Part shown: piece after piece, positions 1-64,000 of the stretch
Numbering within the stretch: position 1 is the first letter of the stretch
How the letters are laid out: each line of letters starts with the position of its first letter
Virus record (IMG/VR): IMGVR_UViG_3300028920_000064
Coordinates: 1 to 64,000 of that record
Reading direction: 5' to 3' (one strand)
Length of the DNA stretch: 64,000 nucleotides
Source: a virus
Made by a program: the position numbers and the translations under genes
Notes under the pieces: generated by a model
Seen by the model: only the letters and a program-made list of their open reading frames with translations
Databases searched by the model: none
What the model was told of the DNA's origin: nothing

Positions 1-28
1 ATGTACTCTCTCTTTGTCTTTTTCATGT

Positions 29-226
29 CTATTTGTATCTGCGGTTAAATTGTGCTTGTGTTACTTCATGCGGTTCAATGCCTAGATTGAACGCTACCTC
101 AACAACATACGGTTGATTAGCAGGGTTTTTGATGCTGTCCTCCCATGTCATTTTATTGTGTATGGCCATGATAAAGCCAATGATCAACAGGAGTTTAACG
201 ATTGTTTTAAATACTTTGTTTGTCAT
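29..226 (-). CDS. Small hypothetical protein with N-terminal hydrophobic segment
   Basis: 65-aa ORF just downstream of a leftward promoter, with an A/C-rich leader; another ATG follows at 26. Confidence 0.6.
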   Translation of the reverse strand: MTNKVFKTIVKLLLIIGFIMAIHNKMTWEDSIKNPANQPYVVEVAFNLGIEPHEVTQAQFNRRYK

Positions 227-255
227 TTCGTGTTGGTTTTATTGGTTTGACACTT

Positions 256-287
256 CAATACTAAGTCAAATAAATCGAATAAACAAA
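256..287 (-). promoter_or_regulatory. Bacteroidota sigma-A type promoter (leftward)
   Basis: Minus strand TTTG (287-284), 20-nt spacer, TAGTATTG (263-256); one mismatch to TAnnTTTG. Confidence 0.6.
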
Positions 288-304
288 TCTTTTTGCTATT
301 TTAT

Positions 305-336
305 TTTGCTTTTTTCATTCCTTTGCCTTATCTTCA
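305..336 (+). promoter_or_regulatory. Bacteroidota sigma-A type promoter (rightward operon)
   Basis: TTTG (305-308), 20-nt spacer, TATCTTCA (329-336), upstream of the radC ATG at 383. Confidence 0.5.
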
Positions 337-382
337 CCCCCATATACACGCAGTATTTATTGTCAAACCAACACACAAAGTA

Positions 383-1090
383 ATGAAACATTCAAACACT
401 CAGGCGGTTGCATACCGTCACAATCAGGAATCAACATGGTGCGTTGAGGATCAACCTGCTATCAAGTTAGCAAATAATGGGGCTAGATCGCTCACGAACA
501 CCGAACTACTGGCCACCCTTCTCAATGGCATGAAAAACGCCTCGGAGGTAGCCCGCCATTTGTACGCTAATGCGGACAACAGCCTCAACACCCTAGCCAC
601 TTACTCCATTGAGCAATTGGTGAACATTCAAGGGATCAGCGAAAAGAAAGCGGTTGCGATCCATGCGGCCATTGAACTAGGCCGAAGGACCGTTGAATAT
701 GATAAGCCCCTTGGAAAGATCAAAAACAGTCAGAACGTGGCTGAAATGATGAGGCCGTTAATAGGCCACCTACAACATGAGGAATTTTGGCTCATCTGCC
801 TGAACAGGGCTAACACTGTGCTAGGCCGTTACAAGATCAGCCAAGGAGGGCTAAGTGGTACAGTCATTGATACCCGTATCATCCTCAAGAAATCATTGGA
901 CTGCCTCGCTTCCTCCATCATCGTCAGCCACAATCACCCTTCCGGTAACTCTGTGCCAAGCGATGCAGATGTTAAGATTACCGAGAAGCTGAAACAAGCC
1001 TGTGATACGTTGGAGATTAAACTGCTTGATCATGTGATTGTGACAGCAGAAACTCACTACTCACTCGCAGATGAAGGGCTGTTGACATGA
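383..1090 (+). CDS. radC: RadC family JAB-domain protein
   Basis: LTNTELLA N-terminus, HhH-like GISEKKA, EEFW, SQGGLSGTVID, JAB motif SHNHPSG...PSDAD, LLDHVIV. Start moved to ATG 383, downstream of the promoter. Confidence 0.93.
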   Translation: MKHSNTQAVAYRHNQESTWCVEDQPAIKLANNGARSLTNTELLATLLNGMKNASEVARHLYANADNSLNTLATYSIEQLVNIQGISEKKAVAIHAAIELGRRTVEYDKPLGKIKNSQNVAEMMRPLIGHLQHEEFWLICLNRANTVLGRYKISQGGLSGTVIDTRIILKKSLDCLASSIIVSHNHPSGNSVPSDADVKITEKLKQACDTLEIKLLDHVIVTAETHYSLADEGLLT

Positions 1091-1272
1091 GACACTATAC
1101 AGTCATACCCAAAGGAATGAAGCGTACATTCACTATATGCAAGGTCGGGAGCAATCCCGATCTTGCCGATAGATCAAGTATTGACGCTTATCTTCAAAGC
1201 CACTATGCCACATATAACAATCGTGTACAGTGGCTCATACTCACAGGTAATTATCAAATCGTAGAGACATGA
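1087..1272 (+). CDS. Hypothetical protein
   Basis: 61 aa; ATGA overlaps with both neighbours. Confidence 0.6.
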   Translation: MRHYTVIPKGMKRTFTICKVGSNPDLADRSSIDAYLQSHYATYNNRVQWLILTGNYQIVET

Positions 1273-1718
1273 AAGCAACTGATCAATTTCAAGAGATAAT
1301 CAAGCAGAGACTTGACGAACTAGCCGAGGTCGATGAGGATTTCAGCAAGGCATATAAAGCCCAAAATAAGACTTTGAAGGGCTGTGTGACATACATCCTT
1401 AACCAAGTGCAGAAAAGCGGAATAAACGGCTTCGCTGACGCTGAGGTATACGACATGGCAAGGCAGTATTATGAGAACCCCGAAGCAAAGGAAGGGAAGG
1501 AGATCAAGGCAAAAGTAGTTATCAACCGAACCGTTGAACTTACCGATGAGGAAAAGGAGAAAGCCAAGCAAAAGGCTTTTGATGAGATTGTGAGGGAGAC
1601 AAAGGACAAGGCCAGAAGGAAGAAGAAGCCAGAGCCAAAGACATCCGTTGAAAAGGCAGGGGAGGCACAGGCCAAAGCCAAGAAGAAAGAACCGCCCGTT
1701 GAACCGACACTATTTTAA
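1269..1718 (+). CDS. pcfK: PcfK-like protein (AcrIIA9-like family)
   Basis: MKATDQFQEIIK...CVTYILNQVQKSG.NGFADAEVYDMA..YY, KVVIN.TVELT.EEK and C-terminal TLF; directly upstream of pcfJ. Confidence 0.88.
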   Translation: MKATDQFQEIIKQRLDELAEVDEDFSKAYKAQNKTLKGCVTYILNQVQKSGINGFADAEVYDMARQYYENPEAKEGKEIKAKVVINRTVELTDEEKEKAKQKAFDEIVRETKDKARRKKKPEPKTSVEKAGEAQAKAKKKEPPVEPTLF

Positions 1719-1721
1719 GCC

Positions 1722-3020
1722 ATGAAGCCAAAGACATTGATACAGAAGGAGGTTCACTCACTATTGGGTGAACTTCCCCCTCTAACCGAGGATCAGATGG
1801 ATTATGCTTATGAGAAGATGTTCAAGAAGCATATCTACCGCACAAAACATCATTCTACCTGCCTTGAGTGTACGCATAAATGGGAGAATGATATGAAAAG
1901 CCCCCTAGCCAATGCCCTGCTTGACGATACCTGCCCTAGCTGTGGAGCCACACTCAAGCCCCTACCTACTCCCAGGGTAAGGACAGATATGCAAGATGGA
2001 TATATAGGTATAGCCACTGTTATAGGTGGCTTTCAGGTGTTCAGGTATTTCTATGCCAAGAAGAATTGCAAGGTAGGTAAGAAGCCTATGTATTGGATCG
2101 CTGAGACTACAAACCATTGGATCAGCAAGGAGGGAAAGGTAGTTATCTGTTCCCTGTTGTGGAATAGCTTCGGATGGGGCGGAGGGGAGAGATGGCAGTG
2201 GACCTCACAAATAGAGGTAAGAGCGGGAGCCGACAAATACTACATCTATCCTCAATTTTGGTTCCCGAACCTGAAACTTCTCAAGGTGATCAAGCGAAAT
2301 GGCTTTAGTCGGTCATTTCATGATTTCAATCCTTCTTGGTTCTGTGAGTTGATCCTCACGAAACCCAAATTTGAAACATTGGTTAAGGCCAAGCAAATAG
2401 CTATCTGGAAAGGTTGGTCAAGGAATGAGAGATATGTCAATGAGTATTGGCCCTCCATCAAGATCGCCATCCGCCACCACTACACCATAACTCACCCGTC
2501 AGATTGGTTCGATCATCTGAGGGCTTTGGAGTATTTAGGCATGGACATACTCAACCCCAAGCTGATTTGCTTGGAGGATTTCACCACAGAGCATCAACGC
2601 ATCATTGACAGGCGCAACCGCCTTGAGGCCAAGCGGAGATATGAGAAGGAGAAGAAGGATTTGGAACAGGCGGAGATCAACTATCAGAAAGCCAAGCAAG
2701 CCTACCTTAACCTCAAATTCAAGCAGGGGGAATTGTGTATTGCTCCGCTAAAAAATGTGAAAGAGTTTTACGAGGAAGGTGAGTCCATGCACCATTGCGT
2801 CACATCCTACCACAAGAAAGAGGAATCCCTTATCCTATCAGCCAAGCTGAACGGTCAGAGGCTAGAAACCGTTGAGGTATCTCTAACGGATTTCACTGTG
2901 GCACAGAGCAGGGGACTTCAGAACAAGAAATCCAAGCACCACAAGCATATTGTGAAACTTGTTGAACAGAATATACCCAAGATCAAGAAAGCATCAAAAA
3001 CCAAAACCAAGAAAGCATGA
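1722..3020 (+). CDS. pcfJ: PcfJ-like protein
   Basis: MKPKT..QKEV, CLECTH/CPSCG zinc ribbon, FQVFRYF, EEGESMHHCV, SLILSA, RLETVEV, QSRGLQN. Confidence 0.9.
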   Translation: MKPKTLIQKEVHSLLGELPPLTEDQMDYAYEKMFKKHIYRTKHHSTCLECTHKWENDMKSPLANALLDDTCPSCGATLKPLPTPRVRTDMQDGYIGIATVIGGFQVFRYFYAKKNCKVGKKPMYWIAETTNHWISKEGKVVICSLLWNSFGWGGGERWQWTSQIEVRAGADKYYIYPQFWFPNLKLLKVIKRNGFSRSFHDFNPSWFCELILTKPKFETLVKAKQIAIWKGWSRNERYVNEYWPSIKIAIRHHYTITHPSDWFDHLRALEYLGMDILNPKLICLEDFTTEHQRIIDRRNRLEAKRRYEKEKKDLEQAEINYQKAKQAYLNLKFKQGELCIAPLKNVKEFYEEGESMHHCVTSYHKKEESLILSAKLNGQRLETVEVSLTDFTVAQSRGLQNKKSKHHKHIVKLVEQNIPKIKKASKTKTKKA

Positions 3021-3199
3021 CAGCATTTGAAAAGTACGAAGAATCAAATGGGAACAGGTGTCCCATGTGTAACTCAGAGCATATAGTAGCACACCCTTTT
3101 GAGGCTGACAATCTGATAGCATGGAGGCGTGTAGATTGCTCAGACTGTGACAGCGAATGGACAGAGCAATTCACCATGATAAACATTGAGATAGTATGA
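3017..3199 (+). CDS. Small zinc-ribbon protein
   Basis: CPMC...CSDC in 60 aa; ATGA coupling. Confidence 0.7.
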   Translation: MTAFEKYEESNGNRCPMCNSEHIVAHPFEADNLIAWRRVDCSDCDSEWTEQFTMINIEIV

Positions 3200-3591
3200 C
3201 ACTATTCACAGATGAACAGATGAAAGGTACAGGGCAACTAGACATGGTTGCCCTTATCGAACAGAACGAAGCCACCAAGAAAAGGCTTCGCACGACCCCA
3301 CACCATTTCTACGGTGATCCCTATCACGGATGGCTCAAGGTGCGAGTCAGCCACCTTAAAGCATTGGGCATTTTCGGGGCCATTACGGGCTTTTCATACC
3401 GCAGTGGGGATGATGTATACCTTGAGGAGGGTTTGGACGCTGAGACCTATATAAATGCCCTTTTCGGCAAGCATGGCCTCCGCACTAAGGATCAGCAAAA
3501 CGCCTTTGGCGCATGGAGGGATATGCTCATCTCCCATCAAAGCAACAGCGACAGCTTCGTTCGTAACTTACCTCAATTTCACAAGGGATGA
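3196..3591 (+). CDS. Conserved phage/mobile-element hypothetical protein (DPxHGWL family)
   Basis: DPYHGWLKV...ITGFSY..GD.VYLEE motif; translational coupling. Confidence 0.7.
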   Translation: MTLFTDEQMKGTGQLDMVALIEQNEATKKRLRTTPHHFYGDPYHGWLKVRVSHLKALGIFGAITGFSYRSGDDVYLEEGLDAETYINALFGKHGLRTKDQQNAFGAWRDMLISHQSNSDSFVRNLPQFHKG

Positions 3592-3851
3592 AAACATTCA
3601 AGATAAAATGGCACTCTGCAAAGAGGCATACGGAAATAAGCAACCCTCGGCCCGTTAAATGGGCTGAGGTTAGATCAGAAGATATCCGCATAGCAGTGGA
3701 TGGCACTCAAACGAACAACACTCTCTTAATTGTAGTTGAAGCCAACGGCATCAAGTATATGCTTACCGATGTGCTGTTAGAGGTCATGCTTGGACAGGTG
3801 GCTGAACAGTTCAGTAACGAATACCTCAACTTCAAAGTATACCAGTTATGA
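3588..3851 (+). CDS. Hypothetical protein
   Basis: 87 aa; ATGA overlap within the operon. Confidence 0.6.
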   Translation: MKTFKIKWHSAKRHTEISNPRPVKWAEVRSEDIRIAVDGTQTNNTLLIVVEANGIKYMLTDVLLEVMLGQVAEQFSNEYLNFKVYQL

Positions 3852-4111
3852 TGGTAAGGATATACCTAGCTGAACAGCACCTTCCAAACATCGGCAAGTG
3901 GGAGATATACCGGGAGGGGAAGCCCACCGGAGAGATGATAACAAACAGGACCATTCGCAAGATTCTGAACGATGATCAGTATCGGCAGTTCATAGCAGGG
4001 GACACCATCTTTATGATCCCTGCTGACAAGTTCAGGAAAAGGCATCACAAGGAGAAAGTGGTGAAGAATGGGAGAATATACCACAACCAAAAAAAACGCA
4101 AAAATGGATGA
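3848..4111 (+). CDS. Hypothetical basic protein
   Basis: 87 aa; coupled to neighbours. Confidence 0.6.
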   Translation: MMVRIYLAEQHLPNIGKWEIYREGKPTGEMITNRTIRKILNDDQYRQFIAGDTIFMIPADKFRKRHHKEKVVKNGRIYHNQKKRKNG

Positions 4112-4319
4112 GATAACGAAACATGAACAGGAGTATATCAACGGCATACAGGCAGAAATGATATTCTATGACCAATACCTTGATTTTATGAAGAGAGTGA
4201 AGAAGCAATACGTGGAATATGGGCCAGAGCAGGCAATAAGGTATGTTCAAAGCTACGCTGCCGACCTTGTAGGAATAGCTGCTGATGAGTTGTTCTCAGC
4301 ATTATTTAATAAATTGTAA
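4104..4319 (+). CDS. Hypothetical protein
   Basis: In-operon ORF; start placed at MDEITK after an A-rich leader. Confidence 0.55.
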   Translation: MDEITKHEQEYINGIQAEMIFYDQYLDFMKRVKKQYVEYGPEQAIRYVQSYAADLVGIAADELFSALFNKL

Positions 4320-4324
4320 CCGAT

Positions 4325-4717
4325 ATGCAGATGTTCGGTGACATAAAACTACCACTACAAAACGCTATTAAGGTTGATGGAGATGATATGAAGATACTTG
4401 ATTATCTCTTTGACATGAAGGCTGAACACATGAGCAAGTTTCTCAAAGCCCTCGCTCAAAACGATGTCCCCGCCCTCCTGGTCGCTAATGTTCGCCCGAT
4501 GAATATGGTAGGGTTAGTCGTTTACAGGCCAATTGAGGCATGGCTGGATTTTAAGGATCAAAGGTATCAGCTTTTCCTTGCTCCTAATATTCAGAACCTC
4601 ATTGACTATTGGGCTGTGAGAAAGGCAGGCGCTGAAGATGATTTTGAAAATGATCTGATTCAGGGCATCATCAACTACTTGGCTCAATTTATGCGAACAA
4701 CGGTGTCACATACTTAG
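4325..4717 (+). CDS. Hypothetical protein
   Basis: 130 aa; followed by a terminator. Confidence 0.65.
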   Translation: MQMFGDIKLPLQNAIKVDGDDMKILDYLFDMKAEHMSKFLKALAQNDVPALLVANVRPMNMVGLVVYRPIEAWLDFKDQRYQLFLAPNIQNLIDYWAVRKAGAEDDFENDLIQGIINYLAQFMRTTVSHT

Positions 4718-4726
4718 TGATCCCGT

Positions 4727-4767
4727 AGCGGGGAGGGGGTTGTGTTGGTTCCTCTCCCTGCTTTTTT
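4727..4767 (+). terminator. Intrinsic terminator
   Basis: AGCGGGGAGGGG / CCTCTCCCTGCT stem with G-U pairs, followed by a T6 tract. Confidence 0.75.
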
Positions 4768-4787
4768 CACCTTAAACACTTCAAACT

Positions 4788-4976
4788 ATGAAACAGCGTA
4801 TCAGGAAAGCAGTAATTCGCTCCATAGAGGCCCCAAAGAGGACCATTAGGAGCATAAATCGTTACAGACCTATCAATAAAGGGGTCAGGTCAAACTTTGC
4901 AAATATGGACATCACGTTGCACCCCAGGGGTAATAGGCCGAAACTTTACATTCAGAGATATGGAACACGAAATTAG
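4788..4976 (+). CDS. Hypothetical basic protein
   Basis: 62 aa, R-rich; A/C-rich leader. Confidence 0.5.
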   Translation: MKQRIRKAVIRSIEAPKRTIRSINRYRPINKGVRSNFANMDITLHPRGNRPKLYIQRYGTRN

Positions 4977-5220
4977 ACCAGGACTATTCATTGGTGTCGT
5001 TAAACGGCAGCAATGGCATGATAGGGTCAGTGTATTGGCAGGTGAGGACAAGCAGCATTTCATTGAAAAATGTAATCTTTTTCGAGAGGTAAAGAATGCA
5101 AGCCTCAAAAAGGCCCTGGGCCTAACTATTTACGAACTGCTATACATCTGTAAGCACCTGGACCCTGAGTTCGATGTAAATGAGGATTATTACACGGTGC
5201 GGATCGCACCAAATCAATAA
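4960..5220 (+). CDS. Hypothetical protein
   Basis: Start placed at ATG 4960 (MEHEIR). Confidence 0.55.
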   Translation: MEHEIRPGLFIGVVKRQQWHDRVSVLAGEDKQHFIEKCNLFREVKNASLKKALGLTIYELLYICKHLDPEFDVNEDYYTVRIAPNQ

Positions 5221-5238
5221 CACTTAAAAATCAATACT

Positions 5239-5451
5239 ATGAAAAAAGAAAGCAGTGATTATTACAAATTCCATTCCACGTACTTGGGTTATGATTTCCG
5301 AAGGGTTTCAACCGGAAAATTATACACCAAAGGATCGTTTTGGGATAACTTCAGAAAACTTGCGGTAAACCTTCACTTGGACAAAGACCGTCCCGAAACG
5401 CCAGCAGGGTTTATTCTCTTGAAGCGACCAAAAGAAAAAGAAAAAGAATAG
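5239..5451 (+). CDS. Hypothetical protein
   Basis: 70 aa; last gene before the convergent terminator. Confidence 0.55.
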   Translation: MKKESSDYYKFHSTYLGYDFRRVSTGKLYTKGSFWDNFRKLAVNLHLDKDRPETPAGFILLKRPKEKEKE

Positions 5452-5453
5452 GG

Positions 5454-5480
5454 AAGGGGGGCTTAACGCCCCTTTTTTTT
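5454..5480. terminator. Terminator between convergent operons (probably bidirectional)
   Basis: AAGGGGGGC-TTAAC-GCCCCTTTTTTTT hairpin; A-rich tract upstream. Confidence 0.7.
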
Positions 5481-5954
5481 GTCCTTGATCAGCGATTCAA
5501 AATACTTCTTGTTAAGCAAGCCCACCTTCGCCACGACCTCTTCCGGACTGTACTTGTAGCCAATGATCAGTCCTCTCCTAGTTGGGAAAACCTTCTTGTA
5601 TTCCTCCTTCAACTCATCCCTTAGATCGTATAAACGCTGCCAATTAGCTGATTTAACGTCTAATGCGTAAGATATTCGCGCTTCTTCTGTACCCTGGTCT
5701 AGTAAAGCGTGTTCTCCGGGCGTTAAAAGCACTATGTTACGGGCATAATACTTAAAATGGGGGTATTGGTTCATTCCTTTGGCCAGGACATGAGCAAAGC
5801 AGTTGTACGCAAGCTCTGTTTTCATAAAATCTCGGAGGTACAGTCCGGAGACAAATGATTTCTTATCGGATAGCATCCAGATCTGTTTAAAGATAGCGGA
5901 CTGGGCCAGGTGCTGTCCCATCCCTGGCTTTTCAAAAATGTGTACGTTATTCAT
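5463..5954 (-). CDS. HNH-like (His-Me finger) nuclease-related protein
   Basis: FAHVLAKG..YP.F....NIVLLTPGEH pattern, with zinc-binding Cys residues largely absent. Confidence 0.5.
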   Translation of the reverse strand: MNNVHIFEKPGMGQHLAQSAIFKQIWMLSDKKSFVSGLYLRDFMKTELAYNCFAHVLAKGMNQYPHFKYYARNIVLLTPGEHALLDQGTEEARISYALDVKSANWQRLYDLRDELKEEYKKVFPTRRGLIIGYKYSPEEVVAKVGLLNKKYFESLIKDKKKGR

Positions 5955-6147
5955 TTCGTAGCTTTTCTTTGAGAGGTGCCAGCGTTGATTTGGCTAACCT
6001 GGATTCAAACTCAGTTTTGTTGATTAGTTCATTGTACCAGGAAAAGTGCATATTCTTTCGGTCCCATCCATCGGGATCCAGGATCCTCATAACCGGTCTC
6101 AACTCATGTTCGTGCCACCATTCGTTACTTGTTTTAAGCTCTTCCAT
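5947..6147 (-). CDS. Hypothetical protein (ILDPDGWDR motif)
   Basis: Start at MEELKT (6147), downstream of the hairpin. Confidence 0.65.
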   Translation of the reverse strand: MEELKTSNEWWHEHELRPVMRILDPDGWDRKNMHFSWYNELINKTEFESRLAKSTLAPLKEKLRNE

Positions 6148-6160
6148 CGTTGTTGGCTTT

Positions 6161-6200
6161 AAAAAAGAAGGGTGACCAACCATCCCGGCCCGTCACCCTA
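6161..6200 (-). terminator. Intrinsic terminator or attenuator after recT
   Basis: Minus strand AGGGTGAC...GTCACCCT followed by TCTTTTTT. Confidence 0.7.
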
Positions 6201-6229
6201 ATTAATTGATTTCAGTAAGAGTTCGATTT

Positions 6230-6261
6230 CAAATATATGAAATCAAATACTGTTAAGCAAT
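6230..6261 (-). promoter_or_regulatory. Bacteroidota-type promoter
   Basis: ATTG (6261-6258), 20-nt spacer, TATATTTG (6237-6230; perfect -7 box). Confidence 0.55.
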
Positions 6262-7793
6262 AGATTGATTTCGGATGTCTCAGCCATGTAGCAGAAATCC
6301 TCCTTCACCCTGTACTTCTGAAACTGTGGAAACTTAGTCTTTACAAGGGTGTCATAGGCATTGTTATCAACCCCTGCTTTGTTGGCAAGTTCTTCGTAAA
6401 GGGTTTTGACCTCATCAAAACTGCGCTTCCCATCTACCAGGTCCGGGATCACAATATCAAACTGGTTTCCCTCAACCTGGGGATCATCGTCAGGGGCAGT
6501 AGCATCAAACTCAGTGTTGGGTTCAATGTTATCAGAACCATGCTCATCCTCGGCCATCTCATCCTGGACAACAGCTTCATATTCCTGCTGCTCCATGTCT
6601 GCATCTTCCTGTTCAACCTCCGGATCGGGAGGATCGGGCACTTTTCCTGCCAAAGGATCCTGAAACTCCTGGTCAAACTTCGCAATCAGGTTGACAACAT
6701 CTCCTGCATAATGAGTTAGGATGATATTTCTCAACTTCTTATTGGTGTTCTTCCCGGGATCAACATCCCTGGCTTTTACCATAAGGGAATCATGTTCGAT
6801 CAATGGATTCAGTTCTGTAAGGGCATCCATTTCTTTCAATTCATCTTCGTTATAGACAGGGATAAACCCTACTGTACCATTGAGCATTGTTGGTATTGAT
6901 TCCCTTTTAACCTCATCCTCACCCTCATCCTCATGTTGTATGTGGCTCTGCTTTACTTGGTGATCATCAGGCATCACATCATCGCTTGCTGGTGGCGGTG
7001 GAGGATCAACCGGGCCATTCCTTTTGTCAATAGCCTCAGCTGCTTTCTTTGTGAGGCTACCACTCCTGGACTGATTGAACTCTTTGTCAGGAATAACAAT
7101 ATCAGCACCTGATTCTGTTGGTACAATAGTGGTGGTGTCAACAGGCATATCAATAGCCTCCTCTGTGGTGTATATACCACTCAACACATCGGGAAACAAA
7201 TCCCTGGCCAGAAAGCCCAATGCCCGATAAGCTATCATACGTTCCGGATATTTGTACCAAGCACTCTTTTGGTACTTCCACCCGTCCTGGCCCCTGATCT
7301 TCGCCTCATCGATCCATAAGCCTGCTCTCTTGGCATGTGTGACGCTGAAGGTACGGCTCATCTCTTCCTGGGTGTCGGATCTTTTGGCGGTGATAGTACA
7401 CTCATAGGTTCCATCGCTCAGAGATCCTGAGACTGTTTCTTTCCAGGTTCCAGGTTCCAGCTTGCCTGAGTTGAAGATTAGGGTCTTTGCAGCGTCTCCT
7501 TTGATACTCAGCAGGCCATTGACCGGAATAACGTGCTGTAAAGCCGTTAACGGGGGTAAATTCAGCTGATGGCCCTGCAACAGCACCATCATAACAGCGG
7601 CTGTCTTACCTTTTGTATAGTCGGGGACGGTTTTCCCTTTATCATCCTGGGTCTTTTCATAGAAATGATCAGGGCATAATTTACTATCCAGAAGCAGCTG
7701 AGAGAATTTCTCCATAGCCTCAACGCTTTCATAAGCGTTTTGAACAAACCCCGGGAGGTTCATCGATGCTTTTACTAATCCTTTTTGTTCCAT
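6243..7793 (-). CDS. recT: RecT/Redbeta-like ssDNA-annealing protein with long acidic C-terminal region
   Basis: G..L.LPP..ALQH...VNG, TFS..HAKRAGLW, WYKYPERM...RALGFLARDLFPDVLSG.YT.EE. Confidence 0.75.
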   Translation of the reverse strand: MEQKGLVKASMNLPGFVQNAYESVEAMEKFSQLLLDSKLCPDHFYEKTQDDKGKTVPDYTKGKTAAVMMVLLQGHQLNLPPLTALQHVIPVNGLLSIKGDAAKTLIFNSGKLEPGTWKETVSGSLSDGTYECTITAKRSDTQEEMSRTFSVTHAKRAGLWIDEAKIRGQDGWKYQKSAWYKYPERMIAYRALGFLARDLFPDVLSGIYTTEEAIDMPVDTTTIVPTESGADIVIPDKEFNQSRSGSLTKKAAEAIDKRNGPVDPPPPPASDDVMPDDHQVKQSHIQHEDEGEDEVKRESIPTMLNGTVGFIPVYNEDELKEMDALTELNPLIEHDSLMVKARDVDPGKNTNKKLRNIILTHYAGDVVNLIAKFDQEFQDPLAGKVPDPPDPEVEQEDADMEQQEYEAVVQDEMAEDEHGSDNIEPNTEFDATAPDDDPQVEGNQFDIVIPDLVDGKRSFDEVKTLYEELANKAGVDNNAYDTLVKTKFPQFQKYRVKEDFCYMAETSEINLLLNSI

Positions 7794-7797
7794 AAAT

Positions 7798-8379
7798 TTA
7801 ATAGTTTAACTCGTTATGTTTACTTGTCCAGTTTCTCTGCTCAGGAGGTATCCAGGGTATTCCCAGGAAATTGAAAAAATCATACTCCGTGTTAAAATGA
7901 GGTGGCTTCGTGCATCCCAGCTTTTTGTATTCAGGTTTGAGTTTCCATTGGGATCCTTTCTTCTCACATTCAGACTTGCGCCTCAATCCATCAGCAGTAC
8001 CACACCAACCGCGCCTGTTCCATGTGATAGCCAATTTGATATGACTGTATGCCGAAGATCCTGTCCGGATAGCCAGGATCCTACCGTAGTCATGTGGCTG
8101 TGCGATGTAAAGTTCTATCTGCACCTTGTCATTTGGATACTTAAACCGCTTTAGCCTGGGGCCATTGACTACCAGCCCGGGATATTTGTCATGGAAGAGA
8201 TTGTCAAGGCTGTTAAAGGGGTTTTCGATACAGACAATCTCAATATCTCCCACCTCTTTGTTCAGCCTCCGCACACTGCCGGCAATTTCACATTTCTGAG
8301 TGAATGGCTCAATCAGGGCCAGGAAGCGCCTTGCTATGTTCATAGCCTTTTCCAACTTGATCTTTTCTCCTGAACTCAT
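7798..8379 (-). CDS. Minimal DNA polymerase X-family nucleotidyltransferase
   Basis: IAGSVRR...VGDIEIV, RTGS, TEYDFFNFLGIPWIPPEQR; palm and thumb only, 193 aa. Confidence 0.85.
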   Translation of the reverse strand: MSSGEKIKLEKAMNIARRFLALIEPFTQKCEIAGSVRRLNKEVGDIEIVCIENPFNSLDNLFHDKYPGLVVNGPRLKRFKYPNDKVQIELYIAQPHDYGRILAIRTGSSAYSHIKLAITWNRRGWCGTADGLRRKSECEKKGSQWKLKPEYKKLGCTKPPHFNTEYDFFNFLGIPWIPPEQRNWTSKHNELNY

Positions 8380-8669
8380 AGCCTCGTCTGTGTGATGATC
8401 AGCTGATACTCAAATAAGCCCTGGGTCCTGTCTCCCCTTCGCCTTTTGTTGAGGGTGTTCCCGCCAAACCTTTCTTTTCTTAAATGGCGGAGCTGGGCGC
8501 TTATGGATGCCTGGGGATCCCCGGTGATTTCTTCTATCTCGGAGAGGGTACGCCACCTGGAATCCTTCATACAGTCAAATACCCGGAGTATCTGGCCTGT
8601 AAGCCTAACCTTATCCAACTCAGGATCATAGTCAGGCCCGTCAAATCTTATTTCTCCTTGAATATCCAT
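8376..8669 (-). CDS. Winged-helix DNA-binding protein
   Basis: WRTLSEIEEITGDPQASISAQLRHLRK HTH followed by a wing. Confidence 0.75.
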   Translation of the reverse strand: MDIQGEIRFDGPDYDPELDKVRLTGQILRVFDCMKDSRWRTLSEIEEITGDPQASISAQLRHLRKERFGGNTLNKRRRGDRTQGLFEYQLIITQTRL

Positions 8670-8670
8670 G

Positions 8671-8976
8671 TTAATCCTGTTTTACACAAGTGGTGGCCTC
8701 AAGGTTAGTGTACCATCTTGGCTTACCATCGCTTTGCACCTGTTTGTTGCTATTGATAAACCAATCAACATTTACCCAGTCGTTAGGCCGGATGTTGTTA
8801 AGGAGATCCATGTTCTCGTTCATAAAATTGAACTGAACTTCCCTTCTGTACTTACCAAACACCCAAACCTCAAGGATTAAAATTCTCTTTTTTGTCTTGT
8901 CGCTGATGAATATGGGCATCCCGACCCAAACAACTTTCCCTGAAATGTTGAACTCATTTTTCTGTGTTTTCCCCAT
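8671..8976 (-). CDS. DUF3127 family OB-fold (SSB-like) protein
   Basis: ISGKV...K.R.LIL....KY...V.F.F.......L..I...D.V.V...I.......GK..WYTNLEA; start placed at MGKTQK. Confidence 0.7.
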   Translation of the reverse strand: MGKTQKNEFNISGKVVWVGMPIFISDKTKKRILILEVWVFGKYRREVQFNFMNENMDLLNNIRPNDWVNVDWFINSNKQVQSDGKPRWYTNLEATTCVKQD

Positions 8977-9051
8977 CGTTACTGTCTTTAAGTGAGTTAT
9001 TAAAATCAATGATTGCCTGCTTTCTCTCTGAATAGTGGATTGTGTTCATAG

Positions 9052-9489
9052 CTATTTGATTTGATTGATACGTGCGATTCTTATCCTAATGTATCCTTGC
9101 TCACCGTAGATCTTCTCATTGGCATTACTACATATCCGTGAGTCATCTTTCCAAAAAGTTCCGTTTAACGAGTCGGCCACAAACTTTTCCAGATTATCCA
9201 GGTCAGGCGTTCCGATGTGATACTTGGGTGCCACATCCCTCAGCAAGTGAGCGTTCGCCCCTGTCCTGTAATGGTTCTTTGGCCTGGCGAAGCAGAAGGT
9301 GATTGACACATGGAGTGGCTCATCGAATGGAACCTCTGGCTTATTCTTCATACACACGGCCAAGAAGTCAGCCTTGTCATTCTGTGAGGGATCATAGGTT
9401 CCCTTGAATTTCCCTTTCTGGAAGGATCGGTGCCTCTTTAATGCTTTGGGGTTCCCTGGTACGGTAAAGTCAATATCGTAGAAACTCAT
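9052..9489 (-). CDS. rusA: RusA family Holliday junction resolvase
   Basis: PGNPKALKRHR, F.FARPK.HY, PDLDNLEKFVADSLNG.FWKDDSRI; start at MSFYD, coupled to the upstream stop. Confidence 0.92.
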   Translation of the reverse strand: MSFYDIDFTVPGNPKALKRHRSFQKGKFKGTYDPSQNDKADFLAVCMKNKPEVPFDEPLHVSITFCFARPKNHYRTGANAHLLRDVAPKYHIGTPDLDNLEKFVADSLNGTFWKDDSRICSNANEKIYGEQGYIRIRIARINQIK

Positions 9490-9788
9490 CTTTGCTCCTT
9501 TCCTATTACGGTTATCTCCTGTGGAATGAATGTTTTTATTACTCCGGATTTTATATGCTGGCAGATGGCCACCGTATACGAAACCGGATATCTCTGTTGA
9601 TGGTCGATCAGGATCTCGTATGTCAGGCCCCAATGAAGGAGGTAATAAAATACCTCTTCCATGTCTGGCTCCTGGTCCTTCTTTGTTTTCTTGGAGGGGT
9701 CAATAATATCCCCGTTTTTATCAAGCAAGTTTCCCTGGTCATCAATGACCGGTTCCATCACTTTTACTACTGTTTGCACTCTTGCCAT
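9486..9788 (-). CDS. Hypothetical protein
   Basis: Start likely MARVQT (9788); the longer ORF overlaps the NUMOD1 gene. Confidence 0.55.
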   Translation of the reverse strand: MARVQTVVKVMEPVIDDQGNLLDKNGDIIDPSKKTKKDQEPDMEEVFYYLLHWGLTYEILIDHQQRYPVSYTVAICQHIKSGVIKTFIPQEITVIGKEQR

Positions 9789-10110
9789 AGTCCTCTTTGT
9801 TGATGAATTTCCAAATATACCCGCCCCCTGTACGTTTTCTTGGTGAAAGGGCCTCTGTGATGGTGCTATAAGGGATCTTGGTCCTCTTCGATGCTTCTGT
9901 AATACTATCAAATAACTTGATGGGCTTGCCGGTTGTGTGATCACATTGCATGACGGGTTTTCGCTTCCTGTTCTGCGATCTCCCTTCATCAAAGCCGGCA
10001 CCATAGGCAAAAATTAGAAACCTATAAACAGTCTCCTGGTCATCTTCCTTAATGATGCCAAGATCAAGCATATCAAGGATTATCTTGCCTGCCGCCCTTT
10101 CTGGTCTCAT
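9742..10110 (-). CDS. NUMOD1 domain DNA-binding protein
   Basis: KPVMQ....GKPIKLFDSITEASKRT.I....I.......KRTGGGYIWKF; no nuclease domain seen. Confidence 0.8.
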   Translation of the reverse strand: MRPERAAGKIILDMLDLGIIKEDDQETVYRFLIFAYGAGFDEGRSQNRKRKPVMQCDHTTGKPIKLFDSITEASKRTKIPYSTITEALSPRKRTGGGYIWKFINKEDYGKSANSSKSDGTGH

Positions 10111-10373
10111 TTGAATATTGATTTCAAAAAGCCGTGTAAATTGTGATAATCACCACGCTTGTTGATGGTAAGGTTATGATATCTCTTTGCCTGGGGGAAG
10201 ATGTCTAATGTGGTTTTACCATCTGAGATCCTGATCTGCCATTCCTGGATGTGCTTATGAGACAATCCATGATCCAGGGCGAATTTCAGTATCGCCTTGC
10301 TGTGGCGTTGCTGCCTGCCTCTCCGGATCTCCTTCCCTTTCTTTTTAAACTCTTTCCACTCTTCTGAGTCCAT
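10107..10373 (-). CDS. Hypothetical protein
   Basis: 88 aa; coupled in the operon. Confidence 0.65.
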   Translation of the reverse strand: MDSEEWKEFKKKGKEIRRGRQQRHSKAILKFALDHGLSHKHIQEWQIRISDGKTTLDIFPQAKRYHNLTINKRGDYHNLHGFLKSIFK

Positions 10374-10376
10374 AGC

Positions 10377-11477
10377 TTAGAAATTGTGATTTAGTTTTTC
10401 AAATTCCCTGTCAATGTAATCTTCGTCTGGCTTCTCTTTGGTTCGGTTATTAAAGGTCCTGTTCTTATATCCCTTCCTGAGTGACCAGTTCACCACTCCC
10501 AGCTTGCCGAAATCCACACTCTCAGCGCCATAGTTGCCCAGGAACTGTATAAATTTGTTCTTAATCCCTGTTCTCTCTTTTTCAATCCTGTTTCGGAAGG
10601 ACCTGAGAAAATTATCACGCTTGGCCAGGCTGTACATTTCAAGTGTACCATCAACCACCTCACGCTCCTTGACAAATTTCTCTTCCATGAATTCTGTATA
10701 AGCCTCAGAATCGTCCGGATCAGGCTCTACCCTCTGTATCTCAGCCTCCCATCTCTCACTCTCAGCCATATTACCCTGCATATCGGCCAAATTACGCTGT
10801 TCTATGGCTTTTTTACCCGGAACCACCCGATTGTACCAGAAAGCCTTTGATATGCTCAGGATCCTCTCAATAAGGGCCTCATCTCGCATAATCTTCTCCA
10901 CCTGTAAATACCCTCCATCGACAAGCATCGCTATCTCGGCATAATCAGTCTCCAAAATGGCCATATAAGTGTGAATCTGTGCAAGGTGATAGATCGGGAT
11001 CCCGTCCTCCCACATCTGGCTTGCCCAATAACTCATGTTCTTGCACTCAAGGATCCCCTCCATAATTAAAGGCTCTCCGGTGATCATGTTAAAACCTCCT
11101 TCGATGTTGATCACCCTATCCAGGGAACCAAACAGCCAGGGATATTTGGGATTTACAATATACCCGTTTACATTTCGGCATTTTCGCACAATCTTATTGT
11201 TGGTACAGTTGTCCACATATCCATCCTTAGTGCCATCGTAGTATTGCCACACCCGGGCGATGTTTTCCTCATTGGTCCTTCCCCAAAACATCCTCTCATT
11301 GTCCTCCCTGCGGGGTTCAATCGATCCAATCTTTTCGTGGAACAACCGGACAGCTGTATCATACTTGTTTATTCCCAATACGGTCCCCATCTCAGAACCG
11401 CCAATGCCATTCTGCCTGAATTCATACCACTCATCGGTATGATGGGGTATCATGTGTATTTGTAAATCCTTTCTCAT
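10377..11477 (-). CDS. YqaJ-like (lambda-type) viral exonuclease
   Basis: EWYEFRQNGIGGSE, WGRTNE, YPWLFGSLDR, ILECKN, YHLAQIHTYM. Confidence 0.92.
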   Translation of the reverse strand: MRKDLQIHMIPHHTDEWYEFRQNGIGGSEMGTVLGINKYDTAVRLFHEKIGSIEPRREDNERMFWGRTNEENIARVWQYYDGTKDGYVDNCTNNKIVRKCRNVNGYIVNPKYPWLFGSLDRVINIEGGFNMITGEPLIMEGILECKNMSYWASQMWEDGIPIYHLAQIHTYMAILETDYAEIAMLVDGGYLQVEKIMRDEALIERILSISKAFWYNRVVPGKKAIEQRNLADMQGNMAESERWEAEIQRVEPDPDDSEAYTEFMEEKFVKEREVVDGTLEMYSLAKRDNFLRSFRNRIEKERTGIKNKFIQFLGNYGAESVDFGKLGVVNWSLRKGYKNRTFNNRTKEKPDEDYIDREFEKLNHNF

Positions 11478-11480
11478 TGA

Positions 11481-12044
11481 TCAGAAGTAAAAGCGGCTTT
11501 TCTTACGTTTTGGCATTTTCACATATCCCTTCTTTCTTTCCCCATAGTTCAGCGGGATCCCAAGATCAATACACGGCTCCCAATGCAGAATGTCGGTTCT
11601 TACAGCAATAGCAAACCTTTGCATTTTGATTGTAAAGCCCAACTCAAAAGACCAGGGATGATCAATGATCTTATTTCCGTCATATATATTGAGAGGATCA
11701 TATACCTCAAAACTTTTCGTAAAGTGCCGGTTCAGCCCGATGGATATGTCATGCTTATTCTCCATATAGTCCTTAATTGGTATCAATAAGCCGGCAGTGA
11801 TCTTCCAGTGATCCTTGAGTCCTGCCTGCCGATACAGATACCAGTTCCCATAGGTGACAGAGCCATAGGCTCCAACTTTCCAGAAATGCTGGTCATACCT
11901 CAACCCTATACCAAGATCCCAGGGCTGATGGGCCAGATAAACCGCATTAGGGGGTTTCTCACGGTCAAACGCGAAGAATTGACCTCTACCCTCCATTGAT
12001 AAGGAGAGAAATACTGCGACAATAACTGCTGTGGCTTGTCTCAT
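11481..12044 (-). CDS. Secreted protein, probable small outer-membrane beta-barrel
   Basis: Signal peptide ending GRG|Q; alternating hydrophobic strands (GIGLRYD, GAYGSVTYG, ISIGLN, SFELGFTI, IDLGIPL). Start moved to ATG 12044. Confidence 0.55.
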   Translation of the reverse strand: MRQATAVIVAVFLSLSMEGRGQFFAFDREKPPNAVYLAHQPWDLGIGLRYDQHFWKVGAYGSVTYGNWYLYRQAGLKDHWKITAGLLIPIKDYMENKHDISIGLNRHFTKSFEVYDPLNIYDGNKIIDHPWSFELGFTIKMQRFAIAVRTDILHWEPCIDLGIPLNYGERKKGYVKMPKRKKSRFYF

Positions 12045-12054
12045 GGCCTGTTGA

Positions 12055-12225
12055 TTAAGATTTGTCCTCAACAGGGGCTAGTAAGCACCGCTTTGCTGCC
12101 CTGATGCTTTTTCTGACCCCCTGCTTGGATTTCAGGATCTGAGATGTACATAGAACTTCTCCGTTCCGGGCGATCAATACCCAGTACCACTTTCCGTTGG
12201 TTGATCTTCTAATTTCAAACTTCAT
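12055..12225 (-). CDS. YegP/DUF1508 family protein (absent from ORF track)
   Basis: Hand translation, 56 aa: MKFEIRRSTNGKWYWVLIARNGEVLCTSQILKSKQGVRKSIRAAKRCLLAPVEDKS; FEI....G.WYW.L.A.NGE....S signature. Confidence 0.85.
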   Translation of the reverse strand: MKFEIRRSTNGKWYWVLIARNGEVLCTSQILKSKQGVRKSIRAAKRCLLAPVEDKS

Positions 12226-12649
12226 TGTCTTGTGTTTTTGGTGGGTTAATATTCAGTTTTAAAGGTTCAATTGCGTTATAGATCCTCAACCAGATCCTCT
12301 GGATAACATCCTGCTGCATCTTCATTATCTCCAACGGGTGCATACCCTCTGTGGATATTGTATGAAACCACTCAGCATATATCTCCGTCAACATATCAGT
12401 TTGCGCCTCATGCTGTTCAATAAGTTTCTTCACTGCGGTGAATAAAGCGTTAAAATTGATCAGGTCTGATTCCAGCTGTTGCTTTTTGGCTTTTGCCCTA
12501 TCTTTCTCCCCTGGCTTCCATTTGTAGTCAGGATCCATAAACAGCAAACGGGCCTGCTTTACTCTTTCTTCCACAGGCGCTACATATAGTCTATGGAAAG
12601 CATCTAGCTGTTTTGCAGCTCCCCAATCGTTGACTTTCTTTTCATCCAT
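12215..12649 (-). CDS. Hypothetical helical protein
   Basis: 144 aa; overlaps both neighbours. Confidence 0.7.
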   Translation of the reverse strand: MDEKKVNDWGAAKQLDAFHRLYVAPVEERVKQARLLFMDPDYKWKPGEKDRAKAKKQQLESDLINFNALFTAVKKLIEQHEAQTDMLTEIYAEWFHTISTEGMHPLEIMKMQQDVIQRIWLRIYNAIEPLKLNINPPKTQDNEV

Positions 12650-12893
12650 ATACGAATACTATTTGTTCCTCAATGATAAAATGCTTTTCAATGCCTCGCT
12701 CAATGATCACGCTGGCCCCCTTCCTCCGGTATTGAACCCTGTCACCCTCCTGGACCAGTTCGCATCCTGGGCCACAAAACAGGACTTTGCCAATGTTCGG
12801 CTTATCCTTCATCACCGGATTGATTATTCCCGATTCAGTTTTCTCCGGATTGTCCTCCGGTGCAATCAGTATAGCTTTGCCTTGTAGTCTCAT
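12642..12893 (-). CDS. groES: GroES-like co-chaperonin
   Basis: EKTESGII mobile loop, GKVLFCGPG, VQEGDRV, IIEEQIV. Confidence 0.85.
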   Translation of the reverse strand: MRLQGKAILIAPEDNPEKTESGIINPVMKDKPNIGKVLFCGPGCELVQEGDRVQYRRKGASVIIERGIEKHFIIEEQIVFVYG

Positions 12894-12894
12894 G

Positions 12895-12999
12895 TTATGG
12901 TTTTATAAATAATTCCGGATGTTGCGAGCTAAAGAGTAGCCATAATATGATAATGATTACCAGTATTATTAGCGTCCAGTCTTTAGGCTTGTCTTTCAT
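12895..12999 (-). CDS. 34-aa single-pass membrane peptide (absent from ORF track)
   Basis: MKDKPKDWTLIILVIIIILWLLFSSQHPELFIKP; ATGA overlap with the upstream stop; ends 1 nt before the groES ATG. Confidence 0.65.
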   Translation of the reverse strand: MKDKPKDWTLIILVIIIILWLLFSSQHPELFIKP

Positions 13000-13361
13000 T
13001 CCTCCTTTGGTTTGGTTAGTTGGATCATGGCTGCTTTGAACTCGCTTAAATTCATCCATTTAGTATCCCCCGCTATCGGTTTTGCATGAGTATAAAATGC
13101 TTTCTCTATCTCCCCCTCACTCAGAGTGGGCAAGGAAAGGGAGCAGAGGGCATTGGCAGCATCTTCCTTATTCCTGTTTGGGTCTTTAGAAAGCATATCA
13201 TACACAAACTTATCAAGCACTCCAATCACCTTATCCCTGTTGAGGGTGGGGTAAAGGGAGTCGATACGGGCGGCTATTTCTTCAATGTAAAAATCAGCAA
13301 TTACATCCTCCTGAAATTCATCATTAAACTGTCTTAGCGTTTCAATTATCTTGTCTTTCAT
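12996..13361 (-). CDS. Hypothetical protein with internal helical repeat
   Basis: DKIIETL...SLYPTL and DKVIGVL...SLSLPTL. Confidence 0.65.
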   Translation of the reverse strand: MKDKIIETLRQFNDEFQEDVIADFYIEEIAARIDSLYPTLNRDKVIGVLDKFVYDMLSKDPNRNKEDAANALCSLSLPTLSEGEIEKAFYTHAKPIAGDTKWMNLSEFKAAMIQLTKPKEE

Positions 13362-13370
13362 AGGTGTTGG

Positions 13371-15332
13371 TTAAAATGGTAAATCATCATCCTGATCATC
13401 GTCAAAGATGGTCGGCTCAATGTGCTTATCCGGTTCCGATGCCGGTTTGTTCTTGCTCTCTACAACAGTGAATTGGCCCCAGGTACTCATTTCCATCTTC
13501 ACCCTGTCCTCATTGCCTGTCTCTTCAAAACGGATCTTCTCCGTCCGGACAATGGTGGGAGCCTTTTGTACGACCTCATATTTCTCATCGTCATCCAGTG
13601 CGGCCAGGTCAACCCCAAGCTCCATGGCCCTTTCACTTGTGATCTTCCTCATCTTGTACCGGTGGATGAGAACACCGTAATCTGCTTTCTCTTTCCATGC
13701 AGATGACCCCTTGATATCATACAATGAGGGCATCTTGTAGTTCTGCCCCGTCATCTCAATTTTCCTGGGATGTACAATAACATTGCCGAATACGTCCCAG
13801 TAATCGTTAAAATCAATCAGCTTATCCAGCTGCTCACTGATAAAGGCTGTCTCGCTCTGCCATTTTGGTTGCTGATGTTCAATCTTATTCCAGGCATCGA
13901 CCACATATCCGAAAATGTTCTCTGTCTTTTTCAGATAGATCAAGTACCTCTCAATAGCATCCAAAGTATTCACCTTACTTGGATCCACCTTGCCCCCAAA
14001 ACTCTCGTAGTTCAGTTTATCCGGAGATATTACAAAGAAATGCCTTTCTACAAAATTCATCGCCTTGCGATACATCTCATCGGTCATGCTGTTCTTCTGC
14101 CCCTTCCGGATGCTCATACCGGTTAATGACTCTGCGATCTTGGCATACTCCCTGGCTACTGGCCTGTTCTCAGGGGTAAACATCGCCCACTTTGCGTTGA
14201 GATCCGTGTTGTGCTGAATGAATTTAGTCAACCACCATCTCGTCCATACACTCTTCCCGGATCCAGGAACACCCGTGGTAAACTGGATGAGCTTCGGCTT
14301 TACGGTAAAAAGGTTGTCTACTTCCGGTACACCGATACCATATCCAGGAACAAAACCATCATTGCGAATCTTTTCCAGGTCCTCACGTACATGAGAGGCT
14401 TTGACAACACCTTTGATGGGAACTGATGAGGCATTAGCTATACAGTCTGCGACACCCTTCTTCCCCAATGCCGGCAGTTTTTTTTCCTCATTACCCATGA
14501 ACACCTCATTGATATCCTTGTATCCATTAGGATATCTGATGATCCTACACTTTTCCTTCCCCAGGATCATGGCCAGATGCCCCCTCAGCTTCACCCCGGG
14601 AGGATCTGCATCCACCGACAGGTAGAAAATATCGATATCCTTCAAAACGCTCAGGACATATTTGTCCTGCAGATAGGCGAACTCTTTATCAAAGTTCTTA
14701 CTGTTCAACGATGGTGCGCCCTGCGGTACGGAAACTGTATTGTTGTACCCACACTCTTTGTAGGTCAACATATCCCACTCACCCTCCGTTACAATCAATG
14801 TGTTATTCCTAAATCGGTTACCGCTATCATCGTGGGTCCGGATGTCTTGCAAACCAAAAGGGATGATCCTTGTGCCTAAATCCTTGTTCAGCTGTGTCCA
14901 CTTCGGGTATTTCGATCCTTTCTTCCAATCCAGGTCCAGGAACTTGACATTGACCAGGGTGAGATTCATAAAGTATGGAAATCCCAGGATCGTTGCCGGA
15001 CCCCTCTGTGATTCGTATAACTTGGCTCTTTTTGCGGTGTTCAATGAAATACCTCGTTTTTTGAGATATTCTCTCACCTTCAATGTGAACTGCTTCTGCT
15101 GTGATGGAATCTTGCTTTTCTCTCTCACCTGCTCATATCGATCCTGAGCATCCAGGTTTCCAGACCATCCACAATGATGACATTTATACCACCTGTTCCC
15201 CGGCTCATCATTTACCGTCAGGCATCTTGCCCCTTTATGCTTCTCCCTTTTATCATCGCATTCAGGACAAATAGTGGCATACCTTGACTGCCCAGCCCTT
15301 GTCTGGATCCCGAGATCTTCAAACTGCATCAT
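13371..15332 (-). CDS. Bifunctional primase-helicase (T7 gp4/Twinkle-like)
   Basis: CPEC...CHHC zinc domain, TOPRIM VTEGEWD and DAD, Walker A GVPGSGKS, VVDAWN, HPRK, YDIKGS. Confidence 0.93.
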   Translation of the reverse strand: MMQFEDLGIQTRAGQSRYATICPECDDKREKHKGARCLTVNDEPGNRWYKCHHCGWSGNLDAQDRYEQVREKSKIPSQQKQFTLKVREYLKKRGISLNTAKRAKLYESQRGPATILGFPYFMNLTLVNVKFLDLDWKKGSKYPKWTQLNKDLGTRIIPFGLQDIRTHDDSGNRFRNNTLIVTEGEWDMLTYKECGYNNTVSVPQGAPSLNSKNFDKEFAYLQDKYVLSVLKDIDIFYLSVDADPPGVKLRGHLAMILGKEKCRIIRYPNGYKDINEVFMGNEEKKLPALGKKGVADCIANASSVPIKGVVKASHVREDLEKIRNDGFVPGYGIGVPEVDNLFTVKPKLIQFTTGVPGSGKSVWTRWWLTKFIQHNTDLNAKWAMFTPENRPVAREYAKIAESLTGMSIRKGQKNSMTDEMYRKAMNFVERHFFVISPDKLNYESFGGKVDPSKVNTLDAIERYLIYLKKTENIFGYVVDAWNKIEHQQPKWQSETAFISEQLDKLIDFNDYWDVFGNVIVHPRKIEMTGQNYKMPSLYDIKGSSAWKEKADYGVLIHRYKMRKITSERAMELGVDLAALDDDEKYEVVQKAPTIVRTEKIRFEETGNEDRVKMEMSTWGQFTVVESKNKPASEPDKHIEPTIFDDDQDDDLPF

Positions 15333-15658
15333 GGAAGTAGGGCCTCGCTTTTTTCGTTACGCACAATGAACTTAGGGCCCATGCCCTCAAGATCTGCAAA
15401 AGGATAACAGAAATCCAATTCCGTCATCAGCTGGCCATTCTTGTACCCTGGTCGGCACTTGTTGGCAATAGTGCTTTCAGCCAAGCCGGTAAGATCTGCA
15501 TATTGTCTGATTGTCCAGACATTGTGACGAAGCATATCCCTTATCAACTCCCGATCCTCATTTGGGATCTCATGCTTGTTCATAACTCTGACCTCCAGCT
15601 CTTCATCTTTCTTGATGAGCCTTATCGATGACTTGATTAATCCAATTTTCTCGCTCAT
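15329..15658 (-). CDS. HTH DNA-binding protein
   Basis: WTIRQYADLTGLAESTIANKC; start at MSEKIG, coupled to the upstream stop. Confidence 0.65.
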   Translation of the reverse strand: MSEKIGLIKSSIRLIKKDEELEVRVMNKHEIPNEDRELIRDMLRHNVWTIRQYADLTGLAESTIANKCRPGYKNGQLMTELDFCYPFADLEGMGPKFIVRNEKSEALLP

Positions 15659-16089
15659 AGTCTCCAAAGTATTAAGCCTACACCCAACAGAAGGGCTATC
15701 AATCGTGGCCATATAAACGAGTTGGCGTGTAAATGATTTCTGAATATCCATCTTTCTATCCGATCAGTCATCTTTACTGTGCCGATATAAGTAAAGGGAT
15801 AACCGGCTGAAAGGTTATGGATTGGATTGAAGATCGCATACCTGATGCAAAGCCAGGCAATGATGACATGAACAAATAAATATCTCCAAAAATGCCATCC
15901 ATCTGCATAGTAGGGTTTGAGATCAAGATTGTCATTAACCAGCAAAGGCCAAAACAGGACAAGTGCGGGGATCCCCATCAGTTTTACAAACTCAATTGCT
16001 GCTGCAATCTTCTTCATGCCTCTATGGGCAAGGCCCTCATGCACTGCTTCCAGCACGGTGAAGAACAAAATAATTGATAATAGTATCAT
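15655..16089 (-). CDS. Multi-pass membrane protein
   Basis: About four hydrophobic segments; ATG 16089 lies downstream of the promoter. Confidence 0.7.
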   Translation of the reverse strand: MILLSIILFFTVLEAVHEGLAHRGMKKIAAAIEFVKLMGIPALVLFWPLLVNDNLDLKPYYADGWHFWRYLFVHVIIAWLCIRYAIFNPIHNLSAGYPFTYIGTVKMTDRIERWIFRNHLHANSFIWPRLIALLLGVGLILWRL

Positions 16090-16109
16090 TTCGTAAATGT
16101 TTGTTTTCA

Positions 16110-16140
16110 CAAATGTATTTATAATATTTCTTTAAACAAA
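16110..16140 (-). promoter_or_regulatory. Consensus Bacteroidota sigma-A promoter of the replication operon
   Basis: TTTG (16140-16137), 19-nt spacer, TACATTTG (16117-16110); perfect consensus. Confidence 0.85.
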
Positions 16141-16151
16141 TTATTTTGCAC

Positions 16152-16180
16152 AAAAAAAGGGGATCCACTGGACCCCCCTT
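16152..16180 (-). terminator. Intrinsic terminator ending the structural/lysis operon
   Basis: Minus strand GGGGGTCC-AGT-GGATCCCC followed by T7. Confidence 0.85.
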
Positions 16181-16200
16181 GACCGCTTTACTTGGATGTG

Positions 16201-16941
16201 TTAGCCGCCTACAGCTAAAGCAGCAATAATAGCCAGGAATACACCTGAAACTATTTGCCAAAAGGTTTTACCCCGCTGCTTCTTATTGATCTGCTCATCT
16301 TGGATATCGATAATCTGATCTTTGTTTATAATCACACTATCAAGATCAAGCCTGCTTTCTTCCATCAGCAACATTGCTGATTTCTGCTCATAGAGGACTG
16401 TATCCTTCAAGTCCAGCTGGTAGTCCTTCTCATCGATCTGAGAAAGGAGATTTGTGTTTATCTCATCCAACTTAATATTCTCCAAAAAGGTAAGATGGAT
16501 CCCCTTCACCTGTGGCTCATTAAAAGGATACTTCAAATGACCTGGGTACGGATACGCCTCGGTCACCAGGAAGTCATAACTTGTGTCCGCCGGTATAGTC
16601 AGTAGGCTATCGGACAAACTCTGAAATTCGGCCTGCAAAACGCTGTAATCATATTCCAGATCATCAGCCCTCATAACCGATGCTCCCAGGCTATCCCTCA
16701 ACTCTTCGATCCTCTGATCTTTTAAGAGTAAAAGACTATCCCTTTCCTTCACATCAGCTTGCAGGATATCGTTCTGGATGTTAAGGCCGGTGATTCGCTC
16801 CACCATAATCTCAAGGTCGGATCGCTCACAGCCATTCCGGACTAAAGAGAGGATAAAGAATATGATCACGATCAAGAGAGCAACGGTCTTGATCCTGCTC
16901 AGATTATCCCCTATCCAGTCTATGATCTTGCCGAAGGTCAT
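16201..16941 (-). CDS. Spanin-like coiled-coil protein with N- and C-terminal hydrophobic anchors
   Basis: N-terminal TM, heptad-rich middle, C-terminal TM; last gene of the lysis cassette. Confidence 0.55.
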   Translation of the reverse strand: MTFGKIIDWIGDNLSRIKTVALLIVIIFFILSLVRNGCERSDLEIMVERITGLNIQNDILQADVKERDSLLLLKDQRIEELRDSLGASVMRADDLEYDYSVLQAEFQSLSDSLLTIPADTSYDFLVTEAYPYPGHLKYPFNEPQVKGIHLTFLENIKLDEINTNLLSQIDEKDYQLDLKDTVLYEQKSAMLLMEESRLDLDSVIINKDQIIDIQDEQINKKQRGKTFWQIVSGVFLAIIAALAVGG

Positions 16942-17177
16942 TACTGTTCCGGCTTTGCGAGTGCCCCTTCAGAGTTCTCGAACAGGTTCTTCGATAGGTA
17001 TGCAAGCAAGGCGGTCACGGCCACGATACCCATGGATTTGAAAAACTCCCCGTCAAATACCGGTGGGCCGGCCTGTAGAACCTCATAGAGAAATGTGACC
17101 AGGGATGTCAGAACGGCCATCAATAGACCTTTCAGAAAATCTCTCAGGTTCAGCTTAAACAATTTTGATCGTTCCAT
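16941..17177 (-). CDS. Putative holin
   Basis: 78 aa, two TM segments; LN.RDFLKGLLMAV...AYLSKNLF. Confidence 0.7.
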   Translation of the reverse strand: MERSKLFKLNLRDFLKGLLMAVLTSLVTFLYEVLQAGPPVFDGEFFKSMGIVAVTALLAYLSKNLFENSEGALAKPEQ

Positions 17178-17225
17178 AATAAGTGTTTTTGGGTGAATAA
17201 TACTTGCTAAGTTATAAAATTCTAA

Positions 17226-17657
17226 TCACTTAATCTCTAAAGTTATATCCTCGCCGTGACGAATAGCATCCAGCATCTTCTCAATAATTATCATTTCATA
17301 CTCGGTGCTGTTGATCACTTTCCCCTTCACTTTGTTCTCTCCTGGCAATATACAGCCGGCAGAATCCTCTGCGGTGTTGCCACGGTGGATGCGGATCCCC
17401 AGGAAGTGTTTGACATTCTTTACCAGTGGCAAAAGCCTTTGAAATTTGGGTGACATGGTGAGGTCCACCTCATATTTGCCATAAGGGATTGCAGTCATGC
17501 CGTACACCTTCCCTTCCCCGGGATCATTCAGATCACCATCCCGGTTTAGATCCCTCACTTTGTCCTCTATGGTGTCGCATAGATAAATACCATTGATAAA
17601 AAGTGATCCAATGGTGTAGTTCTCTCCTAAAAAACGTCTTTCAAGTCTTAGTTTCAT
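17226..17657 (-). CDS. DUF5675 family protein, putative endolysin
   Basis: YTIGSL..NG...CDTIED, TAIP.G.Y, SPKF, GIRIHRGNT.EDSAGCILPG; located between membrane lysis genes. Confidence 0.8.
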   Translation of the reverse strand: MKLRLERRFLGENYTIGSLFINGIYLCDTIEDKVRDLNRDGDLNDPGEGKVYGMTAIPYGKYEVDLTMSPKFQRLLPLVKNVKHFLGIRIHRGNTAEDSAGCILPGENKVKGKVINSTEYEMIIIEKMLDAIRHGEDITLEIK

Positions 17658-18019
17658 GGTTTTACAAATTTGATAAGTTCAGATATCCAATTATTTTGAA
17701 AGGCTGCCATAACGATAGCTTGCAAGCCAAGAAGAAGCACTATCCCGATGAACGCTGTAAGTTTTGGACGCTTGCCCATTAAATTCAGGGCCCTGGTTGT
17801 GCGTATGCTTGGCTGTAGCTCTTTAAGCGTTTTTGCACAGGTCTCCTCCCGTTTATTGCAACTGCCTGCAATTTTCACGATAGCTATTTCATTTTTCCGG
17901 ATCCGAGTATTCTGTTCCTTCACCGTTTTGTGAATATCATTCATCTTGTTGCTCAGCCTTTCTTCCTGGCTGGTCATCAAGGTGATGATTGGTTGTAGAT
18001 CTTCTATTTCTAAAGACAT
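17654..18019 (-). CDS. Coiled-coil protein with C-terminal TM (holin/antiholin-like)
   Basis: Architecture and position at the head of the lysis cassette. Confidence 0.45.
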   Translation of the reverse strand: MSLEIEDLQPIITLMTSQEERLSNKMNDIHKTVKEQNTRIRKNEIAIVKIAGSCNKREETCAKTLKELQPSIRTTRALNLMGKRPKLTAFIGIVLLLGLQAIVMAAFQNNWISELIKFVKP

Positions 18020-18034
18020 TCCACTGCTTTTAAA

Positions 18035-21000
18035 TTATTGGCCCCTTTGCGCTCTCTCTATTGCCTTTAATTCTGCTGCTTCCTTATTAAAATCCCTTGG
18101 CCTTCCGGTTTCGGGGTCAATTGATTCCTCAAGTGCTTTCCTCAAATCTGCCGCCACCTGTAAAACTATTGCCCCCTGCTGATCCTTTAGTGCGTTATCG
18201 GCTTGAACATTCTGGTCGAAATACCCATTCAATACATTCCTGAAAGCCGCATAGTGGCCCTCGTATCTGAGGTGCGGGTATCTCTTATACAAATTTATTA
18301 AATATTGCACATCAACAGATCCGTAAATCTGAGGATCCTTGTACAATCCTGTGTCATCCAGCTGCAGGGCCACTCTCCGGTTAGGCTCTCCCATTATTGG
18401 GGCGTATTCAAATGCGCCTATGGGATATTCAGCATAAGTGGAGAACTGCGAGAATAGGAAAGCATCCAACATCCTTGCGTCAATAAAGGGATTGTCCTCT
18501 GACCGCCAGGTGACATAATCTGATCCTTCCTGTATCATTCTGGAAAACTTGCTTGCATTTTGGGTTTCCCTGGACACAATGGCCACATCCCTCTCCTCTG
18601 GGGGAATGATATGCTTCTGTCGGTAAAGATCATAGTTTGTGGCCCAATTGATAAATCCTGAGAACCCACTGGTCACACCGCTTACGCTGTATGGATTCAG
18701 GTTCTGAATTGCTGACCACCAGAAGCCATCGCCAAAAGCGTCTTTGTCCTTCAATATAACACGGTCCATACCTCTTTGTGCAATAGATCCTATACGTCCC
18801 AGTTCAAAAGGCTTTGGCACGATGATCCATCCACGACCAAAAGGATTGGGAAGCCTGTAAAATCCATCTCTCAGGTAATTGGGATGAGTCAAATACTCTT
18901 CTTTCTCATCATCTGATATCCATGGTGCCCAGGCTATCAGCATTGAGTTCATAATAGAGGGCATGATGGAGAATAGTGCAAGATGTCCCAAGAACCGTCC
19001 CGGGCTCTTCTTTGCTACCCTCACAATCTTCTCAACGCCTCTGACAGCGGCGCTGGTGAATATCATAAACTTATTCAACTCACGCACAACTGTTCCTGCT
19101 GCAGCAAAATCCATGAGATCCCTTGCGATAAACGCTGCCCTGGCTGATGCCTCAACGTGGGATAGCCCATATTTCTTAATCCCCTCCTGGTAGGCTGACA
19201 TATACTGCAATCTACGAGTAGGGCGTTCGCTCATGTTTAGCTGCTTCCTGGCAAACTGGAAACCTTTCCCCACCAGGGTATATGTCGTACCTGGCCGGCC
19301 TCTTTTCTTGGCCTGTAGCATATACTGATGATGAGGCAGCTTGCTTTCTTTTCTTGCATTGATGCCGACAATCTGTTTACGTGGGACAAATCCGAACTGG
19401 CCACCACCATACCTTTCAAAGCCGTTATCTGCATCCTTATTGGGTAGCAGGTGCCAAGGTCTTGAATATCTTTTTGCAGTGCCAATCACTGACCACTGAA
19501 GAAGGTCTCGGATCATGTTCCTGTTCACAAAACGAACTGACCTGGTAATCGCCTTGCGTAATAACTGAGGGGCAAAAGAGATAATCTTCATTGCAAGACC
19601 ATCCTCTGAAGATATAAGGTCCTTCCAGTTATTGTATAGGTATTTATCCCCAAATACAAGGAACCTTTTTTCTCCGTTTTGGTAAAAAGCTATGCTGTTA
19701 GGTTCTGCTTTTTTGGAAACCCATGCGATCTCACCCTGCTTCACAACCTCTCCCTCATACATATCCCTGCCAACCCAATCTCTTTCAAACACATCGGCAA
19801 AGGTTTGAACCGTGTAGTTCATGTCCCCCACATCGATCACGTTTATCCAGGACCTGATAAGGTTGGACACTGGGTTATCAATGGGCCTGTCGCTTCCTTT
19901 AAAGGGAAATACGACATCCCTGGGGAGTAATCCTTTCCCGGATGGCCTTCTGTTTTCTTCAAACTCAAGATCCTTGCCGGCCACCATGTCTGCAGGCTCA
20001 ATAGCCTGAAGCCTGTTCATGCCCACATAGTCCAGGTTCTCGTTCTGTATAAGATCCTTGGTGTACTCAGAGATCAAGCCGGCCTGGTAAGCATAGTTGG
20101 ACCATTGCTTGCTGATCTCTCTATATATTCGCCAAAACTCGGTGATACCTTCAAAAAGCTCCGGATTATTTGCCTTAACCTCTTCAAACTCTTTGAGTGT
20201 TTCAACAGCGATATCATAATCTCTTTGTCCGGATTGAGCAGCACCTGTTATAACTATGTTGGTGAAATCATAACGCCCCTCCTCGCCTTTCGGGTCGATC
20301 CAAACCTTCTCCGGATCCAGCTTACCCTCATCGATGCGGGTAAGGATATCATTTATCTTCCCCTGCCACATTTCTATGATATGGGGATGCTGTGCCAATA
20401 GCTTCAGTGGTGGTAGCCGATCCTCTGTGTTTTCCAAATCAAACCTGATCAATCTTGCCTGGTATTTCTTTGGCAATTCAACAGCCCTTTGAGCAATGCC
20501 ATACTTCATAGCTTCAACTACATTGGCCTCGTATTCAGCGTCTGAATGCCCGGGGATAGCTTCGTACATTGAATCAAAAATCAATGGCCGGCCCGTTTTT
20601 GAATCGTAAATAGGGGTCCCATCAAGATCCATCACGCCCCTTTTCATAAGATTTTCCAACTTAACATCGATGCCCAGGTGGTTCCTGGCCATGATCTCAA
20701 AGTTTCTCAGTGGAGACAGTTGATTGGGATCATGGATATCCTTAATTCCTTTCTGCTTCGCTGCGTATTTGAAAGCCTCAACAAGTGGGTCAAGGAAGTA
20801 CCATATCCTCCTTCCCATCTTATCAAATATGGTTACTTTGAACTGGCCCTGCTCGTTTTCCCTGTTCCATTCAGTTTTTTGCCTTCCCTCTGTGGGATCC
20901 AGGCGAACATTGGCCAATAACTGATCCCCGGCTGAGGATCCGTAAAGAGTCCTGATATCCTTACCGAACTGAACCAGACCATCCCATACCTTTTTCTCTG

Positions 21001-24000
21001 GCATAAGCTGTGATGAGAACCATTTGTAAGTGGTGGGGAACCTTTTCTCTGCTTCATTTGGGTTCACAAGCCATGCCCGGGTAAACTCAGCCATGCCCTC
21101 AGCCATCTTGTATCTCTCTGGATTCTTATGCCCCCGGGGAGGCTTGCTTCCAAATTCCCAAAGATCTCTCAGTTCTGATTTGAGTTCAGAGTAAATAGGG
21201 TAAGCCTTGGGGCCAAGCAATCCATACTTGTCATCAAGGTAGTGGCCTATCTCATGTGCCGCTGTATCCTCATCACCAAACCTCTTGATACCCATCTTAC
21301 CAGTGGTGGGATCATACGCTCCTGCCGCCCTTCTGGTGGATGGCCTACGGGTATATTGAATTTTCTTTCCAATAGCATTGGAAACATCGTCCTGGATCTC
21401 CCACAGCTTCTTCGGGCTTTTCCCTTTCTCCGGAGTTATTGGGTCAGGTGCCACTCGGCCTTTGGTGGTCCTGTATATCATGCCAATTGGCTCATTATGG
21501 GGATTGGATAACCCTCCCCTGTCCACTGCTCCGGTACGTGGCGGTGCGCCATACTCGTCCATAGTGTTTGAGGCATCGGTCTGGTCCATGGCTCTTTGCA
21601 CTTGCTTGCTGCTTGATTCAATGGTCAGCTTGAACCGTTCGTCAAGAACATTCAGTAAAGGCTGTAGTGCATCCTCATTGAACTTTGCTACCATGCGATC
21701 ATTTTTCTGCTCAAACAGGCCATAGTCCACAATAGACTTGATCACCTCGTTAGCATAATACTTGGATCCGCGCTTGGTAGAGGCGGGAACCCTCAACTCA
21801 TATAGCTGTGGAGAGCTGTAAGTCAGCTTCTTTATCAACACATCCTTCGACATATCCTCAACCATGTCGTATGGAGCCAGGGCCTTGATGATGCTGGCAG
21901 CTTTCTTTATAGGTATCCTGGCCGTATTCTCAGTATCATTGATCCAGTTCTCAGGCATCAGTATACCTCTTTCAAGGCTACCGTCAGCCATGGAGAATTT
22001 AATCAATCGACCTTTCTTAAACTTAGTCATCCCTTGAAGGATGTTTCCGGTCACGATATACCTTTTCTCCCTGGTCCTTTTCTTTTTGATATCATCCCAG
22101 GTGTCGAGTATTTCCTGTGACTCCCTGGTTCCAAGATGGTAGCTGTTTCCCCTGATGGCATCCAGGTGTACGCTTTTACTGACAGGTATCCTGAACATCC
22201 TGCGGCTATCAGTGGTAGCAAATTTCAACAACACATTGCTCGGGACCCAGGGGTTGTCCTTCTTCATGTTCACATCATAACCGATAAACACTCCTTTGTT
22301 CATGCGAACCATGTCCAGCTGATCATCCTCAGTGAATGGGATCTCCAATCCTCTTCCGGGATAGAAGAAATCGAAATAGGATTTGAACTTTGATTTATGC
22401 AAAAGCGCAACAGATCTCAGCGTATCGATGCGATCCGCTTCACGCTGATCAATCTCGTTCTTTTTTAACTCATATTCCCGGGACTTCTCCTCCGGTGTCA
22501 ATCCCGACTTCTCCTCTATCTTCTTTTTCTGTAAGGTCCTGGCCTCATTGGAGCTTTCTGTAACTTTTGCAATCTGCTTGGCCAGCTGCTCATCGATCCC
22601 CTTATCCATGGCTGCCCTCATTTCCTCAACATGATTATCCGGAACCTCATCCAGCTTTTCCATCAACTGCTCTCGGGTAAAAGGCTTCCTGGTCACATTG
22701 ACATCTGATTTATTCAATACAGTGTCATCGCCAAAATATGAATATCCTCCTTCGCCATCAATAGAAACTTCACTCTCCACAAACTCGGCATCCAAGGACT
22801 CATTGGTCACCATCAAATCGTTGGTGCCGGTGCTGTTCAGATAGTCTATCTCTTGCAGGTATCTCTCCTCTACCTCGTTCTTAAACTCCTCCTGTAGTTC
22901 AGAGGGGAGAATTTGTATCCTTCCGGATACTCGGTGTGCTGCATCCTGCTTGTTGGGATCCTTGCCTCCAATATTCAGGGGATCACCTATCAGCTGATTG
23001 ATTTGCGGATTATCTTTCAGATACTCATATACCACATTGTCACCATACTTGTTCAGGAAATCAACAACATCCGCCAGGCTCTTGCTCTGCTTCTGATTTC
23101 CGGATGTGTTGGCATCAAGTGATTTCAGCTTCTTGGCATTCATCATAAAGTTCCTCAACTCTGCTGGGAGCGTTGAGGTAGCGATATTGTAAATCGGCTT
23201 ATTCAGCTGATCTGCCCGATAAACCCTACCGAACAGCTGAACCACCACATTGATATCGAAATCGTTTTGCAGTGTCCACATGGTCCTTTGACTCACATCG
23301 TCAAAGTCTGGCGATGAGTGCATGGAGATACCAGTAGATCCTGCCTTATTTACAATGGCCGCCACCCCTGGATTGTTGTTAAACCTGGCCACGGCCTTGA
23401 TCTTATCTCCCCTGTCATTCGTTACCCAGGTTCCCTTGGTCTCGTCTGCATTCATCTCAAACATACTGCCACGGCCAGTAATTTCAACTACCTCAAACCC
23501 TGCATCTGTGATTCCTTTTTTCAATACATCGATGGGAGATATAGGTATGCCGGTTGACATCCTTTGGATGTTTTCCATCATGGTATAATATCGATCTCTT
23601 CCGGTGGGTGTGAGATCCTCCGGTTCAAGCATCTTCTTGAGATCGTTGCCCTGCTCGTCTTTCTCGGTATATTTCATTACCGTATCCATCCCCCTCTTCA
23701 GGACATAGGAGAAATCCAAGTCTATAGTTTCCCCCTTTTTCAGTTCATCGTTATTAAACATATCCAGGAAGATGCTCTCCATGGTGCTTTTTAAAGCGAT
23801 AACCGGTTTCCGGCCTGCTTTCAAATCCTCAACGATCATTGGTATGGCCTCTCTCACCTTCACTGATAGTAATAGCTGATCGATGACATTCCATATACGG
23901 CTGAAGTATGGCTGATTTGATATACCTGCCTGGCTTGTGCCGGCTCTCTCTCCTACCTGCCTACCTTCACGCTTAACCTGTTCGTTCATTTCCTGCAGGA

Positions 24001-27000
24001 CAGGATTAATATAATCCCTCTGGAACTTAATGATCTCCCGTAGCACACTGGTTACATTGTCAAATCTTTGAACCATCTGCTTGCCCAGCTCGGGGTTATA
24101 TGATTTTTGTGAGGGATCAGTATCGCCAATAACGATATAATTCATTTCAGCATCCATCCGGAAGCCTATCTTGCTGAACTGTCCTGACTCTGCCAGCTGG
24201 TGAGTTATGATCTCCTGCAGGGCAGGACCACCGGCGATGATACCATCTACTAATTCCTCAAGGGACATATTTGCCTCCTGGAGAACGGTTTTCATTGCAT
24301 AAAGAGGCATGTTATCAGGACGCTTGGCATAGGTCGCTGACAAGAATATACCTCCATTGGTGTTCAGGATCCACTCTTTGAAAAACTCCCCGGTATTGCT
24401 CTGCCCGCTGGCCTCATGGCTCTCGTCCATTATGAACACTACATCGTGATCCCTGGTTAGCTGCCTCAAGAAGTCTCGCTTGGCATCATCCCTTCCCTCT
24501 GTGGTGAACTGGGAATAGGATGTCATTACCATTTTCACATCACTGGGAAGTTTACGGGATCCAGGCTTATCAGGTGTACCAACGATCCTTCTTAACTCTT
24601 TGAAATCAGCCTCCCACTTTGCTTCTCCTTCTTTGTCAAATACCTTCACCTTCTGTCCTGAACTGGAAAACTGCTTGTTCATTATAAAAGGCTTGTAATT
24701 GGGGGACCCGATGTTAACCAGGTCCCGATAAATATCGGTAAACAGATCAGCGCCTTTGGTGATAAATACTGGCAGCTTGCCGTTCTCAACAGCATACCTC
24801 ACAACTGATGCTGCAATTCTTCCCTTGCCGGCACCGGTCTGATGGCCGATGATCATCGCATTGTTCCCTTCAATATTGTAAATAGCCTGGCCAATACCAT
24901 CTATTTGCTCGGCAAAATTGCCTGTTGCCTTCATATCGTCCATGCTGTTGTACTTCAGCTTGGCCCGAACGTATTCATCAATATCTCCGATCTCATCACT
25001 CAGCTGCTTCAGTGCATCCTGTACCTCAGCTGCTATTGATGCAGGGATCACAAATTTGCCTGACCCCATCCTGCTCAAAGGAGTGTATGGAGTAACATCA
25101 TCAGAAGAGATGTCCTCTATACCAAGCTCTCGCTTACTACTCTCATCAGGCTTTCCAATGTTGTTTGTTGGTAAATCGAGCGCACTTCGCGTGGGTCGAA
25201 CTTCTCCAAATCTTCTAATTTCTCCCCTTCGTCCCGTCTGATCAGTTCCACCAAATGATTTTGGAATTGTGGACTTCGCATTATCTGTTCTGCTTGCCCT
25301 GGTACGTCCGGCTCCGGGATCAGGTCTAGTAAATCTTGGATTAATGAACGCCTCATCTCCAGCGGCTCCTTGCTCAGGAGGGATTCCAGTTTCTTCTGAA
25401 ACAGTCTGATCAGATCCGGGACGCTCTGTGGTTGGGTTTGGGTCGGTTTCTCTACCGCCCACAAGCGAATCAGATCCTCGCTCGGCATCCACTTCTCTTT
25501 GTAAGCTATTCCTTTCATTCGCTTTAGTTTTTAGGATGTTAATTCTGTCACGTACATCTATCCAATCAGTAACAGGGTCAAATGATTTGTTGTAGAGTGG
25601 GGCTGCACCTTTCTTCTCTGTCTTACGGCCATTGACCAATATCAGCTTTACAGGATAACTTGCGCCCATGGTTTTATACAGATCCCCAGGAATCTGTATC
25701 ACATCCTCAACGTAATAATTCTTGTTCAGCCAGTTGAAAAACGCCAGGTCTTTCCCAAGCATCTGATCGTTGGGTTTGAACTTCACATGGCCACCGGTAA
25801 TGATAGCCGCTTTCCCTGTATCGCTTAATGATTTAAGAGCATGGGCAACAGGCAGGTATTCACCATGTAGCCAGTACCCTTCAAAATCTTCGGTCCTGCC
25901 ACCGAAAGGAGGATTGATATGGACAGCATCCACGGTTCTTACATCCAGCTGATCCTGGATCCCCCGGGTGCTGTCCACATTAAACACCCGATATCCTTGC
26001 TCAATGAGGTTTTGCCAACGCCCTTTGTCAATCTCATTGGCCCGCACTCCTTTTCTGTTTGCTGTGATCAACAAAGCACCGTTGCCGGCACTGGGATCCA
26101 TGACATTATCAACATCCTTTGCATTGGTATATTCACCCATAAGAAAAGCCAGGGGAACGGGAGTGCTGTATTGTTGCTTCTCCTTGATCTCATTGGTCCG
26201 GTATGATAGAGTGGGGAACGTGGTATACAATTCCTGGATTCGTGAAAATTTCTCATCGCTGGTCAGTGTCTCATCCATAGCGATGGTTCGGGCCACCTCA
26301 ACCATGGCCACTTCTGCCCTCTCACGAATGTTTGTCTTGTTGGTAACGCCCCACTTTTTTGCAATAGCTGTTAGCTCCCTGAAATCAGCAATCGGCTCTC
26401 CATTCCATATCCGGTTCTTCACCTCCCAGGTAAATGCTCTTTGACGTACCAGGTTATGCTTTTCCTCAGTTTCATCTAAAATCTCTGAGAAATACTTTAC
26501 TGATTTAGCTAGCTTCTCTTTTGAGGCGAACTTATATCCTTTTGCCAATGATCTCGCATGAGACCCTATGCCATACATGGCCATAATGGGCGATGTCGGA
26601 TAGAACCTGTCATGCAGATATCTTATCTCGCTGATTCCATTGTTGGTAAATCCCAGCTGGGCAAGGATCTTGTGATGATCGTTTGTCAGCCTCACAAGCC
26701 TATCCAGGTCCTCTTTTTTGGCATGTTGGAGTATAAATGGTGTCAACGGCTCACCTCGCTTGACATAACTTTCTAGCAGCTCTAAAACGGTCTCCTGGGT
26801 CCAATCTGTCTCAACAGGTATGGGGGTGAACATAACCTTTCCTGAAAGGATATCGTTCTTCCTTCTTTCATACTCAGCTGCTTTTTGTTTGTTGGCGATA
26901 TCCTCCTTCCAATCAACCTCTGCCTGAAAGTAGGATCTCGGTTGCCTGTACATCTGCTTCTCAAGTCGTTCGGCCTGGTCCATTTGACCGATAGATTTGT

Positions 27001-30000
27001 AGATGTCAATGATCTTGCTCAGTTCATCCCTGTATTCTTTGTTGTCATACGGGGGAACTTCCTCTGCTTTTCCCTCAACGATGAGTTCACGGAACTTATC
27101 AACTATGACCGCCTTCTTCGACTCTCCCCGGATAGACATGGGATCCTCCATGATGGCCACAGTTAGCTTATCGAACTGTGCCGGTGCCTCCCCGAACAGC
27201 CCCCCTAAATCTTTTACTCGCTGATCTCGGGGATCAGTCCATTCCTCCACCCTTACGATCTTGAGTTCTTTGGAGAGTTCAGGGATGTAAAATACTTTTC
27301 CTACTATATCGGAATATGGATCCTGTGCCGGTATCTCCGTCTGTCCCGCCGCCTCGCTGCCGGCTGTGGCCTTTGATTGATCAAGCGCATCGATCTCCCT
27401 GTTCAACGCTTCTATCTCTGCATCAAAAGGTTGTAATGCTTTCTTAATGTTTTCTTCAGTAGGCTCAAAGGTTTCATCGAACATCACCGGGGCATTGGGA
27501 TCGGCCTTGGTGTCACCAAACAATCCTTTGCGGTCAGTCAGTTCAGCATACTTTTTCTGTTTCTGCTTCTGAATGTCCTGGATCTTCTCACGTTTCTCAG
27601 TGATCTTATCCTCAATCTCCTTGGTTACCCTTTCCCTTTCCCTTCTGTTTTCTGCCGGACTTGCTCTTTCACCGACTCCACGATCAGGGCGTTCTTCGCC
27701 AAGCTCTGCTTCGACAGCTGCCCTGGCTGCTTCTTGTTCCTTGATTTCATCTTCAATGTTTTTAAGGTACTGGTCTTTTTCTGCTTCAGTCAATAGGCCC
27801 ATTTCAACAGCTGCATCCACGTTGTTAGGAGCCAGGTCACCATATTGCATGGTGAATTTTTCAAGATTTGCATCACCAATGGTGCTTAAAACCTTATTTA
27901 TAGGAACGCCTACCGGTGGGGTGTTCCTGGTTTGCCTAATGTTCAACACACCTTGGTTGTATGCCAAATCCAGGAAGTTCAATAACTTATTGGCGGCAAC
28001 AGTGTTCTTGCCGGCTTTGATGTTTTTGACAGCAGATTGTATCTGTCTTTTATCCAGCCAGACATCAGCCCCCTCAAGGTATTCGGGGTTATCCATTAAT
28101 TTGTTGACGAAATCAATGAACCCGGGATCCTCGTATTCTTCCAGTGTTTTCTGCGCATCGATCTCCTCCTGGGTTACCTTATCGGCTATCCTTCGTATGG
28201 GCTTACCCTCTTTATCCCGTACAGTCAGATCCCCTTTCTCAGTTTTAATGGTATAGCCAAGCTCATTTACTGCCCTTCCTATGTACTGATAAAGATCTGC
28301 CCTTTTCTGAGTGTAACTTTTGGGGAGATTGTTGTATTTCTCAACAAAGTCAATCACAGCATTATGCCTGTTCACTCTGATTTTCTCGTCATACTCAGCT
28401 TTTAAAGCCTCATCTTTTTCGGTTTGCTTTTCCTTCTCCTTCTTAACCTTTTCAGCAGCTTCCGGATAAAGCTCATTGAAGATTGCGCTTACCCTTTCAA
28501 GCATGGCTGCTCCTTGATACTTGTCTGTATCAATCCAGATCTCTTTCTCTGGAATATAATCTTTGGTTTGTGATGTTGCGCTGTCCTCAAAGGTGGGATC
28601 CACCATGCGCCTCATCTCCTCACCACTTACCATTATTGTCTTTACATCGTTTGGAAGGGATAGTGCTTGATATTCTTGCTTGGTTACCAGCTTTTCTATG
28701 TTCTCAGGCTGAACGCCCTCTGCCGGTTCCTCTTCTACTGGCGGTTCCTCTACGGGGGCCTCCTCCTCTATTGGAGTTGTGAGATCTTCGGTTAAAACAT
28801 TCTTGATATGCTCACGGATGGTGATATCGGGATCAATCTCTTCCTCCCTTGCCCGGGAAATATCATCCCACACATACAGCATTGCGTTGTCAAACTCTGT
28901 CTGAGTGAGATCCGGAGCAAGTTCTCTGATGGTTTTTTCAATATCCCCCTGGATCTGCGCTGCATAATCACCTACCTCTTTCTGCCAATCTTCAGCCAGG
29001 ATCTCTGCGGCTCGGTTCATGTTGCGAAGTTCCTGGTCTAGCTTCTTGCGCTCTTTCTTCTGTTCTAGTGTTAATCGGCCTTTGAACTCGGTATCCAGGC
29101 GTTTCTGAATAGCTTCACGATCCTTGGTGATCTCCTCCACTTTGGATGCAACTTCATCCTCTCTGGCCACGAAACGAGCATTCAGGTCCTTCAGCTTTTC
29201 ATTCAGAATTTCTTTTGGTTTCCCAAAAACTGTTTCAACCTCTTCCTCAACCACGGGTTCCTCTGTAGGTTCTTCGGGTGCCGGCTCTTCTTTTGCCTTC
29301 CGGATCTCCTTTGCTTTCTCAATGGCCCTTACCACATCGATGTCCATGTCGGGTAATGGAAGCCTTTCGGTGGGGTATTTCGCCAATTCTTCAGCAAGAT
29401 CTTCTATACTGGCAAAGTCCCGGCCACCATACCTGATCATCCCTTCCTCTTTCTTAGGAAGGGCTTTCCTTTCTTCCAATGCCTGCTCGGTTACGGCCAG
29501 AGCTTCTAGCACATCAGCCCTGATTATGGGGATATCCTCAACATTCTTGATAGTCCGTTTATCCCTGCCAAGTATTTGAATCACATTTTGAACATCCAGG
29601 TTCAAATCTTCATTTTTGATATCCCCTGTACGTCCTTCTTCATACATGGCATCAAGGGTCTGGATGATATTCTTTGCAACATCCTGCCTTTCCCTTAACT
29701 GGGCCTCATTCATAAATTGAGTATCGAAGGTCCATGGCTTTGTCTCATCCACCTCAACCTCTACCTTCGGTGCCGGTTCTTCTTCTACTGGGGGTTCCTC
29801 AGCAGGGGGCTCCTCTTCAACTGGCTCAGGCTCTACAGGAGGTTCTTCCGGAACGGGTTCAGGTTCAGGTTCAGGTTCAGGTTCGGGCTCAGGCTCTGGT
29901 TCAACAGGCTCTTCTACGGGTGGCTCGGGAGGTTCAACAGGCTCAAGGGGTTCTCCCTCTTTCTTTCGGGTTGCAATATCAACTCCCTTGATAGCCACAC

Positions 30001-31339
30001 CGCCGGCAGTAAAGTATGCACCACCAGCGAATCCTGCCCAAAATGAATCCCAGGCATTGTCCATGGGTTCAGCGTCGGGCCTTACGCCTGTGTGTTTATC
30101 AACAATATTTTCTCCGACAGCATTGATAAATTCCTCCGCACCCTCTTGAACAGGTGCTGTCCATAGACCTACCTTTCTGTAGGTTGCCATCATCCAGGAT
30201 CTCAATCCGGTTTCAAGCACCTCTTTTGTAGCATCTTTCCCGATAGTCTTTATAGATGCTTTTATCAGATTACCAAGACCCTGAGTGCTAAGTTCTGTCA
30301 GTGACTCAAGTGTGCCTGTCAAAGCCGCATTAAGTATGGCTGCCCCCTCCGGGGTTTCAGCCTCGATCAGCCTTTCATATTTTTCCCCTCCAACGTATAA
30401 CCCCAATGAAGCAAGTCCCGGTGCGCCACCGAATGCTGCAACTATTGTAAGTGGTAAACTTTCGGCACCTTCAAGAACAGCTGCGCCAACAGCTTCCTTT
30501 TTGTTCCCGTCATTCCATAGTTCAGTTATGGTTTTATCATACCGCTTACTGCGGTCCAGGAACATCTTTTCCCTTTCTTCCCAATTCTTGTAGTAGTTGG
30601 TGCGGGTATCAATAAGGTTCTTGACATCGTTGGATGCTTTTAATGTTTGCACCGGTCCTAGCGCACCAAACCCCATTTCCTCTACAATCTCTCCAACCTT
30701 ATCCGCTTTCCCCGGGTCTATGCCCAGTTTCTTCAGTTCCCACGTAAACACTTTCCCCGGGACGGTCAATAGCTTTTCCGCAAACTTGGAACCTTTCTTG
30801 GAATATTCTGGTAGCTTGGAAACCCCAGCCAGGATCCTCTCTCCCAAATCACCCATGAAAGATTCTTTGGCAGGCTGCCCTTCCTCTCCCGGTAAGGGTG
30901 CCAATAAGCCCTGTGGCTCTCCCTCTGGCATGAGCATCGTCATGGCATCTTTTGTGTCAAGATCCTCTGTAGACTTGGGAGGTTCGCCTTTAGGCCAATC
31001 CATAGGGGGCTTGGGGGCTTCTGGTATGTAATCCTCAAACGAAGGAATAGGGAAAGGATCTGCCGGCTGTACCGGAGGAGGAAACTTTTCTTGAAGATAT
31101 TTTGCCCTAGCTGATTCAATCTGTACCTGATCGGCTCCTTCCTCTGCTTCAATAGGGGCCAGGTATTTATCAAAATACTTGTTAAGCCTATCTTCCTTTT
31201 CCTCATCAGAAGCCTGCTGGTATGTCGGATCGTTAAGCATCATGTTCTCATAGAACTTGGCTCTTTCACGTTTCGACAAACCCCTGTCCTGTGTGGTGGG
31301 GTTATAATCAGGCTTCTTTACAGTTTCTTTCTTTCCCAT
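18035..31339 (-). CDS. Giant polyvalent virion cargo protein (DarB-like): adenine MTase, Strawberry-notch SF2 helicase, zincin peptidase, LPD38-like C-terminus
   Basis: QYSTP, MDPSAGNG (26078-26101), NPPF (25904-25915); GAGKGR (24818-24835), DESH, LSATY, AGSTGISMH, QLFGRVYR; HEIGH (21242-21256) with EGMAEF; MDF..AG and PKPFELG (about 18800). Confidence 0.85.
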   Translation of the reverse strand: MGKKETVKKPDYNPTTQDRGLSKRERAKFYENMMLNDPTYQQASDEEKEDRLNKYFDKYLAPIEAEEGADQVQIESARAKYLQEKFPPPVQPADPFPIPSFEDYIPEAPKPPMDWPKGEPPKSTEDLDTKDAMTMLMPEGEPQGLLAPLPGEEGQPAKESFMGDLGERILAGVSKLPEYSKKGSKFAEKLLTVPGKVFTWELKKLGIDPGKADKVGEIVEEMGFGALGPVQTLKASNDVKNLIDTRTNYYKNWEEREKMFLDRSKRYDKTITELWNDGNKKEAVGAAVLEGAESLPLTIVAAFGGAPGLASLGLYVGGEKYERLIEAETPEGAAILNAALTGTLESLTELSTQGLGNLIKASIKTIGKDATKEVLETGLRSWMMATYRKVGLWTAPVQEGAEEFINAVGENIVDKHTGVRPDAEPMDNAWDSFWAGFAGGAYFTAGGVAIKGVDIATRKKEGEPLEPVEPPEPPVEEPVEPEPEPEPEPEPEPEPVPEEPPVEPEPVEEEPPAEEPPVEEEPAPKVEVEVDETKPWTFDTQFMNEAQLRERQDVAKNIIQTLDAMYEEGRTGDIKNEDLNLDVQNVIQILGRDKRTIKNVEDIPIIRADVLEALAVTEQALEERKALPKKEEGMIRYGGRDFASIEDLAEELAKYPTERLPLPDMDIDVVRAIEKAKEIRKAKEEPAPEEPTEEPVVEEEVETVFGKPKEILNEKLKDLNARFVAREDEVASKVEEITKDREAIQKRLDTEFKGRLTLEQKKERKKLDQELRNMNRAAEILAEDWQKEVGDYAAQIQGDIEKTIRELAPDLTQTEFDNAMLYVWDDISRAREEEIDPDITIREHIKNVLTEDLTTPIEEEAPVEEPPVEEEPAEGVQPENIEKLVTKQEYQALSLPNDVKTIMVSGEEMRRMVDPTFEDSATSQTKDYIPEKEIWIDTDKYQGAAMLERVSAIFNELYPEAAEKVKKEKEKQTEKDEALKAEYDEKIRVNRHNAVIDFVEKYNNLPKSYTQKRADLYQYIGRAVNELGYTIKTEKGDLTVRDKEGKPIRRIADKVTQEEIDAQKTLEEYEDPGFIDFVNKLMDNPEYLEGADVWLDKRQIQSAVKNIKAGKNTVAANKLLNFLDLAYNQGVLNIRQTRNTPPVGVPINKVLSTIGDANLEKFTMQYGDLAPNNVDAAVEMGLLTEAEKDQYLKNIEDEIKEQEAARAAVEAELGEERPDRGVGERASPAENRRERERVTKEIEDKITEKREKIQDIQKQKQKKYAELTDRKGLFGDTKADPNAPVMFDETFEPTEENIKKALQPFDAEIEALNREIDALDQSKATAGSEAAGQTEIPAQDPYSDIVGKVFYIPELSKELKIVRVEEWTDPRDQRVKDLGGLFGEAPAQFDKLTVAIMEDPMSIRGESKKAVIVDKFRELIVEGKAEEVPPYDNKEYRDELSKIIDIYKSIGQMDQAERLEKQMYRQPRSYFQAEVDWKEDIANKQKAAEYERRKNDILSGKVMFTPIPVETDWTQETVLELLESYVKRGEPLTPFILQHAKKEDLDRLVRLTNDHHKILAQLGFTNNGISEIRYLHDRFYPTSPIMAMYGIGSHARSLAKGYKFASKEKLAKSVKYFSEILDETEEKHNLVRQRAFTWEVKNRIWNGEPIADFRELTAIAKKWGVTNKTNIRERAEVAMVEVARTIAMDETLTSDEKFSRIQELYTTFPTLSYRTNEIKEKQQYSTPVPLAFLMGEYTNAKDVDNVMDPSAGNGALLITANRKGVRANEIDKGRWQNLIEQGYRVFNVDSTRGIQDQLDVRTVDAVHINPPFGGRTEDFEGYWLHGEYLPVAHALKSLSDTGKAAIITGGHVKFKPNDQMLGKDLAFFNWLNKNYYVEDVIQIPGDLYKTMGASYPVKLILVNGRKTEKKGAAPLYNKSFDPVTDWIDVRDRINILKTKANERNSLQREVDAERGSDSLVGGRETDPNPTTERPGSDQTVSEETGIPPEQGAAGDEAFINPRFTRPDPGAGRTRASRTDNAKSTIPKSFGGTDQTGRRGEIRRFGEVRPTRSALDLPTNNIGKPDESSKRELGIEDISSDDVTPYTPLSRMGSGKFVIPASIAAEVQDALKQLSDEIGDIDEYVRAKLKYNSMDDMKATGNFAEQIDGIGQAIYNIEGNNAMIIGHQTGAGKGRIAASVVRYAVENGKLPVFITKGADLFTDIYRDLVNIGSPNYKPFIMNKQFSSSGQKVKVFDKEGEAKWEADFKELRRIVGTPDKPGSRKLPSDVKMVMTSYSQFTTEGRDDAKRDFLRQLTRDHDVVFIMDESHEASGQSNTGEFFKEWILNTNGGIFLSATYAKRPDNMPLYAMKTVLQEANMSLEELVDGIIAGGPALQEIITHQLAESGQFSKIGFRMDAEMNYIVIGDTDPSQKSYNPELGKQMVQRFDNVTSVLREIIKFQRDYINPVLQEMNEQVKREGRQVGERAGTSQAGISNQPYFSRIWNVIDQLLLSVKVREAIPMIVEDLKAGRKPVIALKSTMESIFLDMFNNDELKKGETIDLDFSYVLKRGMDTVMKYTEKDEQGNDLKKMLEPEDLTPTGRDRYYTMMENIQRMSTGIPISPIDVLKKGITDAGFEVVEITGRGSMFEMNADETKGTWVTNDRGDKIKAVARFNNNPGVAAIVNKAGSTGISMHSSPDFDDVSQRTMWTLQNDFDINVVVQLFGRVYRADQLNKPIYNIATSTLPAELRNFMMNAKKLKSLDANTSGNQKQSKSLADVVDFLNKYGDNVVYEYLKDNPQINQLIGDPLNIGGKDPNKQDAAHRVSGRIQILPSELQEEFKNEVEERYLQEIDYLNSTGTNDLMVTNESLDAEFVESEVSIDGEGGYSYFGDDTVLNKSDVNVTRKPFTREQLMEKLDEVPDNHVEEMRAAMDKGIDEQLAKQIAKVTESSNEARTLQKKKIEEKSGLTPEEKSREYELKKNEIDQREADRIDTLRSVALLHKSKFKSYFDFFYPGRGLEIPFTEDDQLDMVRMNKGVFIGYDVNMKKDNPWVPSNVLLKFATTDSRRMFRIPVSKSVHLDAIRGNSYHLGTRESQEILDTWDDIKKKRTREKRYIVTGNILQGMTKFKKGRLIKFSMADGSLERGILMPENWINDTENTARIPIKKAASIIKALAPYDMVEDMSKDVLIKKLTYSSPQLYELRVPASTKRGSKYYANEVIKSIVDYGLFEQKNDRMVAKFNEDALQPLLNVLDERFKLTIESSSKQVQRAMDQTDASNTMDEYGAPPRTGAVDRGGLSNPHNEPIGMIYRTTKGRVAPDPITPEKGKSPKKLWEIQDDVSNAIGKKIQYTRRPSTRRAAGAYDPTTGKMGIKRFGDEDTAAHEIGHYLDDKYGLLGPKAYPIYSELKSELRDLWEFGSKPPRGHKNPERYKMAEGMAEFTRAWLVNPNEAEKRFPTTYKWFSSQLMPEKKVWDGLVQFGKDIRTLYGSSAGDQLLANVRLDPTEGRQKTEWNRENEQGQFKVTIFDKMGRRIWYFLDPLVEAFKYAAKQKGIKDIHDPNQLSPLRNFEIMARNHLGIDVKLENLMKRGVMDLDGTPIYDSKTGRPLIFDSMYEAIPGHSDAEYEANVVEAMKYGIAQRAVELPKKYQARLIRFDLENTEDRLPPLKLLAQHPHIIEMWQGKINDILTRIDEGKLDPEKVWIDPKGEEGRYDFTNIVITGAAQSGQRDYDIAVETLKEFEEVKANNPELFEGITEFWRIYREISKQWSNYAYQAGLISEYTKDLIQNENLDYVGMNRLQAIEPADMVAGKDLEFEENRRPSGKGLLPRDVVFPFKGSDRPIDNPVSNLIRSWINVIDVGDMNYTVQTFADVFERDWVGRDMYEGEVVKQGEIAWVSKKAEPNSIAFYQNGEKRFLVFGDKYLYNNWKDLISSEDGLAMKIISFAPQLLRKAITRSVRFVNRNMIRDLLQWSVIGTAKRYSRPWHLLPNKDADNGFERYGGGQFGFVPRKQIVGINARKESKLPHHQYMLQAKKRGRPGTTYTLVGKGFQFARKQLNMSERPTRRLQYMSAYQEGIKKYGLSHVEASARAAFIARDLMDFAAAGTVVRELNKFMIFTSAAVRGVEKIVRVAKKSPGRFLGHLALFSIMPSIMNSMLIAWAPWISDDEKEEYLTHPNYLRDGFYRLPNPFGRGWIIVPKPFELGRIGSIAQRGMDRVILKDKDAFGDGFWWSAIQNLNPYSVSGVTSGFSGFINWATNYDLYRQKHIIPPEERDVAIVSRETQNASKFSRMIQEGSDYVTWRSEDNPFIDARMLDAFLFSQFSTYAEYPIGAFEYAPIMGEPNRRVALQLDDTGLYKDPQIYGSVDVQYLINLYKRYPHLRYEGHYAAFRNVLNGYFDQNVQADNALKDQQGAIVLQVAADLRKALEESIDPETGRPRDFNKEAAELKAIERAQRGQ
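29856..29902 (+). repeat. (GGTTCA)n hexamer tandem repeat encoding a Pro-Glu linker
   Basis: Four perfect copies plus degenerate copies; protein EPEPEPEPEPEPEPEP. Confidence 0.9.
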
Positions 31340-31350
31340 TGATCTAAATG

Positions 31351-32979
31351 TTAGGGAGTTTGATTCAGCACACCATACATCTCTGCCATATATTTCTTGA
31401 TCTCCTGGAGGTCGTATTCTTCAGCGCCCATCTTTGCAAGATAGGCGTTGTTCACACTGGCCCAGGGAGTGATAATCGTTTTTCCATGCTTGGATACATA
31501 ATCGCTCCATGATACAGTTCCCATGGACTTCTCTTCCTGCGCTGCGCCATATACCGATTTTGTAAGCAGATATGGTTCGTAGGTCAGGGGGATCCCCTGG
31601 TTAATCATTGCTTTCAGAACCTGTGTGGGTATCGGCTTGCCTGGGCGTACAGTGTATTTCTTCGTTGATCGGTTGCCCTCTTTGTCAACATGCTCATACT
31701 CCATGGGTAGATTATCCGATCCATTGTATGTGGGCATGAAGGATATTGATGCCGCCTTGTGGGATCCTATCTTAGTCCTGTCTGGCTCGGCTCCTGTGCT
31801 GGTATCAATTGCATCTGCCGGGGTGATGGAGTCAAACACCTCATCGATGCCTGAAAGAGGTATGTTATATGCTTCGTATTCCATCTCATCAGCCTGTTGC
31901 ATCTCAGGCGTTTCCTCCTTCTTCTTCCCTCTCCAATTGGTTTTATAGGTAGCCGGGGTGATGGTCTGTGACTTCATCACGATGGGCTGATTGGCTGCTG
32001 CCAGGTCAATGCTACCATCATCTGTTCGTGGTATACCACCTCTGAGACCGGTGGGCTCGCCCTGATCATCCTTCGGCAGCCTTGATGTTTTCTTGGTAGT
32101 GGTAGTTCCGTGTAATCCGGAGAACTTATTGGCAAACCATTCTTTCGGGTCCATGACAATACCGTCAGCATTTCGTTTGTCGGGGGCTACCTCATACATG
32201 GAATCGATGGCGTTCTTCATGTTCGGCTCTGCCATTTCGTAGCCAATGCGGTATGCTTCGTGAACTTTCTTGGGATCAGCCCCGGTGATCTGTGTGGTAG
32301 TCATTGTGTTTGTGATAGGATCAACCTTGATTTCATGGCTCATCACATCCGAACCTTCTACCATGGATCCTACTTTCTTCGCATAACCAATGATGTCCTG
32401 TGGCTCGGGTTTGTAAACAACAAGGGTTCCTGCATTGTCCACAAATGGTTGGGCAAATTCTGTGACATCCTCTGCCTCATTCATTCTTTGAACATTCTGG
32501 TTGGTGAGTTCCCAGTCGATCTTATCCCTATTGGCTCCCCGCATCACTGCCAGGTCCTTTTTGTATTGCTCTGCGTAATGGTTGTGAATAGGTATATCCG
32601 TAGCCATCTTGTTCTCAAGTTCGGATAGCTTGGCCGTGACGTTCTCTCCTTCAGGTGTCTTTGCCATCTTTGCCAATCCCCCTGCTGCCTGTTGCTGCTT
32701 AAACAGGGCACCCATCTGAACCAGGTCTTTATTGTACTTGCTTGCTATTTTTTTATTAATACCCTCTACGGTGGGCATCGATTTGATGTATTGCTCATAA
32801 TTTCTCTGGTCCAGCTCCTTATTCATCATTCTTTCCTGCCTGGACTTTTCCCAGCCGGCACGAATGGTGGCAATGGGATCGTAGGAACTCTTTCCAAGAT
32901 CCGGTACACCTATTCCCAATGGATCGGCCCCTTCTGGTATGTTGAAATTAACATCGCTATAACTTGTTCCCTTTGCCAT
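31351..32979 (-). CDS. Putative virion cargo/ejection protein
   Basis: 542 aa, helical N-terminal half; lies between the muzzle and the giant cargo gene. Confidence 0.55.
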   Translation of the reverse strand: MAKGTSYSDVNFNIPEGADPLGIGVPDLGKSSYDPIATIRAGWEKSRQERMMNKELDQRNYEQYIKSMPTVEGINKKIASKYNKDLVQMGALFKQQQAAGGLAKMAKTPEGENVTAKLSELENKMATDIPIHNHYAEQYKKDLAVMRGANRDKIDWELTNQNVQRMNEAEDVTEFAQPFVDNAGTLVVYKPEPQDIIGYAKKVGSMVEGSDVMSHEIKVDPITNTMTTTQITGADPKKVHEAYRIGYEMAEPNMKNAIDSMYEVAPDKRNADGIVMDPKEWFANKFSGLHGTTTTKKTSRLPKDDQGEPTGLRGGIPRTDDGSIDLAAANQPIVMKSQTITPATYKTNWRGKKKEETPEMQQADEMEYEAYNIPLSGIDEVFDSITPADAIDTSTGAEPDRTKIGSHKAASISFMPTYNGSDNLPMEYEHVDKEGNRSTKKYTVRPGKPIPTQVLKAMINQGIPLTYEPYLLTKSVYGAAQEEKSMGTVSWSDYVSKHGKTIITPWASVNNAYLAKMGAEEYDLQEIKKYMAEMYGVLNQTP

Positions 32980-32997
32980 GAGTGTTGATTTTTTACA

Positions 32998-33663
32998 TTA
33001 AGACATTATTCCACCTGCAATATCCATTATTTTACCAAAGGTCCCGCCAGTGAAAACATTGCCAAGCTGTTGGGCGGTTGCGTCAAGTGCGCCACCCATG
33101 CCTTGAAATGATTCAGCCCATGACCCCATCTTGGTTTTTAAACCTTCCCACTCTCCCTGCCGGCCCTGCTGTTCAAGCATTGCTGCTTTCTGCTGCGCCA
33201 TAAGGTAAGGGTCAGCCTCGTTCCAATTCCATGCTTGCTGCTGCCATTGACCAAGCCCCTCTAAGGCCCCCAGGTACTGATCCTCTGCTTGGTTCCTGAA
33301 CTGTGCATTTGTCACACCCAGGTTTGCAGTAGTATCCATTTGGTTTGCATAGAGATCTGCAATACCTCCGAAAGCCTCAGCACCGGTACCCATCTCTTTC
33401 ATGGCTTCTACCCCTCCGGCAGTGGCTTTTTGAATTTGGTTTTGCATTGTAGTTAGACCGGGCATATTTTGAAACCTTTTACCACTGGCCAGCTCCATCA
33501 TCATCTGTATGGCTTGCGGTGTTTGCATCTCCGGGCGCTGGAAAGACTGCGACAAGGATCTTGCCTCGTCAATCATGCCCTGCCCCAACTGCATTTGTTT
33601 CTTGCCCAAACGGGAACCCTGGATCCCGGCACCGATGTTTCCTAAGAATGAGAATATACCCAT
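32998..33663 (-). CDS. Putative ejection protein (G/A/Q/M-rich)
   Basis: Composition typical of podovirus ejection proteins; immediately after the muzzle gene. Confidence 0.6.
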   Translation of the reverse strand: MGIFSFLGNIGAGIQGSRLGKKQMQLGQGMIDEARSLSQSFQRPEMQTPQAIQMMMELASGKRFQNMPGLTTMQNQIQKATAGGVEAMKEMGTGAEAFGGIADLYANQMDTTANLGVTNAQFRNQAEDQYLGALEGLGQWQQQAWNWNEADPYLMAQQKAAMLEQQGRQGEWEGLKTKMGSWAESFQGMGGALDATAQQLGNVFTGGTFGKIMDIAGGIMS

Positions 33664-33679
33664 GATATCATAATTTTAA

Positions 33680-36600
33680 TTATTGACTTCTTTCACTTGG
33701 CCGCGACAAAACGGCTATGTTCGATATTGTTATCTTATCTGTCAGAGCGCCTGAGTTTTGCACAAGCATATCTACCCGCAAATACAAACCTCTCATATTG
33801 CGGCCATTCATTTCTTTTTGGCTCTGTGTTCCAGGCCCGGGAGTGTTGATGTCATTCAGGATCTGGCAGTAAAATACCCCTTCCCGTTCTTCGATGTTCA
33901 CATCATATATGTTCGTCTCCATCTCACCGGATCCCGCTGTGGCTTTTGCAGGAACAGTCACGCTGTTAAACTGTGGCCGGCCACCCGTCATATAGGCATG
34001 GATGGCTTTGAATATCTTCACCTTCATGGGGTTTTGGTTGGCATAAAACACCAGGTTTGGTGTCCTCACAACGCCAGTAAGGGTATTGTAATCAGTCCCT
34101 GCCCACCACTGATAAACAGTATTCAGGTTTGTCTGATATAATTTTCGGCCAAACCAATACATCACACCTCTTTCAAAATTCACATCCAACTGATTCTTCC
34201 ACCTCTGCTCCCTCTCGCTGTAAGTGATAACTTCTTGTGTATTGGATCCTGTTCCGAAGAGGCAGAACAACTCATCTGTCACCTTTGAATATCCAAACTG
34301 AACCCACACGTTATGTTGATCACCATAGGCTTTCAGGGCATTTGCCTTATCGATGAAATACCTTTTCATCTTCCTGTCACTGATCACCTCAATGCCGTTT
34401 GCCGCGTCCCTGATAACGGCTCCCTCTCCCTCGTCCCAAAAGTACAGGTGACGGTCATGGACTATGACACTATCCGGATGCCTTGTCCCGTAATTCTCCA
34501 TTGCAGGACGCACTGATCCAAATACTTTGTCTGTAAATAGGTACTGAGCCTCACCAGAGGCTTTAAAGGACTCTTGCCGGCTTATGTATATACTTACAGG
34601 CTTGGTGTACTGTAAGACCTTTAAAACGAATCCTACGAGCCTCATGCTCTCAATAGGCCCATATTCATCTTTGAGATCCAGGTAATCGTCAAACTCAAAC
34701 TCCGCTATCTGGTTCAGCTGAGATCCTATGTTCACTTTCCCTCCATGTCTCAGTCTCTTTGTCAGAACATTTTGCTGCTGGCTATCGATATCGGGGATTG
34801 GGTTTCCCTGGGATGTGAGCTGATTGGTGAAGTAAAAATCAGAGGCATACTGGCTCTCTACCCATATAGCAAAGTTCACATCGTCATCTACGTTCCGGAA
34901 GTTCCGGAGGTATTTCCAATTATCGTGTGATGTGTTGACCACGGAAGCGGGCGTTGATGGCTGGCCGCCGGCAGTCAGGACCTGATCAACATTACCTTTG
35001 TGAAACTTGTTCCCATAGATGTCAGTCCCTATCTCAAATGTCATTCCGGTGGTAAAATACAAGTTCGACTCTGTAGTGAAGGGCCTGTAGATCTCCACCA
35101 ACAGGTTATCTGGCCAGGCATTAGGAGGCCCAGCTGTGGAGGGAACAAAGGATGGTAGATTATCATTAACCGGGAAGTATATCCATTCACTCTGGATCTC
35201 CGTGCTATCATGCGGATCGTCACCTATTGTGCTTGCCTGTTCATAATCAGTAAACACGGCCATTATCTCCACATCGTAAATCGCGTCGTTGATCTCTGTA
35301 AGCACTCCCGCTCCGCTGACCTTCCCGATGATCCGGATCCTGTCTCCTTTCTCCCACACATATTCCTCAACAGACCAGTTTAAAAGGTTATCCCTGGTGT
35401 TGGCCTGCGCCTTCTTGATCCTCAATCGGAAGTATTCATCCCAGGACACAAAGGCGGATGAGTCTGTATGGTTCTTTTTACCCTGTGCAAAATTATATCC
35501 CAACAGCTGTAGGTGCCATGAGGTAGACTTGTTGCCTGCATACACGATCTCGTAGCTGGCTGCCTGTGGAGGGGGTAAATGATTTAACTCAAAAGTGATT
35601 ATGGGCTTACGACCCACATTGCTTGATGTGTTCTCGGTGGGAAATGGGATGTATGTTGTCATCTCATCTGTCCCGATCAGCGGTGTGATCCTCCCTACAA
35701 TATCCCGGTAGATGATGGCCCAGGCGTGTGTAGCGCCCGTCTTGAGCATTGGCACCTTATCTACATAGGTGACGCTGTTTCTCTCATAAAAGAACTCATA
35801 TTCCCATAACACATAGGGCCTGTTGAATGTAGATGCCTGTCTTGGAAAGGCGCAGAAGGTGTATGCAGATGGTGTGAAGCAGGTATCTACCTCCCCAGCC
35901 CATACCGTGTTGACAGCTCCACTGATGCCGGCCACGGCTGCTGACGGATATGAATCCGTCCCATTGTAGACGTATGAGGCTGTGGTCCATGGGTCTGATG
36001 ACTGGAATTTTATTCTGACCTTGAACTCACAAGCGCCCGGGTTTGTTGTTGGAAGGGTGAATCTGAGCAGGAAATCAAATATGTCCTCACTCACCCACCT
36101 GGCAATATCCAGGACGTTGAGGTTGACAGTTTGAAAGGTTATCCCTGACAGGTCCTCCCATGAAAGATCAATGTCTACCTGGGATCCTATCCTGCTATAT
36201 CCCTCTGTGATATTCCCAAAAGCCAGTATGTTCCCTTCGATCAGCTCCATGTGTTTTGCCCGGATGGGAACATAATGGAACAGATTGAAAACATCAGCTG
36301 AGGGGACAACGGCACCGGCTTTATCATTATAGAAATACACATACAGCGCCTCATTTGCTGGCAGTATCCTGTAATTCTTGTCATTGACTACATAAATCTC
36401 ATCGATGATGAACCAGGTTGAGGGATCCTCTGATGTCCTGGCCACTATACGAATCGATCTGACTTGCTCGTTGCCGGTATTGACCTGTAACCGAATCGTG
36501 TTGTTGTGTGCGGGGTCTGTTTCCGGATCGCCAAAGACCGTTTCTTCTTGCGAAGGTGCCGGCACAAAGCTCGGAGGGGCAAATGTACTCTTCCTGTAAT

Positions 36601-37426
36601 CCATGTAGATATACTGGTAAGAGAACTGCCATGTCTTTCCTTTCAGCTGATTTACAGCCACCGATGGTGTTGGAAGATATTCTGCTGTTGCGGCAATCAA
36701 CGGGGGTAGTGCGGCAAGTGTAAAGTTGTTTGGATCCACGGGATCCAGGTATACATCAACCACCAACTCAATAGGATCATAATAGGTAGGGGCCAGGTCG
36801 GGAGTGGTAGAAACACCCGTTGTGCTTTGCAGGACCTCATAAACATAGTCCAGGTAATAGATGAAATCACCGGCTGAATATCCGGGGCTGTTGGCATAAG
36901 CCGCCTCCCAGTAAGAAACCGCTGAATCAATCCCTGCATCCCACGTTCTCTCCATCTTCTCCATATCCATCTGCCGTATGTCATTCACGTTGTCAGTGAA
37001 GATTAGCCGGCCATCAACGATCCGTGGGTTGTAAAACTTCTGTTTGTCTGAGTCCCATGCTTTTATATTCCATGTGGCAGCAAGTCCCTGGAACACTATC
37101 TTGAAAGTGTTGTTCAAGATATCGTGCTTGATGATCACAAACTGCCCAACGCTTGATACCTCGCCATAAGCCAGGATATATGCCCTGTCGTTCTCCTCAT
37201 CCTTCGCTATCCCCAGGTGGAGCCAGTTGGTTGTTGTCCCTCCCATGTTTGGAAGGGTGAGTGCTAAGTGTGATTTGACAGAAGATAACAATCCCCCATC
37301 TCCTTGCTCCTGTGTTGGGCTGGTGTGTAGGTTTCGTAATTCCTCATAATCTCCCTGCTCAAAGTGCCTGGGATCGTCATCGGTGTTAAGGCCACCTATG
37401 GGTATGATATCTTCTCTCTGTTGCAT
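33680..37426 (-). CDS. Tail muzzle (tail stabilisation) protein, crAss-like
   Basis: N-terminal GGLNTDDDP....GDY...RN, LIFTDN.N, F.YQYIY.D, LAFGNITEGY, YFWD, EGVFY...L.D, G..MRG.Y. Confidence 0.8.
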   Translation of the reverse strand: MQQREDIIPIGGLNTDDDPRHFEQGDYEELRNLHTSPTQEQGDGGLLSSVKSHLALTLPNMGGTTTNWLHLGIAKDEENDRAYILAYGEVSSVGQFVIIKHDILNNTFKIVFQGLAATWNIKAWDSDKQKFYNPRIVDGRLIFTDNVNDIRQMDMEKMERTWDAGIDSAVSYWEAAYANSPGYSAGDFIYYLDYVYEVLQSTTGVSTTPDLAPTYYDPIELVVDVYLDPVDPNNFTLAALPPLIAATAEYLPTPSVAVNQLKGKTWQFSYQYIYMDYRKSTFAPPSFVPAPSQEETVFGDPETDPAHNNTIRLQVNTGNEQVRSIRIVARTSEDPSTWFIIDEIYVVNDKNYRILPANEALYVYFYNDKAGAVVPSADVFNLFHYVPIRAKHMELIEGNILAFGNITEGYSRIGSQVDIDLSWEDLSGITFQTVNLNVLDIARWVSEDIFDFLLRFTLPTTNPGACEFKVRIKFQSSDPWTTASYVYNGTDSYPSAAVAGISGAVNTVWAGEVDTCFTPSAYTFCAFPRQASTFNRPYVLWEYEFFYERNSVTYVDKVPMLKTGATHAWAIIYRDIVGRITPLIGTDEMTTYIPFPTENTSSNVGRKPIITFELNHLPPPQAASYEIVYAGNKSTSWHLQLLGYNFAQGKKNHTDSSAFVSWDEYFRLRIKKAQANTRDNLLNWSVEEYVWEKGDRIRIIGKVSGAGVLTEINDAIYDVEIMAVFTDYEQASTIGDDPHDSTEIQSEWIYFPVNDNLPSFVPSTAGPPNAWPDNLLVEIYRPFTTESNLYFTTGMTFEIGTDIYGNKFHKGNVDQVLTAGGQPSTPASVVNTSHDNWKYLRNFRNVDDDVNFAIWVESQYASDFYFTNQLTSQGNPIPDIDSQQQNVLTKRLRHGGKVNIGSQLNQIAEFEFDDYLDLKDEYGPIESMRLVGFVLKVLQYTKPVSIYISRQESFKASGEAQYLFTDKVFGSVRPAMENYGTRHPDSVIVHDRHLYFWDEGEGAVIRDAANGIEVISDRKMKRYFIDKANALKAYGDQHNVWVQFGYSKVTDELFCLFGTGSNTQEVITYSEREQRWKNQLDVNFERGVMYWFGRKLYQTNLNTVYQWWAGTDYNTLTGVVRTPNLVFYANQNPMKVKIFKAIHAYMTGGRPQFNSVTVPAKATAGSGEMETNIYDVNIEEREGVFYCQILNDINTPGPGTQSQKEMNGRNMRGLYLRVDMLVQNSGALTDKITISNIAVLSRPSERSQ

Positions 37427-38190
37427 TATCGTTTCGGTGTTTGCCTGCTGTGCTTATAAACGTGCCTGCGGTATTCATCTGCCGTAAATGCGCTTTGGAA
37501 GAAGTCCAGGGCATGAACCTGTTCTTCATACTGAGCCTTTTTCCTTTCCTTCTCTGTGGCTGATACTTTGGAGTCGTTTTCGATCAATTGCCAGAAGGCA
37601 TAGGCCCTTAATGCTGAAACGGCTTCCCGGGGGATGACCGTTGTGCCTTGCAGCTTTACACCAGTGGAGATATATTCCAGGACTATCTCTGCCCTGGGGA
37701 TGGATCCGGAGAATATGATCGTCCTCTTTTCCCTGTCAAATCGATAAAAAGCCTGATCTGCCCCGGGCATACCATAAAGGCCGGCCACAAACTGACCGTT
37801 CCTTGTATGCTCAGTGAAATAAAGGTTTTCCGTAAATGAAGAAATATTGCTATCGGTATTCCCAACCTCCTCTCCATCAACAAATGTTCGGGGAAACAAT
37901 ATCTGCTTATGATTGGTAAGCACCCTCAGCTTGCCGGCTATTGGAATGCCTATTTTTAGCCAATCAACAAAGTCTGCAGGAACATCAACAGTCTTTGCCT
38001 CAGACATTCGCAGATAAACCACCTCAATATTGTCCAGGTGCCATAAGTTGAGATCTGAATATCCTTCGATAACTATCTGTTCCAGGAAGGAATAATGCCT
38101 CATTGAATAGTCCCTGAGCCTATTGAGAACACTCATAACCACATAATTGATAGTGGTTGTCCCTTGAATTTTTGGATTTTCTGTACTCAT
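37426..38190 (-). CDS. Tail ring (tubular) protein
   Basis: VP.DFVDWLKIG, IVLEYISTG, ALRAYAFWQ; synteny before the muzzle gene. Confidence 0.7.
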   Translation of the reverse strand: MSTENPKIQGTTTINYVVMSVLNRLRDYSMRHYSFLEQIVIEGYSDLNLWHLDNIEVVYLRMSEAKTVDVPADFVDWLKIGIPIAGKLRVLTNHKQILFPRTFVDGEEVGNTDSNISSFTENLYFTEHTRNGQFVAGLYGMPGADQAFYRFDREKRTIIFSGSIPRAEIVLEYISTGVKLQGTTVIPREAVSALRAYAFWQLIENDSKVSATEKERKKAQYEEQVHALDFFQSAFTADEYRRHVYKHSRQTPKR

Positions 38191-38813
38191 CGCTGATTGG
38201 CTTTATTGTCATTAATAGTGTCCTCCCCTGGCTTTTCCCTCAACAAGCCGATCACGGCCTGGATAAGCAGCTCCTCTTTGCCGGCAGGGACGGAGATCGT
38301 TTCAAAATCATCAACCTGGTCAAAAGGAACAATCATCTTAACCTTGACAGCTGAACAACCATCAGGCACCTGGCCCAGGACTAATACGTGGGAATTGATT
38401 TCCGTCCCGGCGTTTTTCTCAAGATAAAAGGTCGGCTTATTGCTAACCTGCCCCACATCCAGGGCGTTGAAAACCGAATTGGCGTTTGTCTCCCTGTACG
38501 CAAAGGTGTTTGTGAGATCTGTGCCGGCAGACACCTGCAGGATCCCCATGCCATTTGGCAACTGTACCGGAGGATATGGTAACAACGCCCGATCATTAAC
38601 AATATTTACATCATGGTTCAGAGCCCAAGCATCCAACACACTATAATCGCTGTGCATCTTACCCTCTAGGTATGTTGCCATGACAACGGAGTTGTAGCCA
38701 AGTGCAAGCAGGTTTGAAATGATCTCAGGGTGATATCTGCCCTTCACATCGTCCGGAGCATCACCCCCGGCCAGGTAATCCTGCACCAATTCGATTAAAT
38801 GTATCTTTCTCAT
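38187..38813 (-). CDS. Tail ring (tubular) protein
   Basis: 208 aa, LP.PPVQLP, C-terminal D.INDN; synteny. Confidence 0.65.
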   Translation of the reverse strand: MRKIHLIELVQDYLAGGDAPDDVKGRYHPEIISNLLALGYNSVVMATYLEGKMHSDYSVLDAWALNHDVNIVNDRALLPYPPVQLPNGMGILQVSAGTDLTNTFAYRETNANSVFNALDVGQVSNKPTFYLEKNAGTEINSHVLVLGQVPDGCSAVKVKMIVPFDQVDDFETISVPAGKEELLIQAVIGLLREKPGEDTINDNKANQR

Positions 38814-38965
38814 TTCTTCCTCTTTTTACTGGTTTTCCCTTTGGTCCAGCCACCGCCTTTTTTCCGCTTAATACCGGTGCTTTTGACGCAGATCCCGTAG
38901 GCGTTTGATTTACTCTTCCCGGATTTCCGCACCTTCTTGACGCACCGTTCAAGTTTTGCAGGCAT
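38810..38965 (-). CDS. Tiny basic protein 3 (51 aa, absent from ORF track)
   Basis: MPAKLERCVKKVRKSGKSKSNAYGICVKSTGIKRKKGGGWTKGKTSKKRKK; its stop overlaps the next ATG (ATGA). Confidence 0.8.
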   Translation of the reverse strand: MPAKLERCVKKVRKSGKSKSNAYGICVKSTGIKRKKGGGWTKGKTSKKRKK

Positions 38966-38967
38966 GA

Positions 38968-39078
38968 CTATTTCTTCTTACCTGTTTTCATCACCTTGCG
39001 TGCTGACTTCTTGTAGCCAGTTGCCTTGGGCTTTGACGATCTCATCGCCTTGCCCATTTTCTTCTTCCTGCACCCCAT
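38968..39078 (-). CDS. Tiny basic protein 2 (36 aa, absent from ORF track)
   Basis: MGCRKKKMGKAMRSSKPKATGYKKSARKVMKTGKKK; TGATG overlap with the upstream gene; 2-nt gap to the next gene. Confidence 0.7.
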   Translation of the reverse strand: MGCRKKKMGKAMRSSKPKATGYKKSARKVMKTGKKK

Positions 39079-39266
39079 CACTTCATGCTTTTAGGCGGTT
39101 TCTTCCTTTGCACTTTCTTTCCCGTCCTGGTCTTGATGTAATTGCCAGGGGGCATTCCATAGTCCTTTGAGTAGCGTCCCTTCTTTTTCACTTCCATCCG
39201 GGCAGCTTTCCTCCTGCCCTTAGCTCCTGTCAATGCGCCGCTTCCGCGCTTCGGTTTTTTTGCCAT
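39078..39266 (-). CDS. Tiny basic protein 1 (62 aa)
   Basis: K/R/G-rich with almost no acidic residues; in operon. Confidence 0.75.
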   Translation of the reverse strand: MAKKPKRGSGALTGAKGRRKAARMEVKKKGRYSKDYGMPPGNYIKTRTGKKVQRKKPPKSMK

Positions 39267-39281
39267 GATATCATGTTTAAG

Positions 39282-39986
39282 TTACACTCCTTGAGCCTTA
39301 TGCTGTTCAGCATATTGCTCCAATTGTTGCTCACGGATGTTTATTCCAATATAACTGAGGATCATCATCGTGAGATCCCGGTGTAGGTGTTGAGGCCATT
39401 CATATTCAACCGGTGATGCCCCCTCGGTGATATATCCTGTTTCCTGTACATAATCGAAAACCGGATCCAGAGGATACCTGATATAGGCGAAATCAACTTG
39501 CGCTATGGATGTGGGGTACACATAAATGCCATCGCTACGCATCACACAGGCCGGATTCTTGGCCGTTGGCTCCTTGGTGAAGTTCCCGGACCTGTCAGAA
39601 TATTCGTCCTCTGTAAGGCTCTCTACGGGCTTCCAGAGGACCTTTGGCGATCCATCGACCTGTCGTTGATATCCGTAGCGCATGGCATCAAACCCAAAAT
39701 AGTCTACTGGGTAGGCCACCACACCACCCGCTACGGCTTGTGCAGCCACTCTTTTTTTCAGGAACCTGGTTTCATCAGTCAGCCTTTGGGTAGCATCCAG
39801 GTATTGACGAGATATGGGAGCGCCCAGCTGATAATCTTCCGGAAGCCCCATCTTTACCTTAAACAGGTCCATATTTGCAACCTTTACCAGCTGCGCAAAC
39901 CTGTCAGGTGTTATCACATTACCCTCATAATCCTTGTCGGCAATGTAATTTATCAGTTCCCATTGTTCAAAAAGTGTCATAATCAA
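39282..39986 (-). CDS. Tail ring (tubular) protein
   Basis: INYIADK...G..ITPDRF, YPVDY, IYVYP, YIRYP.DP, ILSYIGINIRE. Confidence 0.75.
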   Translation of the reverse strand: MIMTLFEQWELINYIADKDYEGNVITPDRFAQLVKVANMDLFKVKMGLPEDYQLGAPISRQYLDATQRLTDETRFLKKRVAAQAVAGGVVAYPVDYFGFDAMRYGYQRQVDGSPKVLWKPVESLTEDEYSDRSGNFTKEPTAKNPACVMRSDGIYVYPTSIAQVDFAYIRYPLDPVFDYVQETGYITEGASPVEYEWPQHLHRDLTMMILSYIGINIREQQLEQYAEQHKAQGV

Positions 39987-39989
39987 TTG

Positions 39990-40505
39990 TTATTTTGTGT
40001 CATCCACCATCCAAAAGATCAGGTCCATTACATTTTGGGGGCATTTTTCGTGCGCCTCCATCAGAGAGAGAGGAACCATGAAGGGTTTGAAATCGGTGTC
40101 ATCTTCAATAAATTCCTCATTGTACTTCTTCACCTTGTCATCATGCTTGTCCATCTCCTCCTTGTACTTCTTTTCCAGTTTGGCCAGGTCCTTCCGATAT
40201 GCGCTTGCCTCGTCATCCTGCCCCTCAATGTCGTAGATCATCTGGAACGTGCCAGGATCGATCCCCGGGGTCCTTTTCAGCACAGGTTCCCCTTTCTTAT
40301 CCTTCACGGAATGCTTTTTGGCCAACTCCTCCCGTTCTTTTTTGAATTTCTCCATCTCTTCTGACATCTTGATGGTCAATTCCATGTCCTCAATCTCATC
40401 CTTCACCAAGCGTTTGTTCTTGTTAACTGCATAGGTTACCCTGGGATGTTCAAATCTTGCCATGTTCAGCCCTTGCCTGAATGTGTACAAATCTTTCTTT
40501 TTCAT
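39990..40505 (-). CDS. Charged helical protein after the tail fibre (DUF1617-like, possible fibre chaperone)
   Basis: YAVNKNKR...ERE.LAKKH..KD..GEP motif; position. Confidence 0.5.
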   Translation of the reverse strand: MKKKDLYTFRQGLNMARFEHPRVTYAVNKNKRLVKDEIEDMELTIKMSEEMEKFKKEREELAKKHSVKDKKGEPVLKRTPGIDPGTFQMIYDIEGQDDEASAYRKDLAKLEKKYKEEMDKHDDKVKKYNEEFIEDDTDFKPFMVPLSLMEAHEKCPQNVMDLIFWMVDDTK

Positions 40506-40540
40506 AGTAATTGATGTTGTTGGTTAATAATCATATAAAG

Positions 40541-43500
40541 TTACACTATATTAAGTTTGCTTTTAAGATCTTCTATCTCTAATTGTTGCTCTTTTACAGC
40601 ATTGACCAGCAAGGCAACCACTCCGTCATAATCTATGTTTAGATAATCAGTTTGGCCAAGTTTCCTTACAGCCTCTGGCAACACTGCCTGGACATCTTGA
40701 GCTGACAGGCCGGCTCTCATGCTACCATCCAGGCCCGTTTCTATCTGTCCTTGTTCGTTTAAGCTGTACAGGAATCCTTCAAGGGCCATCACCTTCTGTG
40801 TTGCGCTAGAGATGACGCACTCGTAATTTTTCAACCGGATATCAGAAGTAGAAGCCCCTCTTCTTACCTCGTTGGTAGTGCTGTCATAAGTAAGGTAATA
40901 ATCACCCGCTGTTGTATTGATGCTGGTGATGTGTATGGTGTCTACAAATATGTCATCAAAAGGATACCCAGCATTCCCAAGATTCACATCACCACCTGCG
41001 CCTGAACTTGGGATAATGCTATAATAGGGCCAAATACCACCTGCCCCTATACCCAAATGTCGATTACTACTTCCGTAAAAATAAATATATCCAGGCGTGT
41101 TACTGCCTTGAATCCAAACAGTATTGGCTCCAAATTCTAAATGCTCAGTATCAGCCAGTCTTATATCATCGCCAGAGGTGGCTGGGGTAATTACATTAGA
41201 AGTCACATCCCAGGCCCCACCGCCTGCTGTACCATAGGTAAGCAGTCCGGATGTGGTGTTGTAATAAACCACGTTTGTCTCCGATCCCTTTGCTTCAAGA
41301 TGTCCTGCAGAACCGGTTCCAAAATATATCTGACCATCCGTTCCGGCGGTAAGGGCCAAGCCTCTCTTTAAATACAGGTTCCCGCCATTTCCCCCTGCGC
41401 TATCACCTCCTGCTACTGTCAAATTCCCCCCTGCTGAGGTATCAATACTTTGTTTTGCCTGTAAACTATTTGTTACGACATAACTCCAAGGAAATGTCGG
41501 TGAACCAAGAGAGCCTGGGGTTGATCCTGGGAAAATACCTCTGTTATTGTTTAATGTTAAACTGCCTACGTTTGTTGCATTCTGAGCATTGAAATTGATT
41601 GTCGCATCAGCAACAGATATACTTGTGGTGCCATTACCTACGATCAAATAATTATCAGTAAGGGTTCCGGATGCTGTTACGTCTCCGCTTCCACCAGCGA
41701 GGTCGGACAACGTGTAGGATCCCGTACTATCTGTCAACTCCATTTCGGTCCCGTCTACATCGATATATACAGAGGCGCTGTCTACATACAGCCTGTTCAC
41801 ATAGGCGTTATTCCAATAATATGAGCTTGATCCTAACTCCAATGTTTTAGTTGCATTTGGGATCACATTCAGGTATGGCCGTATTGATAAAGCTCCCACC
41901 AATAACGCAGTACCACTATTACACGTTATATTGATACTGTTAGCTGCTGATTCAAAAATATAGGTATCACCGTCACCAAAGGTTATTCTTTCAGTGGTAT
42001 TGGCCAAAAGGATGTCATCCCCTGGATTTGTTGGACTTAAATTGGTGCCGGTCCTTGTCCATGCTGAATTTGCAACGCCATCAGCGTAATCTTTGACTGC
42101 CGCCCAGTCGGGTATCCACCGATCCAGTGTAGTTCCCACAGTAGAATAATCATCTGCATATTGAAATCCAATTGAATCTTCAGTATCCGTTACTGTTATC
42201 GCATCGACATCAAACTGTATATTTTTAACTGTACTAGGTGGTCCGGAAACAGAGTTTACCCATCCAATAGCGGTAAGCCCGCCAGAATAAAGAGTTGAAT
42301 TAGTTCCTGACAAAGCCCCAAAACTTTGTACATAACTAGAAGCGCCAATCGTTCCAACATAAAATGTTCTGCTTGTTCCACTAAAAGCTACACTGCTAGT
42401 AAGTGCGCCTCCCAGGTCTACATTACCTGCAACCTCAGTAAGTCCAGAATCAAATGTGTAATAAGAAGAAGCCGCTGTGTCTGCATAACCTTTGACTGCC
42501 GCCCAGTCGGGGATCCATCGATCAAGGGAACTGCCCGCGGCAGAATAATTGGCATTATAAACCATCCCAATGAGATCCTGCTCGTCATATACAGTAAAAT
42601 TATCTGCCCCGATATGGAATCCTTTTGGATCAGTAAACACACAAACTAAGTTTATTTCTGGATCATTATAAGGGCTTATGTGAAGATATCCGTAAGATGA
42701 AACGCTAAATTGGGCTTGTATTAGTATATCATCTTCGGAGGAAACATTAAAGTATTGAATTTGCTGATTACTACCGTAGGTTCCAAACGTAATCCCATAA
42801 ATATTACCTCCGTTGATTGTAACGTCTGTGCTTAAAGTTCCGCCCCAATCTACATTGCCTCCGGCCTCAGTGATACCGCTATCAAAGGTGTAAACCGTTG
42901 CTGCGCCAATTGCGGCAAACACAGCGCCTGATGTGGGTATGTGGGTATCATCGTCCGTGAGGGTTGTTTCCACAGTATCAACACTGCCTGAACCTGTGAG
43001 AGATCCATATACCCCTGCAGCCGTTCTCCTTAAAATACCATTTGAACCAAAATCACCATCTACCACCACATCAGAGTGTGAGGTTTCATACGTGCTTACA
43101 CCGGTATTAAAATCTGAGATATCAGCATACCCAATTGAATGCGGGTTTCCAGTGGTGATCTGGCTGTGTGAGTATGCTGTATCCCAGTTTGAAGAGCTAT
43201 CTGTGATTGTATCATATACCCCAGCTGCAGTTCTTCGCATCAGCCCATTGGCGGTAAAGTCACCATCAACAATAACATCAGCATGAGATGTCTCATAAGT
43301 GCTTACTCCGGTGTTGAAGTCCGTGATATCTGCATATCCAATGCTGTGAGGATTCCCTGTGGTAATTTGGCTATGGGAATAAGCGGTGTTCCAATTGGCA
43401 GAGTTATCCGTGATTGAGGTGTCCCATCCTGATCCGGTGGAGAGGGCTATTCCCGCACCTGGATACACCATTCCACCACCAGAGGGTGCATCAGCGTAGG

Positions 43501-46500
43501 TGAGTTCACCAGTAGTGCGGTTGTAATAAATGATCGATGTGCCGGTGCCTGTTCCTGTGATGTCTGGGAGGTATACTTCATCACGAATAGTCACCCCTGC
43601 GTCAGTTGTAAGCTCTAAGAGCACATCCGCTTCAAGGCCATCGTTTGAAACTGCCGCCCTCAAGGTGCCGCCCAGTGTCGTGTTGTCGGACGCTACCCAA
43701 AGCCCGATGCCGGTAACAGCATTCAGGGCTGGATCACCGCCTCCTAAGCTGAGGGTGCTGGTTGAGATCTGACTTCCGTATCGAATAAGAGCTACATCCT
43801 CCTCCGCATTGGTATAGTGCACCCCTACTAATGCCCCAGTCTTAACGGTTGAATTGGTCCTGGTTGTCCAGTCGTTATTATCACCTCCAACTTTTATCTT
43901 CTTCCCATACTGATCCAGTTCGGCAGCATTGTATAGCGTCAAATTAGTTGGAGTAATCTCAGCTGTTAACGTACCAGTAGTAGTTGTGTTATTAGCTGCC
44001 ACATAAAAATTAATTCCTGTTACTGTATTCGCAAGGGCACTGCCCCCTCCCAAAAGCATCAAATTTGCCGTACTGCCAGAAGAAACATATAAACCTCCGA
44101 CATCCTCCTCAGATAAAGAATAATGTGGAAATACAATACCTCCCCATTTTAATGTATTATCAGTTCTTGAAGCAAACCCCGGTAAATCTGCCCCTATTTT
44201 CGCGACAAACCCAACCTGATCCAACTCAGCACCGTTGAGTAACTGGAGAGTAGAGCCATCAAAGGTCATGTACTGCTCTGCGTTCAATATATCTGTAGTG
44301 GCCGTTGAGGTTACTACACGATTATCGCCCTGGTTGTTGACGGAAACATCTGATGTTCCAGTAGGCGCATCTCCATAGGTAAGTTCGCCCGTTGTGCGAT
44401 TGAAATACACTATCGATGTGCCGGTGCCTGTACCTCCGATACCTGGGAGGTAAACCTCATCGTTGATGGTTACTCCGTCATCAGTGTTGAGTTCGGAAAT
44501 GTTGTTTACATTTAACCCAATAGAATCAAATGTACCAGCTCTACTCCCTACCGTAGTTGTTTGATCACCCGCTGTCCAAAATGAAATTAATGTTGCTGTA
44601 TTATGCAGGGCACTACCCCCTCCGATAAAAACTTGATTTGACGTATCATTAACAAGGTGCCCTATAGTAAGTATATCCTCTTCATCATTGTCATAGTGAG
44701 GTCCAGTTATTAAACCATTTTTAGCTGTGTTGTCTGTTCTGGCTAAATGATCCGATAAATCAGCACCTAATTTTAAAGTTAGACCATACTGATCCAGTTC
44801 GGCAGCGTTGTATAGCGTCAAATTAGTTGGAGTAATCTCAGCTGTTAACGTACCAGTAGTAGTTGTGTTATTAGCTGCCGTATAGAAAGCATGTCTTGTG
44901 ACAGTGTTTAAATCAGCAGCACCGCCTCCGTAAAATATCACATTAGTCGTTGCCGTTGATGAGACTAGACTTACGGCAACATCTTCTTCAGCATTCGTGT
45001 AATGAGGCACAACAACGCCCCCGGCTTTTATTGTAGCATCTGTTCTGGCTGTGTATGACCCAGCATCACTGCCAACTTTTATGTAAACCCCATACTGATC
45101 CAGTTCGGCAGCATTGTATAGCGTCAAACTTGTAGGATCTAAGAATGCCGTTAGCGTTCCAGAGGTAGTTGTAGTATTCGCTGCTGTAAAAAAGCCGACA
45201 CCCGTTGCTGCATTTCCTAAACCGTTACCACCACCGATGTTTACAGCATTCCCCCCGCTATTATTGTACCCATAAATTAAAATAGTATTTTCTTCGGCTG
45301 TATTATAATGAGGAACAGCTATCATCCCTCCTTTTGCTACAGCGTCAGTTCGTGATGTAAAACCGCCAGCCGTATCAGCCCCTATTATTGCGGAGAATCC
45401 ATACTGATCCAGTTCGGCACCGTTGAGGAGTGTCAGCGCGGATCCATCAAAGGTGGCATACTGTTCAGCGTTCAGGGCATCAGTGGTCCCTGTGGCTGTG
45501 ATAAGCCTATCGTCCCCCTGGTTGGCCACGGACACATTGGATGAGCCGTAGGTGAGGTCATCATCAAATCCGGAAAGTGTTATTCCGCTTCTCACCCCTG
45601 TCAGCTCCGTCCATGCTACCTGGTGGGGGTTGCCAGAAGTAACCTGTGAGTGAGAATATGCTGTGTTCCAGTTGGTGCTGTTATCGGTGATCGATGTATC
45701 CCAGGCCGATCCGGTGGAAACAGCGATGCCGGCTGCAGGGTATACCATAGAGCCTGCACCCTCATCAGCATAAGTTACCTCACCTGTGGTTCTGTTGTAG
45801 TACAGGATGGAAGTGCCGGTGCCGGTGCCTCCGATACCGGGAAGGTAAACCTCGTCATTGATCGTTACCCCTGCGGCCCCTGTCAGCTCTCCGATGGCGT
45901 TTACATGAAGTCCGTCAATATCGATTAATGCGGTAAGAGTTCCGGTCAAAGTGGTATTGTTGGCTGCCGTAACCAGTCTTATTTCGGTAACAGCGTTTTT
46001 AGCCGTGTTGCCACCTCCTATATATAGGCGGCTATTTGTACCGTCAACTACAACTGAAAGCCCTACAACATTTTCTTCAGAATTAGTATAATGAGGAAAC
46101 GTGATCGCCCCTAGCTTTGCTGTTGCATCCGTTCTCCCTCCTCCTGATGGAAAGTCACTGCCAAGAACAAGATAGTCTCCATAATGATCAAGAAATACAC
46201 CGTTAAGCAACGTCAGCGATGTCCCATCATACAGTACATTTTCCTCAGCATTCAGCACATCTGTTGTGGCTGTTGAGGTTACAACCCTGTTGTCTCCCTG
46301 GTTGGTTACCGATACATCAGAGGTTCCGCTTGGTGCATCCCCGTATGTCAGCTCCCCAGTGGACCTGTTGTAATACACAATGGAGGTCCCTGTTCCGGAT
46401 CCCCCGATGGTGGGCATATACACCTCGTCATTGATCGTTACTCCGGCAGCAGCTGTCAGTTCTCCGATGGTGTCTACGTAAAAACCATTTATATCAATAA

Positions 46501-49384
46501 AAGCTATCTGAGTACCTAATAGGGTTGTTGTATCAGCTGCAGTATAGAAACGAATGTTCATCGGGGCATTGTAAGAACTGTCACCCCCTATATAAATTGC
46601 GGAACTTGAAGGGCCTACAGCACCCCTGATCAATAACATGGGCTCTTCCGCATTAGTGTAATGTGGAACCGCTACATGACCATCTTTAAAAGTTGAGTCT
46701 GTTCTTGCCGTATAGTCGTTAATATCCCCTCCAACCAATATCTTTTCCCCATACTGATCCAGTTCGGCAGCATTGAGTAATTGGAGTCCGGCGGTAGTGA
46801 ATGTACCTACCTGGGTTCCAGATAAAGTAGTTTGATCATCAGCTAAATTGAACCGGATTTCAGTAAGTGTATTATAGGTATTATTTCCTCCAATTGCAAC
46901 GAAATTGCTGGTAGTACCAGAAGTTGCGCTAAAAACTCCAACATCTTCTTCATCCGTATCGTAATGAGGAATAGTAAATGAAAAATCTTTAATTACATTA
47001 TCTGTCCTTGAAGAACGATCATTAAAATCACTTCCAGCTAATATGGCTCCCCCATACTGATCCAGATACATCCCATCTTCCAGTGTCACCTTCTCTCCGT
47101 GCATGGATATCCCATGCCCGCCTGTGCGCTCGTATATATCGTCAACATACAGATCTCCGGTGGGGGTGATATCCCCGTTTACATCCAGGTTGTCCTCAAT
47201 AAGCACATTGCCGCCTGTGACCCATGATCTGAGTACCATGTTACCGGAAGCATCGATGCCCACATAACCCTGCTCGTCACCATCGTTGTCTTGGAAGGAG
47301 ATAAGGTTTGTTCCTCCCTCGGGCGTTCCCGGGAAAGATCCTGCTCCCACCTGCCGAATAGTCAATGGCCGGTCATTGGATGTTTGGATTGTTATCGGCC
47401 CGGTGAATGTTCCCCCGGTGACCGGCACAAAGGCTGCTGCAACAAATTCCAACCCATCTTCGGCTGGCTTTACTCGCACGAAGTAGCTGCCAAATCCTGT
47501 ATAATCAGTAGGTGTATCGCCTAATCCAGTAAATACCGTTACGCCAGCAACACTGTCTGCATACGCTTTTACTGCTCCATAATCAGGGATCCATCTGTCA
47601 TCAGTGATTCCGTTGGTAGAATAATCAGCTTCATACGCAAGGCCTTTTTCAAAAAGAAGATCCTCTAAAAATGTTCCGAAATTGGATGAAACCCGGAATA
47701 ATATATAATCTCCCGTTGCGTCCTGAACATACATACTTGCAGTTGAACCAGCTGCAACAGATTGAGCCGTTATCTGACAAGCTGGACTAAGATAGTCAAT
47801 GACGGGGCCAGAGTGGGCCGTGAGCCGTATCCTATTAGCATCGTAATACAGTTCAGTTGCAGTATCCACATCAGCAGCGGCAAGGGTTAATGAGTGAGTC
47901 CCAACGGGTATTGTTGTCGCTTGTGTTAATTCACCCCCTAAACGAACTGTTCCTGTTGTGTTGGTAAGCCCGTTCTCAAAGGTGTATGTTGCCGCCCCTG
48001 CAAATAATAAATCAACGTAGTCTTTGGCCACCAGCTGCCGGTCAACATAGCCGGCCTTATAATCACCCTTTTCTATGAGGCCGGTTGCTGTAATCTCATA
48101 TCCCCTGGTGTTGGCCGGGGTGCCAATGTCTCGCACCTGAAGGGTTACGGATGAATCGGTGACCTCAACCTGTCCCTCCGTGGATCCATCGCTGGCTTTT
48201 TGCACAATGCCTCCGGAGGCGGAAATGCTCTGGCTTACCGTTTGTCCAGCATCGGATCCGGAGAACAAGACTTCATAGCCTACCATGAGAATTGAGGTGT
48301 TCTCCTCAAGTATGCCGCCCCAAACCACATTCCCGGCACCCTCTGTGAGGCCATTTGAGAAGGTATATGTGCCTCCACCGCCTCCACCGGTCCATGGTGG
48401 GCATGGGGTCACTAACTCCGATGACACGCCTCCGCAGATGCCATCACCGGTGTATTCAACCATCTCCTGTATGATGTAAGATTGTTTGTCGGCTTCCTCA
48501 GCATCACCGGACCAATATGCTTCATTGAGCAGGTGCCATGCTGTGTTGAGGATGACAAGGCGTTTTTGGTAAAACTCCTGGTTGTTCAGGTTGCAAGCCA
48601 TCGCCTCCTTGTAGGTAAGGAGCATGGTTTCGATAACATCATACATCGCCCCTATACATCCCCCGTACACGCAATGGGTGAACTCACCGGATCCATCCCA
48701 GTAAATCCTTAAAGTATCGGGGTTGCGATATTCCACAAACGAGCTGATGGTAATCGTCCATTCATTCGTGTAGATCGGGGTCACCTGTACTTCAGCGTTG
48801 GAACTTACCACATCCGCTGGGGGTGTGGGAAGCTCATCCGGATACGCTATCCGGTGTTCACGGATAATCTGATGGACATTGTTTCCATATTCCGTGGTGT
48901 CTGTTGATGTCAGAACCCCTGTGTATGGTCCTGAAACAGTGGTGTTGGCAATCGTTGGAGGATCGAAATCATATTGGTAAGTGTCCAGGAAATTGTAATA
49001 CTCATCCAAAACACTGTTGTACCATGAGATCTTCAGGGTATAGTTCCCTTTCAGGATGTTGGTATAATCCGTCAGGGGATCCAGGGGAAGGGTAATCGTC
49101 TTGTTCAAATATCTGCTGGTGGCCGGCACGATATCGGGGCTGTTAAAATCTTCGTTCCGATATATCTCTCCCTCCGGGCCTGCCAGTATGATCGTGGCCA
49201 CAACATCGTTGATATTCCATCCAAGAACGCCATAGTCCAGGTTATCCTGCACAATGATGATCGGGTTGGTGGGCCTTAGATCTATGGTAAAAACAGCATC
49301 TCCGGCTGCCTGTGCTGCGTTGGCTAACACACCAGACGTTGTAAACGAGCTGTTAATGGTACCTGATATGTTTACTATTGCCAT
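40541..49384 (-). CDS. Giant modular tail fibre with C-terminal peptidase S74 intramolecular chaperone
   Basis: 2947 aa, G/T/S/D-rich, several repeat families; C-terminal SDIRLK...AGLSAQDVQAVLPEAV...DYDGVVALLVNAVKE. Confidence 0.88.
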   Translation of the reverse strand: MAIVNISGTINSSFTTSGVLANAAQAAGDAVFTIDLRPTNPIIIVQDNLDYGVLGWNINDVVATIILAGPEGEIYRNEDFNSPDIVPATSRYLNKTITLPLDPLTDYTNILKGNYTLKISWYNSVLDEYYNFLDTYQYDFDPPTIANTTVSGPYTGVLTSTDTTEYGNNVHQIIREHRIAYPDELPTPPADVVSSNAEVQVTPIYTNEWTITISSFVEYRNPDTLRIYWDGSGEFTHCVYGGCIGAMYDVIETMLLTYKEAMACNLNNQEFYQKRLVILNTAWHLLNEAYWSGDAEEADKQSYIIQEMVEYTGDGICGGVSSELVTPCPPWTGGGGGGTYTFSNGLTEGAGNVVWGGILEENTSILMVGYEVLFSGSDAGQTVSQSISASGGIVQKASDGSTEGQVEVTDSSVTLQVRDIGTPANTRGYEITATGLIEKGDYKAGYVDRQLVAKDYVDLLFAGAATYTFENGLTNTTGTVRLGGELTQATTIPVGTHSLTLAAADVDTATELYYDANRIRLTAHSGPVIDYLSPACQITAQSVAAGSTASMYVQDATGDYILFRVSSNFGTFLEDLLFEKGLAYEADYSTNGITDDRWIPDYGAVKAYADSVAGVTVFTGLGDTPTDYTGFGSYFVRVKPAEDGLEFVAAAFVPVTGGTFTGPITIQTSNDRPLTIRQVGAGSFPGTPEGGTNLISFQDNDGDEQGYVGIDASGNMVLRSWVTGGNVLIEDNLDVNGDITPTGDLYVDDIYERTGGHGISMHGEKVTLEDGMYLDQYGGAILAGSDFNDRSSRTDNVIKDFSFTIPHYDTDEEDVGVFSATSGTTSNFVAIGGNNTYNTLTEIRFNLADDQTTLSGTQVGTFTTAGLQLLNAAELDQYGEKILVGGDINDYTARTDSTFKDGHVAVPHYTNAEEPMLLIRGAVGPSSSAIYIGGDSSYNAPMNIRFYTAADTTTLLGTQIAFIDINGFYVDTIGELTAAAGVTINDEVYMPTIGGSGTGTSIVYYNRSTGELTYGDAPSGTSDVSVTNQGDNRVVTSTATTDVLNAEENVLYDGTSLTLLNGVFLDHYGDYLVLGSDFPSGGGRTDATAKLGAITFPHYTNSEENVVGLSVVVDGTNSRLYIGGGNTAKNAVTEIRLVTAANNTTLTGTLTALIDIDGLHVNAIGELTGAAGVTINDEVYLPGIGGTGTGTSILYYNRTTGEVTYADEGAGSMVYPAAGIAVSTGSAWDTSITDNSTNWNTAYSHSQVTSGNPHQVAWTELTGVRSGITLSGFDDDLTYGSSNVSVANQGDDRLITATGTTDALNAEQYATFDGSALTLLNGAELDQYGFSAIIGADTAGGFTSRTDAVAKGGMIAVPHYNTAEENTILIYGYNNSGGNAVNIGGGNGLGNAATGVGFFTAANTTTTSGTLTAFLDPTSLTLYNAAELDQYGVYIKVGSDAGSYTARTDATIKAGGVVVPHYTNAEEDVAVSLVSSTATTNVIFYGGGAADLNTVTRHAFYTAANNTTTTGTLTAEITPTNLTLYNAAELDQYGLTLKLGADLSDHLARTDNTAKNGLITGPHYDNDEEDILTIGHLVNDTSNQVFIGGGSALHNTATLISFWTAGDQTTTVGSRAGTFDSIGLNVNNISELNTDDGVTINDEVYLPGIGGTGTGTSIVYFNRTTGELTYGDAPTGTSDVSVNNQGDNRVVTSTATTDILNAEQYMTFDGSTLQLLNGAELDQVGFVAKIGADLPGFASRTDNTLKWGGIVFPHYSLSEEDVGGLYVSSGSTANLMLLGGGSALANTVTGINFYVAANNTTTTGTLTAEITPTNLTLYNAAELDQYGKKIKVGGDNNDWTTRTNSTVKTGALVGVHYTNAEEDVALIRYGSQISTSTLSLGGGDPALNAVTGIGLWVASDNTTLGGTLRAAVSNDGLEADVLLELTTDAGVTIRDEVYLPDITGTGTGTSIIYYNRTTGELTYADAPSGGGMVYPGAGIALSTGSGWDTSITDNSANWNTAYSHSQITTGNPHSIGYADITDFNTGVSTYETSHADVIVDGDFTANGLMRRTAAGVYDTITDSSSNWDTAYSHSQITTGNPHSIGYADISDFNTGVSTYETSHSDVVVDGDFGSNGILRRTAAGVYGSLTGSGSVDTVETTLTDDDTHIPTSGAVFAAIGAATVYTFDSGITEAGGNVDWGGTLSTDVTINGGNIYGITFGTYGSNQQIQYFNVSSEDDILIQAQFSVSSYGYLHISPYNDPEINLVCVFTDPKGFHIGADNFTVYDEQDLIGMVYNANYSAAGSSLDRWIPDWAAVKGYADTAASSYYTFDSGLTEVAGNVDLGGALTSSVAFSGTSRTFYVGTIGASSYVQSFGALSGTNSTLYSGGLTAIGWVNSVSGPPSTVKNIQFDVDAITVTDTEDSIGFQYADDYSTVGTTLDRWIPDWAAVKDYADGVANSAWTRTGTNLSPTNPGDDILLANTTERITFGDGDTYIFESAANSINITCNSGTALLVGALSIRPYLNVIPNATKTLELGSSSYYWNNAYVNRLYVDSASVYIDVDGTEMELTDSTGSYTLSDLAGGSGDVTASGTLTDNYLIVGNGTTSISVADATINFNAQNATNVGSLTLNNNRGIFPGSTPGSLGSPTFPWSYVVTNSLQAKQSIDTSAGGNLTVAGGDSAGGNGGNLYLKRGLALTAGTDGQIYFGTGSAGHLEAKGSETNVVYYNTTSGLLTYGTAGGGAWDVTSNVITPATSGDDIRLADTEHLEFGANTVWIQGSNTPGYIYFYGSSNRHLGIGAGGIWPYYSIIPSSGAGGDVNLGNAGYPFDDIFVDTIHITSINTTAGDYYLTYDSTTNEVRRGASTSDIRLKNYECVISSATQKVMALEGFLYSLNEQGQIETGLDGSMRAGLSAQDVQAVLPEAVRKLGQTDYLNIDYDGVVALLVNAVKEQQLEIEDLKSKLNIV
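43905..47065. repeat. Dispersed 21-bp module-junction repeat CCATACTGATCCAGTTCGGCA, plus a 96-bp near-perfect direct repeat
   Basis: Exact copies start at 43905, 44784, 45090, 45399 and 46749; partial copies near 44212, 46179 and 47052; 43905-44000 matches 44784-44879 with 1 mismatch. Confidence 0.9.
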
Positions 49385-49385
49385 G

Positions 49386-49925
49386 TTAGTTCATTTTTAC
49401 CGTCAACTGATTGTAACTGATCTGAGCCTGGTCACCGGTGGGGATATCCAGTGGTAAAGGCAATTCCTTTTTGAACAGCATATTTCCTCCCTGCAATGAA
49501 TCCATCACTGCTATATGGGTGATCGTCACTTCAGGCCCCTGATTTGGTGGCCATGTTGCCACCGGGATGTTCTTCGCTCCCCCGCTTTTATACTCCCATC
49601 CGGAAGCCCCTCTTATGATGGGGACCCTGGTATAACCTAAGTAGCTTGCTTCAAGCCCTTGGTCCCCTATCTCACCAGGATCCCCAGTAAGTAAAGCTAT
49701 GTAGAAATTCCCCTCAATCGCCGAACCCCTTAAACCTGATTGATCGCCAATCCCAGCAAAATCAAGGTTCATAAATAATAGCTCTACCACTTTTTGTTCC
49801 ATAAAATCTGTGGCATCATCAGCACCAATGCCTCCACCGCCACCATAGTCAATGTTGGTGAAATGCTCCAACGCTGTCCCGGTGGACAGTGTAGACATCT
49901 GTACTAATAGTTCTCCCGTTGTCAT
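49386..49925 (-). CDS. Tail/fibre-associated structural protein (paralog of 56674-57108)
   Basis: YIALLTGDPGE.G...EASY.GY.RV...RGASGW...ITHIAVMD. Confidence 0.7.
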   Translation of the reverse strand: MTTGELLVQMSTLSTGTALEHFTNIDYGGGGGIGADDATDFMEQKVVELLFMNLDFAGIGDQSGLRGSAIEGNFYIALLTGDPGEIGDQGLEASYLGYTRVPIIRGASGWEYKSGGAKNIPVATWPPNQGPEVTITHIAVMDSLQGGNMLFKKELPLPLDIPTGDQAQISYNQLTVKMN

Positions 49926-50365
49926 TATGGTAGTTCTTTATCCCACACTTTGTTAGCAATATCTGTCTTATCTTGCTCAGTCACCCCGGATCCCTGCACC
50001 ACAGTGATCAAACCAGCTGAATTGGTTGGGATGACCTGGACCTGATTCTGAAACAAAATTCCATTTTCTACATCCCAGATGTCATTGTTTGATTCTTCCA
50101 ATACAACAGTATACTGACCGTCCTCAAACCGAACTTGATAAGAATTTATAATTTTAATGAACGGTGCATAAGCCACTCCGGCAATGGTTGTCCCGGCTGT
50201 GTGTTCGTACGCTTGTTTAAACACAATAGCTTCTTCATTATCCATTATGGCCATAAGATCAGAACGAAACTTGCTGTTAGTTCCATAAGTATACAAGGTT
50301 CCAGAAACCAGCGTTAAATCTGATTGCGGAACATCAATGATCCTATTTGGAAAATCCACTGTCAT
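49925..50365 (-). CDS. Putative structural protein of the fibre cassette
   Basis: 146 aa, beta-rich; coupled to neighbours. Confidence 0.55.
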   Translation of the reverse strand: MTVDFPNRIIDVPQSDLTLVSGTLYTYGTNSKFRSDLMAIMDNEEAIVFKQAYEHTAGTTIAGVAYAPFIKIINSYQVRFEDGQYTVVLEESNNDIWDVENGILFQNQVQVIPTNSAGLITVVQGSGVTEQDKTDIANKVWDKELP

Positions 50366-53283
50366 TCGTCAGGTATCATGTAAATAGTTGCGTCCAATCC
50401 TGTATTATTAATAGTTCCAGTAAACGTCCCAGGTTGATAAAATGGTGAACTTGATGACTTTCTCGATCTGGCCGATACCGGTTGATCGCTTGAATATCGC
50501 AGGTTCACAGAAACTTCACCGTTTACGTCCGTGACATCGCTTATAATCGCACAAGTTGATACTATCGTTCCCGTAGCTGGTGTTGCGGGAGTTCCGGAAA
50601 CAGTGAAGGTATAAGCGTCGGCAGTTGTTACAGTTATTGTCTGAACACCGTTGTATTCCCTTTGATTGGCCCCTGCAATAAGAACCTTCTGCCCTGTTTG
50701 TAATCCATGAGAACTATGGCTTACCGTGGCCGTTGATCCGCTTCGGGTAATCGAAACCGAATCCTCATAAGGAAGATCGCCTCCGGAATCAGCAAGCATT
50801 AATACCCTCGCTCCCTGTATTGTAGCCTGAGTAGTTGCATTAAGAGCGGTCAGCTTTACGGGGAGTGATTCTACAATGTTCACCGTCCCTCCGTAGGGAG
50901 TACTTATTTTATCCGTATCAATCTCTGTTCCATTTGTCTTTACGATTGTCAATATCCCTGTTCCATGATATGCTATTTCACAAGTGCATCTCGAATCAAA
51001 GGTTATATTATCAAACTCAATCTCGAAATCCCCGGCAGTGCATTTATCAAATAATATTCCAATAGGATAATTTTCGATTTCTGTATCAGCCAAGGCATCA
51101 ATATCAGACTGCATATTGGCTTCCGTATCACTTTCAATTGTGTACTTCGCAGGAGCTCCCTTTTCAAACAATTCAGTAAGTTCTGCTTGGCTAAGTTCCC
51201 TTGTAAAGCTGAACCAATGAGCTGACCACATATACTCGTTTCCATCAAATGTAATGTCAGTGCCAAATACTTCAAGGTTAGTCTCAGGCTTGCCAAATAC
51301 CACATCGCCTACATGAGCATCCAGATTAGTTGAGGTAAGTGGATTTCCGTTATCTGCACTTTGCTTTATTGCATCAATCCAGAACTTAAATTCCTGATCA
51401 CCTCCATAATCAAATGCGAATACAATGAAATACGGCCTGTTTATATCAAGTGCGAAGTCTGAGTATACATGAACATTATCATCTCCTGTATCTGCAAACT
51501 GAGCCAATAGCTTATTTCCTACTCCCATTATAAAAGCAAGGTTATTTACTGATCCGCCCTCATTATAGAAACAGTTAAGTGATTTTTGGATGGTATTAAA
51601 GCATATCCATGTTCCAAAACTCCTTGCCGTTTGAGTTTGTGAATTCATGTCATCCACATCACTAATCCGCCTACTATCTGTATTTGAGTCAAAACGCAAA
51701 GCGTATGTTTCTCCCCTTACAAGTTCAGGGGAAGTATCAAATTCATGAGTGCCAACTACGCTCTGAGTCATCGGTCTATTGTCCGCAGAATAACCATCAT
51801 CATCAAAATCATTCTGAAGTTTCCACCAATGATCCGGAGTTCCTCCTGTTAAGTTGATCACAACATCAGAATACGATTCAGGTGGAATGCCCACCTGTAC
51901 GGCTATAAAACCAACATCAGACGAATCGTTTGTGACAAAAAGAAAACATAAAGAATCAGCCAACGCTCCCGCAACTATATCTATCTGAATTTGTGTATCT
52001 GACCACGAATCTACCGACTGAGTGACCTTTGTTCCTGTATAATCATCGTTCTCTACAAGTTCTACCTTTCCTGAACCTTGAGAAGATTCAAAATCTTGTC
52101 CTATAATAATTACATTGGTTTGGGAATTGCTTACAATATTATCACCATCTACACTGTCAATTTTAATGTATGCAGTTCCATTTATGTTTCCAAAATCAGC
52201 AACACCATACCAATAAGTTCCGGTATTACCGCTACGGTGTACCCATGTGCTAATTTGAGAAGCACTACTCATATATGCTGACAATGCTCCACGGGCATGA
52301 GCCGTTCCTCCTCCTTCAGAAAACCCCGTCCACTCCAAAGCACCTTCAGTAACATCAGCAAGCGTCTGCGGAACTGTTAGACTTGTATCATAGCTTCCAT
52401 TGTTTGGAATTGACTTACTTGCAGTTGTCCTTGCTGTACTCATGGCCGGATGACACAGTACATAGATGAATATGTCACCATTATTGGCAGATGTAGAATC
52501 AATCTCTACGCTTACCTTTGTAACATCAGAACCAGCTGCTGCGGCATGGGATCGATCTTCAATTGCGGTATTGCTTCCACTATCCCCTTCTTGTTGATTT
52601 TGGACAATCATGGCCTTACTCCAAGAGGGAACAGAAAAAGTACTGCCGCCTGTTCCTTGGGAATCGTTTACCAATGTTTTCTGACCAGTTGAAAAACCAC
52701 CTCTATAATATCCAACTGTCCAATTAGCACCAGTAAATTCAACTACTGTAACTTGAACATCTATCGCAGCCCCATTGTCATCTTGCCTTGAAACAACCAG
52801 ATTATCCGAAGAATCGATATAAGCAATCGCTCCCGCTTCTTGCCAAAGAGTGTTGCTATTTTGACCCGTATCCTTACCATTAATAAAGCAAACACACTTA
52901 TTACGATCTGAAATACCGGATACAGCGGTTGAGGTATTTTCCACGTTCGCTCCAAGAGCCATTGTATATCTGCCTCGTACAATAAACTCGTCAGGCCCAC
53001 CACTACTCCCGGTATAACGCCAAACCTCACCTATGACTTTTTGTTGTGAAGTTGATCCTTTCGTAATATTGAAGACAATCTGAGTAGTAGAATTCAACTT
53101 AGCCAAAACAGAAAGAGCGTCCGGCCCTTCGTTTCCAGTAGAACCCGTCGGCCCTCCAGACATATCCCTCCAGTTATTGATACGCACAAAGGCATTGTTC
53201 AGCACCACAGTATTGGTCAGAGTATGAGTCTGTCCATTACTGGATACATTAACATCGAACGTTTCTACCTTTAGTACTCCCAT
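50362..53283 (-). CDS. Fibre/spike protein with Ig-like and LamG/ConA-like domains
   Basis: II.GQDF...QGSGKV...SWSDTQI (IPT-like); PDHWWKL...RSFGTW...FW.D (LamG); ITRSGSTATV...HGL.TG beta domain. Confidence 0.7.
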   Translation of the reverse strand: MGVLKVETFDVNVSSNGQTHTLTNTVVLNNAFVRINNWRDMSGGPTGSTGNEGPDALSVLAKLNSTTQIVFNITKGSTSQQKVIGEVWRYTGSSGGPDEFIVRGRYTMALGANVENTSTAVSGISDRNKCVCFINGKDTGQNSNTLWQEAGAIAYIDSSDNLVVSRQDDNGAAIDVQVTVVEFTGANWTVGYYRGGFSTGQKTLVNDSQGTGGSTFSVPSWSKAMIVQNQQEGDSGSNTAIEDRSHAAAAGSDVTKVSVEIDSTSANNGDIFIYVLCHPAMSTARTTASKSIPNNGSYDTSLTVPQTLADVTEGALEWTGFSEGGGTAHARGALSAYMSSASQISTWVHRSGNTGTYWYGVADFGNINGTAYIKIDSVDGDNIVSNSQTNVIIIGQDFESSQGSGKVELVENDDYTGTKVTQSVDSWSDTQIQIDIVAGALADSLCFLFVTNDSSDVGFIAVQVGIPPESYSDVVINLTGGTPDHWWKLQNDFDDDGYSADNRPMTQSVVGTHEFDTSPELVRGETYALRFDSNTDSRRISDVDDMNSQTQTARSFGTWICFNTIQKSLNCFYNEGGSVNNLAFIMGVGNKLLAQFADTGDDNVHVYSDFALDINRPYFIVFAFDYGGDQEFKFWIDAIKQSADNGNPLTSTNLDAHVGDVVFGKPETNLEVFGTDITFDGNEYMWSAHWFSFTRELSQAELTELFEKGAPAKYTIESDTEANMQSDIDALADTEIENYPIGILFDKCTAGDFEIEFDNITFDSRCTCEIAYHGTGILTIVKTNGTEIDTDKISTPYGGTVNIVESLPVKLTALNATTQATIQGARVLMLADSGGDLPYEDSVSITRSGSTATVSHSSHGLQTGQKVLIAGANQREYNGVQTITVTTADAYTFTVSGTPATPATGTIVSTCAIISDVTDVNGEVSVNLRYSSDQPVSARSRKSSSSPFYQPGTFTGTINNTGLDATIYMIPDE

Positions 53284-53289
53284 TGCGTA

Positions 53290-54585
53290 TTATTCATCTG
53301 GAATCATTAAAATCGTTGCAGTAAACCCACTGCTTGTTACTGTACCCGATATAGGAGTGCTCCTATAATAAGGCGAAGAACTACCTTTTCGCACTACACC
53401 CACAATAGGCTGATTGCTCGAATAATCGATATTTTCAGTGACTATTCCGGAAGCATTAGTGAGTTCGTTAATGATTTCAGTACCAGCTGGCAAATCACCT
53501 CCGGAACCCGCTTCAATATATACTCTTGCATTTTCAATTACCGCACCGCTATTTATGTCCTTTACAGTGATTGTGATAGCAACAGATTCAACCACAGTAA
53601 TCGTTCCCCAAGGAGCAGAACATTTTGAGGCTATTGCATTGGCTCCATTTGTGTTTGTAAGAGTTAATGTTCCGGTGCCAAGATATTTTACTTGAATTGA
53701 GGCAAGCTCATTAAATGTAATATTATCAAGGCTTAATGTAACATCTCCATCTCCCGTAACCGCTTGTATTTCTATGCAACAAGCAGCGTTCCCTCTTTCA
53801 GTATCAGCATACGCATCTAAAGCTGTTTGCATAGCTGACTGAGTTCCGGAAGAAATAACAACATCTCCCAATGCTCCTTTTTCAAAAAGCTCTACACGAA
53901 TATCCTCATCAGACAGGTCTGCTACCGCTCCATCCCATGTACACCATTCGTTATACAATCCATTAACAGGGCCATTCAATATTACAGCAACCTCACCCAC
54001 ACCTACTGTTCCTGCCGGATCAGCAAATTCAGCAACACCCCTTGAATTAAGGTCTGCCGTATCTGGTTGCCTATCCACCGGAGAGGCATCAAGCATCTCT
54101 ATTCCATCAACAAAGAACTTTGCCTCGTTAGCATACCCATTACCAAGGAATATCCCACATAAATGATATACTCTATCTGGCACTAAGTAGGGGCCAAATA
54201 TCTGAATATCAAAATTTGTAGGCTCAACAACCTCAAACATAACATTGTTACCTATTGCAAGCACAAAATGGAAGGCCGTTGATTGATTGCCTTCCCCATA
54301 TACTCGTTTAGGAGGCCCCTGTTCAGTATCCACCATAAACCAACCAGCTACAGCCTTACGGCTTTGTGCAGAGTTATTTATATCCGTGGTTGTGGGAATA
54401 GAAACCCTATCGCCTGTTGTATTTGATCTACCAGCATTTGTAACATCCTTACATAACGGAGTGGCAGGATAATCCCAACCCGTACCAGTACCATCGGCAG
54501 AGCCTACTTGATCAGTGATGTCACTGTCAAAAGACCACCGATGATCCGGGCTGAGGTTAGAATCTATGTCACTTCCGTATGCCAT
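53290..54585 (-). CDS. LamG/ConA-like domain structural protein
   Basis: PDHRWSFD...AVAGWF...YHLCGIF...FFVDG; paralogous to the C-terminal half of 50362-53283. Confidence 0.7.
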   Translation of the reverse strand: MAYGSDIDSNLSPDHRWSFDSDITDQVGSADGTGTGWDYPATPLCKDVTNAGRSNTTGDRVSIPTTTDINNSAQSRKAVAGWFMVDTEQGPPKRVYGEGNQSTAFHFVLAIGNNVMFEVVEPTNFDIQIFGPYLVPDRVYHLCGIFLGNGYANEAKFFVDGIEMLDASPVDRQPDTADLNSRGVAEFADPAGTVGVGEVAVILNGPVNGLYNEWCTWDGAVADLSDEDIRVELFEKGALGDVVISSGTQSAMQTALDAYADTERGNAACCIEIQAVTGDGDVTLSLDNITFNELASIQVKYLGTGTLTLTNTNGANAIASKCSAPWGTITVVESVAITITVKDINSGAVIENARVYIEAGSGGDLPAGTEIINELTNASGIVTENIDYSSNQPIVGVVRKGSSSPYYRSTPISGTVTSSGFTATILMIPDE

Positions 54586-56291
54586 TACGCATCAGATTGT
54601 CCCGCTCCGCTTACACTGAAACCAGCAGCACCCCAGCTCTGGGTAGTTTCAACTTGCTTCTTTGGTGTTCCGCCACCATCTCTTACTCGAATAAACATGG
54701 ATACTGGTGCGGTATAGATACCGGAAAATTGCTCCGTTGCCCCTGTCGCGAGCTTGTCAATGTAAGAAACAAACACATTGTTTCCGGAAGTTGCATTGTC
54801 GGAACTGAAATTTTCGGAACCGGTAAAAGTGAATGTCGAACCCGTCCATGAGGAATAAGCAACCCTGCGATATACCCCACTGTCCGTTTGAATCCGGATT
54901 GTTCCAGTTTGAGGAACGTGGCTGGGAATAGCAACCGTCACTACGGCTTGTGTTTCAGATGCCCCGCTCAACGTGGTATTCAAAGTTCTCCAATCGAAAT
55001 CGATGTCACCTGAATCATTGTCCGTAACCAGCACGTAATCTTCACCGCTTTCCAATCCTGTAACCGCACCGGTCTGGAAGTTGGGAGGTGAATAAGGATT
55101 ACCGTCCAACGCTGTAACACTATCGCTGGAAGCAAGATCGCTTTTTTCAATACCGAAACCGTAGGCACCGATGATAGCTGATCCGGTGGACTGACCACAG
55201 GCCACAAAGGAAACCGAACGGGATGTAACAGTCACATTTACATCACAAGTTGCTCCAGATGAACCACCTGTAATTTCCTGTCCGTCAGTTGGAGCTACCC
55301 CGGTGAGAAGTTGGATATACATCTTTGTCGGAGCAGTAGTGGAATTGATGGCAAGCATCTGTCCAGTTCCACCTGACCACGATACAGCTTCATAGGCATC
55401 GAATGTTCCCGAAGGGTTATCCACGGTAATATCGTGAGTAATACCCCTGAATAACTCCCCATTGAGGCCGTACAGCGTTTCGGATGTACCCCTTCGTTGG
55501 TTCCATTTAATCCACTCGTAGAAATCATTCACAATCGGTGATGCAGGGGAGCTTCCGTTTCCGAAACTCCATTCAGAGTAGTAATACTCATCCACCGTGT
55601 CGTTATTTACGTCAATAGCGGCATATCCTTCCGTATCGTTCGCGAATTGATCGTATGCCGCAACCGTGGCAAGTAGAGTTGTGTTATTCAGGTCATCTTG
55701 ATAAGTCAGGGCGATGGTGTTGTTACCCCGCCCTGTCGGAGCAACCGGGAATTCCCAATAGGACTTTCCCCATTCGCGGGTCTGACCCAAAAGCCTCCGG
55801 CCATCGATGTCCGCTCCACTTGTTCGCACCTTGAGCATAAAACGGTGAGAGATACCCGATCCTGCGTCCGCATTCAAACCAGTAGTCCAGAAATTGGTGA
55901 CCAGCGCACCGTTCTGCACGATCTGCAAATATGTACCCGCTGCCGAATAACATACAAACCCGTCGTAGATTTCATCGCCACCTTCTTGGATGATTGAGCC
56001 GTCATACAGGTGTTCGCTGGCCGTTTGATCGATGTTATACGTCACACCACCACTGCCGGAATGATCTACCAGCGTAATGATGTTATCAGTCGATCTTTCA
56101 GACGGGTTCTTCGTGGTGATGTCAATCTGATCATCCCCAGCATAACTCGCATCATCCGCAAAGGCCTGCAAGCCCCTGTGAAATTCAATAGTGGTTGCGT
56201 ACGAAGGACTTCCCCCTCCGTGCGCATCCCCCACGTACCGGATATTACCGGAGGCTGCCGTGGTTTCCCAATCTGCTGCTACAAAAGCCAT
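54585..56291 (-). CDS. Putative structural (fibre/baseplate-like) protein
   Basis: 568 aa, G/S/T/D-rich beta protein in the structural operon. Confidence 0.6.
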   Translation of the reverse strand: MAFVAADWETTAASGNIRYVGDAHGGGSPSYATTIEFHRGLQAFADDASYAGDDQIDITTKNPSERSTDNIITLVDHSGSGGVTYNIDQTASEHLYDGSIIQEGGDEIYDGFVCYSAAGTYLQIVQNGALVTNFWTTGLNADAGSGISHRFMLKVRTSGADIDGRRLLGQTREWGKSYWEFPVAPTGRGNNTIALTYQDDLNNTTLLATVAAYDQFANDTEGYAAIDVNNDTVDEYYYSEWSFGNGSSPASPIVNDFYEWIKWNQRRGTSETLYGLNGELFRGITHDITVDNPSGTFDAYEAVSWSGGTGQMLAINSTTAPTKMYIQLLTGVAPTDGQEITGGSSGATCDVNVTVTSRSVSFVACGQSTGSAIIGAYGFGIEKSDLASSDSVTALDGNPYSPPNFQTGAVTGLESGEDYVLVTDNDSGDIDFDWRTLNTTLSGASETQAVVTVAIPSHVPQTGTIRIQTDSGVYRRVAYSSWTGSTFTFTGSENFSSDNATSGNNVFVSYIDKLATGATEQFSGIYTAPVSMFIRVRDGGGTPKKQVETTQSWGAAGFSVSGAGQSDA

Positions 56292-56311
56292 AATTTATCA
56301 ATTTTTGCGGT

Positions 56312-56668
56312 TTATATATAATTCAAATATTCCTCTTTTTTTATGTCGTAATGAATGACACCCAACACAAGAGAACGACGCAACATTGTTCCGTCTTTTT
56401 TGCTCAAGGTGAATTTCCTCCACGTGATATGCAAGGGCTCACACGTAATCACGAACCTCGACGCCTCGCCCCGGTGGTAAGTAATGACGATATCCTGTCC
56501 CTTCTCCTCCTCGCTAATCTTCTTCCAGCCCTTTTTTAGCAAAGCAGGTTCCATTTCATAGAGCTCAGAAATCACAGATGGTCGGGCCTTTATGATTTGC
56601 CTTTTGGGTGCAAGAGGCTTAGGCGGGGGGACTCGCTTCTTAACTGGTTTCGACTTTTTCTTTTCCAT
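56312..56668 (-). CDS. Hypothetical protein with basic Pro-rich N-terminus
   Basis: 118 aa; in operon. Confidence 0.55.
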   Translation of the reverse strand: MEKKKSKPVKKRVPPPKPLAPKRQIIKARPSVISELYEMEPALLKKGWKKISEEEKGQDIVITYHRGEASRFVITCEPLHITWRKFTLSKKDGTMLRRSLVLGVIHYDIKKEEYLNYI

Positions 56669-56673
56669 GATTT

Positions 56674-57108
56674 TTAGTCTAAGTTTATTGCTAATGCGTT
56701 GGGCCCAAATTGGGGCTGCACCTCTATGGACACAAGTAGGGGTCCTGGTAATTCTCCATGGAACACCATGTCATCCCCTGTTGGCGTTTTGCAAATTCCG
56801 AAATGAGTGTCTGTCTCGGAGCCTCCGGTGCATTCTGGAAAGTTTATGTTTGCAAAATTTAGTGCTTTGCCGTTGGCCTCTGACCATCCTGCTGCTCCCC
56901 GGGGAACGGCTGCTCGGGCGTACCCGCCCCATGCCGCCTCGTTGGTGATATCGCCATCTTCCCCAGGATCCTGAGTAAGGAGGCATATATAGACATTCCC
57001 ATCTGCCGCCGATGGTTGTACCCCTGCTGCATCCCCCAGGTCTGCAATGGCCTCGTTGAGGAGGATCAGTCTTAGCACCTCTGATTCAAAACTGTTTGTT
57101 GCTCCCAT
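56674..57108 (-). CDS. Tail/fibre-associated structural protein (paralog of 49386-49925)
   Basis: YICLLTQDPGE.G...EAAWGGYAR..VPRGAAGW...THFGI; start placed at MGATNS. Confidence 0.7.
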   Translation of the reverse strand: MGATNSFESEVLRLILLNEAIADLGDAAGVQPSAADGNVYICLLTQDPGEDGDITNEAAWGGYARAAVPRGAAGWSEANGKALNFANINFPECTGGSETDTHFGICKTPTGDDMVFHGELPGPLLVSIEVQPQFGPNALAINLD

Positions 57109-57129
57109 TTCTTCGTTTTTATGTAAATA

Positions 57130-57160
57130 TGCCGTACCCCTGTACATCAAGGATACGGCA
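57130..57160 (-). other. Intergenic stem-loop
   Basis: TGCCGTATCC...GGGTACGGCA inverted repeat without a strong U tract. Confidence 0.45.
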
Positions 57161-57189
57161 CAAATAACATCCTATATCCTGTCAAGCAA

Positions 57190-58116
57190 CTAATCCGCCG
57201 GCTCAAGTTCCTCGTCCAGCTCCTCTGCCCCCTCTGCCATCACAACCTTATTGCCTTTTAAGGCTGTTACAAGCATTTGGGCAAATGAACGATTCCCAAG
57301 ATAGTAATCGTATAGCGCTTCACTGGGATCCGCACCCGGACCAATCTGACAGATAGGCTCATTCTTCTTGCCATTGGCTGTCACCCATGCCCACGTTTTC
57401 TTTGCGACCATGTAAGTGATCAGCTTGCGATCCACTGCATTCTGCAGGTTGGCCCTTACCTCAAGGGTCTGTTCAGCATCGACAAGTTCAAGGAATTTTT
57501 CAACTCCGGTGTGCCTGTCGCGGCCAACCTGGTTCTCAACGGCCAGCTTCACCTGTGCGAAGGATAACTCTTCAACATCGTTGATAAAGTATGCTTTCGC
57601 CACCTGGCGTAGCTTTTTCTCTCCCAGGCCCATCTTTGACGAATAGATCAAAGCCTTGACAGTGGCCATCTCTTCTTCCTTCAATGCTTTTTTCTCAGCT
57701 GTACCTCTCAGATCCTCAATCACACATTTGGGGACCTTTTTGTTCCAGTTCTCCCCTCCTTCCAGGAAGGGGCAGCATTTAAGTAGCCAGTAGATCAACT
57801 CAATGTCAGATTTTTCCAGGATCATTGATCCTCTGAGGATAAGGTTGTGTGGTTGCCATATAACACGGCCATTTGTGCCAATAATTTTATTCTCAGCATA
57901 CCTCCAGCTCTCTGTGCCAGAATCCGTCTTTACGGTAGCAACGAGAGGGAATGAAATAGAGTTTGGTTTGTCCGGTAACCGGTTGTGCTTGCTCCTGCTG
58001 GGGCGCACCCTTGTTTCCGGATAGATTAGCCGAATTGGGAATTTGGGATATTTCTTCTTTACCCAATTGGAGTCTGCCGCAGTCATCTTGTAAACTTCAT
58101 CGTTCTTGTATAACAT
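57190..58116 (-). CDS. Conserved protein downstream of the MCP (position of crAss gene 75-like proteins)
   Basis: 308 aa, helical C-terminal half; called from synteny only. Confidence 0.5.
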   Translation of the reverse strand: MLYKNDEVYKMTAADSNWVKKKYPKFPIRLIYPETRVRPSRSKHNRLPDKPNSISFPLVATVKTDSGTESWRYAENKIIGTNGRVIWQPHNLILRGSMILEKSDIELIYWLLKCCPFLEGGENWNKKVPKCVIEDLRGTAEKKALKEEEMATVKALIYSSKMGLGEKKLRQVAKAYFINDVEELSFAQVKLAVENQVGRDRHTGVEKFLELVDAEQTLEVRANLQNAVDRKLITYMVAKKTWAWVTANGKKNEPICQIGPGADPSEALYDYYLGNRSFAQMLVTALKGNKVVMAEGAEELDEELEPAD

Positions 58117-58142
58117 AGCTTGTGTTTGATTAATTAGTGATT

Positions 58143-58173
58143 AAAAAGGAAGGCCCCGAAGGACCTCCCCTTT
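58143..58173 (-). terminator. Intrinsic terminator after the major capsid gene
   Basis: GGGAGGTCC-TTCG-GGGCCTTCC followed by T5; cUUCGg tetraloop. Confidence 0.88.
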
Positions 58174-58191
58174 ATTTGGTTATTGATCGGC

Positions 58192-59574
58192 CTATGCGGG
58201 CTCCATCAGGACCATCTGATTTCCTCCACGGAAATGCGCTCCCACATGGCACCTTTGATAGGTTTCCCTCTTGTCAAACTCAGTGACCTTCAGGCCCTCT
58301 CCGGCTCCACCAACCTGCCAGACTTCCATTCTCCGGTTGTATTTGCCTAAGCCACGGTACCTTGTACCAATGGACTCAACCATGTTCCCGGAAACGGGGT
58401 CTTTCTTCTTGTTGATGGGCAGGAACATACCAAGTTTGGGACCGATGTTCTCATACCCGGTGGCTCCGTAGAGCTTGGGGTTGTTGAGTACACCCATCCT
58501 TTTGAACAGGTAGGTTCTCTCAGACTTGGTGAGGTACTTGAAGTTCACCGATGCTCCCAGGGACTCATTGGCGTTGAACAGCACCTCGTTGGTAGTCTGC
58601 CTTGCATAGACGATGTTGGTGTCTGCAAAGTAGCTTACCAGGCTGTTCTCAATGTCCTGGTGCAGGGTGATCCCAAGCAAACCAAGGATATAATTGCCTG
58701 CTCCCTCACGGTCAAGGGTGTTGTCCATCTCGTCAAATTCCAGCACATCGAATGCACCGGAGGTGTACGACTGCTCGTTTCCTACCCTACGGATATAGGG
58801 CACCATTCCCTCGGTGGTCTTGATGGGCCGACCAGTTTCGGGATCAACGAGCAGGGTGTTGACGGTTCTCTTACCAAACAACAGCGCACCATCGATGCGG
58901 AGTGCGGTTCGGTAATCGATGTCCACTTGACCCAGGTGGTAGTAGGCATTGGTTTTGGCTCCCATGGTATTTACCTGGAACCAGGTCTGATTGACCATTT
59001 CTGAACCAGTTACACCGATAGTCTCTTTGATGATCTGAGCATCGTTCTCATACTCCCAAGTTCCCCTGACAGCAGGATCGGGCTGGCCGGATCCTTCAGA
59101 GAAAGCGTTGGAGGTAATGATCAACTCATCACCGGCAGCCAGGGCCGGGAATTGCTCGGTATCATCATTAAGCCTACAGGTAATTTCTGGTGCAGTGGGT
59201 GTGGTCACATCAATGTCGATCACCGATCCCGTCACTTCATTGGGGAATAGGATAATATCCCATAGCCGTACATAGAAGTTATTATTGGCATCCAGTGAGT
59301 TTGCATCAAGCACGAACACGATGTCGGCACCAATGGCCGGCTGTGCTACAATCGCGTCTACAATGCAGACTTCGTGGATTCGGTTCTCTTCATAATGTGA
59401 GTAGGTATCAAGACTTACCTCCTTCTCAAATCCCATGGACCTGAGCAGCTGGAAGTAAGATGCCCCCTGATCTCCGTAACGGGAGAACAAAGTATTCAGC
59501 TTCTCGGGCTTGTGAATGTCAAACCCGGAGATGATGTCTGAGGCGTATATTTGCGCAATAGCATCTGGATTCAT
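58192..59574 (-). CDS. Major capsid protein (crAss-like, HK97 fold)
   Basis: 460 aa; N..QIIKET..VTGS, LLFG, TTEG..PYI...G; position after portal/scaffold; strong terminator. Confidence 0.85.
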   Translation of the reverse strand: MNPDAIAQIYASDIISGFDIHKPEKLNTLFSRYGDQGASYFQLLRSMGFEKEVSLDTYSHYEENRIHEVCIVDAIVAQPAIGADIVFVLDANSLDANNNFYVRLWDIILFPNEVTGSVIDIDVTTPTAPEITCRLNDDTEQFPALAAGDELIITSNAFSEGSGQPDPAVRGTWEYENDAQIIKETIGVTGSEMVNQTWFQVNTMGAKTNAYYHLGQVDIDYRTALRIDGALLFGKRTVNTLLVDPETGRPIKTTEGMVPYIRRVGNEQSYTSGAFDVLEFDEMDNTLDREGAGNYILGLLGITLHQDIENSLVSYFADTNIVYARQTTNEVLFNANESLGASVNFKYLTKSERTYLFKRMGVLNNPKLYGATGYENIGPKLGMFLPINKKKDPVSGNMVESIGTRYRGLGKYNRRMEVWQVGGAGEGLKVTEFDKRETYQRCHVGAHFRGGNQMVLMEPA

Positions 59575-59624
59575 AATTTCTGTCTTTTTTGATTAAACAT
59601 AATACACACCTCTTACTTGATCAA

Positions 59625-60839
59625 TTACTGGTCATAAGCCCCCATTTCTGCATTGAATATCTCGTCCTGCTGCTTCTCAAGATCCGTTTGTGGCGGAGTT
59701 GGAGGTGCAGGAGGCGCGTCGTTATTCCTGGCCGGTGATGGATTTTCATAGAGAGCGTGGACCTGTTCCTCTGTCAGACTTCTCGCCTTCTCAAATACGG
59801 AATGGACGATTTCTGGAATCTTGTTTACCATCAATGTGTTATACACCATGGTAGAGATTGTCTGTACATTTGTTTCGTTCAGTTCCATCTGGTTCTGAAC
59901 GGCATAATTCTGGACAAACTCCTGGATCTCTTTTTGCTCGGATTCTGAAATTTCATAGTCCAAAAGAGGCTCCTTTCCATTTTTGATAGGTACTTTCAGT
60001 TTCGACAGTGCAGTGCTGACGTTCTTGCCCACGTTACTCCAACCGGTCTGCAAGGTTGCTTTTTCCTCCGGAGTTAACTCCTTCGGCTTCTCCGGCTCTA
60101 GGCTTTGCTCAGGCACCTTCAGTTTGGCCTTGATCTCTTGTAGAGCCTTTTTTGCGGATGTTCCATCTGCATCCAATCCCAATTTGTTGACTTCAAGTTC
60201 AGCCTCGTCAACTTGTTCCGGATCCACATTGTACTTTTTCTCAAAGTATTTTCTGATCTGTGGCTCCTTCCCTGACTGTTCGGGGTGATCTAGCACGTAT
60301 TTGGTTATCAATGCTTCCATGGAGTCCATGGTCGCTACATCCGCGCTGTTGATCTTGTGAAATACCCCGTAGTCCCTGGTCCCGGTTTCCTTGACAAACT
60401 CATTGAACAAAGCCACTTCGTCGTTTGCGAAGTTTGTTTTGGGCTTCAAATTGAGTTTTTCTTCCAGTTCAGCCTTGGCCTGTCTCAGGCTTTCGACCTC
60501 ATCTAATATACCGGGTATATTCGCGGTTTTGACCTCATCAACACTCTTAAAGCGATCACCGAAAATCTCTTTCAGTAAAACGTCCGGTGCTGGTGGATCA
60601 GGCTCCGCAGGTGGTGTGGCCGGGGGTGTGCCCCCTGCCGGTTCCGGAGTGTCTGGCGGTGTTCCCCCTGATGGAGGATCAGTCGGCGGAGGATCTCCTT
60701 GTGGGGGATCTCCCGCTGGTGGATCTTCCTGGGGGGCACCTGCCTGCTTTAAAAGCTCTTCCGGATTCATACCCTCAACATCCTGCAATGCAGCAAATTC
60801 AGGGTTGTTTTTGATTTCTTCAAATGATTGTTTCGCCAT
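59625..60839 (-). CDS. Putative capsid scaffolding protein
   Basis: Acidic, Pro-rich N-terminus, coiled coils; between portal and MCP. Confidence 0.6.
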   Translation of the reverse strand: MAKQSFEEIKNNPEFAALQDVEGMNPEELLKQAGAPQEDPPAGDPPQGDPPPTDPPSGGTPPDTPEPAGGTPPATPPAEPDPPAPDVLLKEIFGDRFKSVDEVKTANIPGILDEVESLRQAKAELEEKLNLKPKTNFANDEVALFNEFVKETGTRDYGVFHKINSADVATMDSMEALITKYVLDHPEQSGKEPQIRKYFEKKYNVDPEQVDEAELEVNKLGLDADGTSAKKALQEIKAKLKVPEQSLEPEKPKELTPEEKATLQTGWSNVGKNVSTALSKLKVPIKNGKEPLLDYEISESEQKEIQEFVQNYAVQNQMELNETNVQTISTMVYNTLMVNKIPEIVHSVFEKARSLTEEQVHALYENPSPARNNDAPPAPPTPPQTDLEKQQDEIFNAEMGAYDQ

Positions 60840-60841
60840 GA

Positions 60842-63145
60842 TTACGCCGATTTTTGTGGTTGTTGTTCTGCTATTTTACTATCCAATGTTTTTTCCAATG
60901 TGATCTCCTCCATTTTGAAGCCATGCTTCTCCTTCTCATTTCTGAGTTCAAGATCAGCCTTATGCGATTCCTCGGATTTTTTCAACTCACTTTCAAATTC
61001 TTTTTCTTTCCTGGCCAGTTCAGATTTGATCTGTGCTGACTCCTGCTCCCGCTTGCCATCAAGCTCCATATTCTCCCTCTGTATCTGCAGCTGACGTTCC
61101 TTATTCTTCTTGCTTCGGAAGCTCAACATGATCTCGGCCAGCTTCTCATTGCCGGCCTCCAACAGCCTTTCGATCATCATAAAGTCTTGTTCTTCGATAC
61201 CCACATACCCATCCTTGTCTGGCTGCATTGCTTTCATGGCCGATTCCAGGATCAGCTGTTTTCTTTGCTGTGTCGGCTTGGCCTGGATCTGTATCTCCCA
61301 ATCAGCATCAAGCGTTTCTGCACCAACAGATAGTATTTTGACACCGGCCCCTCCCACTACAGGGATGTATCCTTCATAGGCTTTTTTGTCGTGACGGACC
61401 AGTACCTGCATACGTATGGCACATGCCCTGGCAACAAGCTCTTTCAATCGTATGTACCCTGCATAGATTGGCTTCAGAGCATTGTTGGTGGCTGCAATAG
61501 CCATCTCTGCACCGCCAACACTTTGGTTGGGATCCGGATTGCTGGCATCAGCGATCTGGTTAATGCCGGTGAGATCTCGGATGAAATTCAGGTTTAGATC
61601 AAATAGTGTGATGAATTCCTGCAGCTGAGGACCGATACCGCCTGTCAGTTCCTGGATCGGGCGCATACCCCCGGGGATGTTCTGTTTTCCCATGTGGGTT
61701 GTCATCTTGTAGATCAGGTCCCCGGTGTCCCTTCGGATCGAAAGGATCTCCAACGGCTCCATCTTCTCTCCGCCCAGCTTCATATTCATCAGTGAGGTGT
61801 ATTCCACTGCAACACCTGAGTTGGCAGACATAGCCAGGGCGTTTTGCATCTTCAGCCAGGTCAGCTGGATCTGGTCAAGGTTGGGCACGGAAAGACTGAC
61901 GATTGAACGTCCTGGGAGTTTGTAGAATTTAAAAGACAACTCAACCTCCTTCTTGCCTGGTCGGGGGACATCGTACTGTAAACCGTAGTCATAGACATAC
62001 TCTGTGCCCACAATCCACTTGGCCCTGTAAACGACCTTGAACTTGCTCTGGATGGTTTTTTTGGTTTCTGTGTCATAGAACTTCCCATCTTTTTCTTCAT
62101 ACATCAGTGTTTCGCCCCGGGAATTGGTTCTCTTGGTAAAATTCTTTGAGTTGACGGAGAACCACTCAGCGTCCATGACATCAATCATAAAATTGTCGTA
62201 CTTCCACCCGCCGCCACTGATCTGCAGATCCTCTTCGGTCCAGGACGAAAGATTTTGGTTCCCGTTCCTTCCGTTGTAAAACTGAGCCAGGTTGCGAAGT
62301 TTTTCCTCAGACAGATCGGTGTTTTTGCGAAGATTGGAAATTGTTTCGGAAATCAGCTCTCCTGCATATTCTGAGTTCCTGTGGTCCCAATGGCGGGAGT
62401 ATTGCATGATCAGCTTGAGGGGATCCACATAGCGGGACTTAACCTTTCGGGTGTATATGTCCGTAAAATCCCTTACAGATCCACAATTGATGGTGGCAAA
62501 ATCATCAAGCATCTTTCGCTTGATCTCCTTCCAGTCGGAGATATACATCGTGTAGGCCAACCCCTCCTCAATCTCTGTCTCCTTGGCCAGCTTGAAGCCT
62601 CCCACTTGCTGATACATCTCAAGCTCGTCCACCGTCTCGGGGATCCATTCTGGTTCTGGCTTGTAACCGGCCATGGTGTTGACAGCATCAACAATCGGCT
62701 TATACCTCCCCTTGAACCATTTGCGTAGCTTGTTCAGTTCGCGCTCATCGTTGCTTTTGGGGTCAACGGCTGTGGCCACGATAGAGTGTTCCTGTTCCTC
62801 AAAGATGCCTCGTATGATGTGAAGAAATTTGGGCATAACTGAAAAAATCTCCCAGTTAACATTCATGTATCCTGTGAGATCTCCCCCTTCTTCTGATTCG
62901 TCCAGAAGAATATCCTGATATTTGCCTACATCCTGGGTGCCGGCAGCGTATAATCTGAGGTTGTGAAGTTCGTCAATTGTTGAATATGGGACCCCGGCCC
63001 TGTCGGTAACATACGCTGCGTACATAGCCTCGCACCACTTTCTGCACCATTCAGCACCTTTTTCTTCAGTTGGTATCTCGTCTTTGGGAAAAGCGTATGA
63101 ACCACGCTGATAGGAGCTTATTGTATTTAACACTGCGTTGGCCAT
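60842..63145 (-). CDS. Portal protein (crAss-like)
   Basis: 767 aa; LRLYA.G.Q...KY, MPKF..II.G, YVDP, IRDLTGIN...DAS.P; C-terminal coiled-coil barrel; follows the terminase. Confidence 0.88.
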   Translation of the reverse strand: MANAVLNTISSYQRGSYAFPKDEIPTEEKGAEWCRKWCEAMYAAYVTDRAGVPYSTIDELHNLRLYAAGTQDVGKYQDILLDESEEGGDLTGYMNVNWEIFSVMPKFLHIIRGIFEEQEHSIVATAVDPKSNDERELNKLRKWFKGRYKPIVDAVNTMAGYKPEPEWIPETVDELEMYQQVGGFKLAKETEIEEGLAYTMYISDWKEIKRKMLDDFATINCGSVRDFTDIYTRKVKSRYVDPLKLIMQYSRHWDHRNSEYAGELISETISNLRKNTDLSEEKLRNLAQFYNGRNGNQNLSSWTEEDLQISGGGWKYDNFMIDVMDAEWFSVNSKNFTKRTNSRGETLMYEEKDGKFYDTETKKTIQSKFKVVYRAKWIVGTEYVYDYGLQYDVPRPGKKEVELSFKFYKLPGRSIVSLSVPNLDQIQLTWLKMQNALAMSANSGVAVEYTSLMNMKLGGEKMEPLEILSIRRDTGDLIYKMTTHMGKQNIPGGMRPIQELTGGIGPQLQEFITLFDLNLNFIRDLTGINQIADASNPDPNQSVGGAEMAIAATNNALKPIYAGYIRLKELVARACAIRMQVLVRHDKKAYEGYIPVVGGAGVKILSVGAETLDADWEIQIQAKPTQQRKQLILESAMKAMQPDKDGYVGIEEQDFMMIERLLEAGNEKLAEIMLSFRSKKNKERQLQIQRENMELDGKREQESAQIKSELARKEKEFESELKKSEESHKADLELRNEKEKHGFKMEEITLEKTLDSKIAEQQPQKSA

Positions 63146-63162
63146 GGTCTGTTATGTTTTGC

Positions 63163-63193
63163 CTAAGATATGAAATAATTTACCTACGGTAAA
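63163..63193 (-). promoter_or_regulatory. Possible variant promoter of the portal/capsid operon
   Basis: TTTA, 19-nt spacer, TATCTTAG; each box is one mismatch from the Bacteroidota consensus. Confidence 0.35.
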
Positions 63194-64000
63194 CCCTCTT
63201 CCTGTGGAATTTGGTGATATCCACCTCTTCATTTTCTAATTCTTCCAGTTCATCATATATCCCGGCAGTACCCAAAAGGGCATATCCACCCGCTGAAAAC
63301 AAGTCGTAGTCGGTCATCTCTTCGGGTCCGGCAATGTCCCTGCATTCCTCCAAAAGTTCAATATGGTTCTCTTCATCAGCCTCGTACTCTATGAAGTTCA
63401 TGTACTCTCCAAAAATGTCCTGCTTGATCTTGTCATTCGTGTTTGCACCAGGCGTTTTACCCTGTTGAAAAGTTTTTGGATCTACTCTATAAAGCAGGAA
63501 TGCTGAATAACCCCTTTGCTCAAAGTAATCCCATAGGAGATCTACGTTGATTTCTGGAAACATTTGAACACCATAGTAGACGCACATCATCAGCATGTCC
63601 TCTGCATATTCGTACTTATCATAGGTGCGATTTGAGTATGTGCAGACAAATTTCCGCTTCATGGAAAAGTCCCCGTCCTTCACCTTCCCTTTCCGGACCA
63701 CTGCTCCACCTCCTTTGGATTTGCGGTTCCCCTCTGTCTTGTTGAATTTGAAAGGGTCACCCCCGGCCACTCCCCAGGATGTGTTGCCTGCTTTCCATGA
63801 TTCAAACTCGTCTGACCAGAATTTTCTGTTGGCCTCATTATCATTCAGCTGATGTGATACCCTGAACTTGCCTCCTTTGCGGGCAATAAACTCTACCCTG
63901 GTGTCCCGGTCATTGTTCACCCACCTGAAATCACCAGCAACAGGCATGGCTGATCCTTCCTTGAAGCGAAGCTCATCGATGTATGTCTCAAGTTTTTGCA
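63180..64000 (-). CDS. terL: Terminase large subunit, C-terminal nuclease domain (5' end outside the window)
   Basis: Frame stays open to the window edge; GGDPF, Y..R....EYAEDMLMMCVYYG....PEIN, T.YDL..A.G.AL; adjacent to the portal gene. Confidence 0.88.
   Translation of the reverse strand, partial: QKLETYIDELRFKEGSAMPVAGDFRWVNNDRDTRVEFIARKGGKFRVSHQLNDNEANRKFWSDEFESWKAGNTSWGVAGGDPFKFNKTEGNRKSKGGGAVVRKGKVKDGDFSMKRKFVCTYSNRTYDKYEYAEDMLMMCVYYGVQMFPEINVDLLWDYFEQRGYSAFLLYRVDPKTFQQGKTPGANTNDKIKQDIFGEYMNFIEYEADEENHIELLEECRDIAGPEEMTDYDLFSAGGYALLGTAGIYDELEELENEEVDITKFHRKRVYRR

Follow-up and report, generated by a model that had tools for sequence, protein, structure and literature searches.

Is the giant protein encoded behind the muzzle-like gene of this phage a DNA-protecting enzyme complex delivered with the genome, and did it take the place of an injected RNA polymerase? 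The original prediction answered yes to both and regarded the locus as the best candidate for an undescribed system, with a crAss-type injection apparatus. The features assigned to the locus are listed in Table 1, with coordinates of the window, the whole stretch of DNA that was analysed (64,000 nt, positions 1 to 64,000 of IMG/VR record IMGVR_UViG_3300028920_000064). The single 4434-aa reading frame that had been predicted is real and accounts for 17% of the complete 77.4-kb phage genome. Its Met1 was invariant in an N-terminal alignment of 10 homologues. Compared with a 72%-identical homologue in L011, a different codon was used at 1,470 of the 2,992 identical residues; the gene is under purifying selection. 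The block that extends from TerL via portal, MCP and rings to the muzzle has this ORF as its final large gene, and coupling to the virion genes upstream is tight (gaps of 11 and 15 nt). A Bacteroidota-type promoter consensus (TTG...TAnnTTTG) occurred at 7 sites against 4.3 expected and was uninformative.

Table 1. Features of the giant gene, its nested gene and its upstream neighbours (positions in the window; residues are those of the giant protein)
Feature	Positions	Strand	Basis or remark
Muzzle-like protein, 1,248 aa	33680..37426	(-)	phrog_14478, E 7.5e-38; synteny
221-aa gene	32998..33663	(-)	Positional counterpart of virion proteins phi18:3 gp120 and phi38:1 gp99
542-aa gene, 11-nt gap from giant ORF	31351..32979	(-)	Positional counterpart of virion proteins phi18:3 gp121 and phi38:1 gp100
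Giant ORF P0001, polyvalent protein	18035..31339	(-)	4,434 aa, ATG start, single ORF (ORF listing)
N-terminal domain, residues 1-460	29960..31339	(-)	Phage-clade-specific; common to the cassette-less giant of G001
Pro/Glu linker and highly charged region, residues ~461-1650	26390..29959	(-)	Composition
N6-adenine DNA methyltransferase, residues 1713-1918	25586..26203	(-)	Pfam PF02384 (N6_Mtase), 31.4 bits; DPSAGNG, NPPF
Nested +1-frame gene, 133 aa	25117..25518	(-)	In the methylase-helicase linker, residues 1937-2074
Strawberry-notch-type SF2 ATPase, residues 2139-2775	23015..24925	(-)	ResIII/AAA_34 and Helicase_C_4 (Pfam)
Methylase-helicase core extension, residues 2776-3200	21740..23014	(-)	Matches in 76-84 of 109 homologues
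Zincin-like metallopeptidase with HEIGH at 3362, followed by Glu 3414 and Glu 3418	20930..21412	(-)	Motif conservation; AF2/Foldseek
C-terminal helical carrier module with LPD38, hydrophobic segment 4117-4139	18038..20929	(-)	Pfam, AF2, Foldseek

The methylase motifs DPSAGNG and NPPF, the Strawberry-notch helicase, the HExxH motif and LPD38 were all seen as predicted, in the translation and in Pfam searches, where matches were counted only above the curated cut-offs. Unrelated enzymatic domains thereby lie on one chain: a methylase, an SF2 ATPase and an HExxH peptidase. The adenine methylase (NPPF) is fused at its C-terminus to a SWI2/SNF2-related ATPase (PF02384, PF13872, PF13871). Within the ATPase, ResIII covered residues 2139-2318, AAA_34 residues 2160-2388 (32.4 bits, cut-off 27) and Helicase_C_4, the Strawberry-notch C-terminal domain, residues 2616-2775 (70.6 bits, cut-off 30.5). 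Methylase motifs I and IV, Walker A and B and helicase motif VI were invariant across 26 homologues of 17-69% identity, as were NPPF, DPSAGNG, DESH and SAT. Conservation of the core starts ~60-100 residues ahead of the methylase; LPD36 gave no Pfam match there at E ≤ 0.01. The giant contains one HExxH only, and the zincin His, Glu, His, Asp and Glu were invariant in 17 homologues. The confidently modelled AF2 zincin segment resembled the catalytic domain of anthrax lethal factor with a Foldseek probability of 0.99 but an E of 0.2-0.4, and the Pfam MPTase models gave no match to the giant at E ≤ 0.01. Across at least three phage backgrounds the methylase-helicase core (residues 1650-3200) recurred in 109 protein clusters and at 415 IMG/VR loci, and it therefore behaves as a mobile cassette. 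These loci were found by an alignment-based scan; a single-sequence scan of IMG/VR found nothing.

The rest of the chain was compared with that of a sister phage, G001 (IMGVR_UViG_3300037234_000386, complete genome), in which TerL and MCP are 77% identical to those of this phage. The G001 protein at the same slot is 2,352 aa long and has blocks in common with the giant, namely the N-terminal domain, a middle block and the LPD38 C-module. The N-terminal domain matched residues 39-468 of the G001 giant (BLASTP, E 5e-30) and is kept at the N-termini of P0002, P0003, P0005, P0006, P0008 and P0009, while residues 1028-1424 were common to the G001 giant at E 4e-32 (BLASTP). The G001 C-module scored 90 bits by profile and matched residues 3709-4503 of Bcep22 gp75 with E 7e-40. 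The G001 giant yielded no PF13871 match and no HExxH, and the methylase-helicase is absent from it. This pair of phages, with and without the enzymes, separates a carrier from an anti-restriction cassette, and since G001 has the same carrier without enzymes, the cassette appears to have been gained by or lost from the carrier, rather than exchanged for a polymerase.

Of the predicted N-terminal features, the hydrophobic G/A-rich region (residues 283-318) and the Pro-Glu linker (residues ~466-530) are both present in the translation; a second hydrophobic G/A-rich segment lies at residues 4117-4139. The AF2 model of residues 1-560 was helical or disordered at low confidence, and the N-terminal fold model (pLDDT 46) was too poor for a structure search. 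Residues 560-1650 gave no usable match in an Atlas search and no fold was obtained for them. LPD38 (PF18857) was located at residues 4147-4274 (18518-18901; 48.1 bits, cut-off 27). The AF2 model of residues 3300-4434 was almost all alpha-helical (pLDDT 71.5), and Foldseek against BFVD matched it to the C-terminal portions of numerous entries named 'large polyvalent protein', with E down to 2e-21. A profile of the C-module matched the G001 giant, BS-TP4 gp3 and Bcep22 gp75.

The muzzle and the two small genes upstream are real ORFs, with names that rest on synteny and on muzzle profile matches, and the slot was correctly described as the last big gene behind them. The Pfam domain crAss_MUZ_C scored 19.5 bits in the muzzle-like protein, under the cut-off of 27, against 64.6 and 67.9 bits in the syntenic elemoA gp25 and phi38:1 gp97. 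The product of the 221-aa gene was 50% identical to its G001 counterpart; that of the 542-aa gene had no family match in family profile searches. The designation 'crAss' did not hold in the strict sense. TerL and portal matched only Elemovirus, Pachyviridae, Pervagoviridae and the environmental podovirus MW202828 in tblastn searches, at 24-31% identity; homologues of its rings, MCP, portal and TerL occur in Elemovirus, Pachyviridae and Pervagoviridae; and the proteins of phi14:2, a true crAss-like phage, matched none of the ORFs of the genome by phmmer. The Elemovirus, Pachyviridae and Pervagoviridae group has crAss-like capsid, terminase and muzzle proteins, and Pachyviridae and Pervagoviridae were placed beside Crassvirales by structure only (PMC9855967). 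Judged from its sequence, the phage is not a member of Crassvirales, and its link to crAss is structural and distant.

The slot behind the muzzle holds giants of 1,691-3,859 aa in phi38:1, phi18:3, elemoA and MW202828. Those of phi18:3 (by MS/MS) and phi38:1 (by similarity to phi18:1) are annotated as virion or structural proteins in their records. The slot giants are variable among relatives, yet a giant follows the muzzle in all of them. BLASTP and phmmer detected no direct homology between these proteins and the giant described here, and because the farther members of the clade are without LPD38, a virion status deduced from position is an analogy and not a homology. Given the giant, fast-changing proteins behind the muzzle across the crAss-related flavobacterial-type podoviruses, which proved to be in the virion wherever proteomics had been done, the crAss polymerase slot reads as a cargo position and not as a polymerase locus.

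The explanation that we prefer, with a probability of roughly 60%, is that the giant is a polyvalent protein of two layers, a carrier and an inserted enzyme cassette, which is packaged, ejected and protects the incoming DNA. The carrier would consist of the ~460-aa N-terminal domain, the middle block and the ~1,000-aa helical C-module with LPD38, encoded last among the large genes of the late virion operon, behind the crAss-like muzzle and two smaller genes. It may serve packaging and ejection, and would be needed with or without enzymes. The inserted cassette of ~1,800 aa would supply the N6-adenine methylase, the Strawberry-notch-type translocase and the zincin peptidase. The giant would be packed in the capsid and exit through the tail with the DNA, and the peptidase may cleave it into working pieces. 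P1 DarB is an internal head protein that shields incoming DNA in cis from type I restriction. As proposed for DarB, the methylase-translocase may track along the entering genome and methylate it in cis ahead of host restriction; methylation in cis is a proposal for the DarB-like giants too. The predicted domains and slot are both correct, and the predicted virion-delivered DNA-protecting enzyme is plausible; the accompanying polymerase exchange is not supported.

According to that exchange, a crAss-type phage gave up an injected RNA polymerase for the DNA-protecting complex. The slot does parallel that of phi14:2, whose virion RNA polymerase gp66 ends the block, and the complete genome yielded no RNA polymerase in searches with PF00940, PF00623 and gp66, with DFDxD found only in a fibre protein. 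PF00940 and PF00623 were both absent, the PF00940 search being a weak one that also gave no match in control genomes; phi14:2 gp66 and gp67 likewise matched nothing in the genome. The giant lacks DFDxD; its one DxDxD is DMDID (residue 664), within a stretch where 44% of the residues are charged. In a check for the two double-psi beta-barrels, AF2 modelled residues 3300-4434 as almost all alpha-helical and 1-560 as helical or disordered at low confidence, while 1650-3200 corresponded to the methylase-helicase. Two ORFs elsewhere were rejected as polymerases: a 973-aa ORF (50362-53283) with a DFDDD motif, for which the Atlas look-alikes were ConA/Laminin_G lectin proteins (a lead) and ~0.4 motifs are expected by chance, and a 2,125-aa ORF outside the window (67713-74090), which carries leucine-rich repeats. 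The sole DFDxD motif of the genome sits in this 973-aa lectin-like fibre protein. An exchange is made very unlikely by the position of the phage outside Crassvirales and by its relatives, whose slot giants contained neither a DFDxD motif nor a polymerase Pfam domain, tests that a very divergent polymerase would escape, whereas the positive control gp66 showed DFDID at residue 1361. The wording 'instead of a polymerase' is not supported, the relatives having no recognisable RNA polymerase at the slot and G001 having the carrier without the methylase-helicase; the same carrier without enzymes in G001 suggests that the ancestral occupant was an LPD38-type carrier.

The enzymes might also act elsewhere than on incoming DNA. 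Many phages have orphan methylases that act on replicating DNA, and the giant could remain outside the virion and work late in the cytoplasm, methylating progeny genomes ahead of their packaging, with its operon position giving late timing only. However, neither a length of 4,434 residues nor a processing peptidase is needed for plain maintenance methylation, and the N-terminal and LPD38 modules are common to a cassette-less giant at the same slot and to proteins found in virions (PMC9144972; bioRxiv 10.64898/2026.04.10.717836); this alternative was considered unlikely. It is still less probable that the methylase-translocase targets the host, marking or remodelling host DNA or stripping host proteins for takeover, with no role in anti-restriction. 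Strawberry-notch and SNF2 ATPases do remodel protein-DNA complexes, polyvalent proteins bear many effector types (PMC5512222), and related giants add ART, ParB-like and RelA/SpoT-type domains, but nothing in this giant indicates host targets, and the constant association of a gamma-class adenine methylase with the motor is the signature linked to DarB-type protection (PMC5512222).

The linker between methylase and helicase contains a second, nested gene in the +1 frame. The nested frame was open in 81 of 81 relatives; all of the sequences have an ATG, and a Shine-Dalgarno motif is present in four of the lineages. Within the nested region the codon-position pattern of differences moves to the +1 frame, and differences at 4-fold-degenerate sites of the main frame were 0.05-0.24, compared with 0.41-0.70 outside it; in nine of 10 pairs this region was the lowest 4-fold-site window of the whole gene. 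By these measures the nested gene is under purifying selection, and it would be translated from its own start codon. Its product has a net charge of -3 in this phage and is acidic in most relatives. A frameshift product was rejected, a -1 slippery heptamer lying at the ORF end in only two of the 81 sequences. No free-standing copies were found in a scan of genome contigs with P0123. The nested +1 ORF was also present in the BS-TP4 gp3 gene and in 52 BS-TP4-like IMG/VR loci.

The nested protein might regulate the helicase or be its partner. A complex prediction with methylase residues 1650-1935 and helicase residues 2075-2400 scored 0.44 (runs 0.26, 0.44 and 0.52), on a scale where 58 of 80 solved complexes and two of 110 mismatches attained the mark, and where scores at the mark but not above 0.60 came from seven of those 80 complexes and from both passing mismatches. 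The best control scored 0.00, partner pLDDT was at least 81 and the runs agreed in at least 73% of contacts. The predicted complex lends weak support and was not counted as evidence of binding. Gene callers overlook the nested gene in hundreds of phage genomes, among them those of prevalent human-gut Bacteroides phages. Its product is a strong candidate for a novel small protein working with or controlling injected methylase-helicases. Lambda Rz/Rz1 are same-strand nested genes, and there, as here, a complete small gene lies in the +1 frame within a larger one; the present protein had no match to a known family and no match to TnpV, an identity that was tried and rejected. We give about even odds to a broader picture, in which the mobile cassette formed by the methylase/Strawberry-notch unit is invariably accompanied by the hidden +1-frame linker gene, encoding a small, mostly acidic folded protein found in every phage giant examined and maybe acting on the helicase. 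In this picture the post-muzzle slot of crAss-related podoviruses may also be a general payload bay, where a conserved carrier gains and loses enzyme cassettes, and the crAss virion RNA polymerase would be one payload among several.

The system had been put forward as the best candidate for an undescribed one, but giant DarB-like last genes of podovirus virion modules are already known, with Bcep22 gp75 and JC1 gp69 detected in virions by mass spectrometry: the arrangement is standard in Bcep22-like podoviruses (PMC9144972), and the class is described in PMC5512222. The giant belongs to the phage-type polyvalent protein class defined by Iyer, Burroughs, Anand, de Souza and Aravind in 2017 (PMC5512222), members of which adjoin virion genes and carry processing zincins. 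Like them, it combines a fusion of adenine methylase and SF2/SNF2-like ATPase with a putative zincin and the phage-only LPD38, among late virion genes. It differs in its Strawberry-notch ATPase, a type used by few polyvalent proteins (PMC5512222), in giving no Pfam match to LPD36 or MPTase, in its background of a crAss-related flavobacterial-type podovirus, and in the nested +1-frame gene, which is absent from the text of PMC5512222.

In Bcep22-like podoviruses the virion module ends in a virion-associated protein of ~4,500 aa with methylase, helicase and LPD38, and mass spectrometry of CsCl-purified virions detected JC1 gp69 with 51 unique peptides (PMC9144972). Bcep22 gp75 (4,602 aa) and JC1 gp69 (4,515 aa) are near-equal in size to the giant, have the order methylase (~1,540-1,780), helicase and LPD38 near the C-terminus, and follow virion proteins of ~200 and ~510-530 aa. 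Their helicase is of the COG4646/DarB type, unlike the Strawberry-notch enzyme of the giant, and JC1 gp69 has an N-terminal lytic transglycosylase that the giant lacks. Neither BLASTP nor phmmer detected pairwise similarity of the giant to Bcep22 gp75; the LPD38 region alone matched, at the profile level (E 1.9e-5). A further LPD38 protein, phi24B gp47, is abundant in virions and a proposed ejection protein (bioRxiv 10.64898/2026.04.10.717836).

P1 DarB (2,255 aa) also joins a methylase and an SF2 helicase on a single chain, but its helicase is of another family and both LPD38 and a zincin are missing from it; P1, a myovirus, has the separate helpers DarA, DdrA, DdrB, Hdf and Ulx. The giant gave no phmmer match to DarB. 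A core profile matched DarB only at residues 89-224, the methylase motif region (E 1e-6), leaving the helicase unmatched, and orthology was rejected on the weakness of this match and the differing helicase families. The crAss-like virion RNA polymerase phi14:2 gp66, which is packaged in the virion and ejected (bioRxiv 10.1101/2020.03.07.982082), is similarly a large protein whose gene closes the virion block, behind that of the muzzle; it differs from the giant in function, the two have no sequence similarity, and the giant has no DFDxD and is alpha-helical in its modelled parts. The closest cultured relative of the core is gp3 (5,391 aa) of Bacteroides phage BS-TP4 (PQ571277.1; PMC12694917), annotated as hypothetical and without discussion in PMC12694917. 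It is 31.6% identical over ~1,530 aa and has both an LPD38-type C-module and the nested +1 ORF, although the phage backbone is unrelated and the gene lies directly upstream of the portal gene. Set beside these systems, the present giant is a clean and well-anchored addition to a class already known.

The giant ORF (encoding P0001) begins with ATG and is uninterrupted in the ORF listing of the window, and five Pfam domains of its product each scored over the curated cut-off. As the window represents bases 1-64000 of a 77,440 bp virus record that is 100% complete by CheckV, the giant gene accounts for 17% of the genome. The methylase, Strawberry-notch, HExxH and LPD38 elements that the original prediction had assigned to the ORF were all confirmed by ORF listing, Pfam and motif, and the translation also contained the predicted hydrophobic G/A-rich N-terminal region and Pro/Glu linker, together with DPSAGNG, NPPF and a single HExxH. 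Different codons were used at half of the residues identical between P0001 and a 72%-identical homologue, and the catalytic motifs were all invariant across 26 homologues with identity down to 17%. These sequence data indicate that the gene is real and intact and that its product is probably active. An AF2 model of residues 3300-4434 was nearly all helical (pLDDT 71.5) and matched C-terminal segments of dozens of BFVD 'large polyvalent protein' entries (E down to 2e-21); among solved structures, a resemblance was predicted for the zincin part only, to the catalytic domain of anthrax lethal factor. The operon continues, closely packed, downstream of the giant, and the second gene there encodes a DUF5675 protein (93.6 bits).

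Locations of the features described in the text
Feature	Location	Size
Giant ORF (P0001)	window 18035-31339 (-)	13,305 nt, 4,434 codons
Hydrophobic G/A-rich stretches	P0001 residues 283-318 and 4117-4139
N6_Mtase (Pfam)	P0001 residues 1713-1918
ResIII and AAA_34 (Pfam)	P0001 residues 2139-2388
Helicase_C_4, Strawberry-notch C-terminal domain (Pfam)	P0001 residues 2616-2775
HExxH	P0001 residue 3362
LPD38 (Pfam)	P0001 residues 4147-4274
Nested ORF, +1 frame	window 25117-25518 (-); giant residues 1937-2074	133 codons
DUF5675 protein	window 17226-17657 (-)
Tail fibre	window 40541-49384 (-)	2,947 aa
Gp80-domain protein	window 49386-49925 (-)	179 aa
DFDDD protein	window 50362-53283 (-)	973 aa
GroES-like co-chaperonin	genome 66033-66731 (-); L001:2033-2731
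FN3/PhoD_N-like ORF	genome 67084-67599	171 aa
Leucine-rich-repeat ORF	genome 67713-74090 (-); L001:3713-10090	2,125 aa
G001 slot ORF	L175:3518-10573 (+)	2,352 aa
BS-TP4 gp3	L002:1511-17686 (+)
pPP10 methylase and helicase genes	L176:7980-12856 (+)
phi38:1 slot protein	gp101	1,691 aa
phi18:3 slot protein	gp123	1,935 aa
elemoA slot protein	gp21	3,694 aa
MW202828 slot protein		3,859 aa

The architecture of P0001 was clarified by a sister phage, G001 (IMGVR_UViG_3300037234_000386, loci L172-L175), which was recovered by a TerL-based scan of IMG/VR. Its 72,323-bp genome is 100% complete and has terminal repeats. The two phages are fully syntenic, with identities of 77% for TerL, 77% for MCP, 65% for portal and 48% for muzzle. 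Residues 39-468 and 886-1278 of the G001 giant align to P0001 residues 21-459 (E 5e-30) and 1028-1424 (E 4e-32) respectively, while its C-terminal 950 residues contain LPD38 (90 bits), with matches in the C-terminal parts of BS-TP4 gp3 and Bcep22 gp75 (E 7e-40); a profile of the P0001 C-terminus matched the G001 giant C-terminus with E 2.4e-14. The Strawberry-notch domain was absent from G001, and no HExxH was found in its giant. As the G001 giant shares the N-terminal, middle and LPD38 parts, P0001 represents this carrier with an extra ~1,800 residues, which by sequence comparison comprise a cassette of methylase, Strawberry-notch ATPase and zincin. The methylase, helicase, zincin and nested gene are all missing from the G001 giant, and the two phages thus form a natural pair, carrier with and carrier without, which is among the most useful new points.

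P0001 residues 1650-3200 were common to 109 protein clusters of 2,700-6,400 aa, whereas the N- and C-terminal parts were common to only 15-20 close relatives, from contigs up to 70-78 kb. Relatives were found at 415 IMG/VR loci, and the best 80 all had ORFs of roughly 2,800-6,600 aa; a muzzle context like that of the window phage was present in only five of these 80, while 52 were relatives of BS-TP4, a cultured, prevalent gut Bacteroides phage. BS-TP4 gp3 has the same methylase-helicase core and is annotated as hypothetical, and the giant gene is not discussed in the BS-TP4 paper. The giants of BS-TP4 and the 52 related contigs (within L019-L089) are roughly 3,000-6,600 aa and lie directly upstream of the portal gene. 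The spread of the core over these clusters and IMG/VR loci indicates that the cassette is mobile and common. On Persicobacter plasmid pPP10 the cassette is split into two neighbouring genes, for the methylase and the Strawberry-notch helicase, which overlap by 4 nt and lack the long linker; on an Acinetobacter plasmid the two are fused, the linker is acidic in the main frame and a nested ORF is absent. pPP10 may be a phage-plasmid; an amidase is also encoded on this 53-kb 'plasmid'.

The original prediction placed P0001 at the crAss virion RNA polymerase locus, delivered by a crAss-type injection apparatus instead of the polymerase. The gene order is GroES-like, TerL, portal, MCP, a cluster of fibre genes, two genes for ring-like proteins, the gene for a muzzle-like protein (1,248 aa), genes for proteins of 221 and 542 aa, then the giant. 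Kinship with the crAss order is real at a distance: crAss_MUZ_C was detected in the elemoA and phi38:1 muzzle proteins encoded at the syntenic position (65-68 bits), with 19.5 bits, under cut-off, in the window phage's own muzzle-like protein, and MCP and TerL models of Pachyviridae and Pervagoviridae cluster with Crassvirales (Evseev et al., PMC9855967). However, TerL and portal searches matched only Flavobacterium Elemovirus, Cellulophaga/Tenacibaculum Pachyviridae, Pervagoviridae and one spring-water podovirus, at 24-31% identity, the MCP and both ring proteins were homologous to syntenic genes of these relatives, and no match in the genome was found for proteins of phi14:2, a true crAss-like phage. 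The phage therefore belongs in a group sister to the crAss order and is not itself crAss-like. The GroES-like gene lies just upstream of TerL, a position conserved in phi18:3, phi38:1 and elemoA. The tail fibre ends in a Peptidase_S74 intramolecular chaperone domain and only its first ~443 residues are shared with the G001 fibre (1,527 aa). The 179-aa protein matches Pfam Gp80 with 71.6 bits, a domain named for the fibre I protein of podophage GP4.

The replacement itself was not borne out. Every relative compared had a giant as the last gene, behind the muzzle and two smaller genes, and all three products are annotated as virion or structural, in phi18:3 from MS/MS and in phi38:1 through similarity to phi18:1. 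By BLASTP, the slot giants of phi38:1, phi18:3, elemoA and MW202828 showed almost no relationship to one another or to P0001; no enzymatic Pfam domains were found in the four, and the crAss polymerase motif DFDxD, present in the control gp66, was absent from them, while the sister phage has an enzyme-less carrier in this position. The motif was also absent from P0001 residues 560-1650, a region that is 23-48% charged. The proposed search of the full genome detected no RNA polymerase, by tests that very divergent polymerases would escape. Two candidates were rejected: the 2,125-aa ORF outside the window contains leucine-rich repeats and is probably a receptor-binding or surface protein, and the 973-aa protein, in which DFDDD mimics the polymerase signature, is probably a fibre or spike, as its Atlas look-alikes are ConA/Laminin_G lectin proteins. 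Just downstream of the former is the 171-aa ORF with an FN3/PhoD_N-like domain. In this lineage, virion proteins occupy the slot and vary extremely from phage to phage, with no sign that a polymerase was ever encoded there.

The nested ORF overlies the disordered methylase-helicase linker and is the only same-strand alternative-frame ORF of at least 100 codons within the giant. An equivalent of 103-162 codons was present in all 81 sequences investigated (the window and 80 IMG/VR loci), and 37 of these giants had no other +1-type ORF of such length. Openness alone could be compositional, since +1 stops need NTA/NTG codons and hydrophilic linkers contain few of these, but composition cannot account for the substitution pattern. 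Differences between close pairs piled up at main-frame codon position 3 outside the overlap (2028/1447/5563 at positions 1/2/3), whereas inside it (728/563/626) they peaked at position 1, which is position 3 of the +1 frame. Divergence at main-frame four-fold-degenerate sites was 0.05-0.24 inside against 0.41-0.70 outside in 10/10 pairs (Fisher p 4e-2 to 2e-14), and the nested ORF was the most constrained window of the entire 13-19-kb gene in nine. Every copy had an ATG, at most 11 codons from the preceding stop in 77/81, and Shine-Dalgarno motifs (GGAGG- or GGAG-type) were located 6-9 nt upstream in four lineages; slippery sites that would make it a frameshift product were essentially absent, with a -1 heptamer at the end of the ORF in just 2 of the 81. 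Most of the products are acidic (median pI 4.4, median net charge -12, n=81), that of the window only mildly so (-3), and they evolve fast, with 18% column identity across subfamilies. They matched no Pfam family, solved structure or TnpV, ESMFold predicted a confident fold for the protein (pLDDT 82-83), and the ORF is occasionally called as a gene in public data. G001 lacks the nested gene as it lacks the linker. That the ORF is a real gene is strongly supported by these comparisons, and it too ranks among the most useful new points. Further short windows of low synonymous divergence, for example near residues 720-740, 1260-1280, 1780-1840 and 3460-3480 of the L014, L019, L039 and L041 giants, could represent hidden elements or recent recombination.

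Polyvalent proteins were defined by Iyer et al. (2017; PMC5512222), with DarB as the archetype of the methylase-helicase dyad; Strawberry-notch versions were rare, processing zincins were described, LPD38 was phage-only and the genes adjoined virion genes. Bcep22-like podoviruses encode a 'DarB-like' protein of 4,500-4,600 aa that ends the virion module and has the same domain order as P0001, and one such giant, JC1 gp69, has been detected in virions after purification (PMC9144972). LPD38 is likewise present in phi24B gp47, an abundant virion protein for which ejection is proposed. By analogy, P0001 is likely a virion-delivered, DNA-protecting polyvalent protein, and this part of the original prediction stands; the system is very probably not a substitute for the crAss polymerase. 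Nor is it undescribed, as the class and Bcep22-like giants of the same domain order were already known. Neither DarB nor Bcep22 gp75 is an orthologue of P0001, which has a different motor family but is a further member of the same known class.
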